64,000 bases of DNA from Verrucomicrobiota bacterium (GCA_038214755.1 JBBQRQ010000016.1:1-64000); one strand, 5' to 3'; positions 1 through 64,000 are shown, numbered from the stretch's first letter. Numbers and translations: made by a program. The notes: generated from the sequence alone by a model not told the origin.

Positions 1-125
1 CACAAAATTTTCTCCCGGGGCGGCCCCGGTGTTCCCCCGGGGTGTGGGTGTTTTGTATGGGGCGGGTGTTTATCCCCCTTCCCCCCCCCCCCGCTCCGGG
101 GTGGTTGCGGCCAGTGGGCGAAAAT

Positions 126-1370
126 TTATAACGGGCTGCTCAATTTTTCCCAGGCCACGTCATTCAAAAGAACCTTTTGGAGGAACTCTTCGTTTTCTTT
201 TACCACCGGAGGTTGAGTGGGACTGGTCTGCAGCTTCAGCACAAAAGTGGTGCCCTGGCCTTCACTGAGGGCCTCAATCGTTCCGCCGTGATGATGCACT
301 ATAAAAAAACAAGCCATCAAATTGATTCCGTATTCTCGCGGTGTGTCGCTGCGCAAAACGAACGGGTCAAAAACAAGTTGCACGGCGTCCCGCGGCAACC
401 CGGGCCCGTCGTCAGTCATCTTGACTTCGATTGCTCCACCCTGACCCGAGGCTGAAAATCGGATCGTGCTCCCGAACGGCAAACTGACGATTTCGTCTTT
501 GAGCAATAATTCGAAGAGCCGCGAAAATTTCCGCCCGTCCACCAGCAGTGGAGGAAGCGAATCGGGGATATTGTTTTCCACTTTGATATTTTTCTCGGCG
601 AGATTGAGTTCCAGTTTTTTCACCACGTCGGCCACGACCTGGAAGAGGTTGACCCTGTCTTTAAATTCGGCTGATAAATTTTCCGAAGCGGCCCAAAGGT
701 CCTTGAGCATGGTGTTGATCTTCTCGATCTGGCCTTGCACGTCGGTGTGATACTCCTTCCAAAAATCGGGGTTGCGCAAATCCTCGGTCATTTTTTCCTC
801 GCGCATTTTTATGGGAGCGAGATCCAAAAATGTTTTCACCGCCACGAGCGAGTTGCGAATGTGGTGGCTCATCCCCGCGGCCAAAAGTCCCAGCCGCACC
901 GTATGCTCCGCGATCATCATGTTGCGCAGGACGGACATTTTTTCTTTCAACAACAGGTCGCGCTCCTGCTGAGTCACAAAAAATTCAAAGCCGCGCATCA
1001 AGGTCAATTCCAGTTGGGGCGGGTCCCACGGTTTGGTGACGTACTTGTAAATCGAACCGCTGTTGATGGCCGCAATCGCCGCATCCATGTCGGTGTAAGC
1101 GGTGGACAAAATTCGGATCATCCGCGGGCGCAGTTCCCGCGCTTTTTCCAGGAGCCAGACGCCACTCTCTCCCGGCATCCGCTGGTCGGTCATCAAAATG
1201 GCGATGTCATCCGCGTTGCCTTCGAGCAATTGAAATCCGTCCTGCGCATTGGACGCGGTCAAAATTCGGAACCGATCTTCGAAGGCGCGCGTGAAATATT
1301 TCAGCGACATCTCTTCATCGTCCACGTAGAGAATGGCAAAGCGTTTGTAATCGTAGGAAGCGGGCGTCAC
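126..1370 (-). CDS. Response regulator receiver + histidine-kinase-like domain protein (PhcQ/PhcR-like)
   Basis: N-terminal REC (ILYVDDE, TDQRMP, KPW). H-box-like SHHIRNSL and DDGPG are present, but the N-box (ELLLKD) and G2 box (YGINL) are degenerate. GTG start overlaps the upstream stop. Confidence 0.85.
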   Translation of the reverse strand: MTPASYDYKRFAILYVDDEEMSLKYFTRAFEDRFRILTASNAQDGFQLLEGNADDIAILMTDQRMPGESGVWLLEKARELRPRMIRILSTAYTDMDAAIAAINSGSIYKYVTKPWDPPQLELTLMRGFEFFVTQQERDLLLKEKMSVLRNMMIAEHTVRLGLLAAGMSHHIRNSLVAVKTFLDLAPIKMREEKMTEDLRNPDFWKEYHTDVQGQIEKINTMLKDLWAASENLSAEFKDRVNLFQVVADVVKKLELNLAEKNIKVENNIPDSLPPLLVDGRKFSRLFELLLKDEIVSLPFGSTIRFSASGQGGAIEVKMTDDGPGLPRDAVQLVFDPFVLRSDTPREYGINLMACFFIVHHHGGTIEALSEGQGTTFVLKLQTSPTQPPVVKENEEFLQKVLLNDVAWEKLSSPL

Positions 1371-4057
1371 AGGCGGATGATTGTTTGTTCGAGAGTTCCA
1401 CTCAAGCGTTTTGCTGGAAACTCCAAAGAGAATTCAGCGAACTTCCCAAGCTCAGTCGCGACGGTGATCCGCCCGCCGCACTCCTGGATGATTTGATAAC
1501 AAATACTCAGGCCCAAACCCATTCCCGCGCCGACCTCTTTGGTGGTGAAAAATGGATCGAAAATTTTATTCAAATCTTTTTCCGCGATGCCATTCCCATT
1601 GTCGCGAATCGTGACAATGCTTTTGTCATTTTCAATTTTGCCGCGGATCACAATCGACGCCTTTTCTCCGGCGGCAAAAGATTTGGCTTTCAAAGAATCG
1701 ATGGCGTTGTGCAACAGATTCATGAACACCTGGAGCAATCGGTTTTCACTCGCGAAAACGGTTTGCGCCTCGGGCAAATCAACCTGGATGTCAACGCGAT
1801 CCCTCCACTCATTGCTCAAAAAACGCAATGCGGAATTGACCACTTTGGAAACTTCGACCGGTCCTGCCTGTTCGCTTTCCGAGCGCGTAAATTTGCGCAG
1901 ATCGAGCACGATATTTTTTACGCGATTGATCCCGTCTTCCACGTCCGTCAGCGTCTCGGCGAACAACGCTTGTTGATCGGGCGAAAGGAGTTTTCCTTTG
2001 TTGCGCAACGTGTAAAGGCCGGTCGCCGCGTAGTTCAAAGGATTGTTGATCTCATGAATAATTCCCGCGCTCATCCGGCCCAGTGACGCCATTTTTTCCG
2101 TCTGCACCAATTGCATTTCCGTCTGTTTCAATTGCTCGATAGTCTGTTCCAGGAGTTTATTTTTCTCGGCCAATTTTTCCTGGTAAACGTGCGCGGCCAG
2201 AAGATTTTTGATGCGCACATGGAGTTCGGTTGTGGAAAAAGGTTTGGCCAAAAAATCATTCGCCCCGGCGGAAAGCGCCGCAAGTTTGGTCTGCTCATCA
2301 GCGCGCGCCGTCAGCATGATGATGGGAATATTTCGGGTCGAATTTTCCTCGCGCAATTCGCGACAAACTTGCAACCCATCTTTCTCCGGCATGTTCATGT
2401 CCACCAAAACAAGGTCGGGCAGATGTTCCAAAACTTTTTCCACCGCCTGTTTCCCATCGACCGCTTCGATCACTTGAAATTTATTTTTCAATTGCGATTT
2501 CAAAAAGCGCAACATGTCCGGTTCATCATCGGCAATCAGCAGGCGCGGGGCATCGCCATTGCGCGAATTTTCCGCGGACGAAACGCTTTTTTCCGTCATT
2601 GCCGCGGGAAAAAATTCAGCGCGCCGATAAAGATTGGCCAGCCACTCTTCTGACTGCGGACTGGCTGCTTCTGGGAGGGGACTTGATGAGATTGACTCCG
2701 CCAATGGCGTAGCTGGGGCCGGCTCGAGTTGCGACGCGACTTCGGCAGGCAAATAGGGAATATGCACCGTGAATTTTGTGCCCTTGCCTTCTTCGCTTTT
2801 CACGGAAACTTTTCCGCCGTGAATTTCGGTCAATTCTTTTACGAGTGACAGGCCGATTCCAACTCCTTGAAATTTCCGTTTCGACGAACCGTCCGCCTGC
2901 CAGAAGCGATCAAAAACAAATGGCAAGTTTTTCTGCGCGATTCCAATTCCGGTGTCCGTGACGGTCAGGAAAAAATCAGCGCCATTCCTGGCCACGCGCA
3001 ATTCGACCCGTCCTTCTTTGGGCGTGAATTTCAATGCATTGAAAACTAAATTCAGGACGACTTTTTCCAGCTTGTCGCGATCGACGAGCACCGCGCCGAA
3101 ATCAGGCTCGACCTCTATTTCAAATTTGATTCCTTTGTTGTCCGCCATTTGTTGGGCGGCGCTGGCGATGCCCCGAATGAACGCCATCATTTCCAGCGGC
3201 TCGCGTTTGACTTCCATGCGCCCGGATTCCAGACGGACCAGATCAAGCAAGTCATTGATGAGTTTCAAAAGCCTCATGCCATTGGCGTGCATGATGCCGA
3301 AAAGATTTCGCGTCTCGCCGTCGAAATTCGCGGAAGCTCGATTCATCATCGTTTCCAAGGGTGAAAGCAAAAGCGTTAGAGGCGTGCGCAACTCGTGGCT
3401 GATGTTCGCGAAAAAACGATTCTTGATTTGATCGAGTTCAACCAGCTTGCGATTACTTTCTTCGATGATGCGGCGATTTTTATCTAACTCCCATCGCAAG
3501 GTGAATTCCTGACGTCGCTCGCGGGCATTGGTAACACTGCGCAAGACAACGAAAGCGGCTGTGAGAAAAAGAAAAGTGGTGTTGTTGATGAGATAGTTCA
3601 ACGGTTGCCGAGTGGACATTGCCAGAGCGACCACCACATACATCACCAGCGTAAATACCGTAATGATCAAGTTCTGGATAGAAGTCCACGGCGAGACCAA
3701 TCCCATCGCGAGCAATATTATGTTTAGCCCGGCGTAGTAAGGAGATAATGGATCATTCACCGCATAGATCATCCAGAGGACCATCAGTAACGGGCCAAAG
3801 AACCAAGTGACCCCGAAAATTCGGCGATGACAATAAACGACCTGCGATTTGAACCATAACCAAACCAAAAAGGTGAGAAGCGCGGCGGCCACCCGTAGTT
3901 TGAAAAATGGCCACACTTTGTCTGGATACATGAAGTAATCCATAACAGAGCAGGACAATTGGAGCGGAATCGAGACCATCGTGCCGAGGGTCGCGTTGGC
4001 GATGTAATCTCGTCGATTTTGTTCCTCGTATGCTTTCTGAAACTCTGGATCGTTCAT
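1367..4057 (-). CDS. Membrane-bound hybrid sensor histidine kinase (TM-HisKA-HATPase-REC-HisKA-HATPase), PhcS-like
   Basis: About 5-6 N-terminal TM helices; SHELRTPL; NALKF/DTGIG/GIGLSL; REC (IADDE, DMNMP); second kinase HEINNPL, NAID, DNGNG, GMGLGL. Confidence 0.9.
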   Translation of the reverse strand: MNDPEFQKAYEEQNRRDYIANATLGTMVSIPLQLSCSVMDYFMYPDKVWPFFKLRVAAALLTFLVWLWFKSQVVYCHRRIFGVTWFFGPLLMVLWMIYAVNDPLSPYYAGLNIILLAMGLVSPWTSIQNLIITVFTLVMYVVVALAMSTRQPLNYLINNTTFLFLTAAFVVLRSVTNARERRQEFTLRWELDKNRRIIEESNRKLVELDQIKNRFFANISHELRTPLTLLLSPLETMMNRASANFDGETRNLFGIMHANGMRLLKLINDLLDLVRLESGRMEVKREPLEMMAFIRGIASAAQQMADNKGIKFEIEVEPDFGAVLVDRDKLEKVVLNLVFNALKFTPKEGRVELRVARNGADFFLTVTDTGIGIAQKNLPFVFDRFWQADGSSKRKFQGVGIGLSLVKELTEIHGGKVSVKSEEGKGTKFTVHIPYLPAEVASQLEPAPATPLAESISSSPLPEAASPQSEEWLANLYRRAEFFPAAMTEKSVSSAENSRNGDAPRLLIADDEPDMLRFLKSQLKNKFQVIEAVDGKQAVEKVLEHLPDLVLVDMNMPEKDGLQVCRELREENSTRNIPIIMLTARADEQTKLAALSAGANDFLAKPFSTTELHVRIKNLLAAHVYQEKLAEKNKLLEQTIEQLKQTEMQLVQTEKMASLGRMSAGIIHEINNPLNYAATGLYTLRNKGKLLSPDQQALFAETLTDVEDGINRVKNIVLDLRKFTRSESEQAGPVEVSKVVNSALRFLSNEWRDRVDIQVDLPEAQTVFASENRLLQVFMNLLHNAIDSLKAKSFAAGEKASIVIRGKIENDKSIVTIRDNGNGIAEKDLNKIFDPFFTTKEVGAGMGLGLSICYQIIQECGGRITVATELGKFAEFSLEFPAKRLSGTLEQTIIRL

Positions 4058-5502
4058 TGCGGTTTACGAACTTCTAAAAATATATTTGCGCCAGTCATCT
4101 CGGCGACCACTTTGCAATCATCCGGCGACGCCTGTTCGGGAGCGAGAGCAGCTAATTGTTTACCATCACGATAAATTAAAAACCATTCCAAAAAATGCTC
4201 GATGAAGTTCCTGACCGGCATGCACGGGGCAAAATTACCTACGACCAATAATCCACCGGGCAACAACTGATCGTAGAGGTAAGTGTTCAGCGCTTTGATG
4301 ACGCGGTCATTCAAGTAATCGTAAAGGCCGGAACAATAGATGAGATCGTATCTAGTCTTTTCCGACCCCGCCTTGCCTTTGTCCCGCAAAAGATTTTGCA
4401 CTGAGTTTTTAACCAACTTGATCGAAGTCCGCCGATTATGTTTTCGTCGGAGTTCATCCATTTTTTTCCCCGCATGTTCCAACGTTTCCTCATTGAAATC
4501 CAATAAGCGAAATTCGGCATGGTCGGCGAGCGGAGACTGTGCGAGAAAATTTTGTGCCTCCCAAGCGGGGCCGCACGCGATGCAATAGATCTTCGCCGTC
4601 CGGCCGAGCCGAATAACCCGACTCGTTTCATCCACGATTTTGCCTTGCAAAAATCCGACGCGATTTCTCACCGCCTGCGGGCCGACTTGCGCCAACAAAT
4701 AAGCATTAATGAGTTTTGCGTAGAGTGATTTCCCCTCTAGTTCGTTGCGCACGATCATGTTCATCATTTCATAATCGCCCGCATAACCCATCGGCTTGGC
4801 GTAGGTGCGATAGATGAAAGGAGCGCAGAGCAACAGCGGGTGAAGCTGGCGTTGGCCGAAAGCACGGTGGGCCGCGACCAACTCCTCTGGAATGGAGGCG
4901 GCCACACGTTCAAAGCGTTCGAACAGTGCGTAGATAATCGGGTTGGCGGGCAACTCCTGCAATATGGCTCGCTCTATTTTTAGACGATCATCGGGCGATT
5001 CGCTAAGTCCTAACTCAAGTTGATCCAGCCAGAATCGCAACTCTTGAAGCAAACTCTGTAAATCGGCAATAACCAGTTTGTACTCAGGAAGTATTTTATA
5101 AAACGTTTGCCACCGATCCATGAATGCTTTGAAGGCGGCCGGTAAAATTTTCTCCGGCTCGCCAAGTTGAAACAAGCCCACGTCAAATAAAACATTTTCC
5201 AGGGATGCCTCACAGACGACCGCCGTGCCAGAGTTCACCATGCTCGTGACGGTTGCCTTGCCGTCATAAACTTCGCGATCACCGGCGAAAATTTTAAATT
5301 CATCCAACACCTCGGAAAGCCGAAGAAAACTGTCGGGACTGTTAAGCTCGAATGTGACGGATTGCGGAGTCAGCCGCAGGACAGGGGAGCGAATCTCAAA
5401 GCCCTGGCTGGATTGAAATTTAATTTGGTTTGCGGTTCCTTCCAACAGCAGGGCAGGAGTTGCAGGGTCCATGTTGGTCAGCCAACTCTTGGGAAGAATC
5501 AT
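4054..5502 (-). CDS. Class I SAM-dependent methyltransferase, PhcB-like (fatty-acid methyl ester signal synthase family)
   Basis: KPMGYAGDYEMMNMI, IACGPA and YDLIYCSGLYDYL motifs. Start is probably ATG 5502 or 5472, because the ORF-track extension to 5610 runs into a repeat. Stop overlaps the kinase start (ATGA). Confidence 0.75.
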   Translation of the reverse strand: MILPKSWLTNMDPATPALLLEGTANQIKFQSSQGFEIRSPVLRLTPQSVTFELNSPDSFLRLSEVLDEFKIFAGDREVYDGKATVTSMVNSGTAVVCEASLENVLFDVGLFQLGEPEKILPAAFKAFMDRWQTFYKILPEYKLVIADLQSLLQELRFWLDQLELGLSESPDDRLKIERAILQELPANPIIYALFERFERVAASIPEELVAAHRAFGQRQLHPLLLCAPFIYRTYAKPMGYAGDYEMMNMIVRNELEGKSLYAKLINAYLLAQVGPQAVRNRVGFLQGKIVDETSRVIRLGRTAKIYCIACGPAWEAQNFLAQSPLADHAEFRLLDFNEETLEHAGKKMDELRRKHNRRTSIKLVKNSVQNLLRDKGKAGSEKTRYDLIYCSGLYDYLNDRVIKALNTYLYDQLLPGGLLVVGNFAPCMPVRNFIEHFLEWFLIYRDGKQLAALAPEQASPDDCKVVAEMTGANIFLEVRKPQ

Positions 5503-5565
5503 CGCGACAGGCTGCTCTAGCAAGGGACTAAATCCAAGCTTCAAAACTATGTAGTATCTGAGAAA

Positions 5566-5813
5566 GGCGCATCTCAGTTTCTTGCAACTCGAATACCCTC
5601 TCATTAGCACCCGGCTTCAGCCGGGTGAAAAGGAACCTATTGCGATCCTCAACCGCTTCAGCGGTTTCCCGCGTGGGGCAAACCGCTGAAGCGGTTGAAC
5701 TCACCTCACGACCACAACACCCGGCTGAAGCCGGGTGCTAATGAGATTCGGAACGAACATTGCAAGTGTTTAATGAGATTCGGAACGAACATTGCAAGAA
5801 ACTGAGATGCGCC
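5566..5813. repeat. Nested palindromic MITE/REPIN-like element (family A core)
   Basis: Perfect 22-bp outer inverted repeat GGCGCATCTCAGTTTCTTGCAA (5566-5587 / 5792-5813). Inner IR CTCATTAGCACCCGGCTTCAGCCGGGTG (5600-5627 / 5718-5745). Innermost AACCGCTTCAGCGGTTT pair. 28-bp direct duplication at 5739-5766 / 5771-5798. Confidence 0.85.
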
Positions 5814-5966
5814 CATCTGAAAAGATTTAAAATCCTTTGAGAATAAAAAATGAGAGACTCTTCATCGTTTTAATGTTTAAATTTCCAGCGAGGGCGCGCT
5901 GGCCCCCCCCCTTTGCTTTCAGCCACGGTCTCGTGTGAAATGCAGTTTGCTTAAGGACTCTTATCT

Positions 5967-7217
5967 ATGAAAACACAAAGATTGATTTTGAAACTGGCCG
6001 GGATGCGGCTGACTGGCGCGTGGTTTTTCCGCCGTGGACGTCTGGGCATATTGCGAATAGCTGTTCTTCTCGCGCTCATTCCTGGGCAAGCATTTGGTCT
6101 CGGCTCTCGCATCCCAAATCAAGACCCTGCTGCCATCGCGCGCGGGAACGCATTCGTCGCCACAGCGGATAACCCCGCCGCGATCTATTACAATCCCGCC
6201 GGCATCACCCAGCTTGAGGGGCAGAACGTTCAGGTCGGCTCTCTTTTTTATCTCAGCATCAATGCCGACTACGATTCGCCGTCTGGCGCGCGCACCCGCA
6301 ACGATCGAGACACGATTGTTGTCCCGCAATTGCACTACACCTTTTCTCCCAAAGGCCAGCCCTTCTCATTCGGTATCGGCATTTATGCCCCGTTTGGTTT
6401 GGAAATGGAATGGCCGGACAACGCTCCATTCCGCTCCGCTGGACTGGGAGCCAAACTTACCTACATCACAATTAATCCAGTCGTGGCCTGGCAACTACAT
6501 CCCACCTTGTCTGTGGCCGTCGGTCCTACCTTCAATTACTCGAAGGCGAAATTGCGGCAAGGTGTGGCGGTGCCTCCATACGAATTTCATTTCGAAGGCG
6601 ACGATACCACCTTCGGCTGCACCGCTGGAATTTTGTGGCAGCCCCATCCTCAATGGTCCTTCGGCGCGCGCTACATGAGCGCGACCTCGCTGGACTATCA
6701 AGGCACCGCGTCTTTTACTCCATCGGCGTCCTTCCTTCCGCCATCAACCCATACCAAAACTCATCTCGAGTTTCCTCAAATCGCCACAGTCGGCGTTTCA
6801 TTCCGTCCTACCACCAATTGGAATATTGAGGTGGACGTGGATTGGGGCGACTGGGGTGTGGTGAAGGGAGCCGCCATCCAGGGCATCGCCACTCTACCGC
6901 TCAACTGGCACTCGAGCTTTCTCTATGAACTGGGTGTGACGCGCCAATTGCGCGATGGCTATTTTATCAGCGCCGGATATTTTTTCAGCGAAGCCTCGAC
7001 GCCAGAAAAAAACTTCACTCCCCTCGTGCCCGATACCGACCTGCATGTTGCTAGTCTGGGTGTGGGCCACAAGGGCGAACATTGGAATTGGGCGGTCGCC
7101 GGTCAAATTATTGGCGGCGCGTTTCGTAAAGTGGAGAACTCTGACAACCCTACTGTCAATGGCCGCTATCGCCTTTTTGTCCCCACTCTCTCACTCTCCG
7201 TCGGGCGCCATTTCTAA
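5967..7217 (+). CDS. fadL: OmpP1/FadL family outer-membrane long-chain fatty acid/hydrophobic compound transporter
   Basis: Signal peptide; ARGNAFVATADNPAAIYYNPAG hatch motif; beta-strand pattern; terminal Phe. Confidence 0.85.
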   Translation: MKTQRLILKLAGMRLTGAWFFRRGRLGILRIAVLLALIPGQAFGLGSRIPNQDPAAIARGNAFVATADNPAAIYYNPAGITQLEGQNVQVGSLFYLSINADYDSPSGARTRNDRDTIVVPQLHYTFSPKGQPFSFGIGIYAPFGLEMEWPDNAPFRSAGLGAKLTYITINPVVAWQLHPTLSVAVGPTFNYSKAKLRQGVAVPPYEFHFEGDDTTFGCTAGILWQPHPQWSFGARYMSATSLDYQGTASFTPSASFLPPSTHTKTHLEFPQIATVGVSFRPTTNWNIEVDVDWGDWGVVKGAAIQGIATLPLNWHSSFLYELGVTRQLRDGYFISAGYFFSEASTPEKNFTPLVPDTDLHVASLGVGHKGEHWNWAVAGQIIGGAFRKVENSDNPTVNGRYRLFVPTLSLSVGRHF

Positions 7218-7267
7218 TTCTTGTTACCTTCCGATTTTATCAAATCATGGAGTTCATAAACGTTTTC

Positions 7268-7543
7268 GGAGCGCGGAATTTATTCCGCTTCCAGTGGATA
7301 ACAACCGGCAGGCGGCGAATCCCCGAACCGGCGGGTGTGATTTCAAATGGCGGTCACTCACGGTGCTGTGAAAAGCGGCGGAGGGCCGCCGCACTCCAAG
7401 ACGCTCGCGCGAATTACGATGGCGTACAGATCGTCGCGATAGCGTCTTGGAGTGCGCCAGTCCTCTGGCGCTCTTGTTCCGACCGCCCATTGAAATCACA
7501 CCCCAAACCGTCAGCCACCTTGAAGCGGAATAAATTCCGCGCT
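7268..7543. repeat. Three-layer nested REP cluster
   Basis: Outer GGAGCGCGGAATTTATTCCGCTT / AAGCGGAATAAATTCCGCGCT. Middle GGGTGTGATTTCAAATGGCGGTC (7333-7355) / GACCGCCCATTGAAATCACACCC (7481-7503). Inner GCACTCCAAGACGCT / AGCGTCTTGGAGTGC pair. Confidence 0.8.
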
Positions 7544-7571
7544 TCTCCTCCCGGTTCTCATCTCGATTCAA

Positions 7572-8939
7572 TCAGAGCTTCGGCTGCGCCGCTTCCCATT
7601 CTTTTTTGCTAACTTTTTTCCTCTCGTGGTGGTGGACGAACGTTCCTTTTTTGTTTCCGACGATGACGTCGGGAAGTTTGTCCCCGTTCACATCGGTGGC
7701 GACAACTTGCGTTCCAATTCCTGAATCGTTGTCGATCAAATGCGGAATAAACATGGCAGTCTTTTTCAGAGTCGAAGCGGATCGCGCAAGTTCCCCATCA
7801 ATGGTCTGTGTCGGCGGTGTGTCTTCACGGGTACGGACGAGTTGAAACCAATAAACAACCGCAGGCGCATTCGGTTCGGCATCACCGTGGGAACCATGCG
7901 CCCAAAAACGTTTGCCAGTGATGATGTCTTTCAATCCGTCACCATCCATGTCCACCAAATCGATCGCGTGAAGTTGCGCGATGGAGAGTCCAAATTCGTT
8001 CGGCGTTTTATCCGCATTAAGAATGATGTGTTGCTGAAATGGAATTTCGCCTTCATCGCGAATTTTTGGCAATTGCTCATACCACGCCAAGCCGTAGCCG
8101 TGTGCCGCGAGACTCGTGATGACATCATTCAAGCCATCGCCGTTCACGTCATAGATATACATTTGCGCGCCCCCCGCCGTGGCGAAGGGAAATTGATGCC
8201 GCGTCCAAACTGGATCCCCGGCGAGCGATTCCGGCTGTTCCCACCAACCATCTTTTTCCAAAATATCTTTGCGACCATCGCCATTCACATCGCCCACGCC
8301 CAAGCCGTGAGTGAAGCGTCCATATTTCATGTCGGGCGAAATAGTGTGCCAGATAAATTTGTTCGTCGGATTTTTCCAATCGGATTCTGCGTAACCGAGA
8401 AATCCTTTGGACGAACAAACAATTTCCGGTTTGCCATCGCCGGTCAGATCCAAAAAAGTCGGCGACTCATTGTCGGTCACGTCGAGCGTGGTGTGACGCA
8501 GCCAATGCCCTTCCTTGCCTTTTGGATTTTCAAACCACCACGATTCGTCTCCAGGAAAACCGAGAATCAAAATGTCCTGCCAGCCGTCTTTATTGAAATC
8601 GTAAGTGAACGCGAAAAAGTTTTTCGAATAAGTATTGTTCGTTCCGAGCGCGCCCTCGAAACCCGGGATTTCTTTCGTCGAACCGTCCGCATTTTTCACA
8701 GTGAACTTTTCCGTTGCTGGATAATATTCGTGAACCTTTTTAAAATCCGGCCCCTCATACCAGAACGGTCCGGAGACGATGTCCATTTTTCCGTCGCGAT
8801 TAAAATCGCCACAACTGGCGCCTTCGCTCCAAAATTTATCGGTGAGCTGAATTTTTTTGAAGGTGTGCAGCGCATAATCTTTGGCCGAAACCAAAAACGT
8901 CGCGGAGAAAAACGCGGAGAAAATTAAATGGCGAATCAT
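7572..8939 (-). CDS. Exported FG-GAP/VCBS repeat beta-propeller protein
   Basis: Signal peptide; repeated DFNRDGKMD, DFNKDGWQD, DLTGDGKPE, DVNGDGRKD, DMDGDGLKD motifs. Confidence 0.9.
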   Translation of the reverse strand: MIRHLIFSAFFSATFLVSAKDYALHTFKKIQLTDKFWSEGASCGDFNRDGKMDIVSGPFWYEGPDFKKVHEYYPATEKFTVKNADGSTKEIPGFEGALGTNNTYSKNFFAFTYDFNKDGWQDILILGFPGDESWWFENPKGKEGHWLRHTTLDVTDNESPTFLDLTGDGKPEIVCSSKGFLGYAESDWKNPTNKFIWHTISPDMKYGRFTHGLGVGDVNGDGRKDILEKDGWWEQPESLAGDPVWTRHQFPFATAGGAQMYIYDVNGDGLNDVITSLAAHGYGLAWYEQLPKIRDEGEIPFQQHIILNADKTPNEFGLSIAQLHAIDLVDMDGDGLKDIITGKRFWAHGSHGDAEPNAPAVVYWFQLVRTREDTPPTQTIDGELARSASTLKKTAMFIPHLIDNDSGIGTQVVATDVNGDKLPDVIVGNKKGTFVHHHERKKVSKKEWEAAQPKL

Positions 8940-8977
8940 GGAACGAGTATGTCCTTGAGTTTTTTCCGGTCAAGAAC

Positions 8978-9161
8978 GTAGCCGCCGACGTGAGGAGAAC
9001 TCCACGATTTGCAATCGGGCGCCGTGACCATGAACCTAAATTTTGCGCGGGAGCGTCTTGGACTGCGCCAGCCCTCTGGCGCTTTTGGAACGTCCCGGCA
9101 ATCCCAAAGCGGCAGAGGGCTGCCGCAATCCAAGACCTTGCGGTTTTTTCACGGTTCATGG
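8978..9161. repeat. REP cluster (GTAGCCGCCGACGTGAGGAG unit plus CCATGAACC/GGTTCATGG-bounded REP doublet)
   Basis: These units recur at 10818-10842, 19858-19925, 31963-31986, 41201-41268 and 7372-7472. Confidence 0.75.
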
Positions 9162-9188
9162 ATAGGCGGATCAGTTGGAGTGCGGTCT

Positions 9189-9323
9189 CTCATTAGCACC
9201 CTGCTTTAGCTGGGTGTTTGCTGAAGCAAAAAATTCTTAACCGTTTCAACGGTTTCCTATCGGATTGCAAAACGGTTGAAACGGTTAGTCATTTTCTCGC
9301 GACTCGCGACACCCAGCTAAAGC
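9189..9323. repeat. Family A palindromic element, right arm interrupted by the IS (remainder at 10775-10797)
   Basis: CTCATTAGCACCCTGCTTTAGCTGGGTG, then an AACCGTTTCAACGGTTT pair, then CACCCAGCTAAAGC|IS|GCTAAAGCAGGGTGCTAATGAG. Confidence 0.85.
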
Positions 9324-10774
9324 CATTGGTATCTACACAAGTTTGCTGGTGGCGGGGCTTGACGGGCGGGATACACTGGCGCGCGTCGGTTCCTCTTCCG
9401 AGTCGCAACGCAACTCAACTCGGAAAACCAATGCCAGAACAATGCCGCCAGTCCGGGCCGGCCCAGCCGCCGCTGGAACCCCGGTTGCAAAAACGCTACC
9501 AGCAACTCGTGCAGGAACACTTGCAAATCAGCCAGAGCGTGGCCGCGGGCTTGAACGCCCTGCCCGGCACCGCCCAAAGTTTCGCCAGCACCCAGGCCGC
9601 CTGGCGTTTTTACCGCAATGAAAACGTGAGCCTGCCCGCGCTGGCCCAGCCGCTCATCGAGCAGGGCCGCGCGGCCTTGCGCGCCGCGGGCGCGGAGTAC
9701 GCGCTGGTCGTGCATGACTGGTCGCACTTGAACTTTGATCGGCACACGCGCAAGGCCGATCGCATCGGCGCGAGCGAGCACCGCCGGCAGGGCTACGAAT
9801 TGCAAAGCGCTTTGCTCCTGAGCGACCGGGCCGGCGAGCCGCTGGCGCCCCTCTGCCAAAATCTGGAGTGCGCCGCCGGGCTGCACACCACGCGCGCCCC
9901 CGACGTGCGGCCCGCCGCCACGCATCTGGATGAATTGCGCGCCCGCTGGGATCATCTGGAGGCACTCGCGCTGGGGCGGCCCCTGGTGCATATCGTCGAT
10001 CGCGAGGGCGATTCGGTTGGGCACTACCGCCAATGGGAAGGACATTCCTTTTTGGTGCGGGCCAAGGGCGGCCAGCGCGTGGAGTGGGACGGACAAAGTT
10101 GTTTGCTCTCCTTGGTGGCGAGCGAAATGAAAAAGCCACTCGTGTTTTGCCGCGAGGTGGAGTGGCACGGCCGCCCCGCCCGCCAATACGTGGGCGAGAC
10201 CAGCGTGGTCTTGACGCGGCGCACGCGCCAGAAACGGCGCGGACAAAAGCCCGCCTCGGTGGCGGGGCAGCCGGTCGTGTTGCGTCTGGTCGTCAGCGAA
10301 GTGCGCAGCGAGAGCGGACGAGTGCTGGCGCAATGGCTCCTGTTGAGCAACGTGAGCGCGGCCGTGGACGCGGGCCGGCTGGCCTTGTGGTATTACTGGC
10401 GCTGGCGGATCGAATCGTTTTTCAAGCTGCTCAAAAGCGCGGGCCAGCAGGTGGAGCATTGGCAACAGGAAAATGGATTGGCGGTGGCGCGGCGGCTGTT
10501 GGTGGTGAGCGCGGCGCTGGTGCTGGTGTGGCAATTGGGGCGGGCGGAGACTCCTGCGGCCCAGGAACTGCGGAGGGTGCTGGTGCGGTTGAGCGGGCGG
10601 CAGATGAAGCGCAGGCGCGAGTGGACGGCGCCGGCGCTGTTGGAAGGCGTGTGGGTGCTCTTGTCGATGCTGGAGATGCTCGAGCACTACGAGCTGAGCC
10701 GCCTGCGCCAACTGGCGAAAACCTTTTTCAACCCTCATGGCCAAAAATGATTTCAACTTGTGTAGATACCAATG
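9324..10774 (+). mobile_element. IS4-family insertion sequence (1451 bp)
   Basis: Perfect 20-bp terminal IRs CATTGGTATCTACACAAGTT (9324-9343 / 10755-10774). 8-bp target duplication GCTAAAGC (9316-9323 / 10775-10782). Visibly higher GC than the flanks. Confidence 0.93.
9431..10750 (+). CDS. IS4-family DDE transposase (IS50/Tn5-like N-terminus)
   Basis: VVHDWS and IVDREGD motifs plus the YREK signature YYWRWRIESFFKLLK. Start must lie inside the IS (ATG 9431), not at 9218. Confidence 0.92.
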   Translation: MPEQCRQSGPAQPPLEPRLQKRYQQLVQEHLQISQSVAAGLNALPGTAQSFASTQAAWRFYRNENVSLPALAQPLIEQGRAALRAAGAEYALVVHDWSHLNFDRHTRKADRIGASEHRRQGYELQSALLLSDRAGEPLAPLCQNLECAAGLHTTRAPDVRPAATHLDELRARWDHLEALALGRPLVHIVDREGDSVGHYRQWEGHSFLVRAKGGQRVEWDGQSCLLSLVASEMKKPLVFCREVEWHGRPARQYVGETSVVLTRRTRQKRRGQKPASVAGQPVVLRLVVSEVRSESGRVLAQWLLLSNVSAAVDAGRLALWYYWRWRIESFFKLLKSAGQQVEHWQQENGLAVARRLLVVSAALVLVWQLGRAETPAAQELRRVLVRLSGRQMKRRREWTAPALLEGVWVLLSMLEMLEHYELSRLRQLAKTFFNPHGQK

Positions 10775-10837
10775 GCTAAAGCAGGGTGCTAATGAGAGAA
10801 GAATAAAAATATTCAGACCGCCTCCTCACGTCGGCGG

Positions 10838-12496
10838 CTACGGGATTTTGCTCAAGTCAGGATGTTTCAAATGGAAACCAGTCGCGTCTTGATATGCCTT
10901 TGCCGCCGCCAGCAAGTTCGCTTCCCCAAAAAGCTTTCCGACGAACGAAATACTTGTCGGCAATCCGCTGGCCGAAAAACCATTGGGCAGACCAACGCTC
11001 GGATGCCCGGTCAAATTCGTCAGCAGCAAATTATCGCCGGTGTCGGTGGGCGCAACATACACGTCGATGTCGCTCATTAACTTCGCCATTTGCTGAATCA
11101 ACAAATAGCGGATGCGTTGCGCCTGCAAATATTCGACCGCGGGAACAAAGCGCGCTTTGCGAAAAACATTGGGCCACGCATTTTTTATTTGGCGCACCAT
11201 CAAATCGTCCTGGTTGCTGCGCGTGAGTTCGTCGAAGGCTGTCGCTCCTTCCGTGCTTAACACGAAGGAAATATCATCGACGGGAAATTTCGGCAGTTCG
11301 ATTGGAATTAATTTTGCCCCGAGCGATTTCAAAACTTCCAGCGTGGCCAAATCGTTCGTTGGATTTTTTTCTTTGGCGAAATCACTTTTCAAATAACCGA
11401 TGCGAAGTTTTCGTAAATCAACTTTGGGCCGGTAATTAAACGGCGCGTTGTAAACCGTCTGGTCCATTTCGTCCGGGCCGTAAATCGCGTTGAACACCAG
11501 CGCGCAATCTTCCACCGTCCGGCAGATCGGTCCCAGCTTGTCCATCGTCCAACTCAGCGACATGACGCCGGTGCGCGGGACACGGCCATACGTCGGGCGC
11601 AGACCGGTCACGCCACAAACGGTCGCGGGGGAAAGAATCGAGCCGTGCGTTTCCGAACCAATTCCAAATGCAAAAAGTCCAGCCGAAGTTCCGGCGGATG
11701 ATCCCGCCGACGAACCGCTCGAACCATTTTTTGGATTCCACGGATTGCGCGTCATTCCGCCAAACCAAACATCGCCCCAGGCCAGTTCTCCCATCGTCGT
11801 TTTCGCGACCAAAACTGCTCCGGCTTTTTCCAGGCGCGTTATCACGGTCGCGTCTTCGTCGAACATCTGATTCGTGAAAGGGACGGAACCCCACGTCGTG
11901 CGAATGCCTTTGGTCGAGAGCAAATCTTTCGCGCCGTAGGGAATTCCATGAAGCGGCCCCCGATATTTTCCGGCGGCGATTTCGCGGTCGGCGCGCCGCG
12001 CTTGGGCCAGCGCCAGATCTTCGGTGAGCGTGATGACGCATTCTAATTTGGGGCCGTATTTTTTCAACCGTTCCAAATAGATTCGCGTCAATTGTTCGGA
12101 AGAAATTTTGCGCGACTTGATCAACAACGCCAGTTCGCCCACTGAACAGAAAGCCAGTTCCTCGAGGTCGTGGGGCAGTTTGATTTTTCGCGGCGAACTC
12201 CATTTTAGTTTTTTGAAATGGGTGTCGAATTTAAAGCCGACGGGGATCGGGTTGAACAAAACAGCGGGCGGCGTGGTGTAGGGAATTTTTTGCGCGCGAA
12301 TTTTTTCGTAGGAATTTAAGCGGGCGTTCAATCCGTCGAGCATCATGTCGCGTTTCTGGTCGGAAAAATTCAGGCCGATAACTTTTTCCGCATCGGCCAC
12401 CACTTGTCGCGTGATCTGATTGGTGGCCGGTTGAGACCAGAGAAAGTGCGATTGAAAGAATAATCCGAGAACCAGCAGACGTTTTGAGAAATTCAT
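10838..12496 (-). CDS. Amidase signature family protein (GatA-like, exported)
   Basis: GPLHGIPYGAKD, GSSGSSAGS and GSETHGSI catalytic motifs; signal-like N-terminus from ATG 12496. Confidence 0.9.
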   Translation of the reverse strand: MNFSKRLLVLGLFFQSHFLWSQPATNQITRQVVADAEKVIGLNFSDQKRDMMLDGLNARLNSYEKIRAQKIPYTTPPAVLFNPIPVGFKFDTHFKKLKWSSPRKIKLPHDLEELAFCSVGELALLIKSRKISSEQLTRIYLERLKKYGPKLECVITLTEDLALAQARRADREIAAGKYRGPLHGIPYGAKDLLSTKGIRTTWGSVPFTNQMFDEDATVITRLEKAGAVLVAKTTMGELAWGDVWFGGMTRNPWNPKNGSSGSSAGSSAGTSAGLFAFGIGSETHGSILSPATVCGVTGLRPTYGRVPRTGVMSLSWTMDKLGPICRTVEDCALVFNAIYGPDEMDQTVYNAPFNYRPKVDLRKLRIGYLKSDFAKEKNPTNDLATLEVLKSLGAKLIPIELPKFPVDDISFVLSTEGATAFDELTRSNQDDLMVRQIKNAWPNVFRKARFVPAVEYLQAQRIRYLLIQQMAKLMSDIDVYVAPTDTGDNLLLTNLTGHPSVGLPNGFSASGLPTSISFVGKLFGEANLLAAAKAYQDATGFHLKHPDLSKIP

Positions 12497-12581
12497 CCGG
12501 GAAAATATTGATCGAACCAAAAAATATTTGCAGCAGGAATATGGTTTGTGATTCGACTGCGAGAAAGCATAGTAACGGCGT

Positions 12582-12863
12582 ATGACCGTATTTCCTGAAT
12601 GGGTTCAATCGCAAAAACTGGTTTCTGAACTGGCCGAGAGGCTGGGCAGCACGTTGAACGAGGCCAGCGCCCGCTCCATTCTCGCGCTCAAGCTGGACGG
12701 GCCGAGTCCAGAACGACGGCAGGAACTCGCCAGCAAGGCGAATGAAGGGCTGCTCAGCGCCGAGGAGTTCGCTGAATACGAAACCTACGCGCAATTGCGC
12801 GGCCTTCTCGCCGTGCTTCAATCCAAGGCGCGACTCTGTCTCAATCCTCTGGGTCCGGCATGA
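12582..12863 (+). CDS. Small hypothetical protein of the type that commonly precedes HNH nucleases (antitoxin-like)
   Basis: 93-aa helical ORF (ELASKANEGLLSAEE...LQSKAR); its stop overlaps the ATG of the HNH remnant. Confidence 0.6.
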   Translation: MTVFPEWVQSQKLVSELAERLGSTLNEASARSILALKLDGPSPERRQELASKANEGLLSAEEFAEYETYAQLRGLLAVLQSKARLCLNPLGPA

Positions 12864-12984
12864 GGTCCCCTTACCGGGAATTTATGAGGCAACGAGCCCG
12901 TGCCCGCTGCGCGAATATTGCCGCCTGCTGGATTTCGCCATTGAGCGGGAAGATTTCCTCCGACTCGGGGCGTGGAAGGAATAA
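12860..12984 (+). pseudogene. HNH endonuclease remnant (frameshifted, internally deleted)
   Basis: ATG 12860 reads MRSPYREFMRQRARARC. A frameshift continues EYCRL, reconstructing the RARxRCEYCRL HNH N-terminus, and the frame stops after about 40 codons. Confidence 0.55.
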
Positions 12985-13031
12985 TCAGAGTCCGGGTTAA
13001 AGCTGGCGAGGTTCGGGGTCTTTCGGGTGAA

Positions 13032-13418
13032 TCACCCCGGCAAACCAAGACTCAAACGAACTTCTTGGCGAATCGCCTTGGATTCCTTCAAACACTGTCG
13101 GGCTTCCGCCAAAGTGGCATTGTCTCCGGGATAACGGAAATCCACGGCGTAATCGGTCAACAACTGCACGGCGGGCAGGAACGGTTTCCAAAGCGGTTCG
13201 AGCGGAAGAAGCAAGTTCAGAAGCGCCACCAAATCGTGCGTCTTGGGAAACACGATGCCCGCCTCGCACAAGCGCGCTTTGAAATACTTCTCCACCGTTT
13301 GCTGGCAATGAAAGCACGCCGCATCCAGCACCCGGTGCTCGCGCCGTCGCATGATTTGCGAACCCACCAGAAAATCGCCCTCCGCCTTCTCCACCCATTC
13401 AGCGGTCATCGGCTTCAT
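13032..13418 (-). CDS. HEPN domain protein (toxin of a HEPN-MNT pair)
   Basis: EWVEKAEGD, CFHCQQTVEKYFKA, KTHDL and RYPG motifs; overlaps the MNT gene. Confidence 0.9.
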   Translation of the reverse strand: MKPMTAEWVEKAEGDFLVGSQIMRRREHRVLDAACFHCQQTVEKYFKARLCEAGIVFPKTHDLVALLNLLLPLEPLWKPFLPAVQLLTDYAVDFRYPGDNATLAEARQCLKESKAIRQEVRLSLGLPG

Positions 13419-13719
13419 ACAGCACCTTGCCCTTGGTCAGGATTTCCTGCGTGAAGCAATCCCCCCACGCCAACCGTTGTGCGATGAACTCCGGCGTGCG
13501 CACGATCAAGTCCATCGGGAAGCCAGACGGGATGGCCCGGCGGATTTCGAGCGACTTGCGGCCCTCCTTGCGATCAAACGGCATGATGACCAGCAAATCC
13601 ACGTCCGAATCCTCGGTGGGTTTGCCGTAGCCGTAAGAGCCGAAGAGAATGATTTTCTCCGGGCGAAACTTCCGGGCGACGGCCTGACTGAATTTTCCGA
13701 TTTGCTTGCGCTCAATCAC
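13399..13719 (-). CDS. Minimal nucleotidyltransferase (MNT) antitoxin
   Basis: IILFGSYGYG...DSDVDLLV motif; C-terminal GKVLYE. Confidence 0.9.
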   Translation of the reverse strand: MIERKQIGKFSQAVARKFRPEKIILFGSYGYGKPTEDSDVDLLVIMPFDRKEGRKSLEIRRAIPSGFPMDLIVRTPEFIAQRLAWGDCFTQEILTKGKVLYEADDR

Positions 13720-13815
13720 ACTTCACTGTTGGCTGAAAAAACCATCCGATGCAAGGTGGGAAAAAGCGGCGGCGGCGAGGCGTCTGCCACGCCCACGACG
13801 TGACCTCCGAACTTT

Positions 13816-14409
13816 TTACGATTTGACCGAAGTGGTGGAAAGTTCAAAGGAGACCAGTTCGTCGCTCAAACGTTCCAGCGGCAGACCGACGACGTTGCTG
13901 AACGAACCGGAAATGTGCCGAACCAAATCATCGCCATGCTCTTGGATTGCATAGGCCCCTGCTTTATCGAGCGGATTCATTTTCGTGTGGTAATGGGCGA
14001 TTTCCTTGGGTGTGAGAGAACGAAAGGTGACTTTGGTCCGTTCGGAAAAAACTTTTTGCCGATGCAATCGAAGGTGGATCAGGCAAACGCCGGTCACAAC
14101 TTCGTGCGTGGTGCCTTGCAATTCTTCCAACATGCGCCGCGCCTCCGCTTCATCCTTCGGCTTGCCAAATAATTTCCGGCCAAGCTCCACCAAAGTGTCC
14201 ATGGCGATGACCAGAGAATCGGGAAATTTTTTGGAAACGGTCCGGGCTTTTCGATAGGCGTTGATCTGCGCGAGTTCCCCGGCGCTCAAATATTCGTGAT
14301 GGATTTCTTCCGCTTTGCTCGGAATGACCTGAAATTTCATGCCGGTTTGGCGTAAAATTTCCCGGCGGCGCGGAGAGGCCGAGGCTAAAATAAGCGAGGG
14401 CAAGTTCAT
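13816..14409 (-). CDS. maf: Maf family nucleotide pyrophosphatase
   Basis: ILASASPRR, DTLV, GKP, DKAGAYAIQ and NVVGLP motifs. Confidence 0.95.
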   Translation of the reverse strand: MNLPSLILASASPRRREILRQTGMKFQVIPSKAEEIHHEYLSAGELAQINAYRKARTVSKKFPDSLVIAMDTLVELGRKLFGKPKDEAEARRMLEELQGTTHEVVTGVCLIHLRLHRQKVFSERTKVTFRSLTPKEIAHYHTKMNPLDKAGAYAIQEHGDDLVRHISGSFSNVVGLPLERLSDELVSFELSTTSVKS

Positions 14410-14457
14410 GAATTTCCTAAGGCTTAGCGAAAGTGTTGCTCCACTTCACGCCTCACC

Positions 14458-15027
14458 TTACCGTTGCGTCGAAAAAAACGCACCCTGAAATTTCGACAAC
14501 TTTTTGGCAAATGCCGCGTCGTCCAAAACCGGCGTCGCGCCCTCGATCGCGATGTTTTCGGCAAGCTCAATCCAGGATTTACAACCGTCGTAGCTGGGAG
14601 AATGCGGCAGCTCAATACGTTCCGGCAGACGAAACACGCGCAGCGCCATCGCAAAAATATTTTTGCTTTTGCCCCAGGCAAATCGTTCCGCGACGACTTC
14701 ATCGCGCCAAAAATGTTGTCCGCTCAGACCTGCCGCAGCGGCGAGAGAATCCAGCTTCCGCCACTCGATCACTTTGGCGAAAAATTCGAGTCGCAACATT
14801 TCGGGCGGCGAAAAACTTTTTGCAATTTCATCAAAACGTTTTTGCGCCGCCGGCAAAACCGCTTCGCGTTGTTGATGAAAAAGAGTTGGGAACAGAAAAA
14901 ATTCTGCATGGTCCATTTGAAACCCGGAGCGGCCTTCGCCGATCCCGCCCTTGCGCAAAATTAAAATTTGTTCTCCGCGACCGAGCGCATCGACGATGAC
15001 CGCCCACTCTTTAAATGCAATTCGCAC
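14458..15027 (-). CDS. DUF1802 family protein
   Basis: AFKEWAVIVDALGRGEQILILRKGGI, FFLFPT and GCKSW motifs; probable GTG start at 15027. Confidence 0.8.
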   Translation of the reverse strand: MRIAFKEWAVIVDALGRGEQILILRKGGIGEGRSGFQMDHAEFFLFPTLFHQQREAVLPAAQKRFDEIAKSFSPPEMLRLEFFAKVIEWRKLDSLAAAAGLSGQHFWRDEVVAERFAWGKSKNIFAMALRVFRLPERIELPHSPSYDGCKSWIELAENIAIEGATPVLDDAAFAKKLSKFQGAFFSTQR

Positions 15028-15132
15028 GATTTGAAAATAGTTCAGTCCCCCACCGCGCGTCGAGATGCTGAAAAAGCCCAACCTCTTGCGCCCAAAAAAA
15101 TCTTTGCTAAGTTTTCGCAGGCTCAAGGGATT

Positions 15133-16662
15133 ATGAACACAAAACCATATTGGCAAACCTCCGCGACACTTCCCCGCTTTCCAGCGCTCGGCAAAAATCT
15201 TGAAGTCGATGTTGTGATTATTGGCGGAGGGTTGACCGGCATCACGACCGCGCATCTTTTGAAAAAGGAGGGGGTCAAGGTCGCGTTGCTCGAACGCGGG
15301 CGGTGCGCGGGTGCGGACACGGGACACACCACCGCTCACTTGACCTACGTGACGGACTATCGCTTGCGCGATCTCGTCAAAACTTTCGGGCGCGATGGCG
15401 CAAAGTCATTTTGGGAAGCGGGCGCGGCGGCCATTGATCAAATTTATGATATGGCCAAAACATCCGCGCCGGATTCGGAATTCAAATGGGTCCCCGGCTA
15501 TTTGCACGCCTCGCTGATGGAGACCGACAAAAAAGATCGCGCGTCGCTGGAAGAAGATGCGCAACTGGCGAAGGAACTTGGATTCGACGCGGAGTTTCTC
15601 GAAGCCGTTCCTTTCATGAATCGGCCCGGAGTGAAGTTCACTCATCAAGCCAAGTTTCATCCTTACAAATATCTCGCGCCGCTCCTCAAATCCATTCCGG
15701 GCGATGGCAGTTACGTTTTTGAAAATACCGAAGCTTCGGAGGTTGATGAAAAACCGCTGGCCGTTCATGCCGGTAAAAATAAAATTCGTTGCAGCTATCT
15801 AATCATTGCCACGCATACGCCGCTGCTGGGCAAAACCAACTTGTTAAAAGGAACTCTGTTTCAAAGCAAACTCGCGCTCTACACCAGCTACGTTTTCGGC
15901 GCGAAACTCCCGAACGCCACCGTGCCGGAAGCGCTTTTCTGGGACACGACTGATCCCTATTATTATCTGCGCGTGGACCGCCATCGTGGCTATGACTACG
16001 CCATCTTCGGCGGCGAAGATGTGAAGACCGGCCAGGAGGACGACGTGGAAAAAACTTTCTCCCGATTGCACAAAAAATTAAAAGAAGTTTTGCCGAAAGC
16101 AGAAGTGCAGCATCGCTGGATGGGCCAGGTGGTCGAGACCAACGACGGCCTCCCGTTCATCGGCGAAAATGAAGGCAAGCAATTTGTCGCCACCGGTTTT
16201 TGTGGCAACGGTTTCACTCTCGGCACACTCAGCGCGATGATGGCGCGCGACCGTTATCTAAAACGAAAAAATCCGTGGTTTGATTTGTTCGCCACGAACC
16301 GCAAAAAATTTCACGGCGGCACGTGGCGTTATTTCGCCGAAAACGCGGACTATCCTTACTACATGGTGCGAGACCGACTCGCGGCGGCGGAAGGCGATTC
16401 TTTGGGCGACCTGAAAACAGACGAGGGAAAGATCCTGCGGCTCGATGGAAAAAAAGTCGCGGCCTATCGCGGCAAAGATGGAAAAGTGACGCTGTGTTCG
16501 CCCGTCTGCACCCACCTCAAATGCATCGTGCACTGGAACGCCGCGGACAAAACGTGGGACTGTCCGTGTCACGGCTCGCGCTTTAAATCTGATGGCGAAG
16601 TGTTTTCCGGCCCCGCCGAAGAGCCGTTGGAAAAAATTCCACAGCCCAAAAAGAAAAAATAA
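15133..16662 (+). CDS. FAD-dependent oxidoreductase with C-terminal Rieske [2Fe-2S] domain (YhfW-like)
   Basis: IIGGGLTG FAD motif, TGHTTAH, and Rieske CTHLKC...WDCPCHGSRF; ATG 15133. Confidence 0.92.
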   Translation: MNTKPYWQTSATLPRFPALGKNLEVDVVIIGGGLTGITTAHLLKKEGVKVALLERGRCAGADTGHTTAHLTYVTDYRLRDLVKTFGRDGAKSFWEAGAAAIDQIYDMAKTSAPDSEFKWVPGYLHASLMETDKKDRASLEEDAQLAKELGFDAEFLEAVPFMNRPGVKFTHQAKFHPYKYLAPLLKSIPGDGSYVFENTEASEVDEKPLAVHAGKNKIRCSYLIIATHTPLLGKTNLLKGTLFQSKLALYTSYVFGAKLPNATVPEALFWDTTDPYYYLRVDRHRGYDYAIFGGEDVKTGQEDDVEKTFSRLHKKLKEVLPKAEVQHRWMGQVVETNDGLPFIGENEGKQFVATGFCGNGFTLGTLSAMMARDRYLKRKNPWFDLFATNRKKFHGGTWRYFAENADYPYYMVRDRLAAAEGDSLGDLKTDEGKILRLDGKKVAAYRGKDGKVTLCSPVCTHLKCIVHWNAADKTWDCPCHGSRFKSDGEVFSGPAEEPLEKIPQPKKKK

Positions 16663-16774
16663 TTTTGCCGCGGCGAATCTTTGAAATCGGTGTCGGACGA
16701 ATTGTTCGGCTAATCAAGTTTGAATTGCCACAGTCTGCTTGCGTCTCGTGCGAACAAAAAGTAAGGTCGCAACT

Positions 16775-17044
16775 ATGATTGCAACATTGTCCAGGAGTCA
16801 GGCCGACTTGCCGAGGCTGGTTGAACTCGCCAGCCAGGGCGAGGACGTGGTCATCACGGTCGAAGGCCAACCCAAGGCGCGGTTGACGCGCGCGGAAACG
16901 GTGGTTCGTCCGCGCCAATTGAGCCAGGAAGAAAAAGAGCAATGGCTGGCGGAATTGGCGGAGCTTAGGCGTTCGGTCAGCACCGGCAAACAGGGATTGA
17001 CTGTCGACCAAATTCTGGATGAAGACCGCGCCGACCGCGTTTGA
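16775..17044 (+). CDS. Phd/YefM family antitoxin
   Basis: LPRLVELASQGEDVVITVEGQPKARL; overlaps the PIN toxin gene. Confidence 0.85.
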   Translation: MIATLSRSQADLPRLVELASQGEDVVITVEGQPKARLTRAETVVRPRQLSQEEKEQWLAELAELRRSVSTGKQGLTVDQILDEDRADRV

Positions 17045-17481
17045 CCATGCATTACTGGGACACTTCCACGCTGGCCAAACTTTACGTCAGCGAGCCGGAT
17101 TCAAAAATCTTTGAGGCCCATCTGGCGGCCACCGGCACAGCGGTCACTTCCGAATTGGCCCGATGGGAATTGTTCCGCGTGGCTGCAAGAAAAGAAGCGG
17201 AAGGATTAATCGGGGCAGGCGACACGGAAATTATTTTTGCCAGATTTCTCACGGACGTTTCGGCTGGCAAGGTGACGCTTGTCCCGTTTAGTGAAACGGT
17301 TGAAAACCGTTATCGCGATTTGGTGTTGCGATTACATCGGTTGAAGCCGCCGATCGTAGCCCGCACATTGGACTGTATTCATATTGCAACGGCGGAATTG
17401 ATCGGCGCGGAAGAAGTTGTCGTTACCGACGCCGGGTGGCGAAAAGCCGCGAGTGCAATCGGTTTGAAAGTTTTTCCTTAA
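17041..17481 (+). CDS. vapC: VapC family PIN-domain toxin
   Basis: YWDTSTLAKLYVSE, RTLDCIHIATA and VTD acidic PIN residues. Confidence 0.88.
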   Translation: MTMHYWDTSTLAKLYVSEPDSKIFEAHLAATGTAVTSELARWELFRVAARKEAEGLIGAGDTEIIFARFLTDVSAGKVTLVPFSETVENRYRDLVLRLHRLKPPIVARTLDCIHIATAELIGAEEVVVTDAGWRKAASAIGLKVFP

Positions 17482-17496
17482 CCGGATTTCCCTTAA

Positions 17497-17570
17497 ATGA
17501 AACTCACTCTTCACTGGCTCAAACAATACGTCGATTTCGATTGGTCACCCGAAGAATTGAGCGAGCGGCT
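17497..17570 (+). pseudogene. Diverged duplicate of the pheT 5' end (first ~25 codons)
   Basis: 74 bp matching 19011-19084 with 7 mismatches; translates MKLTLHWLKQYVDFDWSPEELSERL and stops at 17601. Confidence 0.9.
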
Positions 17571-17613
17571 TTCAACTTGTTTAGAGTTTTCCTTTCACTA
17601 AATTGAAATCGTT

Positions 17614-17862
17614 ATGGTCGCTGTTCAACTCGAAGAAAATCAGGTGATTGAGCTGGTGAGGCAACTCGCGCCGGAAAAGCAGGCGGAATTGCTGCGCACG
17701 CTCCTGACTTCGGCGTGGCCCGGCTGGACGGCTGGCGCAAGTTACGGCGAGCAACGCGCCCGCGCCGCCGCCAAAAAACGCGGTCGGGATTGGGAGCGGA
17801 TGACCGAAGCGGAACGCGACGCATTCGTTGACGACGTGCTTCACGGGGATGACTCGCGATGA
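17614..17862 (+). CDS. Small putative antitoxin
   Basis: 82-aa ORF whose stop overlaps (ATGA) a PIN-type ORF. Confidence 0.6.
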   Translation: MVAVQLEENQVIELVRQLAPEKQAELLRTLLTSAWPGWTAGASYGEQRARAAAKKRGRDWERMTEAERDAFVDDVLHGDDSR

Positions 17863-18077
17863 TTCGCGCGGTTTTCGACACGAACATTCTGGTGTCGGCA
17901 CGACTCTCTTTGCTTGGTAATCCGGCTCGTTGTCTGGCTCTGGCGCATTTGCGGCAAATTGAATCCATCACGTGCGCGGCTATTCTCGACGAGTTCACGG
18001 AAAAATTAATTGGCACGTTCGATTACGAATCGTCGCGCGCAACAGAAATCGAGAAAAGTGCAACCCTGTCAATTTGA
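17859..18077 (+). pseudogene. Truncated PIN-domain toxin
   Basis: RAVFDTNILVSA...ILDEF PIN N-terminus, but only 72 aa; the C-terminal acidic PIN residues are missing. Confidence 0.7.
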
Positions 18078-18091
18078 ACTATCTTCCGGCG

Positions 18092-18286
18092 ATGCGCACA
18101 GACCATCTCAAACTTCCGAAAGACGAAGCTGCCGAAGCGAAACGCGCGGCCTCGTACGAACGAAAGCAGAAATGGAAGGAGCAGCCCTCCAACCGTTACA
18201 CACCAGATGAGCTCCGCGGAATGACCGGTGAGTTTGCCGATTGTACCCTGCATAAGCGGCGCACGAAGGTCATGTTCATTGACTGA
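18092..18286 (+). CDS. Small hypothetical protein (candidate partner of the downstream NTase)
   Basis: ATG 18092, 64 aa, charged; stop lies 1 nt before the next ATG. Confidence 0.5.
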   Translation: MRTDHLKLPKDEAAEAKRAASYERKQKWKEQPSNRYTPDELRGMTGEFADCTLHKRRTKVMFID

Positions 18287-18287
18287 T

Positions 18288-19004
18288 ATGGCGCTCCCCA
18301 AGGTCAATGATTGGTCGGCCTTTCGCCGTCATTTAAAATTGCTCGCCGACGAATTCCCGGAGCCGTTCACAGAATGGGTGCTGATTGGCGGCGGGGCATG
18401 CTGGTTTTATCGCACGGTTCTGGAGCGCTGGGCGGATACCGATTTTCCTGCGCCGATTTTTTCCGAGAAGGAGGAGGCGAACTGGTTGAGCAAGGACATT
18501 GATTTTATGGGTGCGACGGTGAAGGAGGCGGAGGCATTACTGGGCGCACCGTTCAACGAGGAGACGCACACGATTTCGTTCCGGGGCATTGACGTTGATT
18601 TTCTTGAGGAAGGTATCCGGCTCACGCGGCAGGAGGCAGCCCGGAATGCACGTCAGGCGCGGACGGCGGATTTTGTTTTTCGGGTCCTCGATGCGGGCTG
18701 GCTGTATGCCGAGAAGTTGGCCGTCGCCCATAACAAGGATCGCTTGCAAGACCGCTTGCATCTGCGCGCGCTGGAAACTTTTCTCAAATGCGAGTTCTGC
18801 CGTGAAGTGGAAGACCCGGCCACGTTGGATGCGGATGAGTGGGTGGAACGCGCCCGCACCGTGAAGACAGCCGACCATGATTTTTTTTCGCGCGACAAAG
18901 TGCTCGTTGCCCGTCTCCAACATGGCATTCGGACGCTCATCAATCCCGAACATCGCGCCTTGAAGCACTGGGCCAAACATCATCTGCCCGGTTACATTGA
19001 ATAA
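18288..19004 (+). CDS. Putative Pol-beta-superfamily nucleotidyltransferase (AbiEii/MenT-like)
   Basis: VLIGGGA...SKDIDF...VDFL...EKL...DRLQD motif series; ATG 18288. Confidence 0.6.
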   Translation: MALPKVNDWSAFRRHLKLLADEFPEPFTEWVLIGGGACWFYRTVLERWADTDFPAPIFSEKEEANWLSKDIDFMGATVKEAEALLGAPFNEETHTISFRGIDVDFLEEGIRLTRQEAARNARQARTADFVFRVLDAGWLYAEKLAVAHNKDRLQDRLHLRALETFLKCEFCREVEDPATLDADEWVERARTVKTADHDFFSRDKVLVARLQHGIRTLINPEHRALKHWAKHHLPGYIE

Positions 19005-19010
19005 TTTTGT

Positions 19011-21509
19011 ATGAAACTCACTCTTAATTGGCTCAAGCAATACGTTGATTTCGCTTGGTCGCCCGAAGAATTGACCGAGCGGCTCACGATGCTCGGACTC
19101 GAAGTCGAAGGCGTTCAAAAAATTGGCGGCGAATTTGAAGGCATCGTCGTCGCCCAGGTTTTGACGAAAGATAAAGTCGCTGGCTCAGATAAATTGTCCG
19201 TCTGCAAAGTCAATGATGGGAAAGGCGAGCGGCAAGTTATTTGCGGCGCGAACAATTTCAAACCGGGAGACAAAACCGCGTTGATCCTACCCGGAGCATC
19301 GCTGCCCATGAAACCGGGCGACAAAGAACCGTTCACTATCAAAGTCCGCAAAGTCATGGGCGTCGAATCGCACGGCATGATGTGTTCGCCGGAGGAACTT
19401 GGATTGCCCGATAAAGTGGATGGCATTCTTATTCTTCGTGAAGACGCAAAAGTCGGCCAGTCGTTCGCGGAATATCTTGGGCGCAGCAGCGGCGACGTGG
19501 TTTACGATTTGGAAATCACGCCGAACCGACCGGACTGGAATAGCGTCATTGGCATCGCTCGCGAAATTTCCGCGGTCACCGGCAATCCTCTAAAAATTCC
19601 TGTCATCCAATTTCTCAGCACGGAGTCCGAACCGATCTCTAATTTGGTCGATGTCCGAATTGAAGATTCTGAATTGTGTCCGCGTTACGTCGCGCGAATT
19701 GTTCGGAAAATAAAAGTTGGCCCCAGTCCCGCTTGGTTGAAAAGCACCTTGGAAAAAGTGGGTTTGCGCAGCATCAGCAACGTGGTGGACATCACTAATT
19801 TTGTGATGTTGGAATGCGGCCAGCCCCTGCACGCCTTTGATTATCATCTCCTTTCTTGTAGCCCCCGACGTGAGGAGGGGGTCGCCGATGCACCCGTAAA
19901 ACCGCCTCCTCACGTCGGCGGCGACGAGGTCCCCACGATCGTTCTCCGCCGCGCCCACGACGGAGAAAAATTCACAACGCTTGACGGCAAGGAGCGAACT
20001 CTGACCGATAAAATGTTACTCATCGCCGATGAAACAAAACCGATTGCCCTCGCTGGAATCATGGGCGGGCAAAATTCCGAGATCAACGAGAAGACGACGG
20101 AAGTCTTGATCGAGAGCGCTTATTTCAACCCGCAAAATATTCGCGCCACTTCCAAAAAATTGGAACTGCGCACCGATTCTTCGTATCGCTACGAGCGCGG
20201 AGCCGACGTGGAAATTTGCGACTGGGCGAGCCGTCGTGCCGCGCAACTCATTTGTGATCTGGCGAACGGACAGGTCCTCGGCCATTCGATTGATGTCTAT
20301 CCCAATCCCGTCGCGCCGAAGGAAGTCAACCTGCGCCACGCAAAAGCTCGCGAGTTGCTTGGCGTGGAAATCCCCGCGCAGAAACAAATTGAATTTTTGA
20401 AAAAACTCGGCTTGGAAATTCTGGGTTGCAATGGCGACGAATTTTGCACCGCTCGCATTCCCTCATTTCGAGTCGATTTAAAACGTGAAGTCGATTTGAT
20501 CGAAGAAATCGCGCGACTCTATGGCATCGACAAAATTCCGGCAACTCCTCCGCGCGGCGCAATCGGCGCGAATGAGTTCGATGAAATTTACGACGAAATG
20601 GCCGAGGCCCGCAGAATTTTGACCGCACTGGGTTTGAATGAAGCCCAGGGACAAACGCTGATTTCAAACACGGAATGCGGAACGCGGAACGCGGAACTCG
20701 TGGCGCTCGCCAATCCGCTCAGTTCAGAAATGGATGTGCTGCGCCCGAGTTTGCTGCCGGGTTTGTTGCATTCTCTTCGACATAATTTGAACCGAAAAAA
20801 TAATGACGTGGCGCTTTTTGAAATCGGGCGCGTTTTCCAGAATGGCCGCGAGAATCTCGGCAGCGCTGTGGAGCAACGCCGCGTCGCCATCGCGCTGACT
20901 GGACAAAGAAATCCTCCGTTCTGGAGCGGCGGGGAGCGCGACGCGAAGTTTGACATTTTTGATTTGAAAGGGTTGCTCGAAGAATTCTTTGAGCAATTTG
21001 GTTTGCGCGGAATCAATTTTGTTCGCCGCGCGGAAAGCGCTTCGCTCTATCTCGAATCAGCGACGGTTCAACTTGGCAAACTTCCTCTCGGCGAGATGGG
21101 TCAGATCTGGCCCGCGCTCGCCAAGCGTTACGATTTGCGTGATGCGGTTTTTTTGGCGGAACTCAATTTTGATTTGCTGCTCGCTCGCCGACAGACCGTG
21201 AAATTCTTCAAAACGCTCCCGGCCTTTCCCGCCATTCGTCGCGATGTTGCGATGATCGTTCCTGAAGCCACGACACACGAAGCGGTGTTGAGTATTGTCA
21301 AACAAACCAAGCTGCAGAATTTAGAAAGTGTAGAGCTTTTCGATGTGTTCCGCGGGAAAAATATTCCCGCCGGACAAAAAAGCGTGGCCTACGCGTTCAC
21401 CTACCGCAGCGTGGAACGAACGTTGACTGACCCAGAAGTAAACGCCTTTCACCAGCAGCTAATCGAGCAGTTCAAGCAAAACCTCGGCGCGATTGTGCGT
21501 GAGGCTTGA
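19011..21509 (+). CDS. pheT: Phenylalanine--tRNA ligase beta subunit
   Basis: ICGANN, LEITPNRPD, QPLHAFD, SYRYERG, DLIEEIAR, LRPSL, RRDVA and KSVAY motifs. Confidence 0.98.
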   Translation: MKLTLNWLKQYVDFAWSPEELTERLTMLGLEVEGVQKIGGEFEGIVVAQVLTKDKVAGSDKLSVCKVNDGKGERQVICGANNFKPGDKTALILPGASLPMKPGDKEPFTIKVRKVMGVESHGMMCSPEELGLPDKVDGILILREDAKVGQSFAEYLGRSSGDVVYDLEITPNRPDWNSVIGIAREISAVTGNPLKIPVIQFLSTESEPISNLVDVRIEDSELCPRYVARIVRKIKVGPSPAWLKSTLEKVGLRSISNVVDITNFVMLECGQPLHAFDYHLLSCSPRREEGVADAPVKPPPHVGGDEVPTIVLRRAHDGEKFTTLDGKERTLTDKMLLIADETKPIALAGIMGGQNSEINEKTTEVLIESAYFNPQNIRATSKKLELRTDSSYRYERGADVEICDWASRRAAQLICDLANGQVLGHSIDVYPNPVAPKEVNLRHAKARELLGVEIPAQKQIEFLKKLGLEILGCNGDEFCTARIPSFRVDLKREVDLIEEIARLYGIDKIPATPPRGAIGANEFDEIYDEMAEARRILTALGLNEAQGQTLISNTECGTRNAELVALANPLSSEMDVLRPSLLPGLLHSLRHNLNRKNNDVALFEIGRVFQNGRENLGSAVEQRRVAIALTGQRNPPFWSGGERDAKFDIFDLKGLLEEFFEQFGLRGINFVRRAESASLYLESATVQLGKLPLGEMGQIWPALAKRYDLRDAVFLAELNFDLLLARRQTVKFFKTLPAFPAIRRDVAMIVPEATTHEAVLSIVKQTKLQNLESVELFDVFRGKNIPAGQKSVAYAFTYRSVERTLTDPEVNAFHQQLIEQFKQNLGAIVREA
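19858..19925. repeat. REP doublet inserted in frame in pheT
   Basis: GTAGCCCCCGACGTGAGGAGGGG...CCGCCTCCTCACGTCGGCGGCGAC, the same family as the intergenic copies at 8978 and 10818. Confidence 0.85.
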
Positions 21510-21534
21510 GCGACTTTTTTTGGCGAGGACGAAT

Positions 21535-21750
21535 TCAGGCTTTTTTCCTGCCTGCAACCAACATCGCCACGCCGACGCCGACGATGACGAATCCAGCCCA
21601 CGGCGGAATGCTGACGTGTTCTCTGGTAGTGGCGTTAAGGCTCACGCCGCCGATGTGCGCCTCGTGATTTTTGTTGTAGTTAAAACCTTGGTAAGCCAGC
21701 GCAATGGTGCCAAGGACAATGAGAACGATACCGATGGTTTTCAAGTTCAT
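21535..21750 (-). CDS. Small two-TM membrane protein (DUF3185-like)
   Basis: GIVLIVLG...YQGF...IPPWAG pattern, 71 aa. Confidence 0.7.
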   Translation of the reverse strand: MNLKTIGIVLIVLGTIALAYQGFNYNKNHEAHIGGVSLNATTREHVSIPPWAGFVIVGVGVAMLVAGRKKA

Positions 21751-21888
21751 GCGCCGACTGTTTCTGAAACCAGCGTTCGAGACAATCAGCTTTTACCCCA
21801 CGCCGCGAGCGTTCGTAAAATTTTGTAATTGATTTTCCGAACAGATGATCTTTCTCAAACCCACGGCTTGCCCGGAAAGAAATCGGAT

Positions 21889-21958
21889 CGGAGCGCCGGT
21901 TTGCAACCGGCTTGGGTCTCGGCGCATGACTCAAAGCCGGTTTCAAACCGGCGCTCCG
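21889..21958. repeat. GGAG-type REP doublet
   Basis: CGGAGCGCCGGTTTGCAACCGGC...GCCGGTTTCAAACCGGCGCTCCG. Confidence 0.75.
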
Positions 21959-22028
21959 TTGTGGAAAAAGCGTTGGCGCGAGTTTCGGCTTGGCGTATCT
22001 TGCGCCTAATTCAACCGGGGAAACTATT

Positions 22029-23405
22029 ATGCTAAAAGTAACTGGCAACGGATCGATCACCACGTGCGATGGAATTACCCGCCGTGATTTTCTTCAGGTC
22101 GGCGCGCTCGGCGCCATCGGCCTGAGCATGTCGAAATTCGCCGCGCTCCAGGCGATGGGCGCGGTCGCCAAAGGCAACGACGAAAAAGCCTGCATCATGA
22201 TTTTCAATCTCGGCGCGCCCAGTCAACTCGACACCTTCGACATGAAACCGGATGCGCCGCGCGAAATTCGCGGGCCGTTCAAACCGATCAAGACCAATAA
22301 TCCTGACATGCAGATATCGGAGATTTTCCCGCTGCACGCAAAACTCGCTGACAAATTTTCGTTGGTGCGAAGCGTTTATCACTCCGCCGCCGCCGTGCAT
22401 GACACGGGTCATCAGATGATGCAAACCGGCCGTCTCTTCACCGGCGGCGTCAACACACCTCACGCCGGCTGCGCTCTCGAATTTTTAAAAGGCCGCAAAA
22501 CCGAATTGCCCGCGCACATCATTTTACCCGAACCGATGGGGCCGACCGGCGGGAATCTTCCGCACGGTCAAGACGCCGGTTTCCTCGGCAAAGCCTACGA
22601 TCCGTTCGCGCTCATGGCCGACCCCTCGCAAAAAGATTTCAAAGTTCCCGACCTGTTGCCTCCAAAAGAGATCGGCGAGGCGCGCCTCGAACGTCGCCGC
22701 GAATTGCGGCAAGTCGTCGATTCCACCGTCAAAAATTTTGAGGCCAGTCCCAGCGCAGCTTTGATGGATAATAATTTCGCCTCGGCCTATCGCTTGATGA
22801 CCAGCACGAAGGCGCGCGAAGCTTTTGATCTCACACGCGAGCCGCAAAAAGTTCGCGAGCGTTACGGCATGACGCGCTTTGGCCAAAGCTGTTTGCTGGC
22901 GCGACGACTCGTCGAGGCGGGCGTTCGTTTTGTCACGATCAACACCTTCATCACCGTCTTCGACGAAATCACCTGGGACACGCACGGCTCGAAACCATTT
23001 ACTTCCATCGCGGGCATGAAAGAAATTGTCGCGCCGATGTATGACCAGGGCTACAGCGCGTTGCTCGAAGATTTATTTCAGCGCGGTTTGCTCGACAACA
23101 CGATGGTTTGCAATCTCGCTGAATTTGGGCGCACGCCAAAAATAAATCCGGCCGGCGGACGCGATCATTGGCCGCAATGTTGGACGGTTTATTTCGCGGG
23201 CGGCGGAGTCAAAGGCGGACGCATCGTCGGAAAAAGCGATGACATCGGCGGCTATCCCGTCGAGCGTCCCGTCAAGCCCAGTGAAATCGTCGCGACCATT
23301 TACAAGTCGCTTGGCCTCGATTTGGAAACGCATTTGCCCGGCCCCAATTCGCGTCCGTTTCCGCTGGTTGATTTCGGGATTCAACCCATCAAAGAACTTT
23401 TTTAG
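22029..23405 (+). CDS. DUF1501 domain protein (Tat-like RRDFL signal)
   Basis: TRRDFLQ, PSQLDTFDMKP, ARRLVEAGVRF, EFGRTP, GRDHWP and GGGVKGG motifs. Confidence 0.92.
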   Translation: MLKVTGNGSITTCDGITRRDFLQVGALGAIGLSMSKFAALQAMGAVAKGNDEKACIMIFNLGAPSQLDTFDMKPDAPREIRGPFKPIKTNNPDMQISEIFPLHAKLADKFSLVRSVYHSAAAVHDTGHQMMQTGRLFTGGVNTPHAGCALEFLKGRKTELPAHIILPEPMGPTGGNLPHGQDAGFLGKAYDPFALMADPSQKDFKVPDLLPPKEIGEARLERRRELRQVVDSTVKNFEASPSAALMDNNFASAYRLMTSTKAREAFDLTREPQKVRERYGMTRFGQSCLLARRLVEAGVRFVTINTFITVFDEITWDTHGSKPFTSIAGMKEIVAPMYDQGYSALLEDLFQRGLLDNTMVCNLAEFGRTPKINPAGGRDHWPQCWTVYFAGGGVKGGRIVGKSDDIGGYPVERPVKPSEIVATIYKSLGLDLETHLPGPNSRPFPLVDFGIQPIKELF

Positions 23406-23476
23406 GAAAAGTCATTTCACCACAGAGGCACAGAGACACAGAGACACGAGATGCACGGAGGAGATAAAATCCATTT

Positions 23477-26038
23477 ATGATTTTCCAAAACAGTGGTAGG
23501 GCGCTTCAACCCTCTGCGCGCCGCCCTTCGAGATCCCAACGGCGGCGCGCACGGAGTGACGCGCCCTACTTTTTTCTCTCTCTGTGCCTCTGTGCCTCTG
23601 TGGTCAACTTCGCTCGAGCTTCTGAGTCGATCACCATTCTCCCGCAGAAATTCAAACTCAGCGGGCAGGCCGCGCGCCAACAATTGGTTGTCGAAACAAT
23701 TCGCGACAAACAATTCGTCGAACAAGTTACCAACCAAATTATTTTCTCTTCCAGCAACCCGAAAATTCTTGCGATTAAGAACGGTGTCGCGACGCCTGTC
23801 GCAGACGGCACCGTCACCATTTCTGCCAAGGTCGGAAGAAAAACTGCCAGGACCGAAGTGGTCGTCGAGGGAATGGCGAAACCTTTCGAATGGAGTTTTC
23901 GCAATCACGTTCAGCCCGTGCTCGCCAAGGCCGGTTGCAGTTCCGGCGCCTGCCACGGCGCGGCAGCGGGACAAAGTGGATTTAAACTTTCCCTGCGCGG
24001 CTACGATGATGAATCGGATTATCTCATGCTCACTCGCAACGCCATTGGCCGCCGGGTCAATCCAATCGATCCCGGTCGCAGCATGATTTTGATCAAGCCG
24101 ACGGCCGCAGTTCCGCACAAAGGCGGAAAGAAATTTGAGGTCGATTCCATTGATTACCGTGTGCTGGCCGAGTGGATTTCTTCCGGCGCGCTCGGTCCAA
24201 AAAACGAAGACCCACGCATTCAGAAAATTGAAATTTTGCCCGACCACGTCGTTCTCACCAATGGAGCGAGCCAACAACTTCTTGTCCGCGCAACGTTCAG
24301 CGACGGCCACACGGAAGACGTGACCCACTGGACGAAATTCAACGCCGGCAACGCGACTGTCACTCAAGTCGATGACGACGGATTGGTCAAAGTGGTCGGC
24401 AATGGTGAAGGCCCAATCACCGCGTGGTATCTGAGCCGCATCGCGATAGCGACGGTCACGGCTCCCTATACTAACAAAGTTTCGTCCGCAGTTTTTGCCA
24501 AAGCCAAGCGCAGAAATTTCATCGACGATTTGGTTTTGGAAAAATTGAAAAGTTTGAATCTGCCGCCGTCGCCGCGCTCGACCGATTCAGAATTTATTCG
24601 CCGCGTTTTTCTCGACACGATCGGCGTTCTTCCCACCGCCCAGGAAACGCGCGCTTTTCTCACCCACAAATCCACGAAGAAACGAGACGCCTTGATCGAA
24701 CAACTTTTGCAGCGTCCGGAATTTGTCGATTATTGGAGTTACAAATGGTCGGATGTTTTGCTCGTCAGCAGTCGGGCCGTCTCTGGCACGCAGCGCTTAA
24801 AACCCGGCGCGGCCTGGGCTTACTACAATTGGATTCGCCAGAACGTTACGGCCAACACTCCGTGGGACAAATTCGTCCGCCAAATGGTCGTTGCGCAGGG
24901 AAGCACGCTGGAAAACGGCGCGGGAAATTTTTATGTGCTGCACGACAACCCGCGCGACGCCGCCGAAAATATTTCGCTCGCGTTCCTCGGCATGTCGATC
25001 AATTGCGCCAAGTGCCACAATCATCCGATGGAAAAATGGACGAACGATGAGTATTACCAGTTCGCGAATTTATTTTCCCGCGTTCGCTCCAAAAACGGAA
25101 ACGGCGGCGATGGCGACAATATTATTTTCGTTTCGAGCGACGGCGATCTCGTTCAGCCGCGCACCGGCAAGCCGCAAATCCCGCGCCCACTCGAAGGACA
25201 ATCCGTGCCAATTGATTCGCCGGAAGATCGCCGCCAAGCCGTGGCCGATTGGCTGACCTCGCCGGGCAATCCATATTTCACTCGCTCCATCGTCAATCGC
25301 GTTTGGGCAAATTATTTCGGCGTCGGCCTGGTCGAAGCGGTGGATGATTTGCGGGCGACCAATCCCGCGAGCAACGAAAAACTTTTATCGGCTGCCGCAA
25401 AATTTTTGATCGACCAAAAATATGATTTGAAAGCGTTAATGCGCGCGATTCTGCAATCGGAAGCCTATCAGCGTTCCAGTATTCCGCTTCCCGAAAACAT
25501 GGGCGACCGCAGATTTTATTCGCGCTATTTCACGAAGCGATTGATGGCGGAGGTTTTGCTCGATTCCATTTCGGAAATGACCAAGGCGCCGACTGATTTC
25601 AAAACGGACACGGCTCGCGGCGGGCCGGCGGCGACGCCTTATCCAACCGGTTTGCGCGCGTTGCAATTGCCGGATTCGAACGTCGATTCCTATTTTCTGA
25701 AAACTTTCGGCCAGCCCGCGCGCGAGAAAACTTGCGATTGCGAACGGACCGCCGAGCCGAACGTCACCCAGGTTCTGCACATCGCCAACGGCGACACGAT
25801 CAACAAAAAGTTAGAGGCGACGAACAATGTTTTAAGCAAATGGCTGGAGCAAAAGTTGCCCAACGAAAAAATCATCAAGGAGACTTTCCTCGCTGCATTC
25901 AGCCGAGAACCGTCCAAGGTCGAAAAACAAAAATTCTTAAAAGTTTTGAATGAAGCCAAACCGGCAGACCTGCGCCCGGTCGTAGAAGACATGGTTTGGG
26001 CCGTCCTCAGCAGCAAGGAATTTTTGTTCAATCACTGA
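23477..26038 (+). CDS. DUF1549/DUF1553 (PSD2/PSD1) protein with Ig-like (Big_2) domains
   Basis: CSSGACHG, FIRRVFLD, CAKCHNHP, VNRVW and CDCER motifs. The N-terminus is built partly from repeats, so the start is uncertain. Confidence 0.88.
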   Translation: MIFQNSGRALQPSARRPSRSQRRRARSDAPYFFLSLCLCASVVNFARASESITILPQKFKLSGQAARQQLVVETIRDKQFVEQVTNQIIFSSSNPKILAIKNGVATPVADGTVTISAKVGRKTARTEVVVEGMAKPFEWSFRNHVQPVLAKAGCSSGACHGAAAGQSGFKLSLRGYDDESDYLMLTRNAIGRRVNPIDPGRSMILIKPTAAVPHKGGKKFEVDSIDYRVLAEWISSGALGPKNEDPRIQKIEILPDHVVLTNGASQQLLVRATFSDGHTEDVTHWTKFNAGNATVTQVDDDGLVKVVGNGEGPITAWYLSRIAIATVTAPYTNKVSSAVFAKAKRRNFIDDLVLEKLKSLNLPPSPRSTDSEFIRRVFLDTIGVLPTAQETRAFLTHKSTKKRDALIEQLLQRPEFVDYWSYKWSDVLLVSSRAVSGTQRLKPGAAWAYYNWIRQNVTANTPWDKFVRQMVVAQGSTLENGAGNFYVLHDNPRDAAENISLAFLGMSINCAKCHNHPMEKWTNDEYYQFANLFSRVRSKNGNGGDGDNIIFVSSDGDLVQPRTGKPQIPRPLEGQSVPIDSPEDRRQAVADWLTSPGNPYFTRSIVNRVWANYFGVGLVEAVDDLRATNPASNEKLLSAAAKFLIDQKYDLKALMRAILQSEAYQRSSIPLPENMGDRRFYSRYFTKRLMAEVLLDSISEMTKAPTDFKTDTARGGPAATPYPTGLRALQLPDSNVDSYFLKTFGQPAREKTCDCERTAEPNVTQVLHIANGDTINKKLEATNNVLSKWLEQKLPNEKIIKETFLAAFSREPSKVEKQKFLKVLNEAKPADLRPVVEDMVWAVLSSKEFLFNH

Positions 26039-26046
26039 GCGACGAA

Positions 26047-27681
26047 ATGAAAAGCAGTTCTTCTTTTTTTGCGTTGGGCAGTAAATTTAAAATCTTCGGC
26101 ACAATCGCTCACCCGTCCTTCAGCCGATTGGAACGCGTTTTTAAAAAGATTGCCGCGAGCAACGTAGCGCAGGATTGCATCCTGCTGTATCGCCGGTTTT
26201 CAACCGGCAGGGGGCCGCAGAAATCAGAACGCTCGCCCAAAGCGAAGCCCAGGCAGGTTGCAAACCTGCCGATACAGCAGCTTGCAAAGCTGCGCTACAA
26301 ACGAAAGATCATATTCCCTGTCATTGGACTCATTTTTTTATGCGGGTTGCCCGCGCTTCCTGATCTTCCCGCTGCTGAAAAAACGGATTACGAATCTGTC
26401 CACGCGATTTTCGATAGGCACTGCATGGATTGCCATGAATCCAAAGACCCGGAAGCAAATTTAATTTTGGAAAATTTTGAGTCGTTGATGAAAGGCGGCG
26501 AGAGCGGCGGGTCAATTGTTCCTGGAAAAAGCAGTGAAAGTCTGCTCGTCAAAATGATCGAGGGAAAAATTGAGAAGGAGGGAAAAAAATTAATCATGCC
26601 GCCCGGCAAAAAGAAAAAACTCGATGCCGCTGAGATCGCGACGATCAAAGCGTGGATTGACGCCGGCGCGCCCGAGCCGACGGATGGCAAAGCGTTGGTC
26701 AAAGAACTGACGGTTCCGAAAATCGCTCCGAAGGGTCAGCCGCGTGATTCCGTCAATGCGCTCGCCTGGTCGCCGCAGAAAAAAATTCTCGCGGCGGCGC
26801 GCTACGGAGAAGTGGATTTAATTTCTGGCGAATCACGTTCGCTGCTGCGAAAACTTTCCGGCCATCGCGGCGGCGTGAATGCGCTCGTTTTCTCACCGGA
26901 TGGCTCGCAGCTTTTTTCAGCCTCGGGCGAGAATGCGCTTTCCGGCGAAATCAAACAATGGAACGTCGCGGACGGCTCGCTCGTTCGCACCTGGGAAGGA
27001 CACAAGGACACGATTTATTCCATCGCCATTTCCCCCGACGGAAAAACATTGGGAACGGGAAGTTACGACCAAAAAATAAAATTGTGGGACGCCACGACTG
27101 GCCAGGAATTGAAAACACTCTCCGGCCACAACGGCGCGGTGTTCGGCCTGGCGTTTCGTCCAGATGGAAAAATTCTCGCCAGCGCCAGCGCCGATCGCAC
27201 CGTGAAGCTTTGGGATGTCGCGAAGGGCGAACGTCGCGACACACTCACGCAATCCCTCAAGGAAGTTTATGGCGTCGTATTTAGCGGCGATGGGAAAAAA
27301 CTTTTTGCGGGCGGCGTGGATAATCGGATTCGCGTTTGGCAAATCAGCGAAGCGGCGGCCGAAACGACCAATCCGATTTTGGAATCGCGGTTTGCCCACG
27401 AGGGCGCGATTTTGCGTCTGGCGCTTTCGACCGACAGCAAGTCTTTGCTTTCCTCGGCGGACGACCGCTCCGTGAAATTATGGGACGCGATGGAGTTGAA
27501 AGAGAAATTGGTTTTGGAATCGCAATCCGATTGGTGCGCCGGTCTGGCGTTCGTGGCCAATGACCAGATTATTTCAGTCGGTCGTCTGGACGGCTCGCTC
27601 GCTTTCTACAATGCAAAAACTGGAAAAATTATTTCTACGAATTCGGTTGCCGCGTCGGTCGCTACACAAAATTCAAAATAA
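26047..27681 (+). CDS. Planctomycete-type cytochrome c + WD40 repeat protein
   Basis: CMDCH...MPP...WIDAGA; several GH...SPDG...KLWD repeats. Start uncertain (ATG 26047 or downstream of the repeat at 26164-26298). Confidence 0.85.
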   Translation: MKSSSSFFALGSKFKIFGTIAHPSFSRLERVFKKIAASNVAQDCILLYRRFSTGRGPQKSERSPKAKPRQVANLPIQQLAKLRYKRKIIFPVIGLIFLCGLPALPDLPAAEKTDYESVHAIFDRHCMDCHESKDPEANLILENFESLMKGGESGGSIVPGKSSESLLVKMIEGKIEKEGKKLIMPPGKKKKLDAAEIATIKAWIDAGAPEPTDGKALVKELTVPKIAPKGQPRDSVNALAWSPQKKILAAARYGEVDLISGESRSLLRKLSGHRGGVNALVFSPDGSQLFSASGENALSGEIKQWNVADGSLVRTWEGHKDTIYSIAISPDGKTLGTGSYDQKIKLWDATTGQELKTLSGHNGAVFGLAFRPDGKILASASADRTVKLWDVAKGERRDTLTQSLKEVYGVVFSGDGKKLFAGGVDNRIRVWQISEAAAETTNPILESRFAHEGAILRLALSTDSKSLLSSADDRSVKLWDAMELKEKLVLESQSDWCAGLAFVANDQIISVGRLDGSLAFYNAKTGKIISTNSVAASVATQNSK

Positions 27682-27688
27682 CGTCGTC

Positions 27689-30058
27689 ATGAAAAATATT
27701 TTAACCCGCCTGTTCGTCATCGCCTTTCTCCTGCTGGCGTTAGTGGTGTCGGCTGCCCCAAAGAAAACAAAAGCGAAAATGGAGAAACCAAAACCAATTG
27801 GCGACAAACCGGACATTTCTCGAATTGAACCGCGCGGGATTCAGCGCGGTGTTGAAACAAAAATAAAGTTGATCGGCACGAATTTGGTCGGACTGGCTGA
27901 GCTAAAATTTTCCAATGAGAAATTAAAAGGAGAAATTCTGGAGGACGATGAGAAGCCAACCGAGGCGTGGCTCAAAGTTACGGCTGCATCGGATTTAACG
28001 CGGGGCGGTTACGAGTTCTCCGCGAAAAATGAAAAAGGTGAAAGCGGTAAAGTGAAACTTTACGTCGATGATTTGCCCCAGGTTTTTGAAAAACCCATGG
28101 ACAAAATTTCCAAACTCCCGGAAATGCCGGCCACGTTCTGGGGCGCGCTCGATCCAATGGCGGACAGCGACGAAATCGAATTTCCAGCGAGTGTCGGACA
28201 AAACCTGGCTTTTGATCTCGCGGCAAAAAGCATTGGTTCCAAGGCAAACGCGATGCTCACGCTGTTTGATGCAAAAGGAAATTTGCTGGCGAGCAATAAT
28301 AGCTTTGACGGTGGCGATCCGTTGCTTACCTACAAATTTTTGGCGGGGGGAATTTATCGACTGAAAATTTCCGATGAAACCCTCGGTGGTTCGGTGGACC
28401 ATTTTTATCGGCTGTCGGTGGGCGAGTTTCCCGAAGTAGTTGGGGTTTTTCCGTTGAGCGTCTCCACCAATTCTGAAGCGGAGGTGCAATTGCTCGGCTA
28501 CAATCTTCCGGCCCAAACGAAACTTAAATTCAAAGCGGAAAAGCCCGGCGAAGTGGAGGTGCCGATTGATTTGGAAAAGTTTCACGCGCGCAAAAACTTC
28601 AAAGTGCTCGTAACCGACGCGATCGAGAACGTTGAAGTCGAACCGAACGATTCCCCAAAGTCCGCCACACCGATGAAAGTGCCCGGCGCAATCGGCGGAC
28701 AAATTTCTTCTCTGACGAAAAATAAATCGGACATGGACCTCTTTCGGTTTGACGCGAAAGCCGGACAAGTCTGGGAGGTTGAAACGATGGCCGCCCGTCG
28801 CGGTTCACCCATCGACACCAGGATTGAAATTTTGCACGCCGACGGAAAGCCCGTCCAACGTTTGCAACTTCAGGCGGTGCGCGATTCTCACATCAATTTC
28901 CGCCCCATCGATGCGCTCAGTCCCGACATTCGCGTCGAGAACTGGATGGAAATGGAGTTGAACGAATTGATGTATTTGCAGGGCGAAGTTTGCAAAATTT
29001 TTCGGATGCCGCAGGGACCCGATTCCGGCTTTCAATTTTATTCGACGGGCGGAAAACGCTTTTGTTATTTCGACACCAGTCCCACCGATCACGCCAATGA
29101 CGAGCCGTGTTACATCGTCGAGCCGCATCCGCCCGGCGCAAAACTGGTGGCGAATGGTTTGCCGGTCTTTCCGCTTTACTACGTGAATGACGACGATGGT
29201 GAGCGCAAACTCGGCAGTGATTCACATCTGCAATTCACCCCGGCGACCGATGGCGCTTATCTGATTCGGGTCAGCGACAGTCGCGGATACAGCGGCGAGC
29301 GTTATGCCTATCGGCTTTCCGTGCGCGAAGCGAAACCGGATTTCACGGTCACGTTGAACGGCGCGAACCCGGCTGTTCCCCCGGGCAGCGGACAGGAATT
29401 TTCTTTCACGGCGGAACGGATCGACGGTTTTGACGGAGAGATTTCTCTGGAGATTTCCGGCGTGCCTGAGGGCTTTATTGTTTCCACGCCTATCGCGATT
29501 CAAGCCGGACATTTCACCGCCAACGGAACGATTTGCGCGGCAACCGACGCGAAAAATCCCGGCGAAAAGTTGGAAATGAAAATCACGGCGACGGCGATGG
29601 TGAATGGCAAAACAGTGGTGAAAGAAGTGAATAGCTTTGGAAAAATTAAGCTCGGCGAGAAACCAAAATTGATCGTCGCGATTGAGCCATACATCGAGAG
29701 CGAAACAAATTTCGTCGAGCGTTCCATTTCTGATCCGCCGTTGGAATTCACGATTACGCCCGGCGAAATTGTCCCGGCTTGGTTGAAAATAAAACGGGCG
29801 GGCCACGACGACCTCGTCACGTTCACCGTCGAAAATCTTCCGCATGGCGTGATCGTGGACAACATCGGTTTGAGCGGCGTCTTGATACCGAAAGGAGAAA
29901 ATGAGCGGCAGATTTTTTTGAAAGCGGCCAAGTGGGTTCCTGAAACGGATCGCTTGGCCTATTGCCAGGCCAAGCAAGCGGGCAACCCCACTTCACACCC
30001 GGTGCTCATCCACATCCGGCGCGCACCTGCCGGGCAAAAAATCAGCGCGTTAAAATAA
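27689..30058 (+). CDS. Exported PPC (pre-peptidase C-terminal) domain protein of DUF1501/DUF1549 clusters
   Basis: Signal peptide, EVEPND, repeated DxDxF...G...NDD...DS modules. Confidence 0.8.
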   Translation: MKNILTRLFVIAFLLLALVVSAAPKKTKAKMEKPKPIGDKPDISRIEPRGIQRGVETKIKLIGTNLVGLAELKFSNEKLKGEILEDDEKPTEAWLKVTAASDLTRGGYEFSAKNEKGESGKVKLYVDDLPQVFEKPMDKISKLPEMPATFWGALDPMADSDEIEFPASVGQNLAFDLAAKSIGSKANAMLTLFDAKGNLLASNNSFDGGDPLLTYKFLAGGIYRLKISDETLGGSVDHFYRLSVGEFPEVVGVFPLSVSTNSEAEVQLLGYNLPAQTKLKFKAEKPGEVEVPIDLEKFHARKNFKVLVTDAIENVEVEPNDSPKSATPMKVPGAIGGQISSLTKNKSDMDLFRFDAKAGQVWEVETMAARRGSPIDTRIEILHADGKPVQRLQLQAVRDSHINFRPIDALSPDIRVENWMEMELNELMYLQGEVCKIFRMPQGPDSGFQFYSTGGKRFCYFDTSPTDHANDEPCYIVEPHPPGAKLVANGLPVFPLYYVNDDDGERKLGSDSHLQFTPATDGAYLIRVSDSRGYSGERYAYRLSVREAKPDFTVTLNGANPAVPPGSGQEFSFTAERIDGFDGEISLEISGVPEGFIVSTPIAIQAGHFTANGTICAATDAKNPGEKLEMKITATAMVNGKTVVKEVNSFGKIKLGEKPKLIVAIEPYIESETNFVERSISDPPLEFTITPGEIVPAWLKIKRAGHDDLVTFTVENLPHGVIVDNIGLSGVLIPKGENERQIFLKAAKWVPETDRLAYCQAKQAGNPTSHPVLIHIRRAPAGQKISALK

Positions 30059-30150
30059 ATTGGAGCGCCAGCGTGTGCCGTCCTCGCCCAGCCGCCGCCC
30101 GTTCAGCGTGCGCGGCGGGTGATCAAGACGACATCGCCGCCCTCCGAACC

Positions 30151-30927
30151 TTACCCTCGCGTTATCATCCACGCGCCCCAGGCCGCGAAAAAGATGCCCA
30201 CCGCTTTTCCAACGAACAAACTTTTCGGCGCAACTTTTTCCAGCAGCACGAAAATCGAGAGGATTGCAATCCACCAGATATTCATCACGCCGGCCACGAA
30301 CAACAGCGCCATCAGAAACCAGCAACAACCGGCGCAATACGCTCCGTGTTTTACCCCCATGGCCAGTGCGCCGAATTTTCCTTCGCGCCAATCGCCCATC
30401 AGAAAACTCAGCGGAGAACGGCAGTGGGCGAGGCAGGCGTTCTTCAATGGCGTCCATTGAAAAATTCCGGCGATGATGAGCAACGCGCCACCGAGAATCG
30501 GACTCGTGCTCACCATCGTTGGCGAAAGCAAAGCCTTCGCGTGCAGAATCCATTGCGCAATGGCGGCCAGCGCGCTGAAGCCAGTCCACACGACGAGATA
30601 GCCCAGCAAAAAAATTCCTGTCGGCACGAATAGGTGTTCTTGCGCGCGACGTTTTCGTTGAACCATCGCGAACGTCAGAATCATCGGCGCGGCGGAGGGA
30701 ATCATCATCGCCACCATCATTTCAGCCCACATGAGAAAAAGTGGAATGAGTGTTGCGGTTGACCACGCGCTCGTGTCCGGCCCGGACATTTTCATCCCCG
30801 CGCAAGAGCAGACGCCGGTGAGATTCATGGTTCGCGCTTCGCGGATCATGTAGCCCCATCCCAGCAATGTGATGCTGGCCAGCACGGCGATGATAATGAC
30901 GCGGTCGCGTTTGAGAATGGCTTCCAT
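30151..30927 (-). CDS. DUF2182 predicted metal-binding membrane protein
   Basis: MMVAMMIPSAAP, QWTPLKNACLAHCRSP and YCAGCCWFLM motifs. Confidence 0.9.
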   Translation of the reverse strand: MEAILKRDRVIIIAVLASITLLGWGYMIREARTMNLTGVCSCAGMKMSGPDTSAWSTATLIPLFLMWAEMMVAMMIPSAAPMILTFAMVQRKRRAQEHLFVPTGIFLLGYLVVWTGFSALAAIAQWILHAKALLSPTMVSTSPILGGALLIIAGIFQWTPLKNACLAHCRSPLSFLMGDWREGKFGALAMGVKHGAYCAGCCWFLMALLFVAGVMNIWWIAILSIFVLLEKVAPKSLFVGKAVGIFFAAWGAWMITRG

Positions 30928-30974
30928 TGAAACCTGTAGCGGCGTCCGCCGCCTTTTGAAATGGAAGAGCGATA

Positions 30975-31176
30975 CGCTCTCAGCCGGAACGATTCAGTTA
31001 AATTCACACGCGATGCGGCCGGAGCGCGGAATTTATTCCGCTTCAACTCGATTGCCACCCGCAAGCATCGAACCCCAATTGGTTTGCCGCGTCGAAGCGG
31101 ACTAAAGTCCGCGCTCCTCTCGAACCGCAGTCCCCGTTCCGCGCATTTCTCGACTGCATCGTTCCGGCTCAGAGCG
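30975..31176. repeat. Nested palindromic element
   Basis: 19-bp IR CGCTCTCAGCCGGAACGAT / ATCGTTCCGGCTCAGAGCG (1 mismatch) enclosing a GGAGCGCGGAATTTATTCCGC doublet. Confidence 0.75.
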
Positions 31177-31186
31177 ACACTCCATT

Positions 31187-31801
31187 TCAATTCGAGTATT
31201 TGATCTGGGTCACAAATCCTGCCTTGTTCGGCCAGGAAAATTTCAATTCGCCTGCCTTCACACTCATCGTCGCGGCGGACACGCATTCCGCCTCCTTGAA
31301 CATAAATCCCGTCGCGTGCTCAATGCGCACAGACTCCGGTTCGCCCGTCACAGGATTCCTGATCGGCGCCGCCGCGACATTCATGGCGTCGCCCACCTCG
31401 ACGCTGCTGTTGCGTCCGTTGAAGTTGAATTTGAACCGCACATATTGTGGCTCCAAAATTTTGGAAAACGTCGTGACGATGATTTCAAATGGCAATCCGC
31501 CCGCCTCACCGTTGCTGATTTTCATGAGCGCATCGCGCTGGGCTTGATCGGCGCGCTCGTCGAAGAACAGGCACGCCGTGCCATTGCCTTCGTGAATCGC
31601 TTTCGGCCAGCGCGCGGCAAAACCAAAACCGAGGCCATCCAATTTCACGTCGCCGTAATTGCCGCGATTGATTTGCCATGCCCCCATCCCTTCGCAAAAT
31701 CCTTTGGTGGGTGGCGCGGAGAATTCACAGGGACAGCCATAGTCGCAATTGCAGGCCTGGAGATAATCGGCCTCGATATTCCATTTTACTTTGGTGTTCA
31801 T
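31187..31801 (-). CDS. DUF1326 domain protein
   Basis: QACNCDYGCPC, CEG and IHEGNG motifs; the usual partner of DUF2182. Confidence 0.9.
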   Translation of the reverse strand: MNTKVKWNIEADYLQACNCDYGCPCEFSAPPTKGFCEGMGAWQINRGNYGDVKLDGLGFGFAARWPKAIHEGNGTACLFFDERADQAQRDALMKISNGEAGGLPFEIIVTTFSKILEPQYVRFKFNFNGRNSSVEVGDAMNVAAAPIRNPVTGEPESVRIEHATGFMFKEAECVSAATMSVKAGELKFSWPNKAGFVTQIKYSN

Positions 31802-31962
31802 AGATCTTCCTGGTTAGTTGGTTGGCGGCTCGCATCCTGTGCTTCGGGCCGAAAAGGTTCAATAGATTTCTGGCCTTGAGAAAAATTCCGAAGGACTATT
31901 TTGCGCGCCTGCCTGTCTGAAAACGGCAGAGCCGCCGACAAGACGAAACGGATTTTGCAACT

Positions 31963-32275
31963 GTAGCCGCCGACGTGAGAAGGCGGATTTTGCAACCGAG
32001 ACAACCCAAATCTTCCGGGGTGTGATTAAAAGCGGGTGAGGCGGGAACCGATCTTATTTTGGATTGCGGGGACAAGTCCCCGCTTTGGCTGCACGGTGGA
32101 AGAGCGGGGAAGGTCCCTATTGAGCACTTTCTCCATCGCGTAACGTGCAGGAAAAGCGGCGCCATGCCGCCGCAGTCCACGGAACCCAAATCCCGCCTCA
32201 CCCGGTTTCAATCACACCCGCGAACCCCTGCAGGTTGAAAACCGGCGAGACGGCAGCTTGCAAAGCTGCGCTACG
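31963..32275. repeat. REP cluster including a GGGTGTGATT-bounded element (about 32018-32219)
   Basis: GGGTGTGATTAAAAGCGGGTGAGGCGGGA / TCCCGCCTCACCCGGTTTCAATCACACCC encloses a TGGA(T/C)TGCGG REP pair. Flanking units match 8978 and 26164-26298. Confidence 0.75.
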
Positions 32276-32341
32276 TCGGTTGGGCCCGCGTCCGCTTCCA
32301 AATCGTCGCGAAAATAAAACGGAAATGTTAACAACCTGCGC

Positions 32342-32369
32342 TTGCCACGATAGAGAAAACTCGTAGATT
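32342..32369 (+). promoter_or_regulatory. Putative sigma70 promoter of the pseudopilin/surface-protein operon
   Basis: TTGCCA-16 nt-TAGATT upstream of ATG 32427. Confidence 0.4.
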
Positions 32370-32426
32370 ACTTTCGCTTGAGGAGACAAGCTGGCCAAAA
32401 AAAATTCCTGCAAGACAACCAGTCAT

Positions 32427-33206
32427 ATGCAAAAAAAAATCCTGCTTGGTAAAAAGGCTTTTACGCTGATCGAATTGCTCGTCGTCATCGCCATCATCGC
32501 GATCCTGGCGGGATTGCTGTTGCCGGCGTTGGCCAAGGCGAAAGCCAAAGCTCAATCCATCACGTGTCTGAACAATTTAAAACAATGGGGTTTGGGATTC
32601 AGAATGTATGCGGATGATAACAGGGATGCCGTGCCTGAAGAGGGGAACACGCTTGCCGCTATCGATGATCCGGCCAACGTGGACGCCTGGTATAATGGCG
32701 TTGCCCCGCTGATTGGCCAGCAGCCCCTGACCAATTTTTATCTCGCGAGTCCGCGTAATCCGCCTTTGCCAGGAACGAAAACGATTTTTTCATGTCCGAG
32801 TTGCGCTGAACCTAACAATACTTACAAGAAACCGCCCGATTCGGCGCGCGCATTTTTTATGTACGGAGAGAATGGTCGCCTGTGCGTCAATAAATCAACC
32901 CGCGCCGCGGGACTCGGTCAGACCAAGCTTTCCAATATCAAGAAGGTCACTGATACAATTTTCATTGCGGAAGTAGATCCGAATTCCAGCGCTAATACTT
33001 CTCCCGCCCAATCGAATGTGACAGGACAGTACGCGGTGGGTCGCCACGGAGGGGGCAGGGGGAACTTCGCGATGTGCGATGGAAGCGCGCGGCCAGCGCG
33101 AACGAATGAGTTTATTCGCACCCAAGCCGAGTCCAACAGCGGCATCGAAGAATGGAAGATAAACCGGACAATTTATTGGTATCCGTCGGCTGACACCCAG
33201 AATTAA
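32427..33206 (+). CDS. Prepilin-type N-terminal cleavage/methylation protein with H-X9-DG-type C-terminal motif
   Basis: [48 protein letters not shown]. Confidence 0.92.
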
Positions 33207-33215
33207 AAAAAGAAA

Positions 33216-35378
33216 ATGAAAACCATGAAAAATATTCTCATCACCTTCGGTCTTCTGATTGCCTCTGCAATGGGCGTCCACGCAACCGTGGTCTTCAGCG
33301 ATTCGTTCAGTTACGCCGACGGCCCGTTGACGGCGGTATCGGCAGGCATCTGGTCTGCCCATAGCAGTTCAGGAGGAATCTTTGTGACCAACCAACAGCT
33401 CCAGGTGACTTCTTCGTTAAGCGAAGATGACAATGCTCTTCTGGCCGGACAACCTTACACCACCAATAGTCCAACGGTTTTATATTCTGCTTTTAAAGTG
33501 ACGTTCACCGCATTGCCTAATGCGGCTGGAGCTTACTTCGCCCATTTCAAAGATACCAATTCTGGCGCGGCCACCGGATTTGGCGCGCGGGTTTGGGCCA
33601 GCGCAACCAATGCCATCGATAACACCGCCGTTCCTGCCGGCACTTTCCGATTGGGCGTGGGCAATGGCGCTAACGCCAACGCGGCCAGCGGCCAGTTGAC
33701 CAACCAATTAACCACCAATGTCACTTACATCGTCGTAACACGGTTCGTGCCCTCGACTGGTCTGGCGACTATTTGGCTGAACCCTTCGGCGGAATCCGAT
33801 CCGAGTGTTACGGCAACGGATGCCGGCACCACTGCTCGAACCAATCAAATTGATGTAGTGGCTTATGCCTTTCGCCAGAACGCGGGCGAAGGCACGATGC
33901 TGATCGATGATTTGAAAGTAAGCACGGTGTTCAATGATATTGCCGGGGCAAATACATCCCCCTCTATTTCATCAATTGCTAATCGAAACACCGCCGCGAA
34001 CACTCCGACGAGCATTCAATTTACCGTTTCTGATGCAGAGACAAACGCGAATTTCTTAACGGTGTCGGGCAACTCATCCAATACGAATTTGGTTCCGACC
34101 AACAATATTGTTTTCAGCGGGAGTGGAGGCAGCCGCATTGTAACGATTACTCCGGCGAGCGGCCAACAAGGTTCAACGGTGATCAGTATTTCCGTATCCG
34201 ACGGAGTCAATGTAACGACAACGCCATTTACTTTGACCGTCGGCGCACCGAGTGTTTCGGCGATTGCCAATCAGATCACATCATCCAATCAGGCGGTGAC
34301 TATCACTTTTACGGTGGGTGATACGGAAGGGGATAGTTTGACCATTTCCACGACTTCCTCCGATACGAACCTCGTGCCCAATGCGAACATTGTGGTCAGC
34401 GGCACTGGGACAACCCGTTCGATGACGGTGACGCCGGCTACGGGATTGACGGGGAATACAACGATCACTGTGGCGGTGTCGGACGGCTTCAATACGAACC
34501 GAACCAGTTTCGTCCTGACGGTCAAGGTGTTGTTGGGATTGATCTTCTTCGATGATTTTAGTTACCCGGATGGATCACTCTTCGCCAACAGTGTCGTTTG
34601 GCACACCCATAGCGGGACCGCATCGCAACTCCAGGTCAGCAATGGTGTAGCCATCGTGAGCAGTTTGTTGGGCGAAGATGTGAATGCGAACTTGACCAAT
34701 CAGCCGTTCGCCTCCACCAACGGCGTGATTTTATACTGTAGCTTTATTTTAAGTAACAGTCTGCTTCCGTCGGCGAGCGGCAATTATTTCTTACATTACA
34801 AGGATGCCACCACCACATTTCGGGCAAAAGTTTTTGCCAGCACAGCCAATGCGGTCCCGGGCTTTTTTCGATTAGGCATCAATAACACGGGCAACAATGT
34901 TACGGCGGCCGATCAATTCCCCTTGGAGTTAACTACCAATAAGACCTATACCCTTGTCACTCGCTATAATGTTGGAACTGGAGAAACTCGTCTCTGGGTA
35001 AATCCCAATTCAGAAGCGGATCCAAGTGTTGCTGCCACGGATACGCCAATCACGTCCACTATCACCGCAATCGCTTTGCGGGAAGATACTGGATTGGGCA
35101 TTGAGAACATCGATAATTTAAAAGTCGGCACCTCTTATACGGATGTCATGACGGTGACGAACGTCGTGCAGCCTGCACTTTTCGTTTCCAAATCCGGCAG
35201 TAGTGTTCAGCTTGCCTGGACGACGAACGCGGTCGGATACGTTTTGGAAAGCACGCCGAGTCTTTCTCCACCGATTACCTGGACGCCCGTTGGCCAAACA
35301 CCGACTGTCGTGGGCACCAACAACGTTGTGACCCTCACGAGTCCGACGAATAATGCCTTCTTCCGGCTGAGGAAATAG
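33216..35378 (+). CDS. Exported Thr/Asn-rich protein: duplicated beta-sandwich domain, two cadherin/Ig-like repeats, FxRL C-terminal domain
   Basis: Signal peptide; FSDSFSYADG...WSAHS versus FFDDFSYPDG...WHTHS duplication; two FTVxDxE...SSxTNLVP...TP...VSDG repeats; ends FFRLRK. Confidence 0.8.
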   Translation: MKTMKNILITFGLLIASAMGVHATVVFSDSFSYADGPLTAVSAGIWSAHSSSGGIFVTNQQLQVTSSLSEDDNALLAGQPYTTNSPTVLYSAFKVTFTALPNAAGAYFAHFKDTNSGAATGFGARVWASATNAIDNTAVPAGTFRLGVGNGANANAASGQLTNQLTTNVTYIVVTRFVPSTGLATIWLNPSAESDPSVTATDAGTTARTNQIDVVAYAFRQNAGEGTMLIDDLKVSTVFNDIAGANTSPSISSIANRNTAANTPTSIQFTVSDAETNANFLTVSGNSSNTNLVPTNNIVFSGSGGSRIVTITPASGQQGSTVISISVSDGVNVTTTPFTLTVGAPSVSAIANQITSSNQAVTITFTVGDTEGDSLTISTTSSDTNLVPNANIVVSGTGTTRSMTVTPATGLTGNTTITVAVSDGFNTNRTSFVLTVKVLLGLIFFDDFSYPDGSLFANSVVWHTHSGTASQLQVSNGVAIVSSLLGEDVNANLTNQPFASTNGVILYCSFILSNSLLPSASGNYFLHYKDATTTFRAKVFASTANAVPGFFRLGINNTGNNVTAADQFPLELTTNKTYTLVTRYNVGTGETRLWVNPNSEADPSVAATDTPITSTITAIALREDTGLGIENIDNLKVGTSYTDVMTVTNVVQPALFVSKSGSSVQLAWTTNAVGYVLESTPSLSPPITWTPVGQTPTVVGTNNVVTLTSPTNNAFFRLRK

Positions 35379-35396
35379 TTCGCCTAAATCGATCTG

Positions 35397-35436
35397 AAAA
35401 GGACGGCATGCCAGTGCCGTCTTTTTATTTTTTTTC
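35397..35436 (+). terminator. Intrinsic terminator
   Basis: GACGGCA-6 nt-TGCCGTC stem followed by a T tract. Confidence 0.75.
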
Positions 35437-35588
35437 AGCGCCTCCTACCGGGTCGAAAAGAAAAATCACGACGTGATCTGGAACATTCACCGCTGATCGC
35501 GTTCCGCCAGTTCGAGCGCGGATGTCTTTTTCATGAATCAACCGCCCAAGCATTGACGTTTTTGCGGGCCGCGTGACAAACTCGCCAC

Positions 35589-36908
35589 ATGAGCGGGAGC
35601 GACATTTCACCCATTCTCGTTTGTATCGGCGGGCCGGACCTCGGCAAACGTCTCGCCCTCGCCGAGCGCGCCGCGACGATTGGCCGTTCCGCTTCCTGCG
35701 AAGTCGCGAGCGATGATCCTGATGTGAGCGAACGTCACGCCACAATTTTTTTGCGGAACAATCAGCCCGCGTTTTCTACGACGGAAAATGCCGCCGTTTT
35801 CGTCGATGGCCAACGCGTGACGGAAGGTTCCATTCTGCCGCGACAGCAACTCCGCATTGGCCGTTCGCTCTGGCAATTGTCGGATGTCGCCGGCGCAAAA
35901 GATTTTTCCTCCTTTCTCGGCAGCATCGGCGACCGCATCAGCGAAGTTGCGGGCGTGGAAAAAATCGAGGGCTTCAGTCCCACCTCGATGTTCTCCGAGG
36001 TCTTTCGCAAACGCACTGACGAAGAGATGGAGCATTACTTCGCCGCCGGCACGCCCTTGACCACGCCGCCGTTGAGCGAAGTCGATACGAACTGGCCCAA
36101 GCCTTGGTTGTTCCTTAAAATTTTCATCCTGGCCGCGTTCGTCTATGTCGGCTTCGTTTTTGCCTTCAACCAATTTCACAATCCGATTTTGATTCCGGGT
36201 CTGCTCACGATTGGCGCGTTTGTCATCCCCTTTTCGCTGCTGATTTTCTTTTTTGAAATCAATGTGCTGCGCAACGTTCCGCTCTATCAAATTTTCAAGC
36301 TCTTGTTTCTGGGCGGAATTTTGTCCGTCATCCTTTCGCTGTTTTTATTTCGCTGGACGCATTTGCATGATTGGCTGGGCGCCATGAGCGCGGGCATCGT
36401 CGAGGAAGCCGGAAAAGGCGCCGCGCTTTTTCTCGTGATCAACAAATTGAAATATCGCTGGACGCTGAATGGCATGTTGTTTGGCGCGGCGATTGGCGCG
36501 GGCTTCGCGTCATTTGAATCGGCGGGCTACGCGTATTTGGATAGCGATTATGGGAGCGACGCCATGTTGCACAGCATCACGCAACGCGGGATTCTCAGCA
36601 TTTTTGGCGGACATGTTTTGTGGACGGCGCTGGTCGGTGGCGCGTTGTGGCGCGTGCGCGGGGCGGAAAAATTTCATTGGGAAATGCTCAAGGATATTCG
36701 CTTCTTGCGCGTCTATGCGTTGTGCGCGGGAATGCACATGATTTGGAATTCGCCGTTGCGACTTCCCTTGTTTCTAAAATACATCGCGCTCGGTTTCGTG
36801 GCGTGGGTGGCGTTGCTCAGTTTTATTCAATCGGGCTTGCGGCAGATTCGCGCGGCGCAGGCGACGGGTGCAACGGAGTATTTTCAGAGGCAGAAATTAC
36901 AAATCTGA
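35589..36908 (+). CDS. FHA domain-PrsW family intramembrane glutamic protease fusion
   Basis: FHA motifs IGR...VSERHA...FVDG; PrsW motifs VEEAGK, GFASFES and HMIWN; multiple TM helices. Confidence 0.85.
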   Translation: MSGSDISPILVCIGGPDLGKRLALAERAATIGRSASCEVASDDPDVSERHATIFLRNNQPAFSTTENAAVFVDGQRVTEGSILPRQQLRIGRSLWQLSDVAGAKDFSSFLGSIGDRISEVAGVEKIEGFSPTSMFSEVFRKRTDEEMEHYFAAGTPLTTPPLSEVDTNWPKPWLFLKIFILAAFVYVGFVFAFNQFHNPILIPGLLTIGAFVIPFSLLIFFFEINVLRNVPLYQIFKLLFLGGILSVILSLFLFRWTHLHDWLGAMSAGIVEEAGKGAALFLVINKLKYRWTLNGMLFGAAIGAGFASFESAGYAYLDSDYGSDAMLHSITQRGILSIFGGHVLWTALVGGALWRVRGAEKFHWEMLKDIRFLRVYALCAGMHMIWNSPLRLPLFLKYIALGFVAWVALLSFIQSGLRQIRAAQATGATEYFQRQKLQI

Positions 36909-36955
36909 GGGGCATCCATATAGAAGACGTTTAACGCAAAGACGCTACGGCAAAA

Positions 36956-37180
36956 TTAATCGCCGTTGCTGGTTGCATCTGACGTCACCACCGCACTGAT
37001 CATCAATCCTGACAAGATGGAGACGAGTCCTTCATCGTCCGAAATTACTACCCGCCCGCCTGACGGTGGAAGATAAATGTGATCAATCGTCGGCACAGGA
37101 TATTCGCGACCATCAGCCGTGCGCACAAAAAACGGAATAAACGGTGTGGTCGCCAGATGTTTGCGGATGTCGCCGGTCAT
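36956..37180 (-). CDS. Small conserved hypothetical protein (PFxPF...DGRxY type)
   Basis: 74-aa ORF with PFIPFFVRTADGREYPVP, a motif I associate with small PVC proteins. Confidence 0.55.
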   Translation of the reverse strand: MTGDIRKHLATTPFIPFFVRTADGREYPVPTIDHIYLPPSGGRVVISDDEGLVSILSGLMISAVVTSDATSNGD

Positions 37181-37278
37181 GGAATGAAGCTAGACGAAAC
37201 GTTGAATGGGCGCAAGGAATCCGAGGATGGATTCCGAATATGAGATTTTTCGCCAAAATTTTGAGAAGGAAAAAAAAT

Positions 37279-37454
37279 AACCCCACCGTAATGCCGTGGC
37301 CACAGTTCCTTTGAACTTAAGTGAAACAGTGGAACCCAATCGGCGGCTTTCGACTTCCAGTCAAGGCCTGTCGGCCGCACAGCGAAGGCAAGGTTCCGTT
37401 ATTTGTTTAATTACGGTCCAAGGATTTGTTTCTGAACACGAACATGGCAGGGTT
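37279..37454 (-). ncRNA. ssrS: 6S RNA
   Basis: Minus strand folds as a rod: AACCCTGCC-ATGTTCGTG pairs with CACGGCAT-GGTGGGGTT, CCTTGGAC with GTTCAAAGG, then an A-rich central bubble and GGAACC/GGTTCC. Conserved 6S words ATGTTCG, GTTCAA.GG and GGCAT; about 176 nt; followed by a T run. Confidence 0.8.
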
Positions 37455-37595
37455 AAAATCCTGAAATTTTCTGGCAAAGAACTTTTGCGCGGCTCCATTT
37501 TCCTCGCGCTTCGATGGAGAAATTTATGGCGTAAAATTTACTTTCTCTCAAGCTTAAACTTTGAATTTTTGGAAAATGTTTTTCCGCGAAGACAT

Positions 37596-37741
37596 CTCAT
37601 TAACACCCTGCTTTAGCTGGGTGGTCAGGGTGCGAAAAGTTTTTAACCGTTTTAACGGTTTTTCGCCCGCAACCGAAACCATTAAAACGGTTAAATCATT
37701 TCACGTCATCTCAGCACCCAGTTGAAGCAGGGTGTTAATGA
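37596..37741. repeat. Family A palindromic element (third copy)
   Basis: CTCATTAACACCCTGCTTTAGCTGGGTG, an AACCGTTTTAACGGTT pair, then CACCCAGTTGAAGCAGGGTGTTAATGA. Confidence 0.85.
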
Positions 37742-37748
37742 AAAATCA

Positions 37749-39188
37749 CTACGCCAAAATTTCTTTCACGACTTTCCCGCTCACATCGGTCAGCCGGAAA
37801 TCCCGCCCGCTGTAGCGATAGGTCAGTTTCTCATGATTGATGCCCATCAGATGCAAAATCGTTGCGTGCAAATCGTGGACGTGAACTTTATTTTCGGTCG
37901 CGTGCCAGCCGAATTCATCCGTCGCGCCGTGAACGACTCCACCTTTCACGCCGCCGCCCGCCAGCCACATCGTAAAACCGAATGGATGATGCTCGCGTCC
38001 GTCCGTCCCTTCCGCCGTCGGAGTGCGCCCGAATTCTCCGCCCCAAACCACCAGCGTGTCTTCCAACATTCCTCGCGCTTTTAAATCCTTCAGCAAACCG
38101 GCAATTGGCTTGTCCACCGCCGCGCAATTGTTCGGCAATTCTTTTTTCAAATCACCGTGTTGATCCCAAAGCTGGCAACTTTTTCGTTTCTCCGTTTGCG
38201 TGTGATAAACCTGCACCATGCGCACGCCGCGCTCGGATAATCGCCGAGCCATCAAACATTGCTTGCCAAAAATTTCCGTGGTCGCATCGCCGATGCCGTA
38301 AAGTTTTTTCGTTTCGTCAGATTCATTTTCGATATCAAAAGCTTCCGGCGCTTTGGCCTGCATCCGAAACGCGAGTTCAAACGATTCAATGCGCGCGCTG
38401 AGACGACTGTCCTCATCGCGCTCTTTTTGGTGAAGCATGTTGAGTTGCTTTAGAACGTCGAGTTGATCGCGCTGTTGCTTCGAGGAAAAAAGTGGATTGC
38501 GCAAATTATCAATCGGATTTTTCAAATCGGAAACGAGCGTGCCTTGATGCGAAGCGGGTAGAAAACTCGAACCCCACAATGGCGCGCCTTGCGCCGGTTG
38601 CGCCGGGCTGATGACGACAAATCCCGGAAGATTTTGATTCTCACTTCCCAAACCGTAAAGCAACCACGAGCCAAGACTCGGCCGCGAAAACGCCTGCTCA
38701 CCCGTGTTCATCTGCAGACAGGCGCCATTGTGATTGATGTTGTCCGCGACCATCGAACGAATCACGCACATCTCATCCACACACGTCGAAATGTGCGGAA
38801 AAAGTTCACTGACCTCAGTTCCGCATTGGCCGTGCTTCTGAAACTTCCACGGCGAGCCGAGAAGATTTCCCGTCTTCGTCCGCTCCAGTTTGGGTTTCTC
38901 GAACGGCAACGGCTTTCCCATGTCCGCGAGCAAACGCGGCTTGGGATCAAACGTATCCACGTGCGAGGGCCCGCCGGACATGAAGAGAAAAATAATGCGC
39001 TTTGCTTTCGCCGGAAACGGTGACGGTTTGACAGAAAGCGGACTTGCCGAATTTTCCGCGGCCAAAACGCTGCTGAGAAAATCTTCCGACAACAGATTCG
39101 CCAGACCCAACAGGCCGAAGCCGCTGGCGAAACGGCGCAACATTTGCCGTCGCGTCATGGGTTGAAAACATTGGCTGGAAAATCTCAT
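37749..39188 (-). CDS. DUF1501 domain protein
   Basis: TRRQML, GGPSHVDTFDPKP, WGGEFGRTP and HVHDLHAT motifs. Confidence 0.93.
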   Translation of the reverse strand: MRFSSQCFQPMTRRQMLRRFASGFGLLGLANLLSEDFLSSVLAAENSASPLSVKPSPFPAKAKRIIFLFMSGGPSHVDTFDPKPRLLADMGKPLPFEKPKLERTKTGNLLGSPWKFQKHGQCGTEVSELFPHISTCVDEMCVIRSMVADNINHNGACLQMNTGEQAFSRPSLGSWLLYGLGSENQNLPGFVVISPAQPAQGAPLWGSSFLPASHQGTLVSDLKNPIDNLRNPLFSSKQQRDQLDVLKQLNMLHQKERDEDSRLSARIESFELAFRMQAKAPEAFDIENESDETKKLYGIGDATTEIFGKQCLMARRLSERGVRMVQVYHTQTEKRKSCQLWDQHGDLKKELPNNCAAVDKPIAGLLKDLKARGMLEDTLVVWGGEFGRTPTAEGTDGREHHPFGFTMWLAGGGVKGGVVHGATDEFGWHATENKVHVHDLHATILHLMGINHEKLTYRYSGRDFRLTDVSGKVVKEILA

Positions 39189-39201
39189 TTGGTAACGGCG
39201 C

Positions 39202-42200
39202 TTAATCTACATAAATAAATTCGTTCGCGCAAAGCAGGACCTGGCAATATTTCTCCCAGGCGAATTCAGCAGGTTCTATTTTGTCATCGGATTCAGCAGG
39301 CGATTTCGCGATCACTCTTTCGCCGATTTCGATTTCCTGCGCTGAAGGCAAACGGCCGTAGAGATTCTCGTAAAGCCACGAAATCTTTTCGCGATTAGTT
39401 TTCGTTTCGCTTTTCAACCGTTCAACCAGTGCTTTGGTTTGCGCGAGAACGAACGGATGGTTGAGCAGAAACAACGCTTGCGGCGACACGGTGGAATCAG
39501 TGCGCTTTTCCACAATCGCGTTTGGATCAGCCGCATCGAAAAGAAATTGATACGTCGCTCGGTCGGAACGAATCGTCGTCACGTAAAGCGTGCGGCGGTT
39601 CGTGCTGAAATCGCGCACCGACGGTCCGCCCAAAGTCAAATCCAGCTTCCCCGCAATGCTCAATAAACTGTCGCGCAAAGCTTCTGACTCCAAACGATGC
39701 CGATTCATCCGGCCAAATAATCTGTTGTCCGGATCAACGAGTGACGCAGGCTTCCAGCCTGCGTTTTCACGGGCATCTTGCCCTCGTGCAGAAGTTGGCC
39801 GCGAAGCTGGAAGCTTCGCGGCTGGCAGGCTGGAAACCTGCCCCACTACCGAACTCTGCTGATACGTCGCAGACAACATCATCGCCCGGTGCATTGCTTT
39901 GATCGACCAGCCGGACTTCACAAATTCATTCGCCAGAAAATCCAACAACTCCGGATGCGTCGGCGGCTCACCAAGTTTTCCGTAATTGTTCGGCGTCCGC
40001 ACAATTCCTTCGCCGAAATGATGCTGCCAGAGTCGATTTACCATCACGCGCGCGGTCAACGGATTTTCTGCGCTGGCGATCCAATTCGCCAACTGCAAAC
40101 GCCCACTCCCGTCGGAAATCGCCGGCTGATTTTCGCCGGCGAGAATTCGCGGAAATTTTCTTGGCGCGCTTTCTCCAAGTCGGTCGTAACGACCGCGCAC
40201 CTGAATGTTCACATCGTGAATTCCAGCCATCGAACTTTCTGGAACACCGCCCTCCTGCAAACCATGAGCGAACAAAATTGGCGGCGGCGAATTGCTTTTC
40301 AATTCGGCCAATTCAGTTCTCAATTTTCCGAGAGCGCTTTTGGTTTCTGACGAAAAAAGTTTTTCGTCTGTGCGAATCGGCGACCAAAACGCGCCGCGCG
40401 CCGTCATCAAATCCTCCTGCAAACTTGGAGTCGTCTTCGCTCTCAGATTTTCCTGAAGTTCCCCGGCAACTTTCGCCAGTTCATTTGAGTTTTTGGATTT
40501 TTGGCCCAACAAGGAAACAATTTTTGCGAGAGGAGAATTCGTCTCGCCAAAACTTTTTGGCGCGTTGGCGAGATCGATGAAATGCCAGACGGCAGCGTTG
40601 CCAAAAGTATCGGGGCGCGGATTTTGTTTCAGAAAATCCGTGGCGACTTCGTTCGTGAGATTCCAGACGCGTTTCGCTCCGTCCAGTTCCACGATTTGCA
40701 AATCGAGCAGCGTGGTGTCGCACACATGATCGCCTTTCGGCAAAATGGTGAGTTGAATCATTTCGCCCCGCGCCACTTCGAGCGACTTCAAATTTTCCTG
40801 CTCATCCAGAGTTTGCGAGCTGGCGTTAGCAATCGCGCCGCTGGCAATTTGTTTCGCGCCGCGCATCACGTTCCATTCGATGCCATCGCCGCACGCCGCG
40901 TCCGCGTCCACCACGCGCGCGTGAATTTGAACCTTTCCCGCAATCGGACTTTTCCAACCGACCGCCACACCCGTTTTCGGCGCGGGATGGAGCGCGAAAT
41001 GATGCGGCGGAATTTTGGCGAATTCTTTCTCGCTCGAATTGTAGAGGATGGCGGGCGTATCCTCCGCTTTGGAATTTTTCCAGGCGAGCAAACCGATGTT
41101 GCCCGACAAATCTTTCAGTGGGTTTGGAAAGAGACCGAGATACCCGTCGTCAAGAAATTCTGTCCAGCGTCGGAGAACGGTCTCGTGCAAATTTTGCTGG
41201 GTAGCAGCCGACGTGAGGAGGCGGTGATCGTCAGAACTCGAATCCGCCTCGTCACCTCGGCGGCTACGATCTAAAATTTCCCACGCCGCAAAAATGTAAT
41301 CTGGAATTTGCGGAATCAAATTTGTCGCCAGCAATTCGACGGCTTCAACCGAAGTTTTCTCAATCTGTTTTTCCAATTCCACCAGGCGCGCCTCGCGTTT
41401 TTTGCGATGCTCCGTTTCTGTTTTGGAAAGGAGCGGAATGCGCATGAGAGTTTCTCCCGCGCCTTTCGGCATCAATTTGGAAAGGATGTGGCTGCTGGAG
41501 AAAATTCCGGCGAGCGAATAATAATCTGCCGTCGGGATCGGATCGAACTTGTGGTCGTGACAACGCGCGCACGCCAGCGTCAGTCCGAGAAACGCGCGAC
41601 CCGTCACGTCAATCTGGTCATCGACGATGTCCGTTAAAATTTTTTCTTTGTCCGCGTCGCCGTTGCCCCAATTGCCGATGGCGTAAACTCCCGTCGCAAT
41701 GAGCGCGTTGGTGTCGAATTCGCCGCCGGATTTTTCCGCGAGCAAATCCCCGGCGATTTGTTGCTGAATAAATTTATCGTAAGGCAGATCCCGATTGAAC
41801 GCGTCCACCACCCAGTCGCGATAACGCCACGCATCGAGGCTATCGCTTTCCTGGCCGAGCACGCGTGAATCGAGCGAATCGGTGTAGCGCACGACATCGA
41901 GCCAATGCCGCGCCCAGCGCGCGCCGTATTGCGGTGACGCCAGCAAACGCTCGACGACATGGGTGAATGCGTTGGTCGAAGGGTCATTGAGAAAATCAGA
42001 AATTTCTTTTGGCGTCGGAGGCAAGCCAATCAAATCAAATGTGGCGCGGCGAATTAGAGTCCGTTTATCAGCGGGCGGCGCGGGAGAAATATTTTTCTGC
42101 TCGAGCTTCGCCAAAATAAAATTGTCGATGGGGGATTGCGCCCATTTTTTATTTTTAACTTTTGGAACTTTCGCAACTTTTGGTTTTTGAAAAGCCCAAT

Positions 42201-42648
42201 TCGTTCGCGCCGTCGCGAAATCGTAAGGCGATTTTTGATTTTGAACTTTGGCCTTTGAACTTTGAACCAACTCCACTCTCGGATCGGGCGCGCCCATTTT
42301 CACCCACGCTTCGAGATCGGCAATTTGCGCAGCGGAAAGTTTTCCGCCGGCTTTTTCCGGTGGCATCTGCAAATCCTTGTCCGTGTAGCGAACCGCTTTG
42401 ATGAGCAGACTTTTTTCAACATCGCCGGGAATAATCGCTGCGCCGGATTCACCGCCCTTGAGCATTCCCGCCTCGCTGTCGAGGAATAATTCGCCCTTAA
42501 GTTTTTCCGCAGCGGTGCTGTGACATTTGTAGCAATGCTCGACGAGAACCGGGCGAATCTTTTTTTCAAAAAACTCAAAATCGTCGGCCCTGATTTCGCG
42601 GCAAATCAGCGACAGAAAAATCAACAGTCCTGCAAAAAAAGCACGCAT
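39202..42648 (-). CDS. PSD1 and planctomycete cytochrome c domain protein (PSCyt1 + DUF1549 + DUF1553)
   Basis: FFEKKIRP...CYKCH, CARCHDHKFDP, VNRLWQHHFG and NEFIYVD motifs; ATG 42648; contains two in-frame REP insertions. Confidence 0.92.
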   Translation of the reverse strand: MRAFFAGLLIFLSLICREIRADDFEFFEKKIRPVLVEHCYKCHSTAAEKLKGELFLDSEAGMLKGGESGAAIIPGDVEKSLLIKAVRYTDKDLQMPPEKAGGKLSAAQIADLEAWVKMGAPDPRVELVQSSKAKVQNQKSPYDFATARTNWAFQKPKVAKVPKVKNKKWAQSPIDNFILAKLEQKNISPAPPADKRTLIRRATFDLIGLPPTPKEISDFLNDPSTNAFTHVVERLLASPQYGARWARHWLDVVRYTDSLDSRVLGQESDSLDAWRYRDWVVDAFNRDLPYDKFIQQQIAGDLLAEKSGGEFDTNALIATGVYAIGNWGNGDADKEKILTDIVDDQIDVTGRAFLGLTLACARCHDHKFDPIPTADYYSLAGIFSSSHILSKLMPKGAGETLMRIPLLSKTETEHRKKREARLVELEKQIEKTSVEAVELLATNLIPQIPDYIFAAWEILDRSRRGDEADSSSDDHRLLTSAATQQNLHETVLRRWTEFLDDGYLGLFPNPLKDLSGNIGLLAWKNSKAEDTPAILYNSSEKEFAKIPPHHFALHPAPKTGVAVGWKSPIAGKVQIHARVVDADAACGDGIEWNVMRGAKQIASGAIANASSQTLDEQENLKSLEVARGEMIQLTILPKGDHVCDTTLLDLQIVELDGAKRVWNLTNEVATDFLKQNPRPDTFGNAAVWHFIDLANAPKSFGETNSPLAKIVSLLGQKSKNSNELAKVAGELQENLRAKTTPSLQEDLMTARGAFWSPIRTDEKLFSSETKSALGKLRTELAELKSNSPPPILFAHGLQEGGVPESSMAGIHDVNIQVRGRYDRLGESAPRKFPRILAGENQPAISDGSGRLQLANWIASAENPLTARVMVNRLWQHHFGEGIVRTPNNYGKLGEPPTHPELLDFLANEFVKSGWSIKAMHRAMMLSATYQQSSVVGQVSSLPAAKLPASRPTSARGQDARENAGWKPASLVDPDNRLFGRMNRHRLESEALRDSLLSIAGKLDLTLGGPSVRDFSTNRRTLYVTTIRSDRATYQFLFDAADPNAIVEKRTDSTVSPQALFLLNHPFVLAQTKALVERLKSETKTNREKISWLYENLYGRLPSAQEIEIGERVIAKSPAESDDKIEPAEFAWEKYCQVLLCANEFIYVD

Positions 42649-42728
42649 TATTTTTTCAAGATGGACAATGCGAAATATAGGGGGTGCCCCATGGAAGTTA
42701 AATTCCAATTTGCGTGGAGGTCGAATGA

Positions 42729-43124
42729 TTACCAACGCAGCACTTCCAATCCCGCCACATAATCAAAATGGGAATCGCGAGCAGCCAAGGATAAGTGATG
42801 TTCCCGGGCAATGGCAGAAATCCAAATATCATTTTCGGGAATAGGTGTGCCGGCTTTTGCCAGGGCCGCTCGAATTTGGCCGTAGTGCTCGGCGGTAGTT
42901 TGATTTGGATTAAGAACGATGACGGCGGTTAGAAAATCTTTGATTTTTGCGAGACTCCCCGCCGGGTTCGTGGACAGATATGCGCCGCAATAAAGTTCGC
43001 CTAATGCCGTTTGCGGCAAGTAACGCGTGGAGTATTCTTGCAGCCGCTGGCGAATGGCAGCCTCGCCTCGGAAGTAACGAACGATGACTGAAGTATCCAG
43101 CAGAATGTCACCACTGGCTGGCAT
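42729..43124 (-). CDS. vapC: VapC family PIN toxin
   Basis: LLDTSV, GELYCGA, PIPENDIWI and RDSHF motifs. Confidence 0.92.
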   Translation of the reverse strand: MPASGDILLDTSVIVRYFRGEAAIRQRLQEYSTRYLPQTALGELYCGAYLSTNPAGSLAKIKDFLTAVIVLNPNQTTAEHYGQIRAALAKAGTPIPENDIWISAIAREHHLSLAARDSHFDYVAGLEVLRW

Positions 43125-43326
43125 CAATTCTTTCGCAGTTGGACTGAATGGCGTTTTCCATGACGTCGGCCTCGTCGTCAGTTAAGCAGCCATAAGCACG
43201 ATCCAACGCTTGCTGCCGCTCGGCTGGCGTTGGTTCTTTGAGGTGATGAATATAATCCGCGGCTTCGCGCAATTTTTTTGGAGGAAGTGTTTTGAGTTCT
43301 TCCACGATGACTTCGAGCGCACTCAT
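43108..43326 (-). CDS. Putative antitoxin
   Basis: 72-aa ORF overlapping the vapC start (LP...EAADYI). Confidence 0.75.
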   Translation of the reverse strand: MSALEVIVEELKTLPPKKLREAADYIHHLKEPTPAERQQALDRAYGCLTDDEADVMENAIQSNCERIDASQW

Positions 43327-43392
43327 GGTGAGAAGATAAAGAGCACGCCGCGCCCTGGCAAGTGTTGTCCGGGAAATGTGATCTGAGAAATC

Positions 43393-45036
43393 TTATTTTT
43401 TCAGCCGAAAAAACTTATTTCCGCTGGAGGCGTTCACGGTGACGGTGTTATTGGTTCCTGTAACCACCACGGGCATGGTCACGTCGGTCCAAACATTTGT
43501 CGCCAAAAAAGCAGGGAGTTCTTGCAGCACAAATCCCGTGAAATTCGTCGGCCAGGAAACGACGACATTTGGCGTGTTCAACGTGATCGCGAGCGCAGGT
43601 TGCGCCGCCACGGCGAGGACAGTGATGATGCCCGTGCCGGCGAAGTATTCGTTGTTCTGCACCGCCGCAGTGCTCAAGGTGCTGCCGTAGGTTCCGGATG
43701 CTTGCGTGACTCCTCCGAGTCTTAACGCGCCAACAGTTTCATTGATCCCCGCGCCGAGTTCCACGTAGCCTTGATCTGCTACTCCCGCTGTTCCGCCGCC
43801 GGCTAGCGTCAATGTCGCCGTGTCGGCGATGGCGTTGATTACACCTGCTTGGATGGTCAGTTTCGCAATCGCACTTGGCGCCGCCGCGTTGTCCACTGTC
43901 ACGTTGCCAGAGCCGAGCGTTGCCGCTGCGCCGCTCACGGAAATAATTCCGCCGTTAACCAATGTTCCACCCGCGTAGCTGTTGCTGGCCACGAGAATAA
44001 GCGATCCCTGATCCACATTGCTGGTCGGAGCCGTCAGGGTCAGGCGACCCGGACCGCTGATCGATTGTGAGAATGTGAGCGAGCCAACCGGTGCGGGAGT
44101 GCCCCCAGTGCCCGCCGTGGCTTGAACATGAATTAATGTGTCCGATTGGAGAACGACCACATTGCTAATCGTCGCGATAAGGCCGGAGTCATTTCGGATT
44201 GCGCCGGGAAAAGCAGCAAAGGGTCCGGTCACGGCTCCGGTGCCGTTGAGGTTTAACGGGCCGCTGCCGAAAGTATAATTGCCATTGGCGCTGATCAAGG
44301 TGAGTTGCGCGCCGGAATTAATTGTGAAACTGGAAGTCCCCGAAGGTTGCGCGGCCGACGAAATGCGCGTCCTTCCCCCATTTAAGACGGTTGCTCCGGA
44401 ATAGGTTTTTGCGCCGGTCCCAAACGTGGCCAGACCATCGCCTTGTTTAGTGATTCCGCCGGGGCCGGAGGTGGACGCGGTGAGGTTCAGTGCGCCCGAG
44501 GCGGAAGTCGCCGTAATGTTACTGACAGTGGCCACCAGAGAATCGGTGAGCGTCGTTGGCGCTGAGATGGCGTAATTCCCTGTGCCGACCGCAGCGGGAA
44601 TGGAGATCGTTGCTGGTCCAACGCCCGTTTCATCAAAGATGAGAGAGCCACCTGTTCCAGCGGTTAGAGAAGTCGTAAATGCATTAGCGGCGTCGTTGTT
44701 AAACAGGATTGATCCCACCGTTTGCGCGGCATCGGCGGTCACGCTGCGGTTGGCATTTTGGGCGGGGTTGGAAGCGCTCGCTGCGTTGTTGAAAATCGGG
44801 CTGGCGCCAATGGCATTGGGCACACTCGCGGGATTCCAATTTGTCGCCGTGATCCAACTGGCGCCCGCTGGCTGATTCCAAGTCTCGGCGCGTGTCGAAG
44901 TAGCATTGCATAAAAAGAATGCGGCCGCGCCGGACAATAGAAATAGCCAGATTCGGAAAGGTGCGTGTCGAAAAGAAAACCGCGCAGTTGCCACAGGAGC
45001 GGGAAACGAAATGTGAGTGAAGGCTTTATTTTTCAT
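43393..45036 (-). CDS. Exported protein with autotransporter-associated beta-strand (PATR) repeats and FxRL C-terminal domain, no beta-barrel
   Basis: TKQGDG...TYSGATVLNGG and NSYAGGTLVNGG repeats; ends SWPTNFTGFVLQ...W...FFRLKK; ATG 45036. Confidence 0.8.
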   Translation of the reverse strand: MKNKAFTHISFPAPVATARFSFRHAPFRIWLFLLSGAAAFFLCNATSTRAETWNQPAGASWITATNWNPASVPNAIGASPIFNNAASASNPAQNANRSVTADAAQTVGSILFNNDAANAFTTSLTAGTGGSLIFDETGVGPATISIPAAVGTGNYAISAPTTLTDSLVATVSNITATSASGALNLTASTSGPGGITKQGDGLATFGTGAKTYSGATVLNGGRTRISSAAQPSGTSSFTINSGAQLTLISANGNYTFGSGPLNLNGTGAVTGPFAAFPGAIRNDSGLIATISNVVVLQSDTLIHVQATAGTGGTPAPVGSLTFSQSISGPGRLTLTAPTSNVDQGSLILVASNSYAGGTLVNGGIISVSGAAATLGSGNVTVDNAAAPSAIAKLTIQAGVINAIADTATLTLAGGGTAGVADQGYVELGAGINETVGALRLGGVTQASGTYGSTLSTAAVQNNEYFAGTGIITVLAVAAQPALAITLNTPNVVVSWPTNFTGFVLQELPAFLATNVWTDVTMPVVVTGTNNTVTVNASSGNKFFRLKK

Positions 45037-45198
45037 ACGATTTGTGGGCAGCGAGAAACTATGGCGAAAAAAATGGAGACACCAATAATAAAATGTTGAG
45101 GTCGTTTTCAAAGCGCCCAACGGGACCTCCACCGCCGTGTTTGTCCGTTCCGACGCGCCTCACCTAAACTCGCAGAGCAAGGGTATTCTTCCTCGAAC

Positions 45199-45261
45199 GG
45201 AACGCCGATCTTCTGATCGGCATGCTCATGTTCTACGAGCCGATCGGGAGATCGGCGTTCC
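45199..45261. repeat. REP doublet
   Basis: GGAACGCCGATCTTCTGATCGGC...GCCGATCGGGAGATCGGCGTTCC. Confidence 0.7.
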
Positions 45262-45313
45262 GGTTTCAGTCGGTGAAATAACTTTGCCGTCGAACGGCGC
45301 AAACTCCTTGTTT

Positions 45314-46054
45314 TTATCTGACCGACAAAATTTCTCCGCGCAGCCGGCCCACAAATTCATTGGGCATTCGTGAATCAATTGAGTCGGTCAATGGTTTTTC
45401 CAACTCAACATGGCCGTCGCAAAAAACCACGTTAGCTTTTTTTTGATGACGGAAATGCGCGGTTTTTTCCGCGACGCTGTTAGTTACATAATAAAATTCT
45501 TCGAGCATCGGATTGGAGGGCGAGGCGGGCGCTTGAAACGTGTTCACTTGCGCGGCATCGGCGAGCAAAGCGATTCGAGTGGGGCGAGCCAGTTTGGAAA
45601 CGTTGATTGGTGGATGATTCGTCGGCGAGGAGAGATGCAAGTTGTAACCGTAGCCGTAAGCCGCGCCTTTGGCTTTCAGTTTGAAATTGGCCGCAGCATA
45701 ATTCAGCGAGGGACAAATCTCCACGCCGCGACCTTGTAGATAGGGAAAGAGCGCGCCTTGGGTCGGATCGAATTCGCGTGACCCTTCCGCGCCGCGCTCC
45801 ATCCAACCAAACCAAAAAATGTCGCCGCCATTCGTCAAGGCGCCGCGATAGCGAAATGCATTTCCCGCGTTATCGTCCCAATACATTTGCGCAGCCATTC
45901 CAAACTGATGCAAATTCCCAACGCATTTGATTCGTTGCGCGGACTTTTTACTGTGGGCGAGCGACGGCAAAAGCAGCGCGGCGAGGATGGCGATGATGGC
46001 GATGACGACCAGCAGTTCTATTAAGGTGAAAGCTTTACCAATATGCTTTTTCAC
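45314..46054 (-). CDS. Prepilin-type N-terminal cleavage/methylation protein with H-X9-DG motif
   Basis: [26 protein letters not shown]. Confidence 0.92.
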
Positions 46055-46092
46055 AGGGGTTTAATTGAAATGGTTTCTCGCTTCACTAGTCA

Positions 46093-46842
46093 TTAATTTG
46101 AAGGCACGATTGCGTAATCCGTATTTCGCAGATGGTCTGGTGGCGGCTTCAATATCTTTGATGCCACGTGTCCATCCACAAAGGCCAGGTTGCACTCGTA
46201 TTTGATTGGATCGTGCATCTGTAGATAGGCGTAATTCGCCGCGCCGTAGGTATAAAACTCCGTCGTGCTCACCGTAAAATCACCGGCCATCACCAGCAGC
46301 GAAACTTCCTTGAGACTCTCAGGCCGTCGGCTCCAAAGTACCTCCGTCGTCGGATATTCAAAGGCCTTGCTTGTTCCATTCTTATCCAGGATGGCCGCTT
46401 GATAGGCGTAGCTGCTTCCATAGATCTTGTAAAAGCTGCCTGCATAAATAACTGGATCAAGCCCCGAGCCTGCGCGGTAGCCTTTGTCCAAGGGACATTC
46501 GGCGACGAACTCGCCCATGTAGCGCGTCAAGAGCCGTTCGCTGTTGTTGGTTTTGGTAGCGGTATTTTTTCCGCCCCAAAGATAATAGCGGCAGTTCTGA
46601 AACAAGCTGTCCGTGGTAGGTTTGTTACTCTTGTCGTATTGAGGCAGCTTGCCGTTATTGTCCGGAACATAGAGTAGGACCGCCAGAGCGACCTGGTGGA
46701 GGTTTGAGGTGCACTTGATCTTCCTGGCTTTTAACTTCGCTCGGCTCAATGCCGGCAGTAGCAACCCCGCGAGAATGGCGATGATGGAAATGACGACCAG
46801 TAGCTCGATCAATGTAAAAGCTACTCTGGTTCGCGCGGACAT
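46093..46842 (-). CDS. Prepilin-type N-terminal cleavage/methylation protein with H-X9-DG-type motif
   Basis: [23 protein letters not shown] 46842. Confidence 0.9.
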
Positions 46843-46846
46843 GGGC

Positions 46847-47647
46847 TTAATCTTCCAGATACCAGAACGAATGGAGGGGATTATTAGCAGAATCCACTGC
46901 CCAAAGTTTTTTGTAGGCCACTCGCTCGACGTGTCCATCCAGCAGCGATACGTTAGCGCCATTGCTATGCGCGGTGGGACGTCCATGACTATAGGGGCCG
47001 TATTGTTGGGCGGTGTCGTTCATTTTATCCAAGTCCCAATCAGCGTTGAATTTCAAATAAGCCGGAGAGTAAACATAAGGAGTGGTCGCTCCTTGTGTGT
47101 CGGTGAACATCAAAGCATCATGGGGCTTTTTGATTTTCGTGCCTCTTAATGCGGGGCGAGTGCCACCTGGCTCAATATTGTAATAAAAGGGAGCAGTGAG
47201 TGGGTTTCCCCACACTCCGAATGGGACGCCAACCCAACAGTTCCATGTGCCGCCCCAAGTCACCCCAGTCTTTTCATAGAGCGGTGGTGCTGCAATACTA
47301 CCGCCTGGGCATTTACGGATCGTCGCTGATTTTATGTTATTGTCTGCGGCATTTATCGCAGTTTCCTTTTTACCAACGTAAGGCGCGAGGTTCTCAAAGA
47401 CCCCGGGCTGATCCGGCACATTAAACTGAGAAGTAAAAAACGGAACCTGATCCTTGTTATCGCCCATATACATGCTCAGAGCATAAGCCCAATTCTTCAT
47501 GTTCGACGCGCATGAAATGGTATGCGCTTTGGCCTTGGCTTTGGCCAGCGCTGGCAACAACAATGCCGCGAGAATCGCGATGATAGCGATGACTACCAAT
47601 AACTCGATCAAGGTAAATCCTTTACCTATTGGATTGATTGGTTTCAT
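46847..47647 (-). CDS. Prepilin-type N-terminal cleavage/methylation protein with H-X9-DG motif
   Basis: [29 protein letters not shown] 47647. Confidence 0.92.
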
Positions 47648-47699
47648 TATTCGTTTCTCCACTCTATGACGAGCAATCAAGATCCCTGTAAGCTCTACT

Positions 47700-50606
47700 C
47701 TACGGCTGAAAATAGATGAGGCGATAGAATGCCGTGCCATTGGTCGGATTAGGCGTGATTGTGACATGATTCGTGGTCAACGTGCCCGCTACGTTTACCC
47801 AGTTATTGCTAATACCAACAGTGATTGGGTTGATTTGCGATTGCAAGCGCCAGCCGATATTTCCAGCAGGCCAGGTAATGTCGAGTTGGTTGTTACTGAA
47901 TTGTGCTGTCATGGTGGGGGGAATAAGGCTGACAACGCGAAGCGTGCCATCGCTCGTCAGCGTATTTGTATTCCACGCCAAATCAGTGCCTGGCGAAGAT
48001 GGCACGATGCTGGTAAAGGCTCCAACATAAGGACTGTAATTTGCAGTCGGATTGGCAACGGTTGTGGCGGAAAATAATTTGAGAGCATCGCCCGCGACCA
48101 ATGGACGTCCGCTGAGTGAGAGATTAAGTGTGCCGCCATAGGTGACTTTGTTTAACCCAATTACTTTGTCGTATGTCGTATCGAGATTGGCCTCAATCGC
48201 AGTCGTGCTGCCATCCGCCAACACCAGGTTGTTGCTGATCGTTATCGTGCCTATGGATGCGCCGGGACTAAAGGTGCCGCCATTTTCCACCGTCACCGGG
48301 CCCAAGAGGGTGCCGGTGCCAGCCAGGGTGGCTCCGTTTTTTACGCTTACAGGAGAAATACCAAGCCCGCCATTTACCATCAGCCTGCCAGCATTAACAC
48401 TGACTGCGCCGACGAAGCTATTTGGGTTGCTGAGAGTCAATGTGCCAAGACCTGACTTAGTCAAAACCGTTGAGCCAGTGATATTGCCACTACCCGAGAA
48501 GGAATAGTTGTTATCTGAAGCAACCGTGACACTGGCAGGGGCTACCGCGCCGCTGATATTTACCGTTCGATTTGTCGAGGTATCATCGAAGGTCACTGCG
48601 TCCAGACTATAGAATTTCTCGGTGCCATTGTTCCAGCTTGCAGCACTATTATAGTTCCATAAATTTCCACCGCCACCAAACCAAATGAGGTTGCTGGTGG
48701 AACCACTGACGGTAAGATTTATGTTGGGAGCGGTAGTTGCGTCAAAGGCGAAGGTATAACGGCTATTGGCAAGTGCGCCGCTCATTTGCAGGTTATTGGT
48801 GCCGCCCACCAAAGTGCCGTAAGTCATCAACGTGTAGGTGCCTGAGGCGATGGTTCCGCTCGCTGCACTCACCTCTACTGTGTTCACACCATTGAGCGTC
48901 AGTATATTGGTAACACTGATCTGATCGTTCAGATTGACGGGCGAATCCAGGTCGAAGCGCAAAATAGCACTGTTCAAAGTAAGATTTGTCTTCACCGCGA
49001 GCGTGCCGATGACGCCGCGCGCCACGGGAGCCAAAGCTTGCCCCGGATAAACAATGAAATCGGTAACGGGAGTAGTTTGATTGATGAAACTTGCGCTAAG
49101 CGTTCCGTAATTCGTCAGCGTTCCGAGCCCGATATTCAACGTAGTCACCGTAATGTCTCCCGGGACCGTATCGCCCGCTGGCATCATATCCAGAGAGCCA
49201 CCGGCATTGATGGTGAGAGTGTTGGTGCCCCTGAAGCCGGGCGGGCTGTTGTCCCCAAGGTTGCCCGACACTCTCACCTGACCACCATTGATGGTGAGTG
49301 TGCCGTTGCCGGCGGTGGATACGTCGCCAGCGTCGAATCCCATGTTGATGTTTCCCGCGACCAAAGTGGCATTGGTCCGCACGTTGACCGTCCCGATGGC
49401 TCTGCTGTTATTGTTGAACCGCTGACAGCCGATGTTCAAGGTAGTCACGTCGCATATACCCGCACCTAACGTCAACGTGCCAGTGCCATTGGCCGCTGTG
49501 AGGTTGTTATAACCATTGCCCGAACCGACAATCATTTTGTCCACCAGGATATCCACGGTGCCAAGGCTGAAGTCCATCGTGCCCACGGACGCGACCGTGG
49601 CCGAGTTAGGAATGTCATTGTCTCCAATTCCAATTTCCGCCATCCGACTAATACCATCCGCATTGCGCAACTTGATTGTCGGATTGATCGAACCGGCGCG
49701 GAACCTCATCGTTCCACCAGTGCTCGCTCTTGCGCCTCCAATCGTGATTGCTTCCGTGTTGATCGTGTTCTCCTGTCCCAATTCCACCAAAGTAAGATTG
49801 CCGCTCGCATTGGCATAACGGTTCACCGCGACGGCGAAGGGAGAAATCGCTAACGGAAATTGATCGGTTTTCGGTCGCGCGGCAGTAATGACATTGGTCT
49901 TGGCCAAAAGCACTGAACCCAGTGCCCTATCAATATTTGTATATTGAGCGCCAGCGACAAGAGGGGAAACACCGTTGCCACTTACTTGAAATCGCCCTCC
50001 GCCAAATGTGAAGTTATTCAACCCGGCCATGTCCAACATTCCTTTATGGGCCCCCGAATTGGCCGTGAGCGCTCTGGCACTAATTGTAATGTCCAGATTG
50101 GTATTAGGTGAAGCCAGATTACCTACGGCGAGAGTGCCCAGGCCAAGAATGGTCGCATAGAATAGATCAATGCTGCCCACGTTGTCCCCGCCGACAAGCA
50201 AGACGTACGCATTCGTAGTGGCTGAAGTAACAGTGGAGTTAGCGGTCAGCGTCACACCTGGATTGATTAAGGTCGTATGGGTGTTCACCGCAATGCTGTT
50301 GGAAACGGCTGAGTATAGCAGGTTGCTGATCGTGATGTTGGCGTTCACCGTATTGTTCGTAGCCCCTATAACATTGGTGGAACCGCTGTTGGTAAAAGTC
50401 ACCGAATCGGACGCAGTGGGCACTTGAGCGGGCGACCAGTTATTGGGATCCGACCAACTGTTGGTGAGGACCGAGAGGCCTGTCCATATAAGCGGAGCAG
50501 CGTGGATTTTAATTCCACCAAGGTAAAAAATTACAGCGAGCCACGTCGCCATTATGCGGCAAGGATGGAATGGGGTTCGAGGGAGCCGTGGCAATTGGAG
50601 ATACAT
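47700..50606 (-). CDS. Large exported beta-helix/PATR repeat protein with FxRL C-terminal domain
   Basis: Signal-like N-terminus (start 50606 or 50552); G/T/N-rich; [19 protein letters not shown] repeat; ends ITWP...GWRLQ...W...FYRLIYFQP. Confidence 0.8.
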
Positions 50607-50752
50607 AGATTTAAGTTGGTTGCATTTTCGCGTGAGACTCATCTGGAATCGCCCAGATGAAAATCACGCAGCGGAAGGGTTTGAAACGACACAGACAGAG
50701 AAACAAAATGGGAAAAGAGCGTCAAATGAATAAGCGCTAATTTTTCTAATCG

Positions 50753-50781
50753 AAAAAAAAGGCCCGGCGAAAACGCCGGGC
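50753..50781 (-). terminator. Intrinsic terminator of the oxidoreductase gene
   Basis: GCCCGGCG-4 nt-CGCCGGGC stem followed by 8 T on the minus strand. Confidence 0.8.
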
Positions 50782-50808
50782 TGTGGATGAAGGTTAAAAG
50801 TGGATCTC

Positions 50809-52197
50809 TCAGGCAGTCATGTTTGGTTCGTACTCGTGCTTCTTGTTGATGCCCGGTTGCGGAACGGGATACCGGCCATTCTTGTCGGACACCACTGGAG
50901 GCGGGCTGTCCATCGTAAACTTGTCCGCGTTCGGCGCGAATTCCTGGTCGCAATTGAGCATGTCGTCCCACGTGATTTCCTGACCGGTGTGAGCCGCCAT
51001 GCGTCCCATCGAAGTGGCGACGCTCGCTTCCACACCGCGCTGGACTTCATTGTGCGGTTTGTTGTCGCGAATAGCGGCAATCAACTCGTCCCATTCGTTT
51101 TGGTAAGGGTTGGATTCGTCTTTACTTTCCCAGATCAAATTTGCCTTGGTGGGATTTTGTCCTTTGTAAGTGCTGGAAGGGGTTCCGCAATCCCCGGTTT
51201 TGGCCAGGATCGCCATGCCTTTGCTCCCATGCGCGTAACTGGAGTAAATGGCGTTTGCCCCGTTCATGTTTCGTCCATCCATGAGGAGCTTGGTGCCATC
51301 CTTAAAAGTGTATTCCACCGAATAGTTGTCGAAATTTTGATCGACGTAATCGTAGCGATAATGACGGCCACCCAGCGCCTGCGCCTTGACCGGCCAGGCA
51401 TTTTTCATCCAACAACAATGGTCGATGTGATGGATATAAAAATCACTGTAACAACCGCCGCTCGCCCAAAGAAAACTGTGAAAGCGGCTGATCTGCCAGA
51501 GCAATTCACTGGGGTTGCCGGGCCATTTTTCTGAGAACTGCGACGCCAGCGGCCCGGGCGCCATGCGATAGCCGCGCATCAAAATGATGTCGCCGATTTC
51601 TCCGTCCTGAATGCGGCGGTGAACTTGTTGGAGCGCTTTGCTGTGGCGCGACATGAGGCCGACGCCGACTTTGAGATTTTTCGCCACGGATTCTTCCCCG
51701 AGTTTCAACATTCGTTTCGAGGTGGGGCCGTCGGCGGTCAGTGGCTTTTCCATGAAGACGTTCAGGTTCTTTTTGATGGCGTAAGTAAAATGCACCCAAC
51801 GAAACGCGAGCGGCGTGGTGAAGATCGCGATGTCGCCGGGCTTCAAAAAATCCATCGCATGTTTGTAACCGTCGAAGCCGATAAACTTGCGCTCCGCCGG
51901 CACATCCATGTCCTCGGCGTGATCTTTTTGTAACGCATCGTGGCTTGTCTTGAGTCTGCTCTCGAAAACGTCGGCCATCGCCACGAGTTTGATCGGGCCG
52001 TTTTTGACAGAGAGCGCATTGGCCGCCGCTCCCGTGCCGCGACCGCCGCAGCCGATGAGCGCGACTTTGATCGTATTATTTTCCGCAGCGTGAACGTGAG
52101 GAATGGCGACACCCGCGAGCGCCGACACCGCGGCGATCTTGCTGGAGTTGATGATAAATTCGCGACGCGAAGAAATATTATTTATGGGTTGGTTCAT
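50809..52197 (-). CDS. Gfo/Idh/MocA family oxidoreductase with Tat signal
   Basis: SRREF; ALIGCGGRG; FMEKP; HHID; ATG 52197. Confidence 0.92.
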   Translation of the reverse strand: MNQPINNISSRREFIINSSKIAAVSALAGVAIPHVHAAENNTIKVALIGCGGRGTGAAANALSVKNGPIKLVAMADVFESRLKTSHDALQKDHAEDMDVPAERKFIGFDGYKHAMDFLKPGDIAIFTTPLAFRWVHFTYAIKKNLNVFMEKPLTADGPTSKRMLKLGEESVAKNLKVGVGLMSRHSKALQQVHRRIQDGEIGDIILMRGYRMAPGPLASQFSEKWPGNPSELLWQISRFHSFLWASGGCYSDFYIHHIDHCCWMKNAWPVKAQALGGRHYRYDYVDQNFDNYSVEYTFKDGTKLLMDGRNMNGANAIYSSYAHGSKGMAILAKTGDCGTPSSTYKGQNPTKANLIWESKDESNPYQNEWDELIAAIRDNKPHNEVQRGVEASVATSMGRMAAHTGQEITWDDMLNCDQEFAPNADKFTMDSPPPVVSDKNGRYPVPQPGINKKHEYEPNMTA

Positions 52198-52333
52198 GGT
52201 TGTATATTCCCGACGATTGGGAATTGATGTCAATTCAAGAAATTCTCGCAATGATCACAAAGAACCGATTCTATGGGACTTTTGATTTGGAATTATTTTT
52301 CAACCGGTGTGTGCGAAACTTTTTTCAGTTCAT

Positions 52334-52531
52334 TTAAGATGAACCAATCGCGCGCTCTACTTGCTTAACGATTTTGGGATGGAGAATTCGGTTCCCATGA
52401 AACGGAATGACCACCCGCGTTTCGCCTTTCAAATAAATCCGGTGACTGCCTTTGCTGCGAATCCATTTATAGTCGTCCTGTAAAAGCAAGCGTTCGGCGT
52501 CGGCGGCAGTTAGCCGGGGTTGTTTAGGCAA
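52334..52531 (-). CDS. hicA: HicA family toxin
   Basis: RSKGSHRIY...VVIPFH; probable TTG start overlapping the hicB stop. Confidence 0.88.
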   Translation of the reverse strand: MPKQPRLTAADAERLLLQDDYKWIRSKGSHRIYLKGETRVVIPFHGNRILHPKIVKQVERAIGSS

Positions 52532-52748
52532 CAGAAACCTCCAGCGCCGTTGTGACAATTTGTTTGCGCGTCAGACGGCGTTGTTCTGCGCGCGGTAATG
52601 TCTCTACATACAGTTCCGCCGCTTCCTGTAGGTTTTCCATCACTTCTTCAAACGTATCGCCCTGGGTCTGGCAGCCGGAAAGTTCGGGACAATAGGCGTA
52701 ATAACCATCGTCATCTTTTTCAATGACGACATTGAGTTTAAGGGACAT
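52524..52748 (-). CDS. hicB: HicB family antitoxin (short form)
   Basis: VVIEKDDDGYYAYCPELSGCQTQGDTFEE. Confidence 0.9.
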   Translation of the reverse strand: MSLKLNVVIEKDDDGYYAYCPELSGCQTQGDTFEEVMENLQEAAELYVETLPRAEQRRLTRKQIVTTALEVSVA

Positions 52749-52796
52749 AAGAAAAAGTACCTTTTTCACCTGGGATCAACAAGTTCTATTGTCAGA

Positions 52797-53558
52797 TCAA
52801 AGGCTCTGCTTCCATTCGAGAAAGGCCGCGCGCATCTGTTCGGCGAGATTGAAAGTTTTCTTCACGTGCCTTGGAATGTAATCGGGCGAGGTCCCCAGCA
52901 AATCGGTCGTGACTAGAATTTGTCCGTCGCAATTCGAGCCGGAGCCGATGCCAATGGTGGGAATCGAAATTTTTTCGGTGACTTCTTTTGCGACGGTCGC
53001 CTTGACCAATTCCAAAACGATGGCGAACGCGCCGGCTTTTTCCAGCGCGACGGCGTCGGCCAATAAATTTTCGCGCTCGATTTCAGTTTTTCCTTTGACG
53101 CGGTAGCCGCCTTCTTCTCGGACGTGTTGCGGCAACATTCCCAGATGGCCGAGAAAAGGAATTCCGGCCGACACGATCGCGCGAACTTGTTGCAAAATTT
53201 CACGACCGCCTTCGGCTTTGACCGCTTCGGCTCCGGCGGCGATGAGGCGATTCGCATTTTCCAACGCTGATTCAGGATTTTCGTAACTTTGAAAGGGCAT
53301 GTCAGCAGCCAGCAATGCGCGCGGTTTGGCGCGGGCGCACGCGCGCAAGTGATGTTCCAATTCGTCCATCGTCACTTGCGTCGTGTCCGAATAACCGAGC
53401 ACAACCATGCCGAGAGAATCCCCGACAAGAATCAGCGGGATGCCCGCTTCATCGAGCAACTTCGTCATCGGAAAATCGTAGGCGGTAAGCGCGGCGATTT
53501 TTTCACCACGCGCTTTCATCGAGCAAATTTTTTCTACTTTGTTTGAAATTGGAATCAT
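52797..53558 (-). CDS. panB: 3-methyl-2-oxobutanoate hydroxymethyltransferase
   Basis: LTAYD, ILVGDSLG, DMPF, GHLG and GIGSG..CDGQILV motifs. Confidence 0.97.
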   Translation of the reverse strand: MIPISNKVEKICSMKARGEKIAALTAYDFPMTKLLDEAGIPLILVGDSLGMVVLGYSDTTQVTMDELEHHLRACARAKPRALLAADMPFQSYENPESALENANRLIAAGAEAVKAEGGREILQQVRAIVSAGIPFLGHLGMLPQHVREEGGYRVKGKTEIERENLLADAVALEKAGAFAIVLELVKATVAKEVTEKISIPTIGIGSGSNCDGQILVTTDLLGTSPDYIPRHVKKTFNLAEQMRAAFLEWKQSL

Positions 53559-53586
53559 GGGCGCAATCGAGGTGGAAAGCTTTTCA

Positions 53587-53661
53587 ACTGGCGGCTGGAA
53601 GCCGCCGTGACCTGCACGCAAGAGGCGCGCGCTACGTAGCGCAGGCTTCCGGCCGCCAGTT
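53587..53661. repeat. REP-like palindrome
   Basis: AACTGGCGGCTGGAAGCC...GCGCTACGTAGCGC...GGCTTCCGGCCGCCAGTT. Confidence 0.65.
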
Positions 53662-53692
53662 GGAGTATTAAATCCAAATACATCTTAAAAAT

Positions 53693-54706
53693 TTAACGAC
53701 GAAAGCTCTCCAGCAATTCCTCCGGTTGAACCGTCGCGGTGCCGACTTTCCCGACGACAATTCCCGCAGCGTGATTTGAAAAAATCGCGGCTTCCAACGG
53801 GGATGCGCCCGCTGAAATCGCCAAAGTGAAACTCGCGATGACCGTGTCACCCGCACCGGAAACATCGAAAACTTCCTGCGCCATTGTCGGAATGTGAAAG
53901 GGATTCTGCCCACGTTGGCAGAGCAACATTCCGTGATCGCCGAGGGTAATAAGGAGTAACGCGGGCGACAATTCATGCAAAAGTTTTTCGGCGACCAGCA
54001 TCAAGTTTTTATCTTCGAACGGATTTTCAGCACGCGTATCGTCCGGCACCTCCGCCAGCTCGAAAGCTTCTTTTCGGTTCGGAGTAATCAGCGACAGATT
54101 TTGCAAACGCAAATTGTGACGCGGTTTGGGATCGACGCTGAGCCAGATGCCGCGCGGTCGGCAAAACGTTTTTATTTCATCGAGCAGCCATTGCGTGACG
54201 ACGCCTTTGCCGTAGTCGCCGACGATGATGGCGGAAGCGCCTTTCAACGCGGGCAGCAACGCGCCAAAAAGTCGGCGCGAAATTTTTCCGTCCAAATCGT
54301 AACGGCTTTCACGATCGACACGGACAACTTGTTGCTGGTGCGCGACGATGCGGGTTTTAATGCTGGTTGTGCGATTGGCATTTGAGAGCACGCCAGCGCA
54401 CCCGATTTTTTGTTCGACGAGAAGTTGTTTCAATTTTTTTGCGGCGTCATCTTTTCCCACGACTCCAAATAATTCCGTGGACGCATTTAGGTCGGCGAGA
54501 TTGCGGGCCACGTTGGCCGCGCCGCCCGGCATGAAACTTTCACGCTCGAATTCAACGACAGGTACCGGAGCTTCGGGCGAAATGCGTGCCACATGGCCCC
54601 AAAGAAATTGATCCAGCATCACGTCGCCGAGGACGAGGATTTGGTTCTGGCGGGCAGCATCGAGAAGAGTGCGAACTCGATTAGCAGAGAGAGTAGCTTT
54701 ATTCAT
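53693..54706 (-). CDS. rfaE1: D-glycero-beta-D-manno-heptose-7-phosphate kinase (RfaE domain I / HldA)
   Basis: GDVMLD, RISPEAPVPV, GGAANVA, DYGKG and DVSGAGDT motifs; ATG 54706. Confidence 0.93.
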   Translation of the reverse strand: MNKATLSANRVRTLLDAARQNQILVLGDVMLDQFLWGHVARISPEAPVPVVEFERESFMPGGAANVARNLADLNASTELFGVVGKDDAAKKLKQLLVEQKIGCAGVLSNANRTTSIKTRIVAHQQQVVRVDRESRYDLDGKISRRLFGALLPALKGASAIIVGDYGKGVVTQWLLDEIKTFCRPRGIWLSVDPKPRHNLRLQNLSLITPNRKEAFELAEVPDDTRAENPFEDKNLMLVAEKLLHELSPALLLITLGDHGMLLCQRGQNPFHIPTMAQEVFDVSGAGDTVIASFTLAISAGASPLEAAIFSNHAAGIVVGKVGTATVQPEELLESFRR

Positions 54707-54884
54707 AACAGTCGCAAACCAAATCAGGAATTGGGCAACATCCATTTTTTACTTCTGGCGGAGGTTAGTAAACGCACCGGGGTAATCGTGTTGTCAAACT
54801 TCTTCGTCCGTTCTTGAAAGGAGAATGACCCTTGAATCGCTTCGCTAGTTTCCTGCTGTGTGTGACGCTCAGATTTGTTTCTCT

Positions 54885-57200
54885 TTATTCGCGCAATGGC
54901 TGCCCTGCTTTGAACTGTTCGAGGTGCGCTTCAATTGGCGTTGTCGCGTTTCCCTGAGACGCGGCCAGAGCTTTCGCTTGTTCGGCGACTTGAATGGCCT
55001 CGGCGAATAATTTTTTTTCGGCCAGTCCCGCCGCCAGCGTATCGAGGTAATAAAAATTCTTATTTTGCGAAAGCGCGCAAGCCTGTCGGGCCAGCTTCAC
55101 CGATTCATCGGCGTTGCGGAATTTCGCGTCGGCGCTGGTCGCGAGAATACGCGCCAAAAAATTCAGCGCGCTGGGGCGATCAGGTTTCAAACGCAACGCC
55201 TCGCGAAAATGGAAAATGGCCGCTTCGGTTTGCCGTTGGTTCGCCAACAAAATTCCCAGTTGATAATGAGCTTCTTCATTGGTGGGTTGCAGACGGGTCA
55301 CTTCACTCAATTGAACGGTCGCTTCGGCGGGCCGCCCCTGTCGGATACAGAGCAATGCGAGATTAAAGCGCGCGTCGGCAAACCGCGGTTTGAGGCGCAC
55401 CGCTTCGCGGAAATGTTCCAGCGCGTCGGTCAGCGCTCCCTGTTTTTGCAGAGCGTTGGCGAGATTGTTGTGGGCGTCGGCATCGCCTGGCGCCACCTTC
55501 AAAGCCATTTGATAATGTGAGATGGCTTCCGCGGTCTGCCCGTTGCGCAAAAGAGCGTTGGCCAAATTGTAATGGGCTTCCCCGTGGCCCGGATCAATTT
55601 CCAGCGCCGCCCGATAATGCACGATCGCTTCGGCGAGGTTCCCCTTTTTTCCCAGGTCCAGACCCAGCCCGTAATGGGCCGGAGCGGAATTGGATTTCAG
55701 CCGTAACGATTCTTTGTACCCTTCGATGGCTTCATCAATTTTCCCCTGCTTGTCTAAAATTTTGGCGACGTTGTAACGGGCCACGGCGTAGTTGGGTTTC
55801 AACTGCAACGCGTTTTGAAAAAGTTTCATCGCCTCGTCGGATTGCCCTTCGTTGGCCAGAGCGGTCGCGAGATTGTTGTGAGCAACATAATTTTTTTTCG
55901 TCACGGCGATGGCGTGTCTAAAAAGCGTGATGGAATTTTGCCAATGCCGAAGTTGAAATGAAGTGGAGATTGCGCAGGAGACGACAATCGCCGCGGCGAA
56001 TCCGGCGAGGATGCGCCGGGAAACGTTTCTCGAAAATTCACTTACCCCCCAGACCAACGCCACGAACAACCCGATCAGCGGCACATAGGTGTAGCGGTCG
56101 GCCATCGATTGCAGACCGACTTGAACCAGGCCGATGACGGGGACCAATGTTCCAAGAAACCAAAACCAACCGACGAAAAAATATGGCCGTCTCCGGGCCA
56201 GTCGAAACGCTGCCAGCGAAATGAATAACAAAACTATCGCGGAAAAAATAATGGCGGAAAACGGCCACGGTCGCAGCGGATAAAGGACGGAGAGTTCGAT
56301 GGGCCAAAACATTTTGGCGAGGTAGCGGCCGTACGAGACCAGTGTATTTCCAAGTCGATCCGGGAAGGGGATCAAGGCGAGCGTTGCAACCGATCCTCCT
56401 TTCTTTTGCACAAAAAAAGTCACGACGCTGGAGGCGACGGAGAGGGCGAGAAAAGGAATTTTTTCCAGCAGGAGTTTGCGAAAAAATTTTCCATCCGACA
56501 GCGGAAACGAAATGCGCCCCAAGGGCCAGAAATCCAACAACAGCAAAAGAAACGGCAACGTGACCAGCATCGGTTTCGACATCAATCCCAACGCAAAAAA
56601 AATGAGAGCGAGAAAATATGGGAGCGCGGACGTTCTCGTCCGCGTGTTCTCAAACCCCGGCGCTCTTCCACACTCTTGCAGTTCGGTTCGCGCGGACATG
56701 GCGGTCATCGCTCGTGTCCCGGCGTAGCGAAAATAAGCTCCGAGCGAGAGCAGCAGGAAAAATGTGCTTAACACGTCTTTCCGTTCGGAAATCCAGGCAA
56801 CCGATTCCACGTGCAAGGGGTGCAAGGCAAATAAAACGGCGACCATTGCGCTGAGCCACATCAGGCGGGTCGCCTTCGTGAGAAGGGAAAAAAGAAGCAG
56901 CGCGTTGACGACGTGAAAAACTAAATTTGTAAAATGATGGCCGCCGGGAGACATCCCATAAACCTGGCAATCCAGCATGTGGGAAAGCCAAGTGACGGGA
57001 TGCCAATTTCCGGTGTGCGCGGTTTGAAAAGCCCAAACGGTTCCCTCCCAGGTCAACCCCTTTTGCACCGTGCTGTTTCTCGTCACGTAATCAGGATCGT
57101 CGTAATTGATGAAGTCGTGTTGGACCACCGGCAGGAAAATCGTCAGCGTTAAAATCGCCAGGCCAAAACAAATCAACCAGAATTGTTTTTTGCTCTGCAT
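54885..57200 (-). CDS. GT-C-fold membrane protein + TPR repeats (TMTC-like putative protein O-mannosyltransferase)
   Basis: NYDD, HPLHVESVAWISERKD, SKP and ADRYTY motifs; about 10 TM helices; multiple C-terminal TPRs. Confidence 0.85.
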   Translation of the reverse strand: MQSKKQFWLICFGLAILTLTIFLPVVQHDFINYDDPDYVTRNSTVQKGLTWEGTVWAFQTAHTGNWHPVTWLSHMLDCQVYGMSPGGHHFTNLVFHVVNALLLFSLLTKATRLMWLSAMVAVLFALHPLHVESVAWISERKDVLSTFFLLLSLGAYFRYAGTRAMTAMSARTELQECGRAPGFENTRTRTSALPYFLALIFFALGLMSKPMLVTLPFLLLLLDFWPLGRISFPLSDGKFFRKLLLEKIPFLALSVASSVVTFFVQKKGGSVATLALIPFPDRLGNTLVSYGRYLAKMFWPIELSVLYPLRPWPFSAIIFSAIVLLFISLAAFRLARRRPYFFVGWFWFLGTLVPVIGLVQVGLQSMADRYTYVPLIGLFVALVWGVSEFSRNVSRRILAGFAAAIVVSCAISTSFQLRHWQNSITLFRHAIAVTKKNYVAHNNLATALANEGQSDEAMKLFQNALQLKPNYAVARYNVAKILDKQGKIDEAIEGYKESLRLKSNSAPAHYGLGLDLGKKGNLAEAIVHYRAALEIDPGHGEAHYNLANALLRNGQTAEAISHYQMALKVAPGDADAHNNLANALQKQGALTDALEHFREAVRLKPRFADARFNLALLCIRQGRPAEATVQLSEVTRLQPTNEEAHYQLGILLANQRQTEAAIFHFREALRLKPDRPSALNFLARILATSADAKFRNADESVKLARQACALSQNKNFYYLDTLAAGLAEKKLFAEAIQVAEQAKALAASQGNATTPIEAHLEQFKAGQPLRE

Positions 57201-57209
57201 GAAGGAAAT

Positions 57210-58187
57210 TCAGCGCGCGAAAATTTGCCGGATCACATCTTCGATTGGAACTTCCTGAATGTCGATGTCGCTGACGGGCAATTCGTCGAGCAACGCTTTG
57301 CAAACCGGAATGACGCGATCCCTTTTCACTTTGAGTTTGATCGTATCTGAATTTTGCTCGAGCACTTCTCCATATCTGGAAAGGTTTTCCTTCGCGCAAC
57401 CCGCCGCGCCTCCGCAGGAAATCGTGACCAGTTTTGAATCGGCGAAGCGATCCAGAATTTCGCTCAGACGACCGTCAAAAAATATGCTGCCGCGATCGAT
57501 GATGATGACGCGCTGGCAAAGTTCCTGAATGTCCGCCATGTAGTGACTGGTCAAAAGAATGGTCGTTTTACGAGTGGCGTTGTGATTGCGCAAAAATTCG
57601 CGCACGGTCTTTTGCGAAATCACATCCAGACCAATCGTCGGCTCGTCGAGGAAAAGAACTTTTGGCTGGTGGAGCAGCGCGGCGATCAATTCCATTTTCA
57701 TTCGCTCGCCCAGAGACAACTCGCGAACCATGACGTTGAGTTTGTCTTTGACGCCGAGAAGTTCCGTCAAATCGGCGACGGTTTTTTGAAATAATTTTTC
57801 GTCGATGCCATAAATTTTGCTGTTCAGTTCGAGCGATTCACGGGCGGGCAAGTCCCACCAGAGTTGATTTTTTTGACCAAGCAACAAAGCGAACTGGCGG
57901 CGATAACCATCGGCCCGTTCCCACGGAGTGTAGCCCAGCACGCGCGCCGAACCGCTCGTCGGAAAAAGAAGGCCCGACAACATTTTGAGCGTCGTCGTTT
58001 TGCCCGCGCCGTTGGGTCCGAGAAAACCGACCAGTTCTCCTTCCTCGACAGTGAAGCTGACGTCTTTGACGGCGACGGTCTGTTCGTATTTGCGATGGAA
58101 GAGTCCGCGCAACGCGCCGCCAAAACCCGGCTGCTTTTTGTAAGTGCGAAATGCCTTGGTCAGGCCCTGGACTTCAATGAGCGGCAT
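57210..58187 (-). CDS. ABC-2 type transporter ATP-binding protein
   Basis: GPNGAGKT, LSLGERM, FLDEPT and TSH motifs. Confidence 0.93.
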   Translation of the reverse strand: MPLIEVQGLTKAFRTYKKQPGFGGALRGLFHRKYEQTVAVKDVSFTVEEGELVGFLGPNGAGKTTTLKMLSGLLFPTSGSARVLGYTPWERADGYRRQFALLLGQKNQLWWDLPARESLELNSKIYGIDEKLFQKTVADLTELLGVKDKLNVMVRELSLGERMKMELIAALLHQPKVLFLDEPTIGLDVISQKTVREFLRNHNATRKTTILLTSHYMADIQELCQRVIIIDRGSIFFDGRLSEILDRFADSKLVTISCGGAAGCAKENLSRYGEVLEQNSDTIKLKVKRDRVIPVCKALLDELPVSDIDIQEVPIEDVIRQIFAR

Positions 58188-58220
58188 GAAAAAAATTTAA
58201 TGGTAGCGATGCCGCAAACT

Positions 58221-58371
58221 TTTAACGCAAAGACGCAAAGGTGCAAAGACGCAAAGGATTCAAAAATGTTTCCTGGGAATTTTTGTTTGTCACGTAAGGT
58301 GAGAACTATCGGTGGCCACCGATCCTCCTCTTCCCCTTTGCGTCCTGGCCACTTTGCGTCTTTGCGTTGAA
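58221..58371. repeat. AACGCAAAGACGCAAAG-type inverted repeat pair
   Basis: TTAACGCAAAGACGCAAAG...CTTTGCGTCTTTGCGTTGAA; a related unit lies at about 36931. Confidence 0.7.
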
Positions 58372-58384
58372 TTCCAAAATCAAT

Positions 58385-59746
58385 TCAGCGCGACAACCGC
58401 TTCTCCAGGTTGCTCACAACTTGACGAACATTGGCGTCCACTTCCATGCGGCCTTTGACCAGACGGCAGGCGTGCAGGACGGTGCCGTGATCGCGGCCTC
58501 CGAACGCTTCGCCAATGGTGTTGAGGGAACTGGCGGTGAGTTGTCGGGCCAGGAACATCGCGATCTGCCGTGGGAAAGCGATATTCTCCGGCCGGCGCTT
58601 GCTCGTCATGTCGGCCAGACGAATATCAAAATGTTCAGCAACTTTCTTTTGAATGACGTCGATGTTGATGGCGAAGCGGCCTTCCTCGTGGAGAACTTCC
58701 CGGAGCAATCCTTCGACGGTTTCCAACGTGAGTTTTTTCCCGGTGAGCAACGTGTAGGAGGCGACACGCGTGAGCGCTCCTTCGAGCCGGCGAATATTCG
58801 TCCGGATGCGGCAACTGAGAAAATTTAAAATTTCGTCCGGCAGCTCGACGCCCATGGCCGCTGCTTTTTTTCGCAAGATGGCCAAGCGTGTTTCAACGTC
58901 GGGCGGTTGCATGTCAGCGACCAACCCCCACTCGAAGCGCGAGACGAGACGTTGTTCGAGATTTTGAATTTCACTGGCAGGCCGGTCACAGGTGAGCACA
59001 ATTTGTTTGTGGGATTCGTGCAGCGCGTTGAACGTGTGAAAAAATTCTTCCTGAATTCGCTCTTTGCCCGCCAGAAATTGAATGTCGTCAATCAACAACA
59101 CATCCGTTTGCCGGTAGCGTTTTCTAAAACGCGCCAGTTGATTATTCTGGATGCCGTCGATGTATTCGTTGGTGAATTTCTCCGAGGAAAGATAAGCGAC
59201 GCGCGCCGACTTTTGGTGCGCCACGACATATTGGCCGATAGCATGGAGCAAATGTGTTTTTCCTAAACCGACACCGCCATAAAGAAAAAGTGGGTTGTAA
59301 GATTTCGCGGGCGCCTGGGCGACGGCTCGCGCCGCAGCGTGAGCGTGACTGTTGGTTTCGCCAACGACGAACGTGTCGAAAGTATTTTTCGGATTGAGAG
59401 TCAACTCCCGGTTTACCGCGGCGCTCCGTTCCTGCTCGGGATCAATTTTTAATTTATTTTTGCCGTTGCTCGCGGAAACGGTGGCGGAGCCGATTCCTGA
59501 TCCGACTCGAAACTTCACGTTTAACGATTCTCCCGACACGTGAAGAAGGACATCGCGAATCAATCCCAGGTAATTTTCCTTGAGCCACACTTCACAAAAG
59601 TCATCCGAAACTTCCAGGGTGATCACGTCGCCGTCCAAAGCCTGTGCTCGAACTGGCATGAACCAAAGGTTGTAGGTGTCGGTGTTTAACATCGTGCGCA
59701 ATTGTTCTTGCGCGCTCGTCCAAATTTTTTCAGCGGATGCTGGCAT
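58385..59746 (-). CDS. dnaA: Chromosomal replication initiator DnaA
   Basis: NPLFLYGGVGLGKTHL, LIDDIQF, SRFEWG, NIRRLEG and FGGRDHGTV motifs. Confidence 0.98.
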   Translation of the reverse strand: MPASAEKIWTSAQEQLRTMLNTDTYNLWFMPVRAQALDGDVITLEVSDDFCEVWLKENYLGLIRDVLLHVSGESLNVKFRVGSGIGSATVSASNGKNKLKIDPEQERSAAVNRELTLNPKNTFDTFVVGETNSHAHAAARAVAQAPAKSYNPLFLYGGVGLGKTHLLHAIGQYVVAHQKSARVAYLSSEKFTNEYIDGIQNNQLARFRKRYRQTDVLLIDDIQFLAGKERIQEEFFHTFNALHESHKQIVLTCDRPASEIQNLEQRLVSRFEWGLVADMQPPDVETRLAILRKKAAAMGVELPDEILNFLSCRIRTNIRRLEGALTRVASYTLLTGKKLTLETVEGLLREVLHEEGRFAINIDVIQKKVAEHFDIRLADMTSKRRPENIAFPRQIAMFLARQLTASSLNTIGEAFGGRDHGTVLHACRLVKGRMEVDANVRQVVSNLEKRLSR

Positions 59747-60816
59747 GATATATCTCCAACTTTATTCACCGGGCAACGTTAACGCCCTTTAAAATTAATT
59801 GTTTCGTGCGGTTTGGCTTTCGATTCGTTTGAAGGTTTTGACCGCCAATCAACCCGCGGCAAAAGTATTTTTTTCCTTTTTCATCCTGCTCCATAAACCT
59901 TTAAACAAAAGCAGTTTACACTATGTCTATTTCTCCTCCCTCTCACCCCGCCGCCGATGGGGTCGGACAGTCCTAAGAATATTCTCAGGCGACGAAAGTT
60001 TGTATGCAATGCGGTCGCAAGTGGCGAGGACAACATATTAACTCTTATTAACGAGTTATTCACATCGAAAATTCCCTTTTAAAATAAGGGTTTCGAGTGG
60101 TTTGACTTGAGTTCGAGAACTCGAAAGAGGGACGAACAGAACCCATTTTCCGAATCGCAGTAGAAAAACTTCGTTCGACTTTGCATCCTGCAGCCCGTTT
60201 TTGTTTCAGCATATTTATTTTCGGCCGACCACAAGTTGTTTCCTTTCGGCGTTGAAATTAAACGGTTTCTTTTTTTGTCCTCGCTGTGGATGCGGACGGT
60301 TTTCATTGGGGCTTACCAAAAAACGTCCCCGCCCTATTCTCCGGTTTCCGCTGGCTTTCTCCCTCGGCGCGCTTTCATTTTGCAGATATTAGCAATCGAG
60401 AAAACGATGTGTAAACCTGAAAACCAAATTAAAAACTTTTTTTTATTTTTTTTCCGCGAAGCGAATTATAATTGGGGCAAAACAGCCACAACTAATTCAT
60501 CAAACCAAACCGGTTAATACTTTTTAAAGTTCTTGACGGGAGCGCGGCGCGATGATTACTTGCCCCTTGATTACGCCACCGGCTTTCGGGCAAAAAATAA
60601 AATTGTTCTTTATGCCCATTTAATTTCGGCCGCGGCTTGGTACAGGCCGCAGCCGGATCTCTACGTGATCCACATGTGTACCAATTCGAAAATTCCCCGG
60701 GCTTCTTAGTCATCCCCTGACTACTTAGCCCGGTTTTTTTTAGCCCTTGAATTAAATCCAAACGGGGAGGAAAAGTTCGCTCCCAAAAAGTTTTTCCAAT
60801 ATAGGTGGGCGTCCAA
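59747..60816. promoter_or_regulatory. dnaA upstream region / candidate oriC with DnaA boxes
   Basis: About 1.07 kb, AT-rich, no convincing ORF. Boxes: TTATTCACA 60056-60064, TTATTCACC 59762-59770, TGATCCACA 60666-60674, and a weak TGTGGATGC 60285-60293. Confidence 0.5.
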
Positions 60817-63800
60817 ATGAAACGACCGTTTATCTTTACCAAAATTTATTCCGGCGCATTTCTTTTTTTCTCTCTCGCTCTTGGCATCGCGGCAGAAAAT
60901 CCGTTCGCGGAAATCATTCGCAAGACAGCACCACTGACTCCCGACCAGGAGCAGAAAACGTTTCATCTCCCCCCGGGCTTCGCCATTGAACTTGTGGCGA
61001 GCGAGCCACAAATCAGCAAGCCGATGAATCTGGATTTCGACGCGAAAGGCCGCCTTTGGATGACGCAGTCGCGCGAATATCCCTTTCCGGTATTGCCCAT
61101 CGAAAAAAAAGGGCGCGACAAAATTCAAGTGCTGGAAAATTTTGATCTCACGGGCCGCGCGCAAAAAATATCTACGTTCGCCGACGGGTTGAATATTCCC
61201 ATCGGAATTTATCCCTACAAAAATGGTGCGCTCGCCTTCAGCATCCCGACTATTTATTTTTTCCAAGATACCAACGGCGACGGAATCGCGGACAAACAGG
61301 AACTTTTTCTCGGCCGTTTTGGTTTCGAAAAAGATACGCACGGATTGACCGGTCATTTTCGACGCGGTTTTGACGGCTGGCTTTACGCCGATCACGGGTT
61401 CAACAATGATTCCACTCTCACCGCCAAAGATGGCAGCACGATCAAGTTAAATTCCGGCAACACCTATCGCATCAAAATCGACGGCTCTCACCTTGAGCAA
61501 TTTACCTGGGGACAGGTCAATCCGTTCGGTCTGATGTTCGATCCGCTCGGTGATCTTTGGTCCTCGGACTGCCACAGTTCGCCGCTTTATCTTCTCACCC
61601 GCGGCGCCCATCTTCCCAGTTTCGGCAAAGTCCACGATGGCCTCGGCTACGCTCCGAACATTTGCGAACACAGCCACGGTTCCACCGCCATTGCCGGAAT
61701 GGTTTTTTACGCCGCCACGAATTTTCCGGCGCAATTTCGTAACAATACTTTTATTGGAAACGTGATGACCTGCCGCATCAATCGCGATTCATTCATCGAA
61801 CACGGCTCAACGCGCATCGCAAAAGAAGAACCGGATTTTTTAACGTGCGATGACCCTTGGTTTCGCCCGGTTGATTTGCAACTCGGCCCGGATGGCGCCC
61901 TTTACGTGGCCGATTTTTACAACCGGATTATTGGCCATTACGAAGTTCCGCTGACCCATCCCGGTCGCGACCGTGAGCGCGGACGAATCTGGCGCATCGT
62001 TTACAAAGGCGAACGCGCTGCCGACATTCTGTCGGCAGAAAACACCAGACAGTTTCGGGGAGATAAAAATATTCCCACGCGTCCATCAATGAAGACTTCT
62101 ACCGACAGAATGTCGGCAGCACTTTCTGAATTGGGCAACGCCAACATCACGCGCCGAATGTTGGCCATGAACGAAATCACTGACCGCATCGGTCAACCTG
62201 CAATCGCGCCCATCAAAAAAATGATGCGCAATAAAAAATCAACCGCGTTCCAAAAAATTCACGGCCTCTGGATTTTGCAGCGTCTGGATGCGCTCGACGC
62301 AAAAATTTTGTCGTCTGCCGCCAACGATTTTGATCGCGGTGTTCGGGTTCATGCCCTGCGCGTTTTGTCGGAAATTCCAGAATGGACTCAGCCTCAAAAG
62401 CAACTCGCCCGCGCCGGCTTACGCGACAGCGATGCCTATGTTCAACGCGCCGCCGCAGATGCGTTCGGCCAGCATCCCGCCCTCGAAAACGTCCCGCTGC
62501 TTTTGGAATTGCGCGAGCGAATTCCCGTTCAAGACACCGAACTTTTATACGTCGCACGCATGGCGTTGCGGAACCAACTGATTGATTCGAATCATTTTTC
62601 CGCAGTAATGAAGTCGGATTTGACGGAAGCCGATTCGCGTGCCATCGCGGACGTTGCGGTCGGGGTGAAGAATTCGGTAGCCGGACAATTTCTTCTCGCG
62701 CACATTCAAAAATTTTCCGAAGAGAGAACGAGACTCACCGAATATTTGCGCCACATCGTTCGTTACGCTGAATCCGGTTCCGAACAAATTGCCGCCTTCA
62801 CCGAAAAAACTTTTGCTGACGACATTGATTTTCAGGTGGCGCTTTTTAAATCGGTTCAAGAGGGCGCGGCGCAACGAGGGTCGCCACTCGCCCAACCCGT
62901 CCGCGACTGGGGCGAGCGTCTCGCGGAAAAACTTTTGCTCTCCATCGACGCAAAAACTTTGGAGTGGCGCAACTCCGCGATCAAAGGCGGCGAACCGACC
63001 AACCCGTGGTTTCTCCAAGTGCGCGAGTCTGCTGACGGCGATAAAAGCTCGCCGTTTTTTTGCAGCTTCCCGCCGGGCGGAGAAAAACTCACCGGCATTT
63101 TGAAATCGCGACCGTTCACTATTCCATCGCGCCTCAGTTTTTTTATGGCGGGTCACGATGGTTCGCCGGACAAACCGCCGCGAAAGAAAAATCTGGTGCG
63201 CCTGCGCGCGGTTGAGACGCAAGAGATTTTGGCCAGCAGCGCGCCGCCGAGAAATGACATTGCCCAACTTTATACGTGGGACCTCGCTGCTCACGCCGGG
63301 AAAAAAGGTTCATTGGAAATCGTCGATGGCAACGGCGGGCATTCCTACGCCTGGATCGCGGTTGGCCGATTCGATCCATCAGTTGTCTCGCTTCCGAAGG
63401 TAATTCCGAACCAGGTGGATCAACGCCAGCAGGCGGGAGCTCAATTGGCGGGCGCGCTTCGCCTCACCAAACTTGCGCCCCAACTCTCCGAAATTCTCAA
63501 CGACGCCGAGGCGAATAGGGATGCGCGCGCGGCGGCGGCCAAAGCATTGGCGGTGATAAATCCCACGGGGCATTTGTCCAATTTTAAAAACCTTCTCGAT
63601 CATCCAGCGACTCCCGAAAAAGTGCGCGAGAAAATTGCGGAAGCGTTGGCCGAGGTGAATTCGGCGGAGGCCAAAGGCATTTTGGTCGGCGCTTTGCCGA
63701 ACGCGCCGCGCCAACTTCAAATGCAGATCAGTCTCGCTCTGGCCAACAACCTCGAGGGTGCCGAAGCCTTGTTGGAGTCAGTTGAGAATGGAAAAGTTTC

Positions 63801-64000
63801 TGCGCGTTTGCTTCAGGAAAATTCTGTGCGCGAACGGTTGGGCGCGAAAAAAAATCCAACGCTCAAAATTCGTTTGGAAACACTCGTGGCGGGCTTGACT
63901 CCATTGAGTGTCGAGAAACAAAAATTAATCGACGAACGTCGCGCCAAATTTTTTGAGGCCGAACCCGATGCGGAATTTGGCGCAAAAGTTTTCACGCAAA
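60817..64000 (+). CDS. PVC-type membrane-bound dehydrogenase / heme-binding protein (partial, runs off the window end)
   Basis: Absent from the ORF track because no stop occurs in the window. ATG 60817 reads MKRPF...FHLPPGFAIELVASEP...FDAKGRLW...DPWFRPVD..GPDGALYVADFYN...RGRIWRI, followed by HEAT-like repeats. Confidence 0.88.
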   Translation, partial: MKRPFIFTKIYSGAFLFFSLALGIAAENPFAEIIRKTAPLTPDQEQKTFHLPPGFAIELVASEPQISKPMNLDFDAKGRLWMTQSREYPFPVLPIEKKGRDKIQVLENFDLTGRAQKISTFADGLNIPIGIYPYKNGALAFSIPTIYFFQDTNGDGIADKQELFLGRFGFEKDTHGLTGHFRRGFDGWLYADHGFNNDSTLTAKDGSTIKLNSGNTYRIKIDGSHLEQFTWGQVNPFGLMFDPLGDLWSSDCHSSPLYLLTRGAHLPSFGKVHDGLGYAPNICEHSHGSTAIAGMVFYAATNFPAQFRNNTFIGNVMTCRINRDSFIEHGSTRIAKEEPDFLTCDDPWFRPVDLQLGPDGALYVADFYNRIIGHYEVPLTHPGRDRERGRIWRIVYKGERAADILSAENTRQFRGDKNIPTRPSMKTSTDRMSAALSELGNANITRRMLAMNEITDRIGQPAIAPIKKMMRNKKSTAFQKIHGLWILQRLDALDAKILSSAANDFDRGVRVHALRVLSEIPEWTQPQKQLARAGLRDSDAYVQRAAADAFGQHPALENVPLLLELRERIPVQDTELLYVARMALRNQLIDSNHFSAVMKSDLTEADSRAIADVAVGVKNSVAGQFLLAHIQKFSEERTRLTEYLRHIVRYAESGSEQIAAFTEKTFADDIDFQVALFKSVQEGAAQRGSPLAQPVRDWGERLAEKLLLSIDAKTLEWRNSAIKGGEPTNPWFLQVRESADGDKSSPFFCSFPPGGEKLTGILKSRPFTIPSRLSFFMAGHDGSPDKPPRKKNLVRLRAVETQEILASSAPPRNDIAQLYTWDLAAHAGKKGSLEIVDGNGGHSYAWIAVGRFDPSVVSLPKVIPNQVDQRQQAGAQLAGALRLTKLAPQLSEILNDAEANRDARAAAAKALAVINPTGHLSNFKNLLDHPATPEKVREKIAEALAEVNSAEAKGILVGALPNAPRQLQMQISLALANNLEGAEALLESVENGKVSARLLQENSVRERLGAKKNPTLKIRLETLVAGLTPLSVEKQKLIDERRAKFFEAEPDAEFGAKVFTQ

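Follow-up and report, generated by a model that had tools for sequence, protein, structure and literature searches.

The region studied here raises the question of why three exported proteins with unrelated bodies end in the same tail domain close to pseudopilin genes, and whether tail and pilins belong to a single export system. The window, a stretch of 64,000 nucleotides from a Verrucomicrobiota bacterium (GCA_038214755.1, JBBQRQ010000016.1:1-64000), represents contig C16 of a 5.1 Mb genome that is 97% complete. The tail genes and pilin genes of the region 32427..50606 are as follows.

32427..33206, plus strand: H-X9-DG-type pseudopilin (259 aa; N_methyl and DUF1559 over cut-off) that has 33216 as its conserved partner
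33216-35378, plus strand: ORF of an exported 720-aa protein with two related ~210-aa domains, two Ig/cadherin-like domains and an FxRL tail
35160..35375, plus strand: FxRL tail domain of 33216, predicted to be six-stranded and Fn3-like with strand G absent
43393..45036, minus strand: exported protein with passenger-associated repeats and an FxRL tail at 43396-43611, barrel-less
45314..46054, minus strand: H-X9-DG pseudopilin (TIGR04294 over cut-off)
46093..46848, minus strand: H-X9-DG-type pseudopilin, with the ATG that precedes RTRVAFTL as its start
46847..47644, minus strand: H-X9-DG pseudopilin (TIGR04294 over cut-off) from a subfamily whose neighbours vary
47700..50642, minus strand: exported 980-aa protein with a passenger-associated repeat and an FxRL tail at 47703-47927, barrel-less

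The initial annotation had described three unrelated exported proteins ending in a common FxRL tail, and the ORFs indeed end as it quoted them. Signal-peptide-like starts were found in the 33216, 43393 and 47700 proteins (3/3). The 43393 frame runs to 45132 on the minus strand with the likely ATG at 45036, and the 47700 frame runs to 50642 on the same strand, position 50606 being Met13. The description of two of the three as barrel-less proteins with autotransporter-type passenger repeats was also correct: TIGR02601 exceeded its cut-off (19.85 bits) in 43393 (29.8 bits) and 47700 (29.3 bits), Pfam PATR was over cut-off in 47700 only among the three tail proteins, and no autotransporter beta-barrel family was listed for them at E<=0.1. 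A classical autotransporter (type Va) was rejected, since the C-terminal beta-barrel is absent and the proteins end in the tail. The two ~210-aa domains of 33216 had no Pfam match and, judged by their pattern, might be ConA/lectin-like; the 33216 cargo family had no sequence relative in PDB.

Exactly four prepilin ORFs occur on the contig, all co-oriented with the tail genes as had been claimed, and TIGR02532 (prepilin cleavage/methylation motif) was over cut-off in all of them. Their common designation as H-X9-DG pilins was right in part, as the N...DG motif is kept in 4/4, whereas TIGR04294 (H-X9-DG) passed its cut-off in 45314 and 46847, remained below it in 32427 and was absent in 46093. 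The head of pilin 32427 was predicted to have a type IV pilin fold (pLDDT 84.5, best Z 4.0), and the H-X9-DG segment was placed in the sheet of this predicted fold.

Prepilin genes numbered 89 among the 4198 genes identified with our own gene caller. Adjacency was defined as a co-oriented tail gene next to a pilin, with other pilins skipped. A tail gene adjoins 35/89 pilins, compared with 4.7 in shuffled gene order (maximum 16 in 2000 shuffles), 8.6 in within-contig shuffles (maximum 21) and 4.6 for length-matched genes, which bears out the enrichment of the tail beside H-X9-DG pseudopilins that had been expected. The tail neighbours belong to pilins carrying the family N-terminal signature (35/73) and to none of the 16 conventional pilins (p 1.4e-4), while 38 of the 73 signature pilins have no tail neighbour. 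Viewed from the tail, 29/158 tail genes are pilin-adjacent against 14/404 other large exported genes (p 2.5e-8), and 129/158 have no adjoining pilin; the set of 158 used for these neighbour tests contains one complete Fn3 (C58:708). No catalytic Pfam domain was detected at E<=1e-5 in the 22 pilin-adjacent cargoes scanned, from 26 outside the window. LamG was found in six of these, legume-lectin, F5/8, Ig or Calx-beta domains in others, and eight were without a match; the cargoes linked to pilins thus resemble glycan-binding proteins that lack catalytic function. Within the genome, cargo of similar pilins is related in only a minority of cases (8/48 vs 37/692).

Orthologues of pilin 32427 were found at 47 loci (two pairs share an assembly), four of which were too short to test. 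In 40 of the 43 testable loci, a 33216 homologue is the directly next gene; one of the remaining loci has the homologue behind a second pilin, and two are without it. The flanking genes all vary around this pair, whose members are 9 bp apart in the window. The closest loci are from Verrucomicrobiota, Limisphaerales, Pedosphaera and Limisphaera, with a few labelled otherwise. The pair is present in Limisphaera isolates. Intact 33216-type cargoes have the FxR end in 34/36 cases and variant tails in two. Additionally, orthologues of pilin 45314 lie behind one family of ~320-450-aa tail proteins at 5/5 loci in five families. In the present genome, this usual partner lies apart (C69:3974-4957), and the window neighbour 43393 is not of that family, so that 32427-33216 is the only window pilin-neighbour pair conserved as such. 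Pilins of the 46847 type adjoin tail proteins with passenger repeats in 2/11 loci. Among 120 genomes of the order, no close homologue of 43393 and one of 47700, likewise tail-bearing, were found at E<=1e-40. A genome of another family (G013) has 116 pilin loci; among the best 30, six have a tail that ends within 1.5 kb upstream (0.5-1.0 expected). In two genomes of another class, adjacency was found at three distinct places among 30 short loci, one of which has the order PEP-tail-pilin-pilin-pilin. Pilin-cargo fusions in one genome (G024) were considered and rejected, as the long open frames with a pilin motif are shadow frames.

The best reading of these results, to which we assign a probability of about 0.45, is that of two separable modules: a tail that is likely a non-covalent surface anchor, and pilin-cargo pairs that are likely cognate on a T2SS/T4P machine. 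For the pilin module, each H-X9-DG pseudopilin would likely be a dedicated minor pilin that recruits the neighbouring exported protein to a shared machine; that the pilin binds its neighbour and exports or displays it has, in our estimate, an even chance. The cargo would pass the inner membrane via Sec, as suggested by signal peptides on proteins free of lipobox and helix, and the co-encoded pseudopilin would undergo processing and assembly into a pseudopilus or pilus, presumably by one of the machines present in the genome. The variable pilin head would then bind the cargo, more likely by its body than by its tail, and carry it through the secretin or display it, a step suggested by the gene pairing and the analogy with TcpB-TcpF. 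Finally, the tail would bind a surface component shared by all cargoes and so take the place of the membrane anchor that PEP-CTERM provides, for which terminal position, tail swapping and tandem arrays argue. The genome contains 4 secretins and 12 T2SSE-family ATPases. Judged by sequence and gene order, C20 carries a full T2SS operon, which includes conventional pseudopilins of its own, and C5 and C19 each have pilMNOPQ-like operons.

TcpB-TcpF of V. cholerae TCP and CofB-CofJ of ETEC CFA/III likewise have a pilin encoded with one exported protein, and the pairs described here are co-encoded and conserved as in TcpB/TcpF, for 45314 and its partner as well as for 32427-33216. For TCP, specificity is attributed to the minor pilin, to which the export signal binds (PMC10120004). 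Those systems have one pair each and a disordered N-terminal signal, whereas the present case comprises 73 paralogous pilins with a type IVa-like leader and folded multi-domain cargo whose binding is putative. T2SS substrate choice is described as an open question in the same source (PMC10120004). If true, the proposed pairing would provide many natural matched and mismatched pairs for testing adaptor-based T2SS recognition, as well as a role for DUF1559/H-X9-DG pilins. As a separate observation, clustering of 141 tails gave two subtypes, with a pilin neighbour in 22/69 of one and 4/72 of the other (p 6e-5), and all three window tails are of the pilin-favoured subtype. This subtype bias of pilin-linked cargoes is not explained by the best reading.

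Gene adjacency is equally expected from co-regulation. The alternative that survives best, which we regard as possible but less likely, is that these are co-regulated nutrient-capture loci without physical pairing. The pseudopilins would then be ligand-binding pilus subunits encoded next to binding proteins or hydrolases that are anchored at the surface and share their substrate, and the tail would be a surface anchor. In three tail-less genomes, a LacI, GntR or AraC regulator adjoins 9/25 pilin loci, and several pilins of tail-less lineages adjoin GH123-like, LamG or esterase genes, as would suit such loci. Glycoside-hydrolase-like genes are also neighbours of 46847-type pilins at several loci, and one conserved operon includes a molybdate/tungstate-type binding protein and a Rieske protein. 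Mirror distances between pilin and cargo in 24 pairs gave a weak signal, which is in keeping with co-regulation: the two repeated domains had rho values of 0.14 and 0.19, the Ig part 0.05 and the tail 0.02. Against this alternative stand the strict one-to-one order of pilin then cargo at 40/43 loci with all flanks varying, the spacing of 9 bp in the window, and the upstream regions of 69 pilin operons, in which no shared motif reached significance (p 1e-5 for the best of very many patterns). In the same tail-less genomes, about 12/25 pilin loci continue with a protein that has a signal-peptide-like start as judged by eye, and the exported neighbours include GH123-like, LamG and DUF4874 proteins (38/47 neighbours scanned). 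Since tail-less genomes pair pilins with exported proteins, the pairing is wider than the tail.

For the tail itself, the starting profile consisted of the three window tails alone and was then iterated with position ignored. At E<1e-3, this three-tail profile matched 39 domains of the genome, of which 37 lie within 15 aa of a C-terminus, indicating that the shared tail is more than chance, and the iterated profile converged at about 180 domains. With the tight profile, 178 domains were identified in 174 proteins: 158 C-terminal (89%), 12 N-terminal, mostly right behind a signal peptide, and 8 internal, including two in tandem before a terminal copy and three complete Fn3 domains. The ends of proteins hold 170/178 tail domains. 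The initial annotation had asked whether the tail is strictly C-terminal, which describes most copies but not the N-terminal and internal ones or the tandem arrays. It is ~70 aa in length and marks about 4% of the genes in the genome; mean identity among tails is 23%, with F and R of the FxRL pattern conserved in 93% and 96%, respectively. Among tail carriers, 153/158 are without a membrane helix and 0/158 showed a lipobox pattern. The expected occurrence on signal-peptide proteins was supported by a crude rule that 125/155 tail carriers pass, as do 784/1648 other long proteins. Carriers that are not pilin-adjacent (18 scanned) include a subtilase, a metallophosphatase and two cyclophilins. 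The tail is present in 20/20 relatives (19/19 leaving out G009) and in 92/250 genomes of the phylum. It would serve to label the surface proteins of Verrucomicrobiota that are abundant in soil and sediment.

The initial annotation knew of no named family for the tail. In comparisons of 63 tails with Pfam and NCBIfam, no family matched more than one member, Pfam fn3 matched 0/63, and TIGR02595 gave no match; the tail domain is uncatalogued in that it is absent from both collections. The GxPGS domain NF058592 was rejected as a candidate (14 bits on one tail against a cut-off of 45, and none in the genome). A search of the ESM Atlas with the tail returned 30 clusters, all unnamed. Literature searches, with most subscription papers outside their coverage, returned no description of the tail or of the pilin-cargo pairing. 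Taken together, the tail family is real and large as well as uncatalogued.

The AlphaFold2 model of the tail has six strands (pLDDT 93). Its best fold matches were Fn3 and Ig domains at a middling Z of 5-7, led by 6nmy_D (Z 7.0, rmsd 2.7, 70 aligned), whereas Foldseek with the tail model gave no match at E<=0.001. The bacterial Fn3 3mpc was matched both in sequence (E 3e-5) and in fold (residues 4-76 of 96 covered). These matches cover Fn3 strands A-F, and the tail chain stops 2-9 residues past strand F, while complete Fn3 domains of the same genome, which the tail profile also picks up, go on into strand G (N..G.S..S). The period of tail arrays is 70-85 aa vs ~99 aa for complete Fn3, and the tyrosine-corner position of Fn3 is R/K/Q in the tail by our own alignment. 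Unlike fibronectin III, the tail is terminal rather than in linker position. The tail is predicted to be a six-stranded Fn3 sandwich that ends before strand G; as strand G is absent and the fold matches run from A to F, FxRL would be strand F of a folded domain. The view of FxRL as a sorting tag agrees with its terminal position and its swaps with PEP-CTERM, but the pattern appears to be a domain strand and not a linear signal.

The swaps were found in two places. In one orthologous operon at 8 loci, adjacent paralogues that are 38-49% identical end one in PEP-CTERM and the other in the tail, and TIGR02595 was over cut-off in 8/8 of the PEP-CTERM paralogues. In the present genome, one of 29 PEP-like proteins recognized by pattern (C11:10720) has a body 48% identical to that of the adjacent tail protein. 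The exchange of PEP-CTERM and tail on the same body is thus documented by two independent events. Exosortase was found in 91/92 tail-positive genomes and 91/158 others, kin among these genomes not being independent, and the present genome has two exosortases. PEP-CTERM is described as a portable C-terminal module with many copies per genome on signal-peptide proteins (PMC1569441). The tail resembles it in all these respects, in being exchangeable on the same body and in co-occurring with exosortase. PEP-CTERM differs in combining a motif with a membrane helix and a basic cluster; the tail has no helix, forms a folded, soluble domain and is also found N-terminally and in arrays.

The tail profile matches 86,774 representatives, a count in which complete Fn3 domains are included. 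Among the top 150, which were sorted by a crude pattern rule under a ranking that favours multi-copy proteins, 64 are mainly arrays of the G-less form with a period of about 70-85 aa at the C-terminal end, 20 are Fn3, 61 are mixed, and 4 are G-less but non-terminal. Tail arrays have 3-8 copies. Because array-internal copies have neither a free C-terminus nor strand G, a binding module for avidity fits better than a cleaved signal, and we infer that the tail may act in this way. SLH, dockerin and choline-binding repeats can occupy either terminus of exported proteins that are otherwise unrelated, as one copy or as several in tandem. The tail is like them in being terminal at either end and single or in tandem, and differs in its fold, its diderm host and a receptor that is putative. 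From these patterns, it seems fairly probable that the tail anchors exported proteins non-covalently.

A bolder proposal, which we consider doubtful, is a combinatorial system for export and display in Verrucomicrobiota, in which H-X9-DG pseudopilins, dozens to hundreds per genome, would be plug-in adaptors that each load one cognate cargo onto a shared T2SS/T4P machine. The strand-less Fn3 tail would borrow the missing strand from a partner and thereby lock the cargo into a surface layer built by exosortase. A pattern search for donors of strand G gave 18 proteins with a lone G-like motif in at most two copies each, none of which was convincing.

A model in which the tail acts as a T9SS CTD-like export signal that the H-X9-DG pseudopilins of a T2SS-like machine would recognise is improbable. 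The C-terminal share of 89%, the FxR kept by 34/36 intact orthologous cargoes and the subtype bias among pilin-adjacent tails would suit such a signal, but at the genome level there is no association: tail and pilins occur together in 55 of 250 genomes, the tail alone in 37, pilins alone in 102 and neither in 56 (odds ratio 0.82), where absence means not found with the query used, with 23 and 10 candidates scored per genome. The tail occurs in only 8/74 pilin-rich genomes. Families f31 and f38 have pilins in 60/60 genomes and the tail in 0/60, family f36 has the tail in 9/9 and pilins in 0/9, and five tail-positive, pilin-negative genomes all have secretins. Moreover, a single tail common to all cargoes could not account for the specificity of 73 different pilin heads, and N-terminal copies and arrays of up to 8 are unlike a signal of this kind. 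The T9SS CTD (PF18962/TIGR04183) is, like the tail, a ~70-aa beta-sandwich with a conserved last strand that ends unrelated Sec-exported proteins; it is single and strictly C-terminal, in contrast to the tail with its N-terminal and tandem copies and Fn3-like topology. PF18962, TIGR04183 and TIGR04131 matched 0/63 tails at E<=0.1, and the fold matches listed included no T9SS CTD chain. Queries for the T9SS machinery (SprA) and its CTD family (PF18962, TIGR04189) gave no match in this genome, control genomes being equally silent. The initial view of tail and pilins as one exporter is partly supported: conserved cognate pairs were found, and tail and pilins are unassociated across the 250 genomes; one obligate system is not supported, and two separable modules are the best reading.

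Least probable of all is that the tail does not act in localisation and instead binds an outside substrate, in the manner of a CBM, or serves as a stabilising cap. In favour of this idea, CBM32 domains match part of the tail sequence, over strands B-E (E 1e-5), CBM56 resembles it in structure (Z 5.5), and the conserved S-W-R pattern may be structural, as in F5/8 domains. CBMs, however, shuffle freely to internal positions whereas 170/178 tails lie at an end, and the tail is also carried by proteases, phosphatases and cyclophilins and replaces PEP-CTERM.

In the Verru_Chthon cassette (TIGR02596, 02598, 02599, 02600), verrucomicrobial pilin-like genes lie beside large PEP-CTERM proteins with autotransporter-type repeats. 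The window pilins differ in scoring 20-25 bits on TIGR02596 against a cut-off of 70, and the region has the tail in place of PEP-CTERM and no fixed four-gene cassette. Membership was rejected, as the cut-offs of TIGR02596/02599 were not reached and the four-gene cassette is absent. Additionally, candidates for DUF1559/H-X9-DG pilins numbered hundreds in some of the genomes searched.

A pilin gene belonged to a conserved operon in eight of the compared loci from other sequence records (L137, L138, L140-L142, L148, L149, and L151), lying at position ~6000 in most, together with genes for a molybdate/tungstate-type binding protein, a PEP-CTERM protein, and a paralogue of the latter bearing the FxRL tail. 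This arrangement suggests that this pilin is part of a metal- or anion-uptake unit. In L141 the operon additionally encoded a Rieske protein, located behind an HTH-PBP regulator, whose C-terminus resembled the tail. Clearly verrucomicrobial-type loci also occurred in records whose titles name Bifidobacterium, Acidoferrum, Sulfotelmatobacter, or Pseudomonadales (L094, L100, L102, L122, L127, L128, L137, L138, and L150), and these organism labels may be wrong.

Elsewhere in the source genome (G000), the secretin of a pilMNOPQ-like operon was followed after 40 bp by a tail-bearing NHL-repeat protein (C5:54633-62333), possibly occupying a PilY1-like adhesin slot. A double-tail protein was co-oriented with an exosortase gene, with PEP-CTERM genes nearby (C49:27713-35356). 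Seven tail genes lay together with three pilins and two PEP-CTERM genes in a dense island (C11:4468-31724). Four N-terminal tail copies were missing the FYR strand in addition to strand G, leaving only strands A-E, and led into low-complexity linkers (C11:40339, C93:16833, C14:17826, and C23:18972).

The window contained other genes as follows:
~23477-30058: large pair-like cluster, second to the pair at 37749-42735
35589-36908, + strand: fusion of an FHA domain and an intramembrane protease of the PrsW family, immediately following tail-bearing gene 33216
37749-42735, - strand: Planctomycete cytochrome c/DUF1549/DUF1553 and DUF1501 pair
58385-59746, - strand: dnaA

The FHA/PrsW-family gene was not seen as a conserved neighbor in the orthologous loci. 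A replication origin may lie near dnaA.
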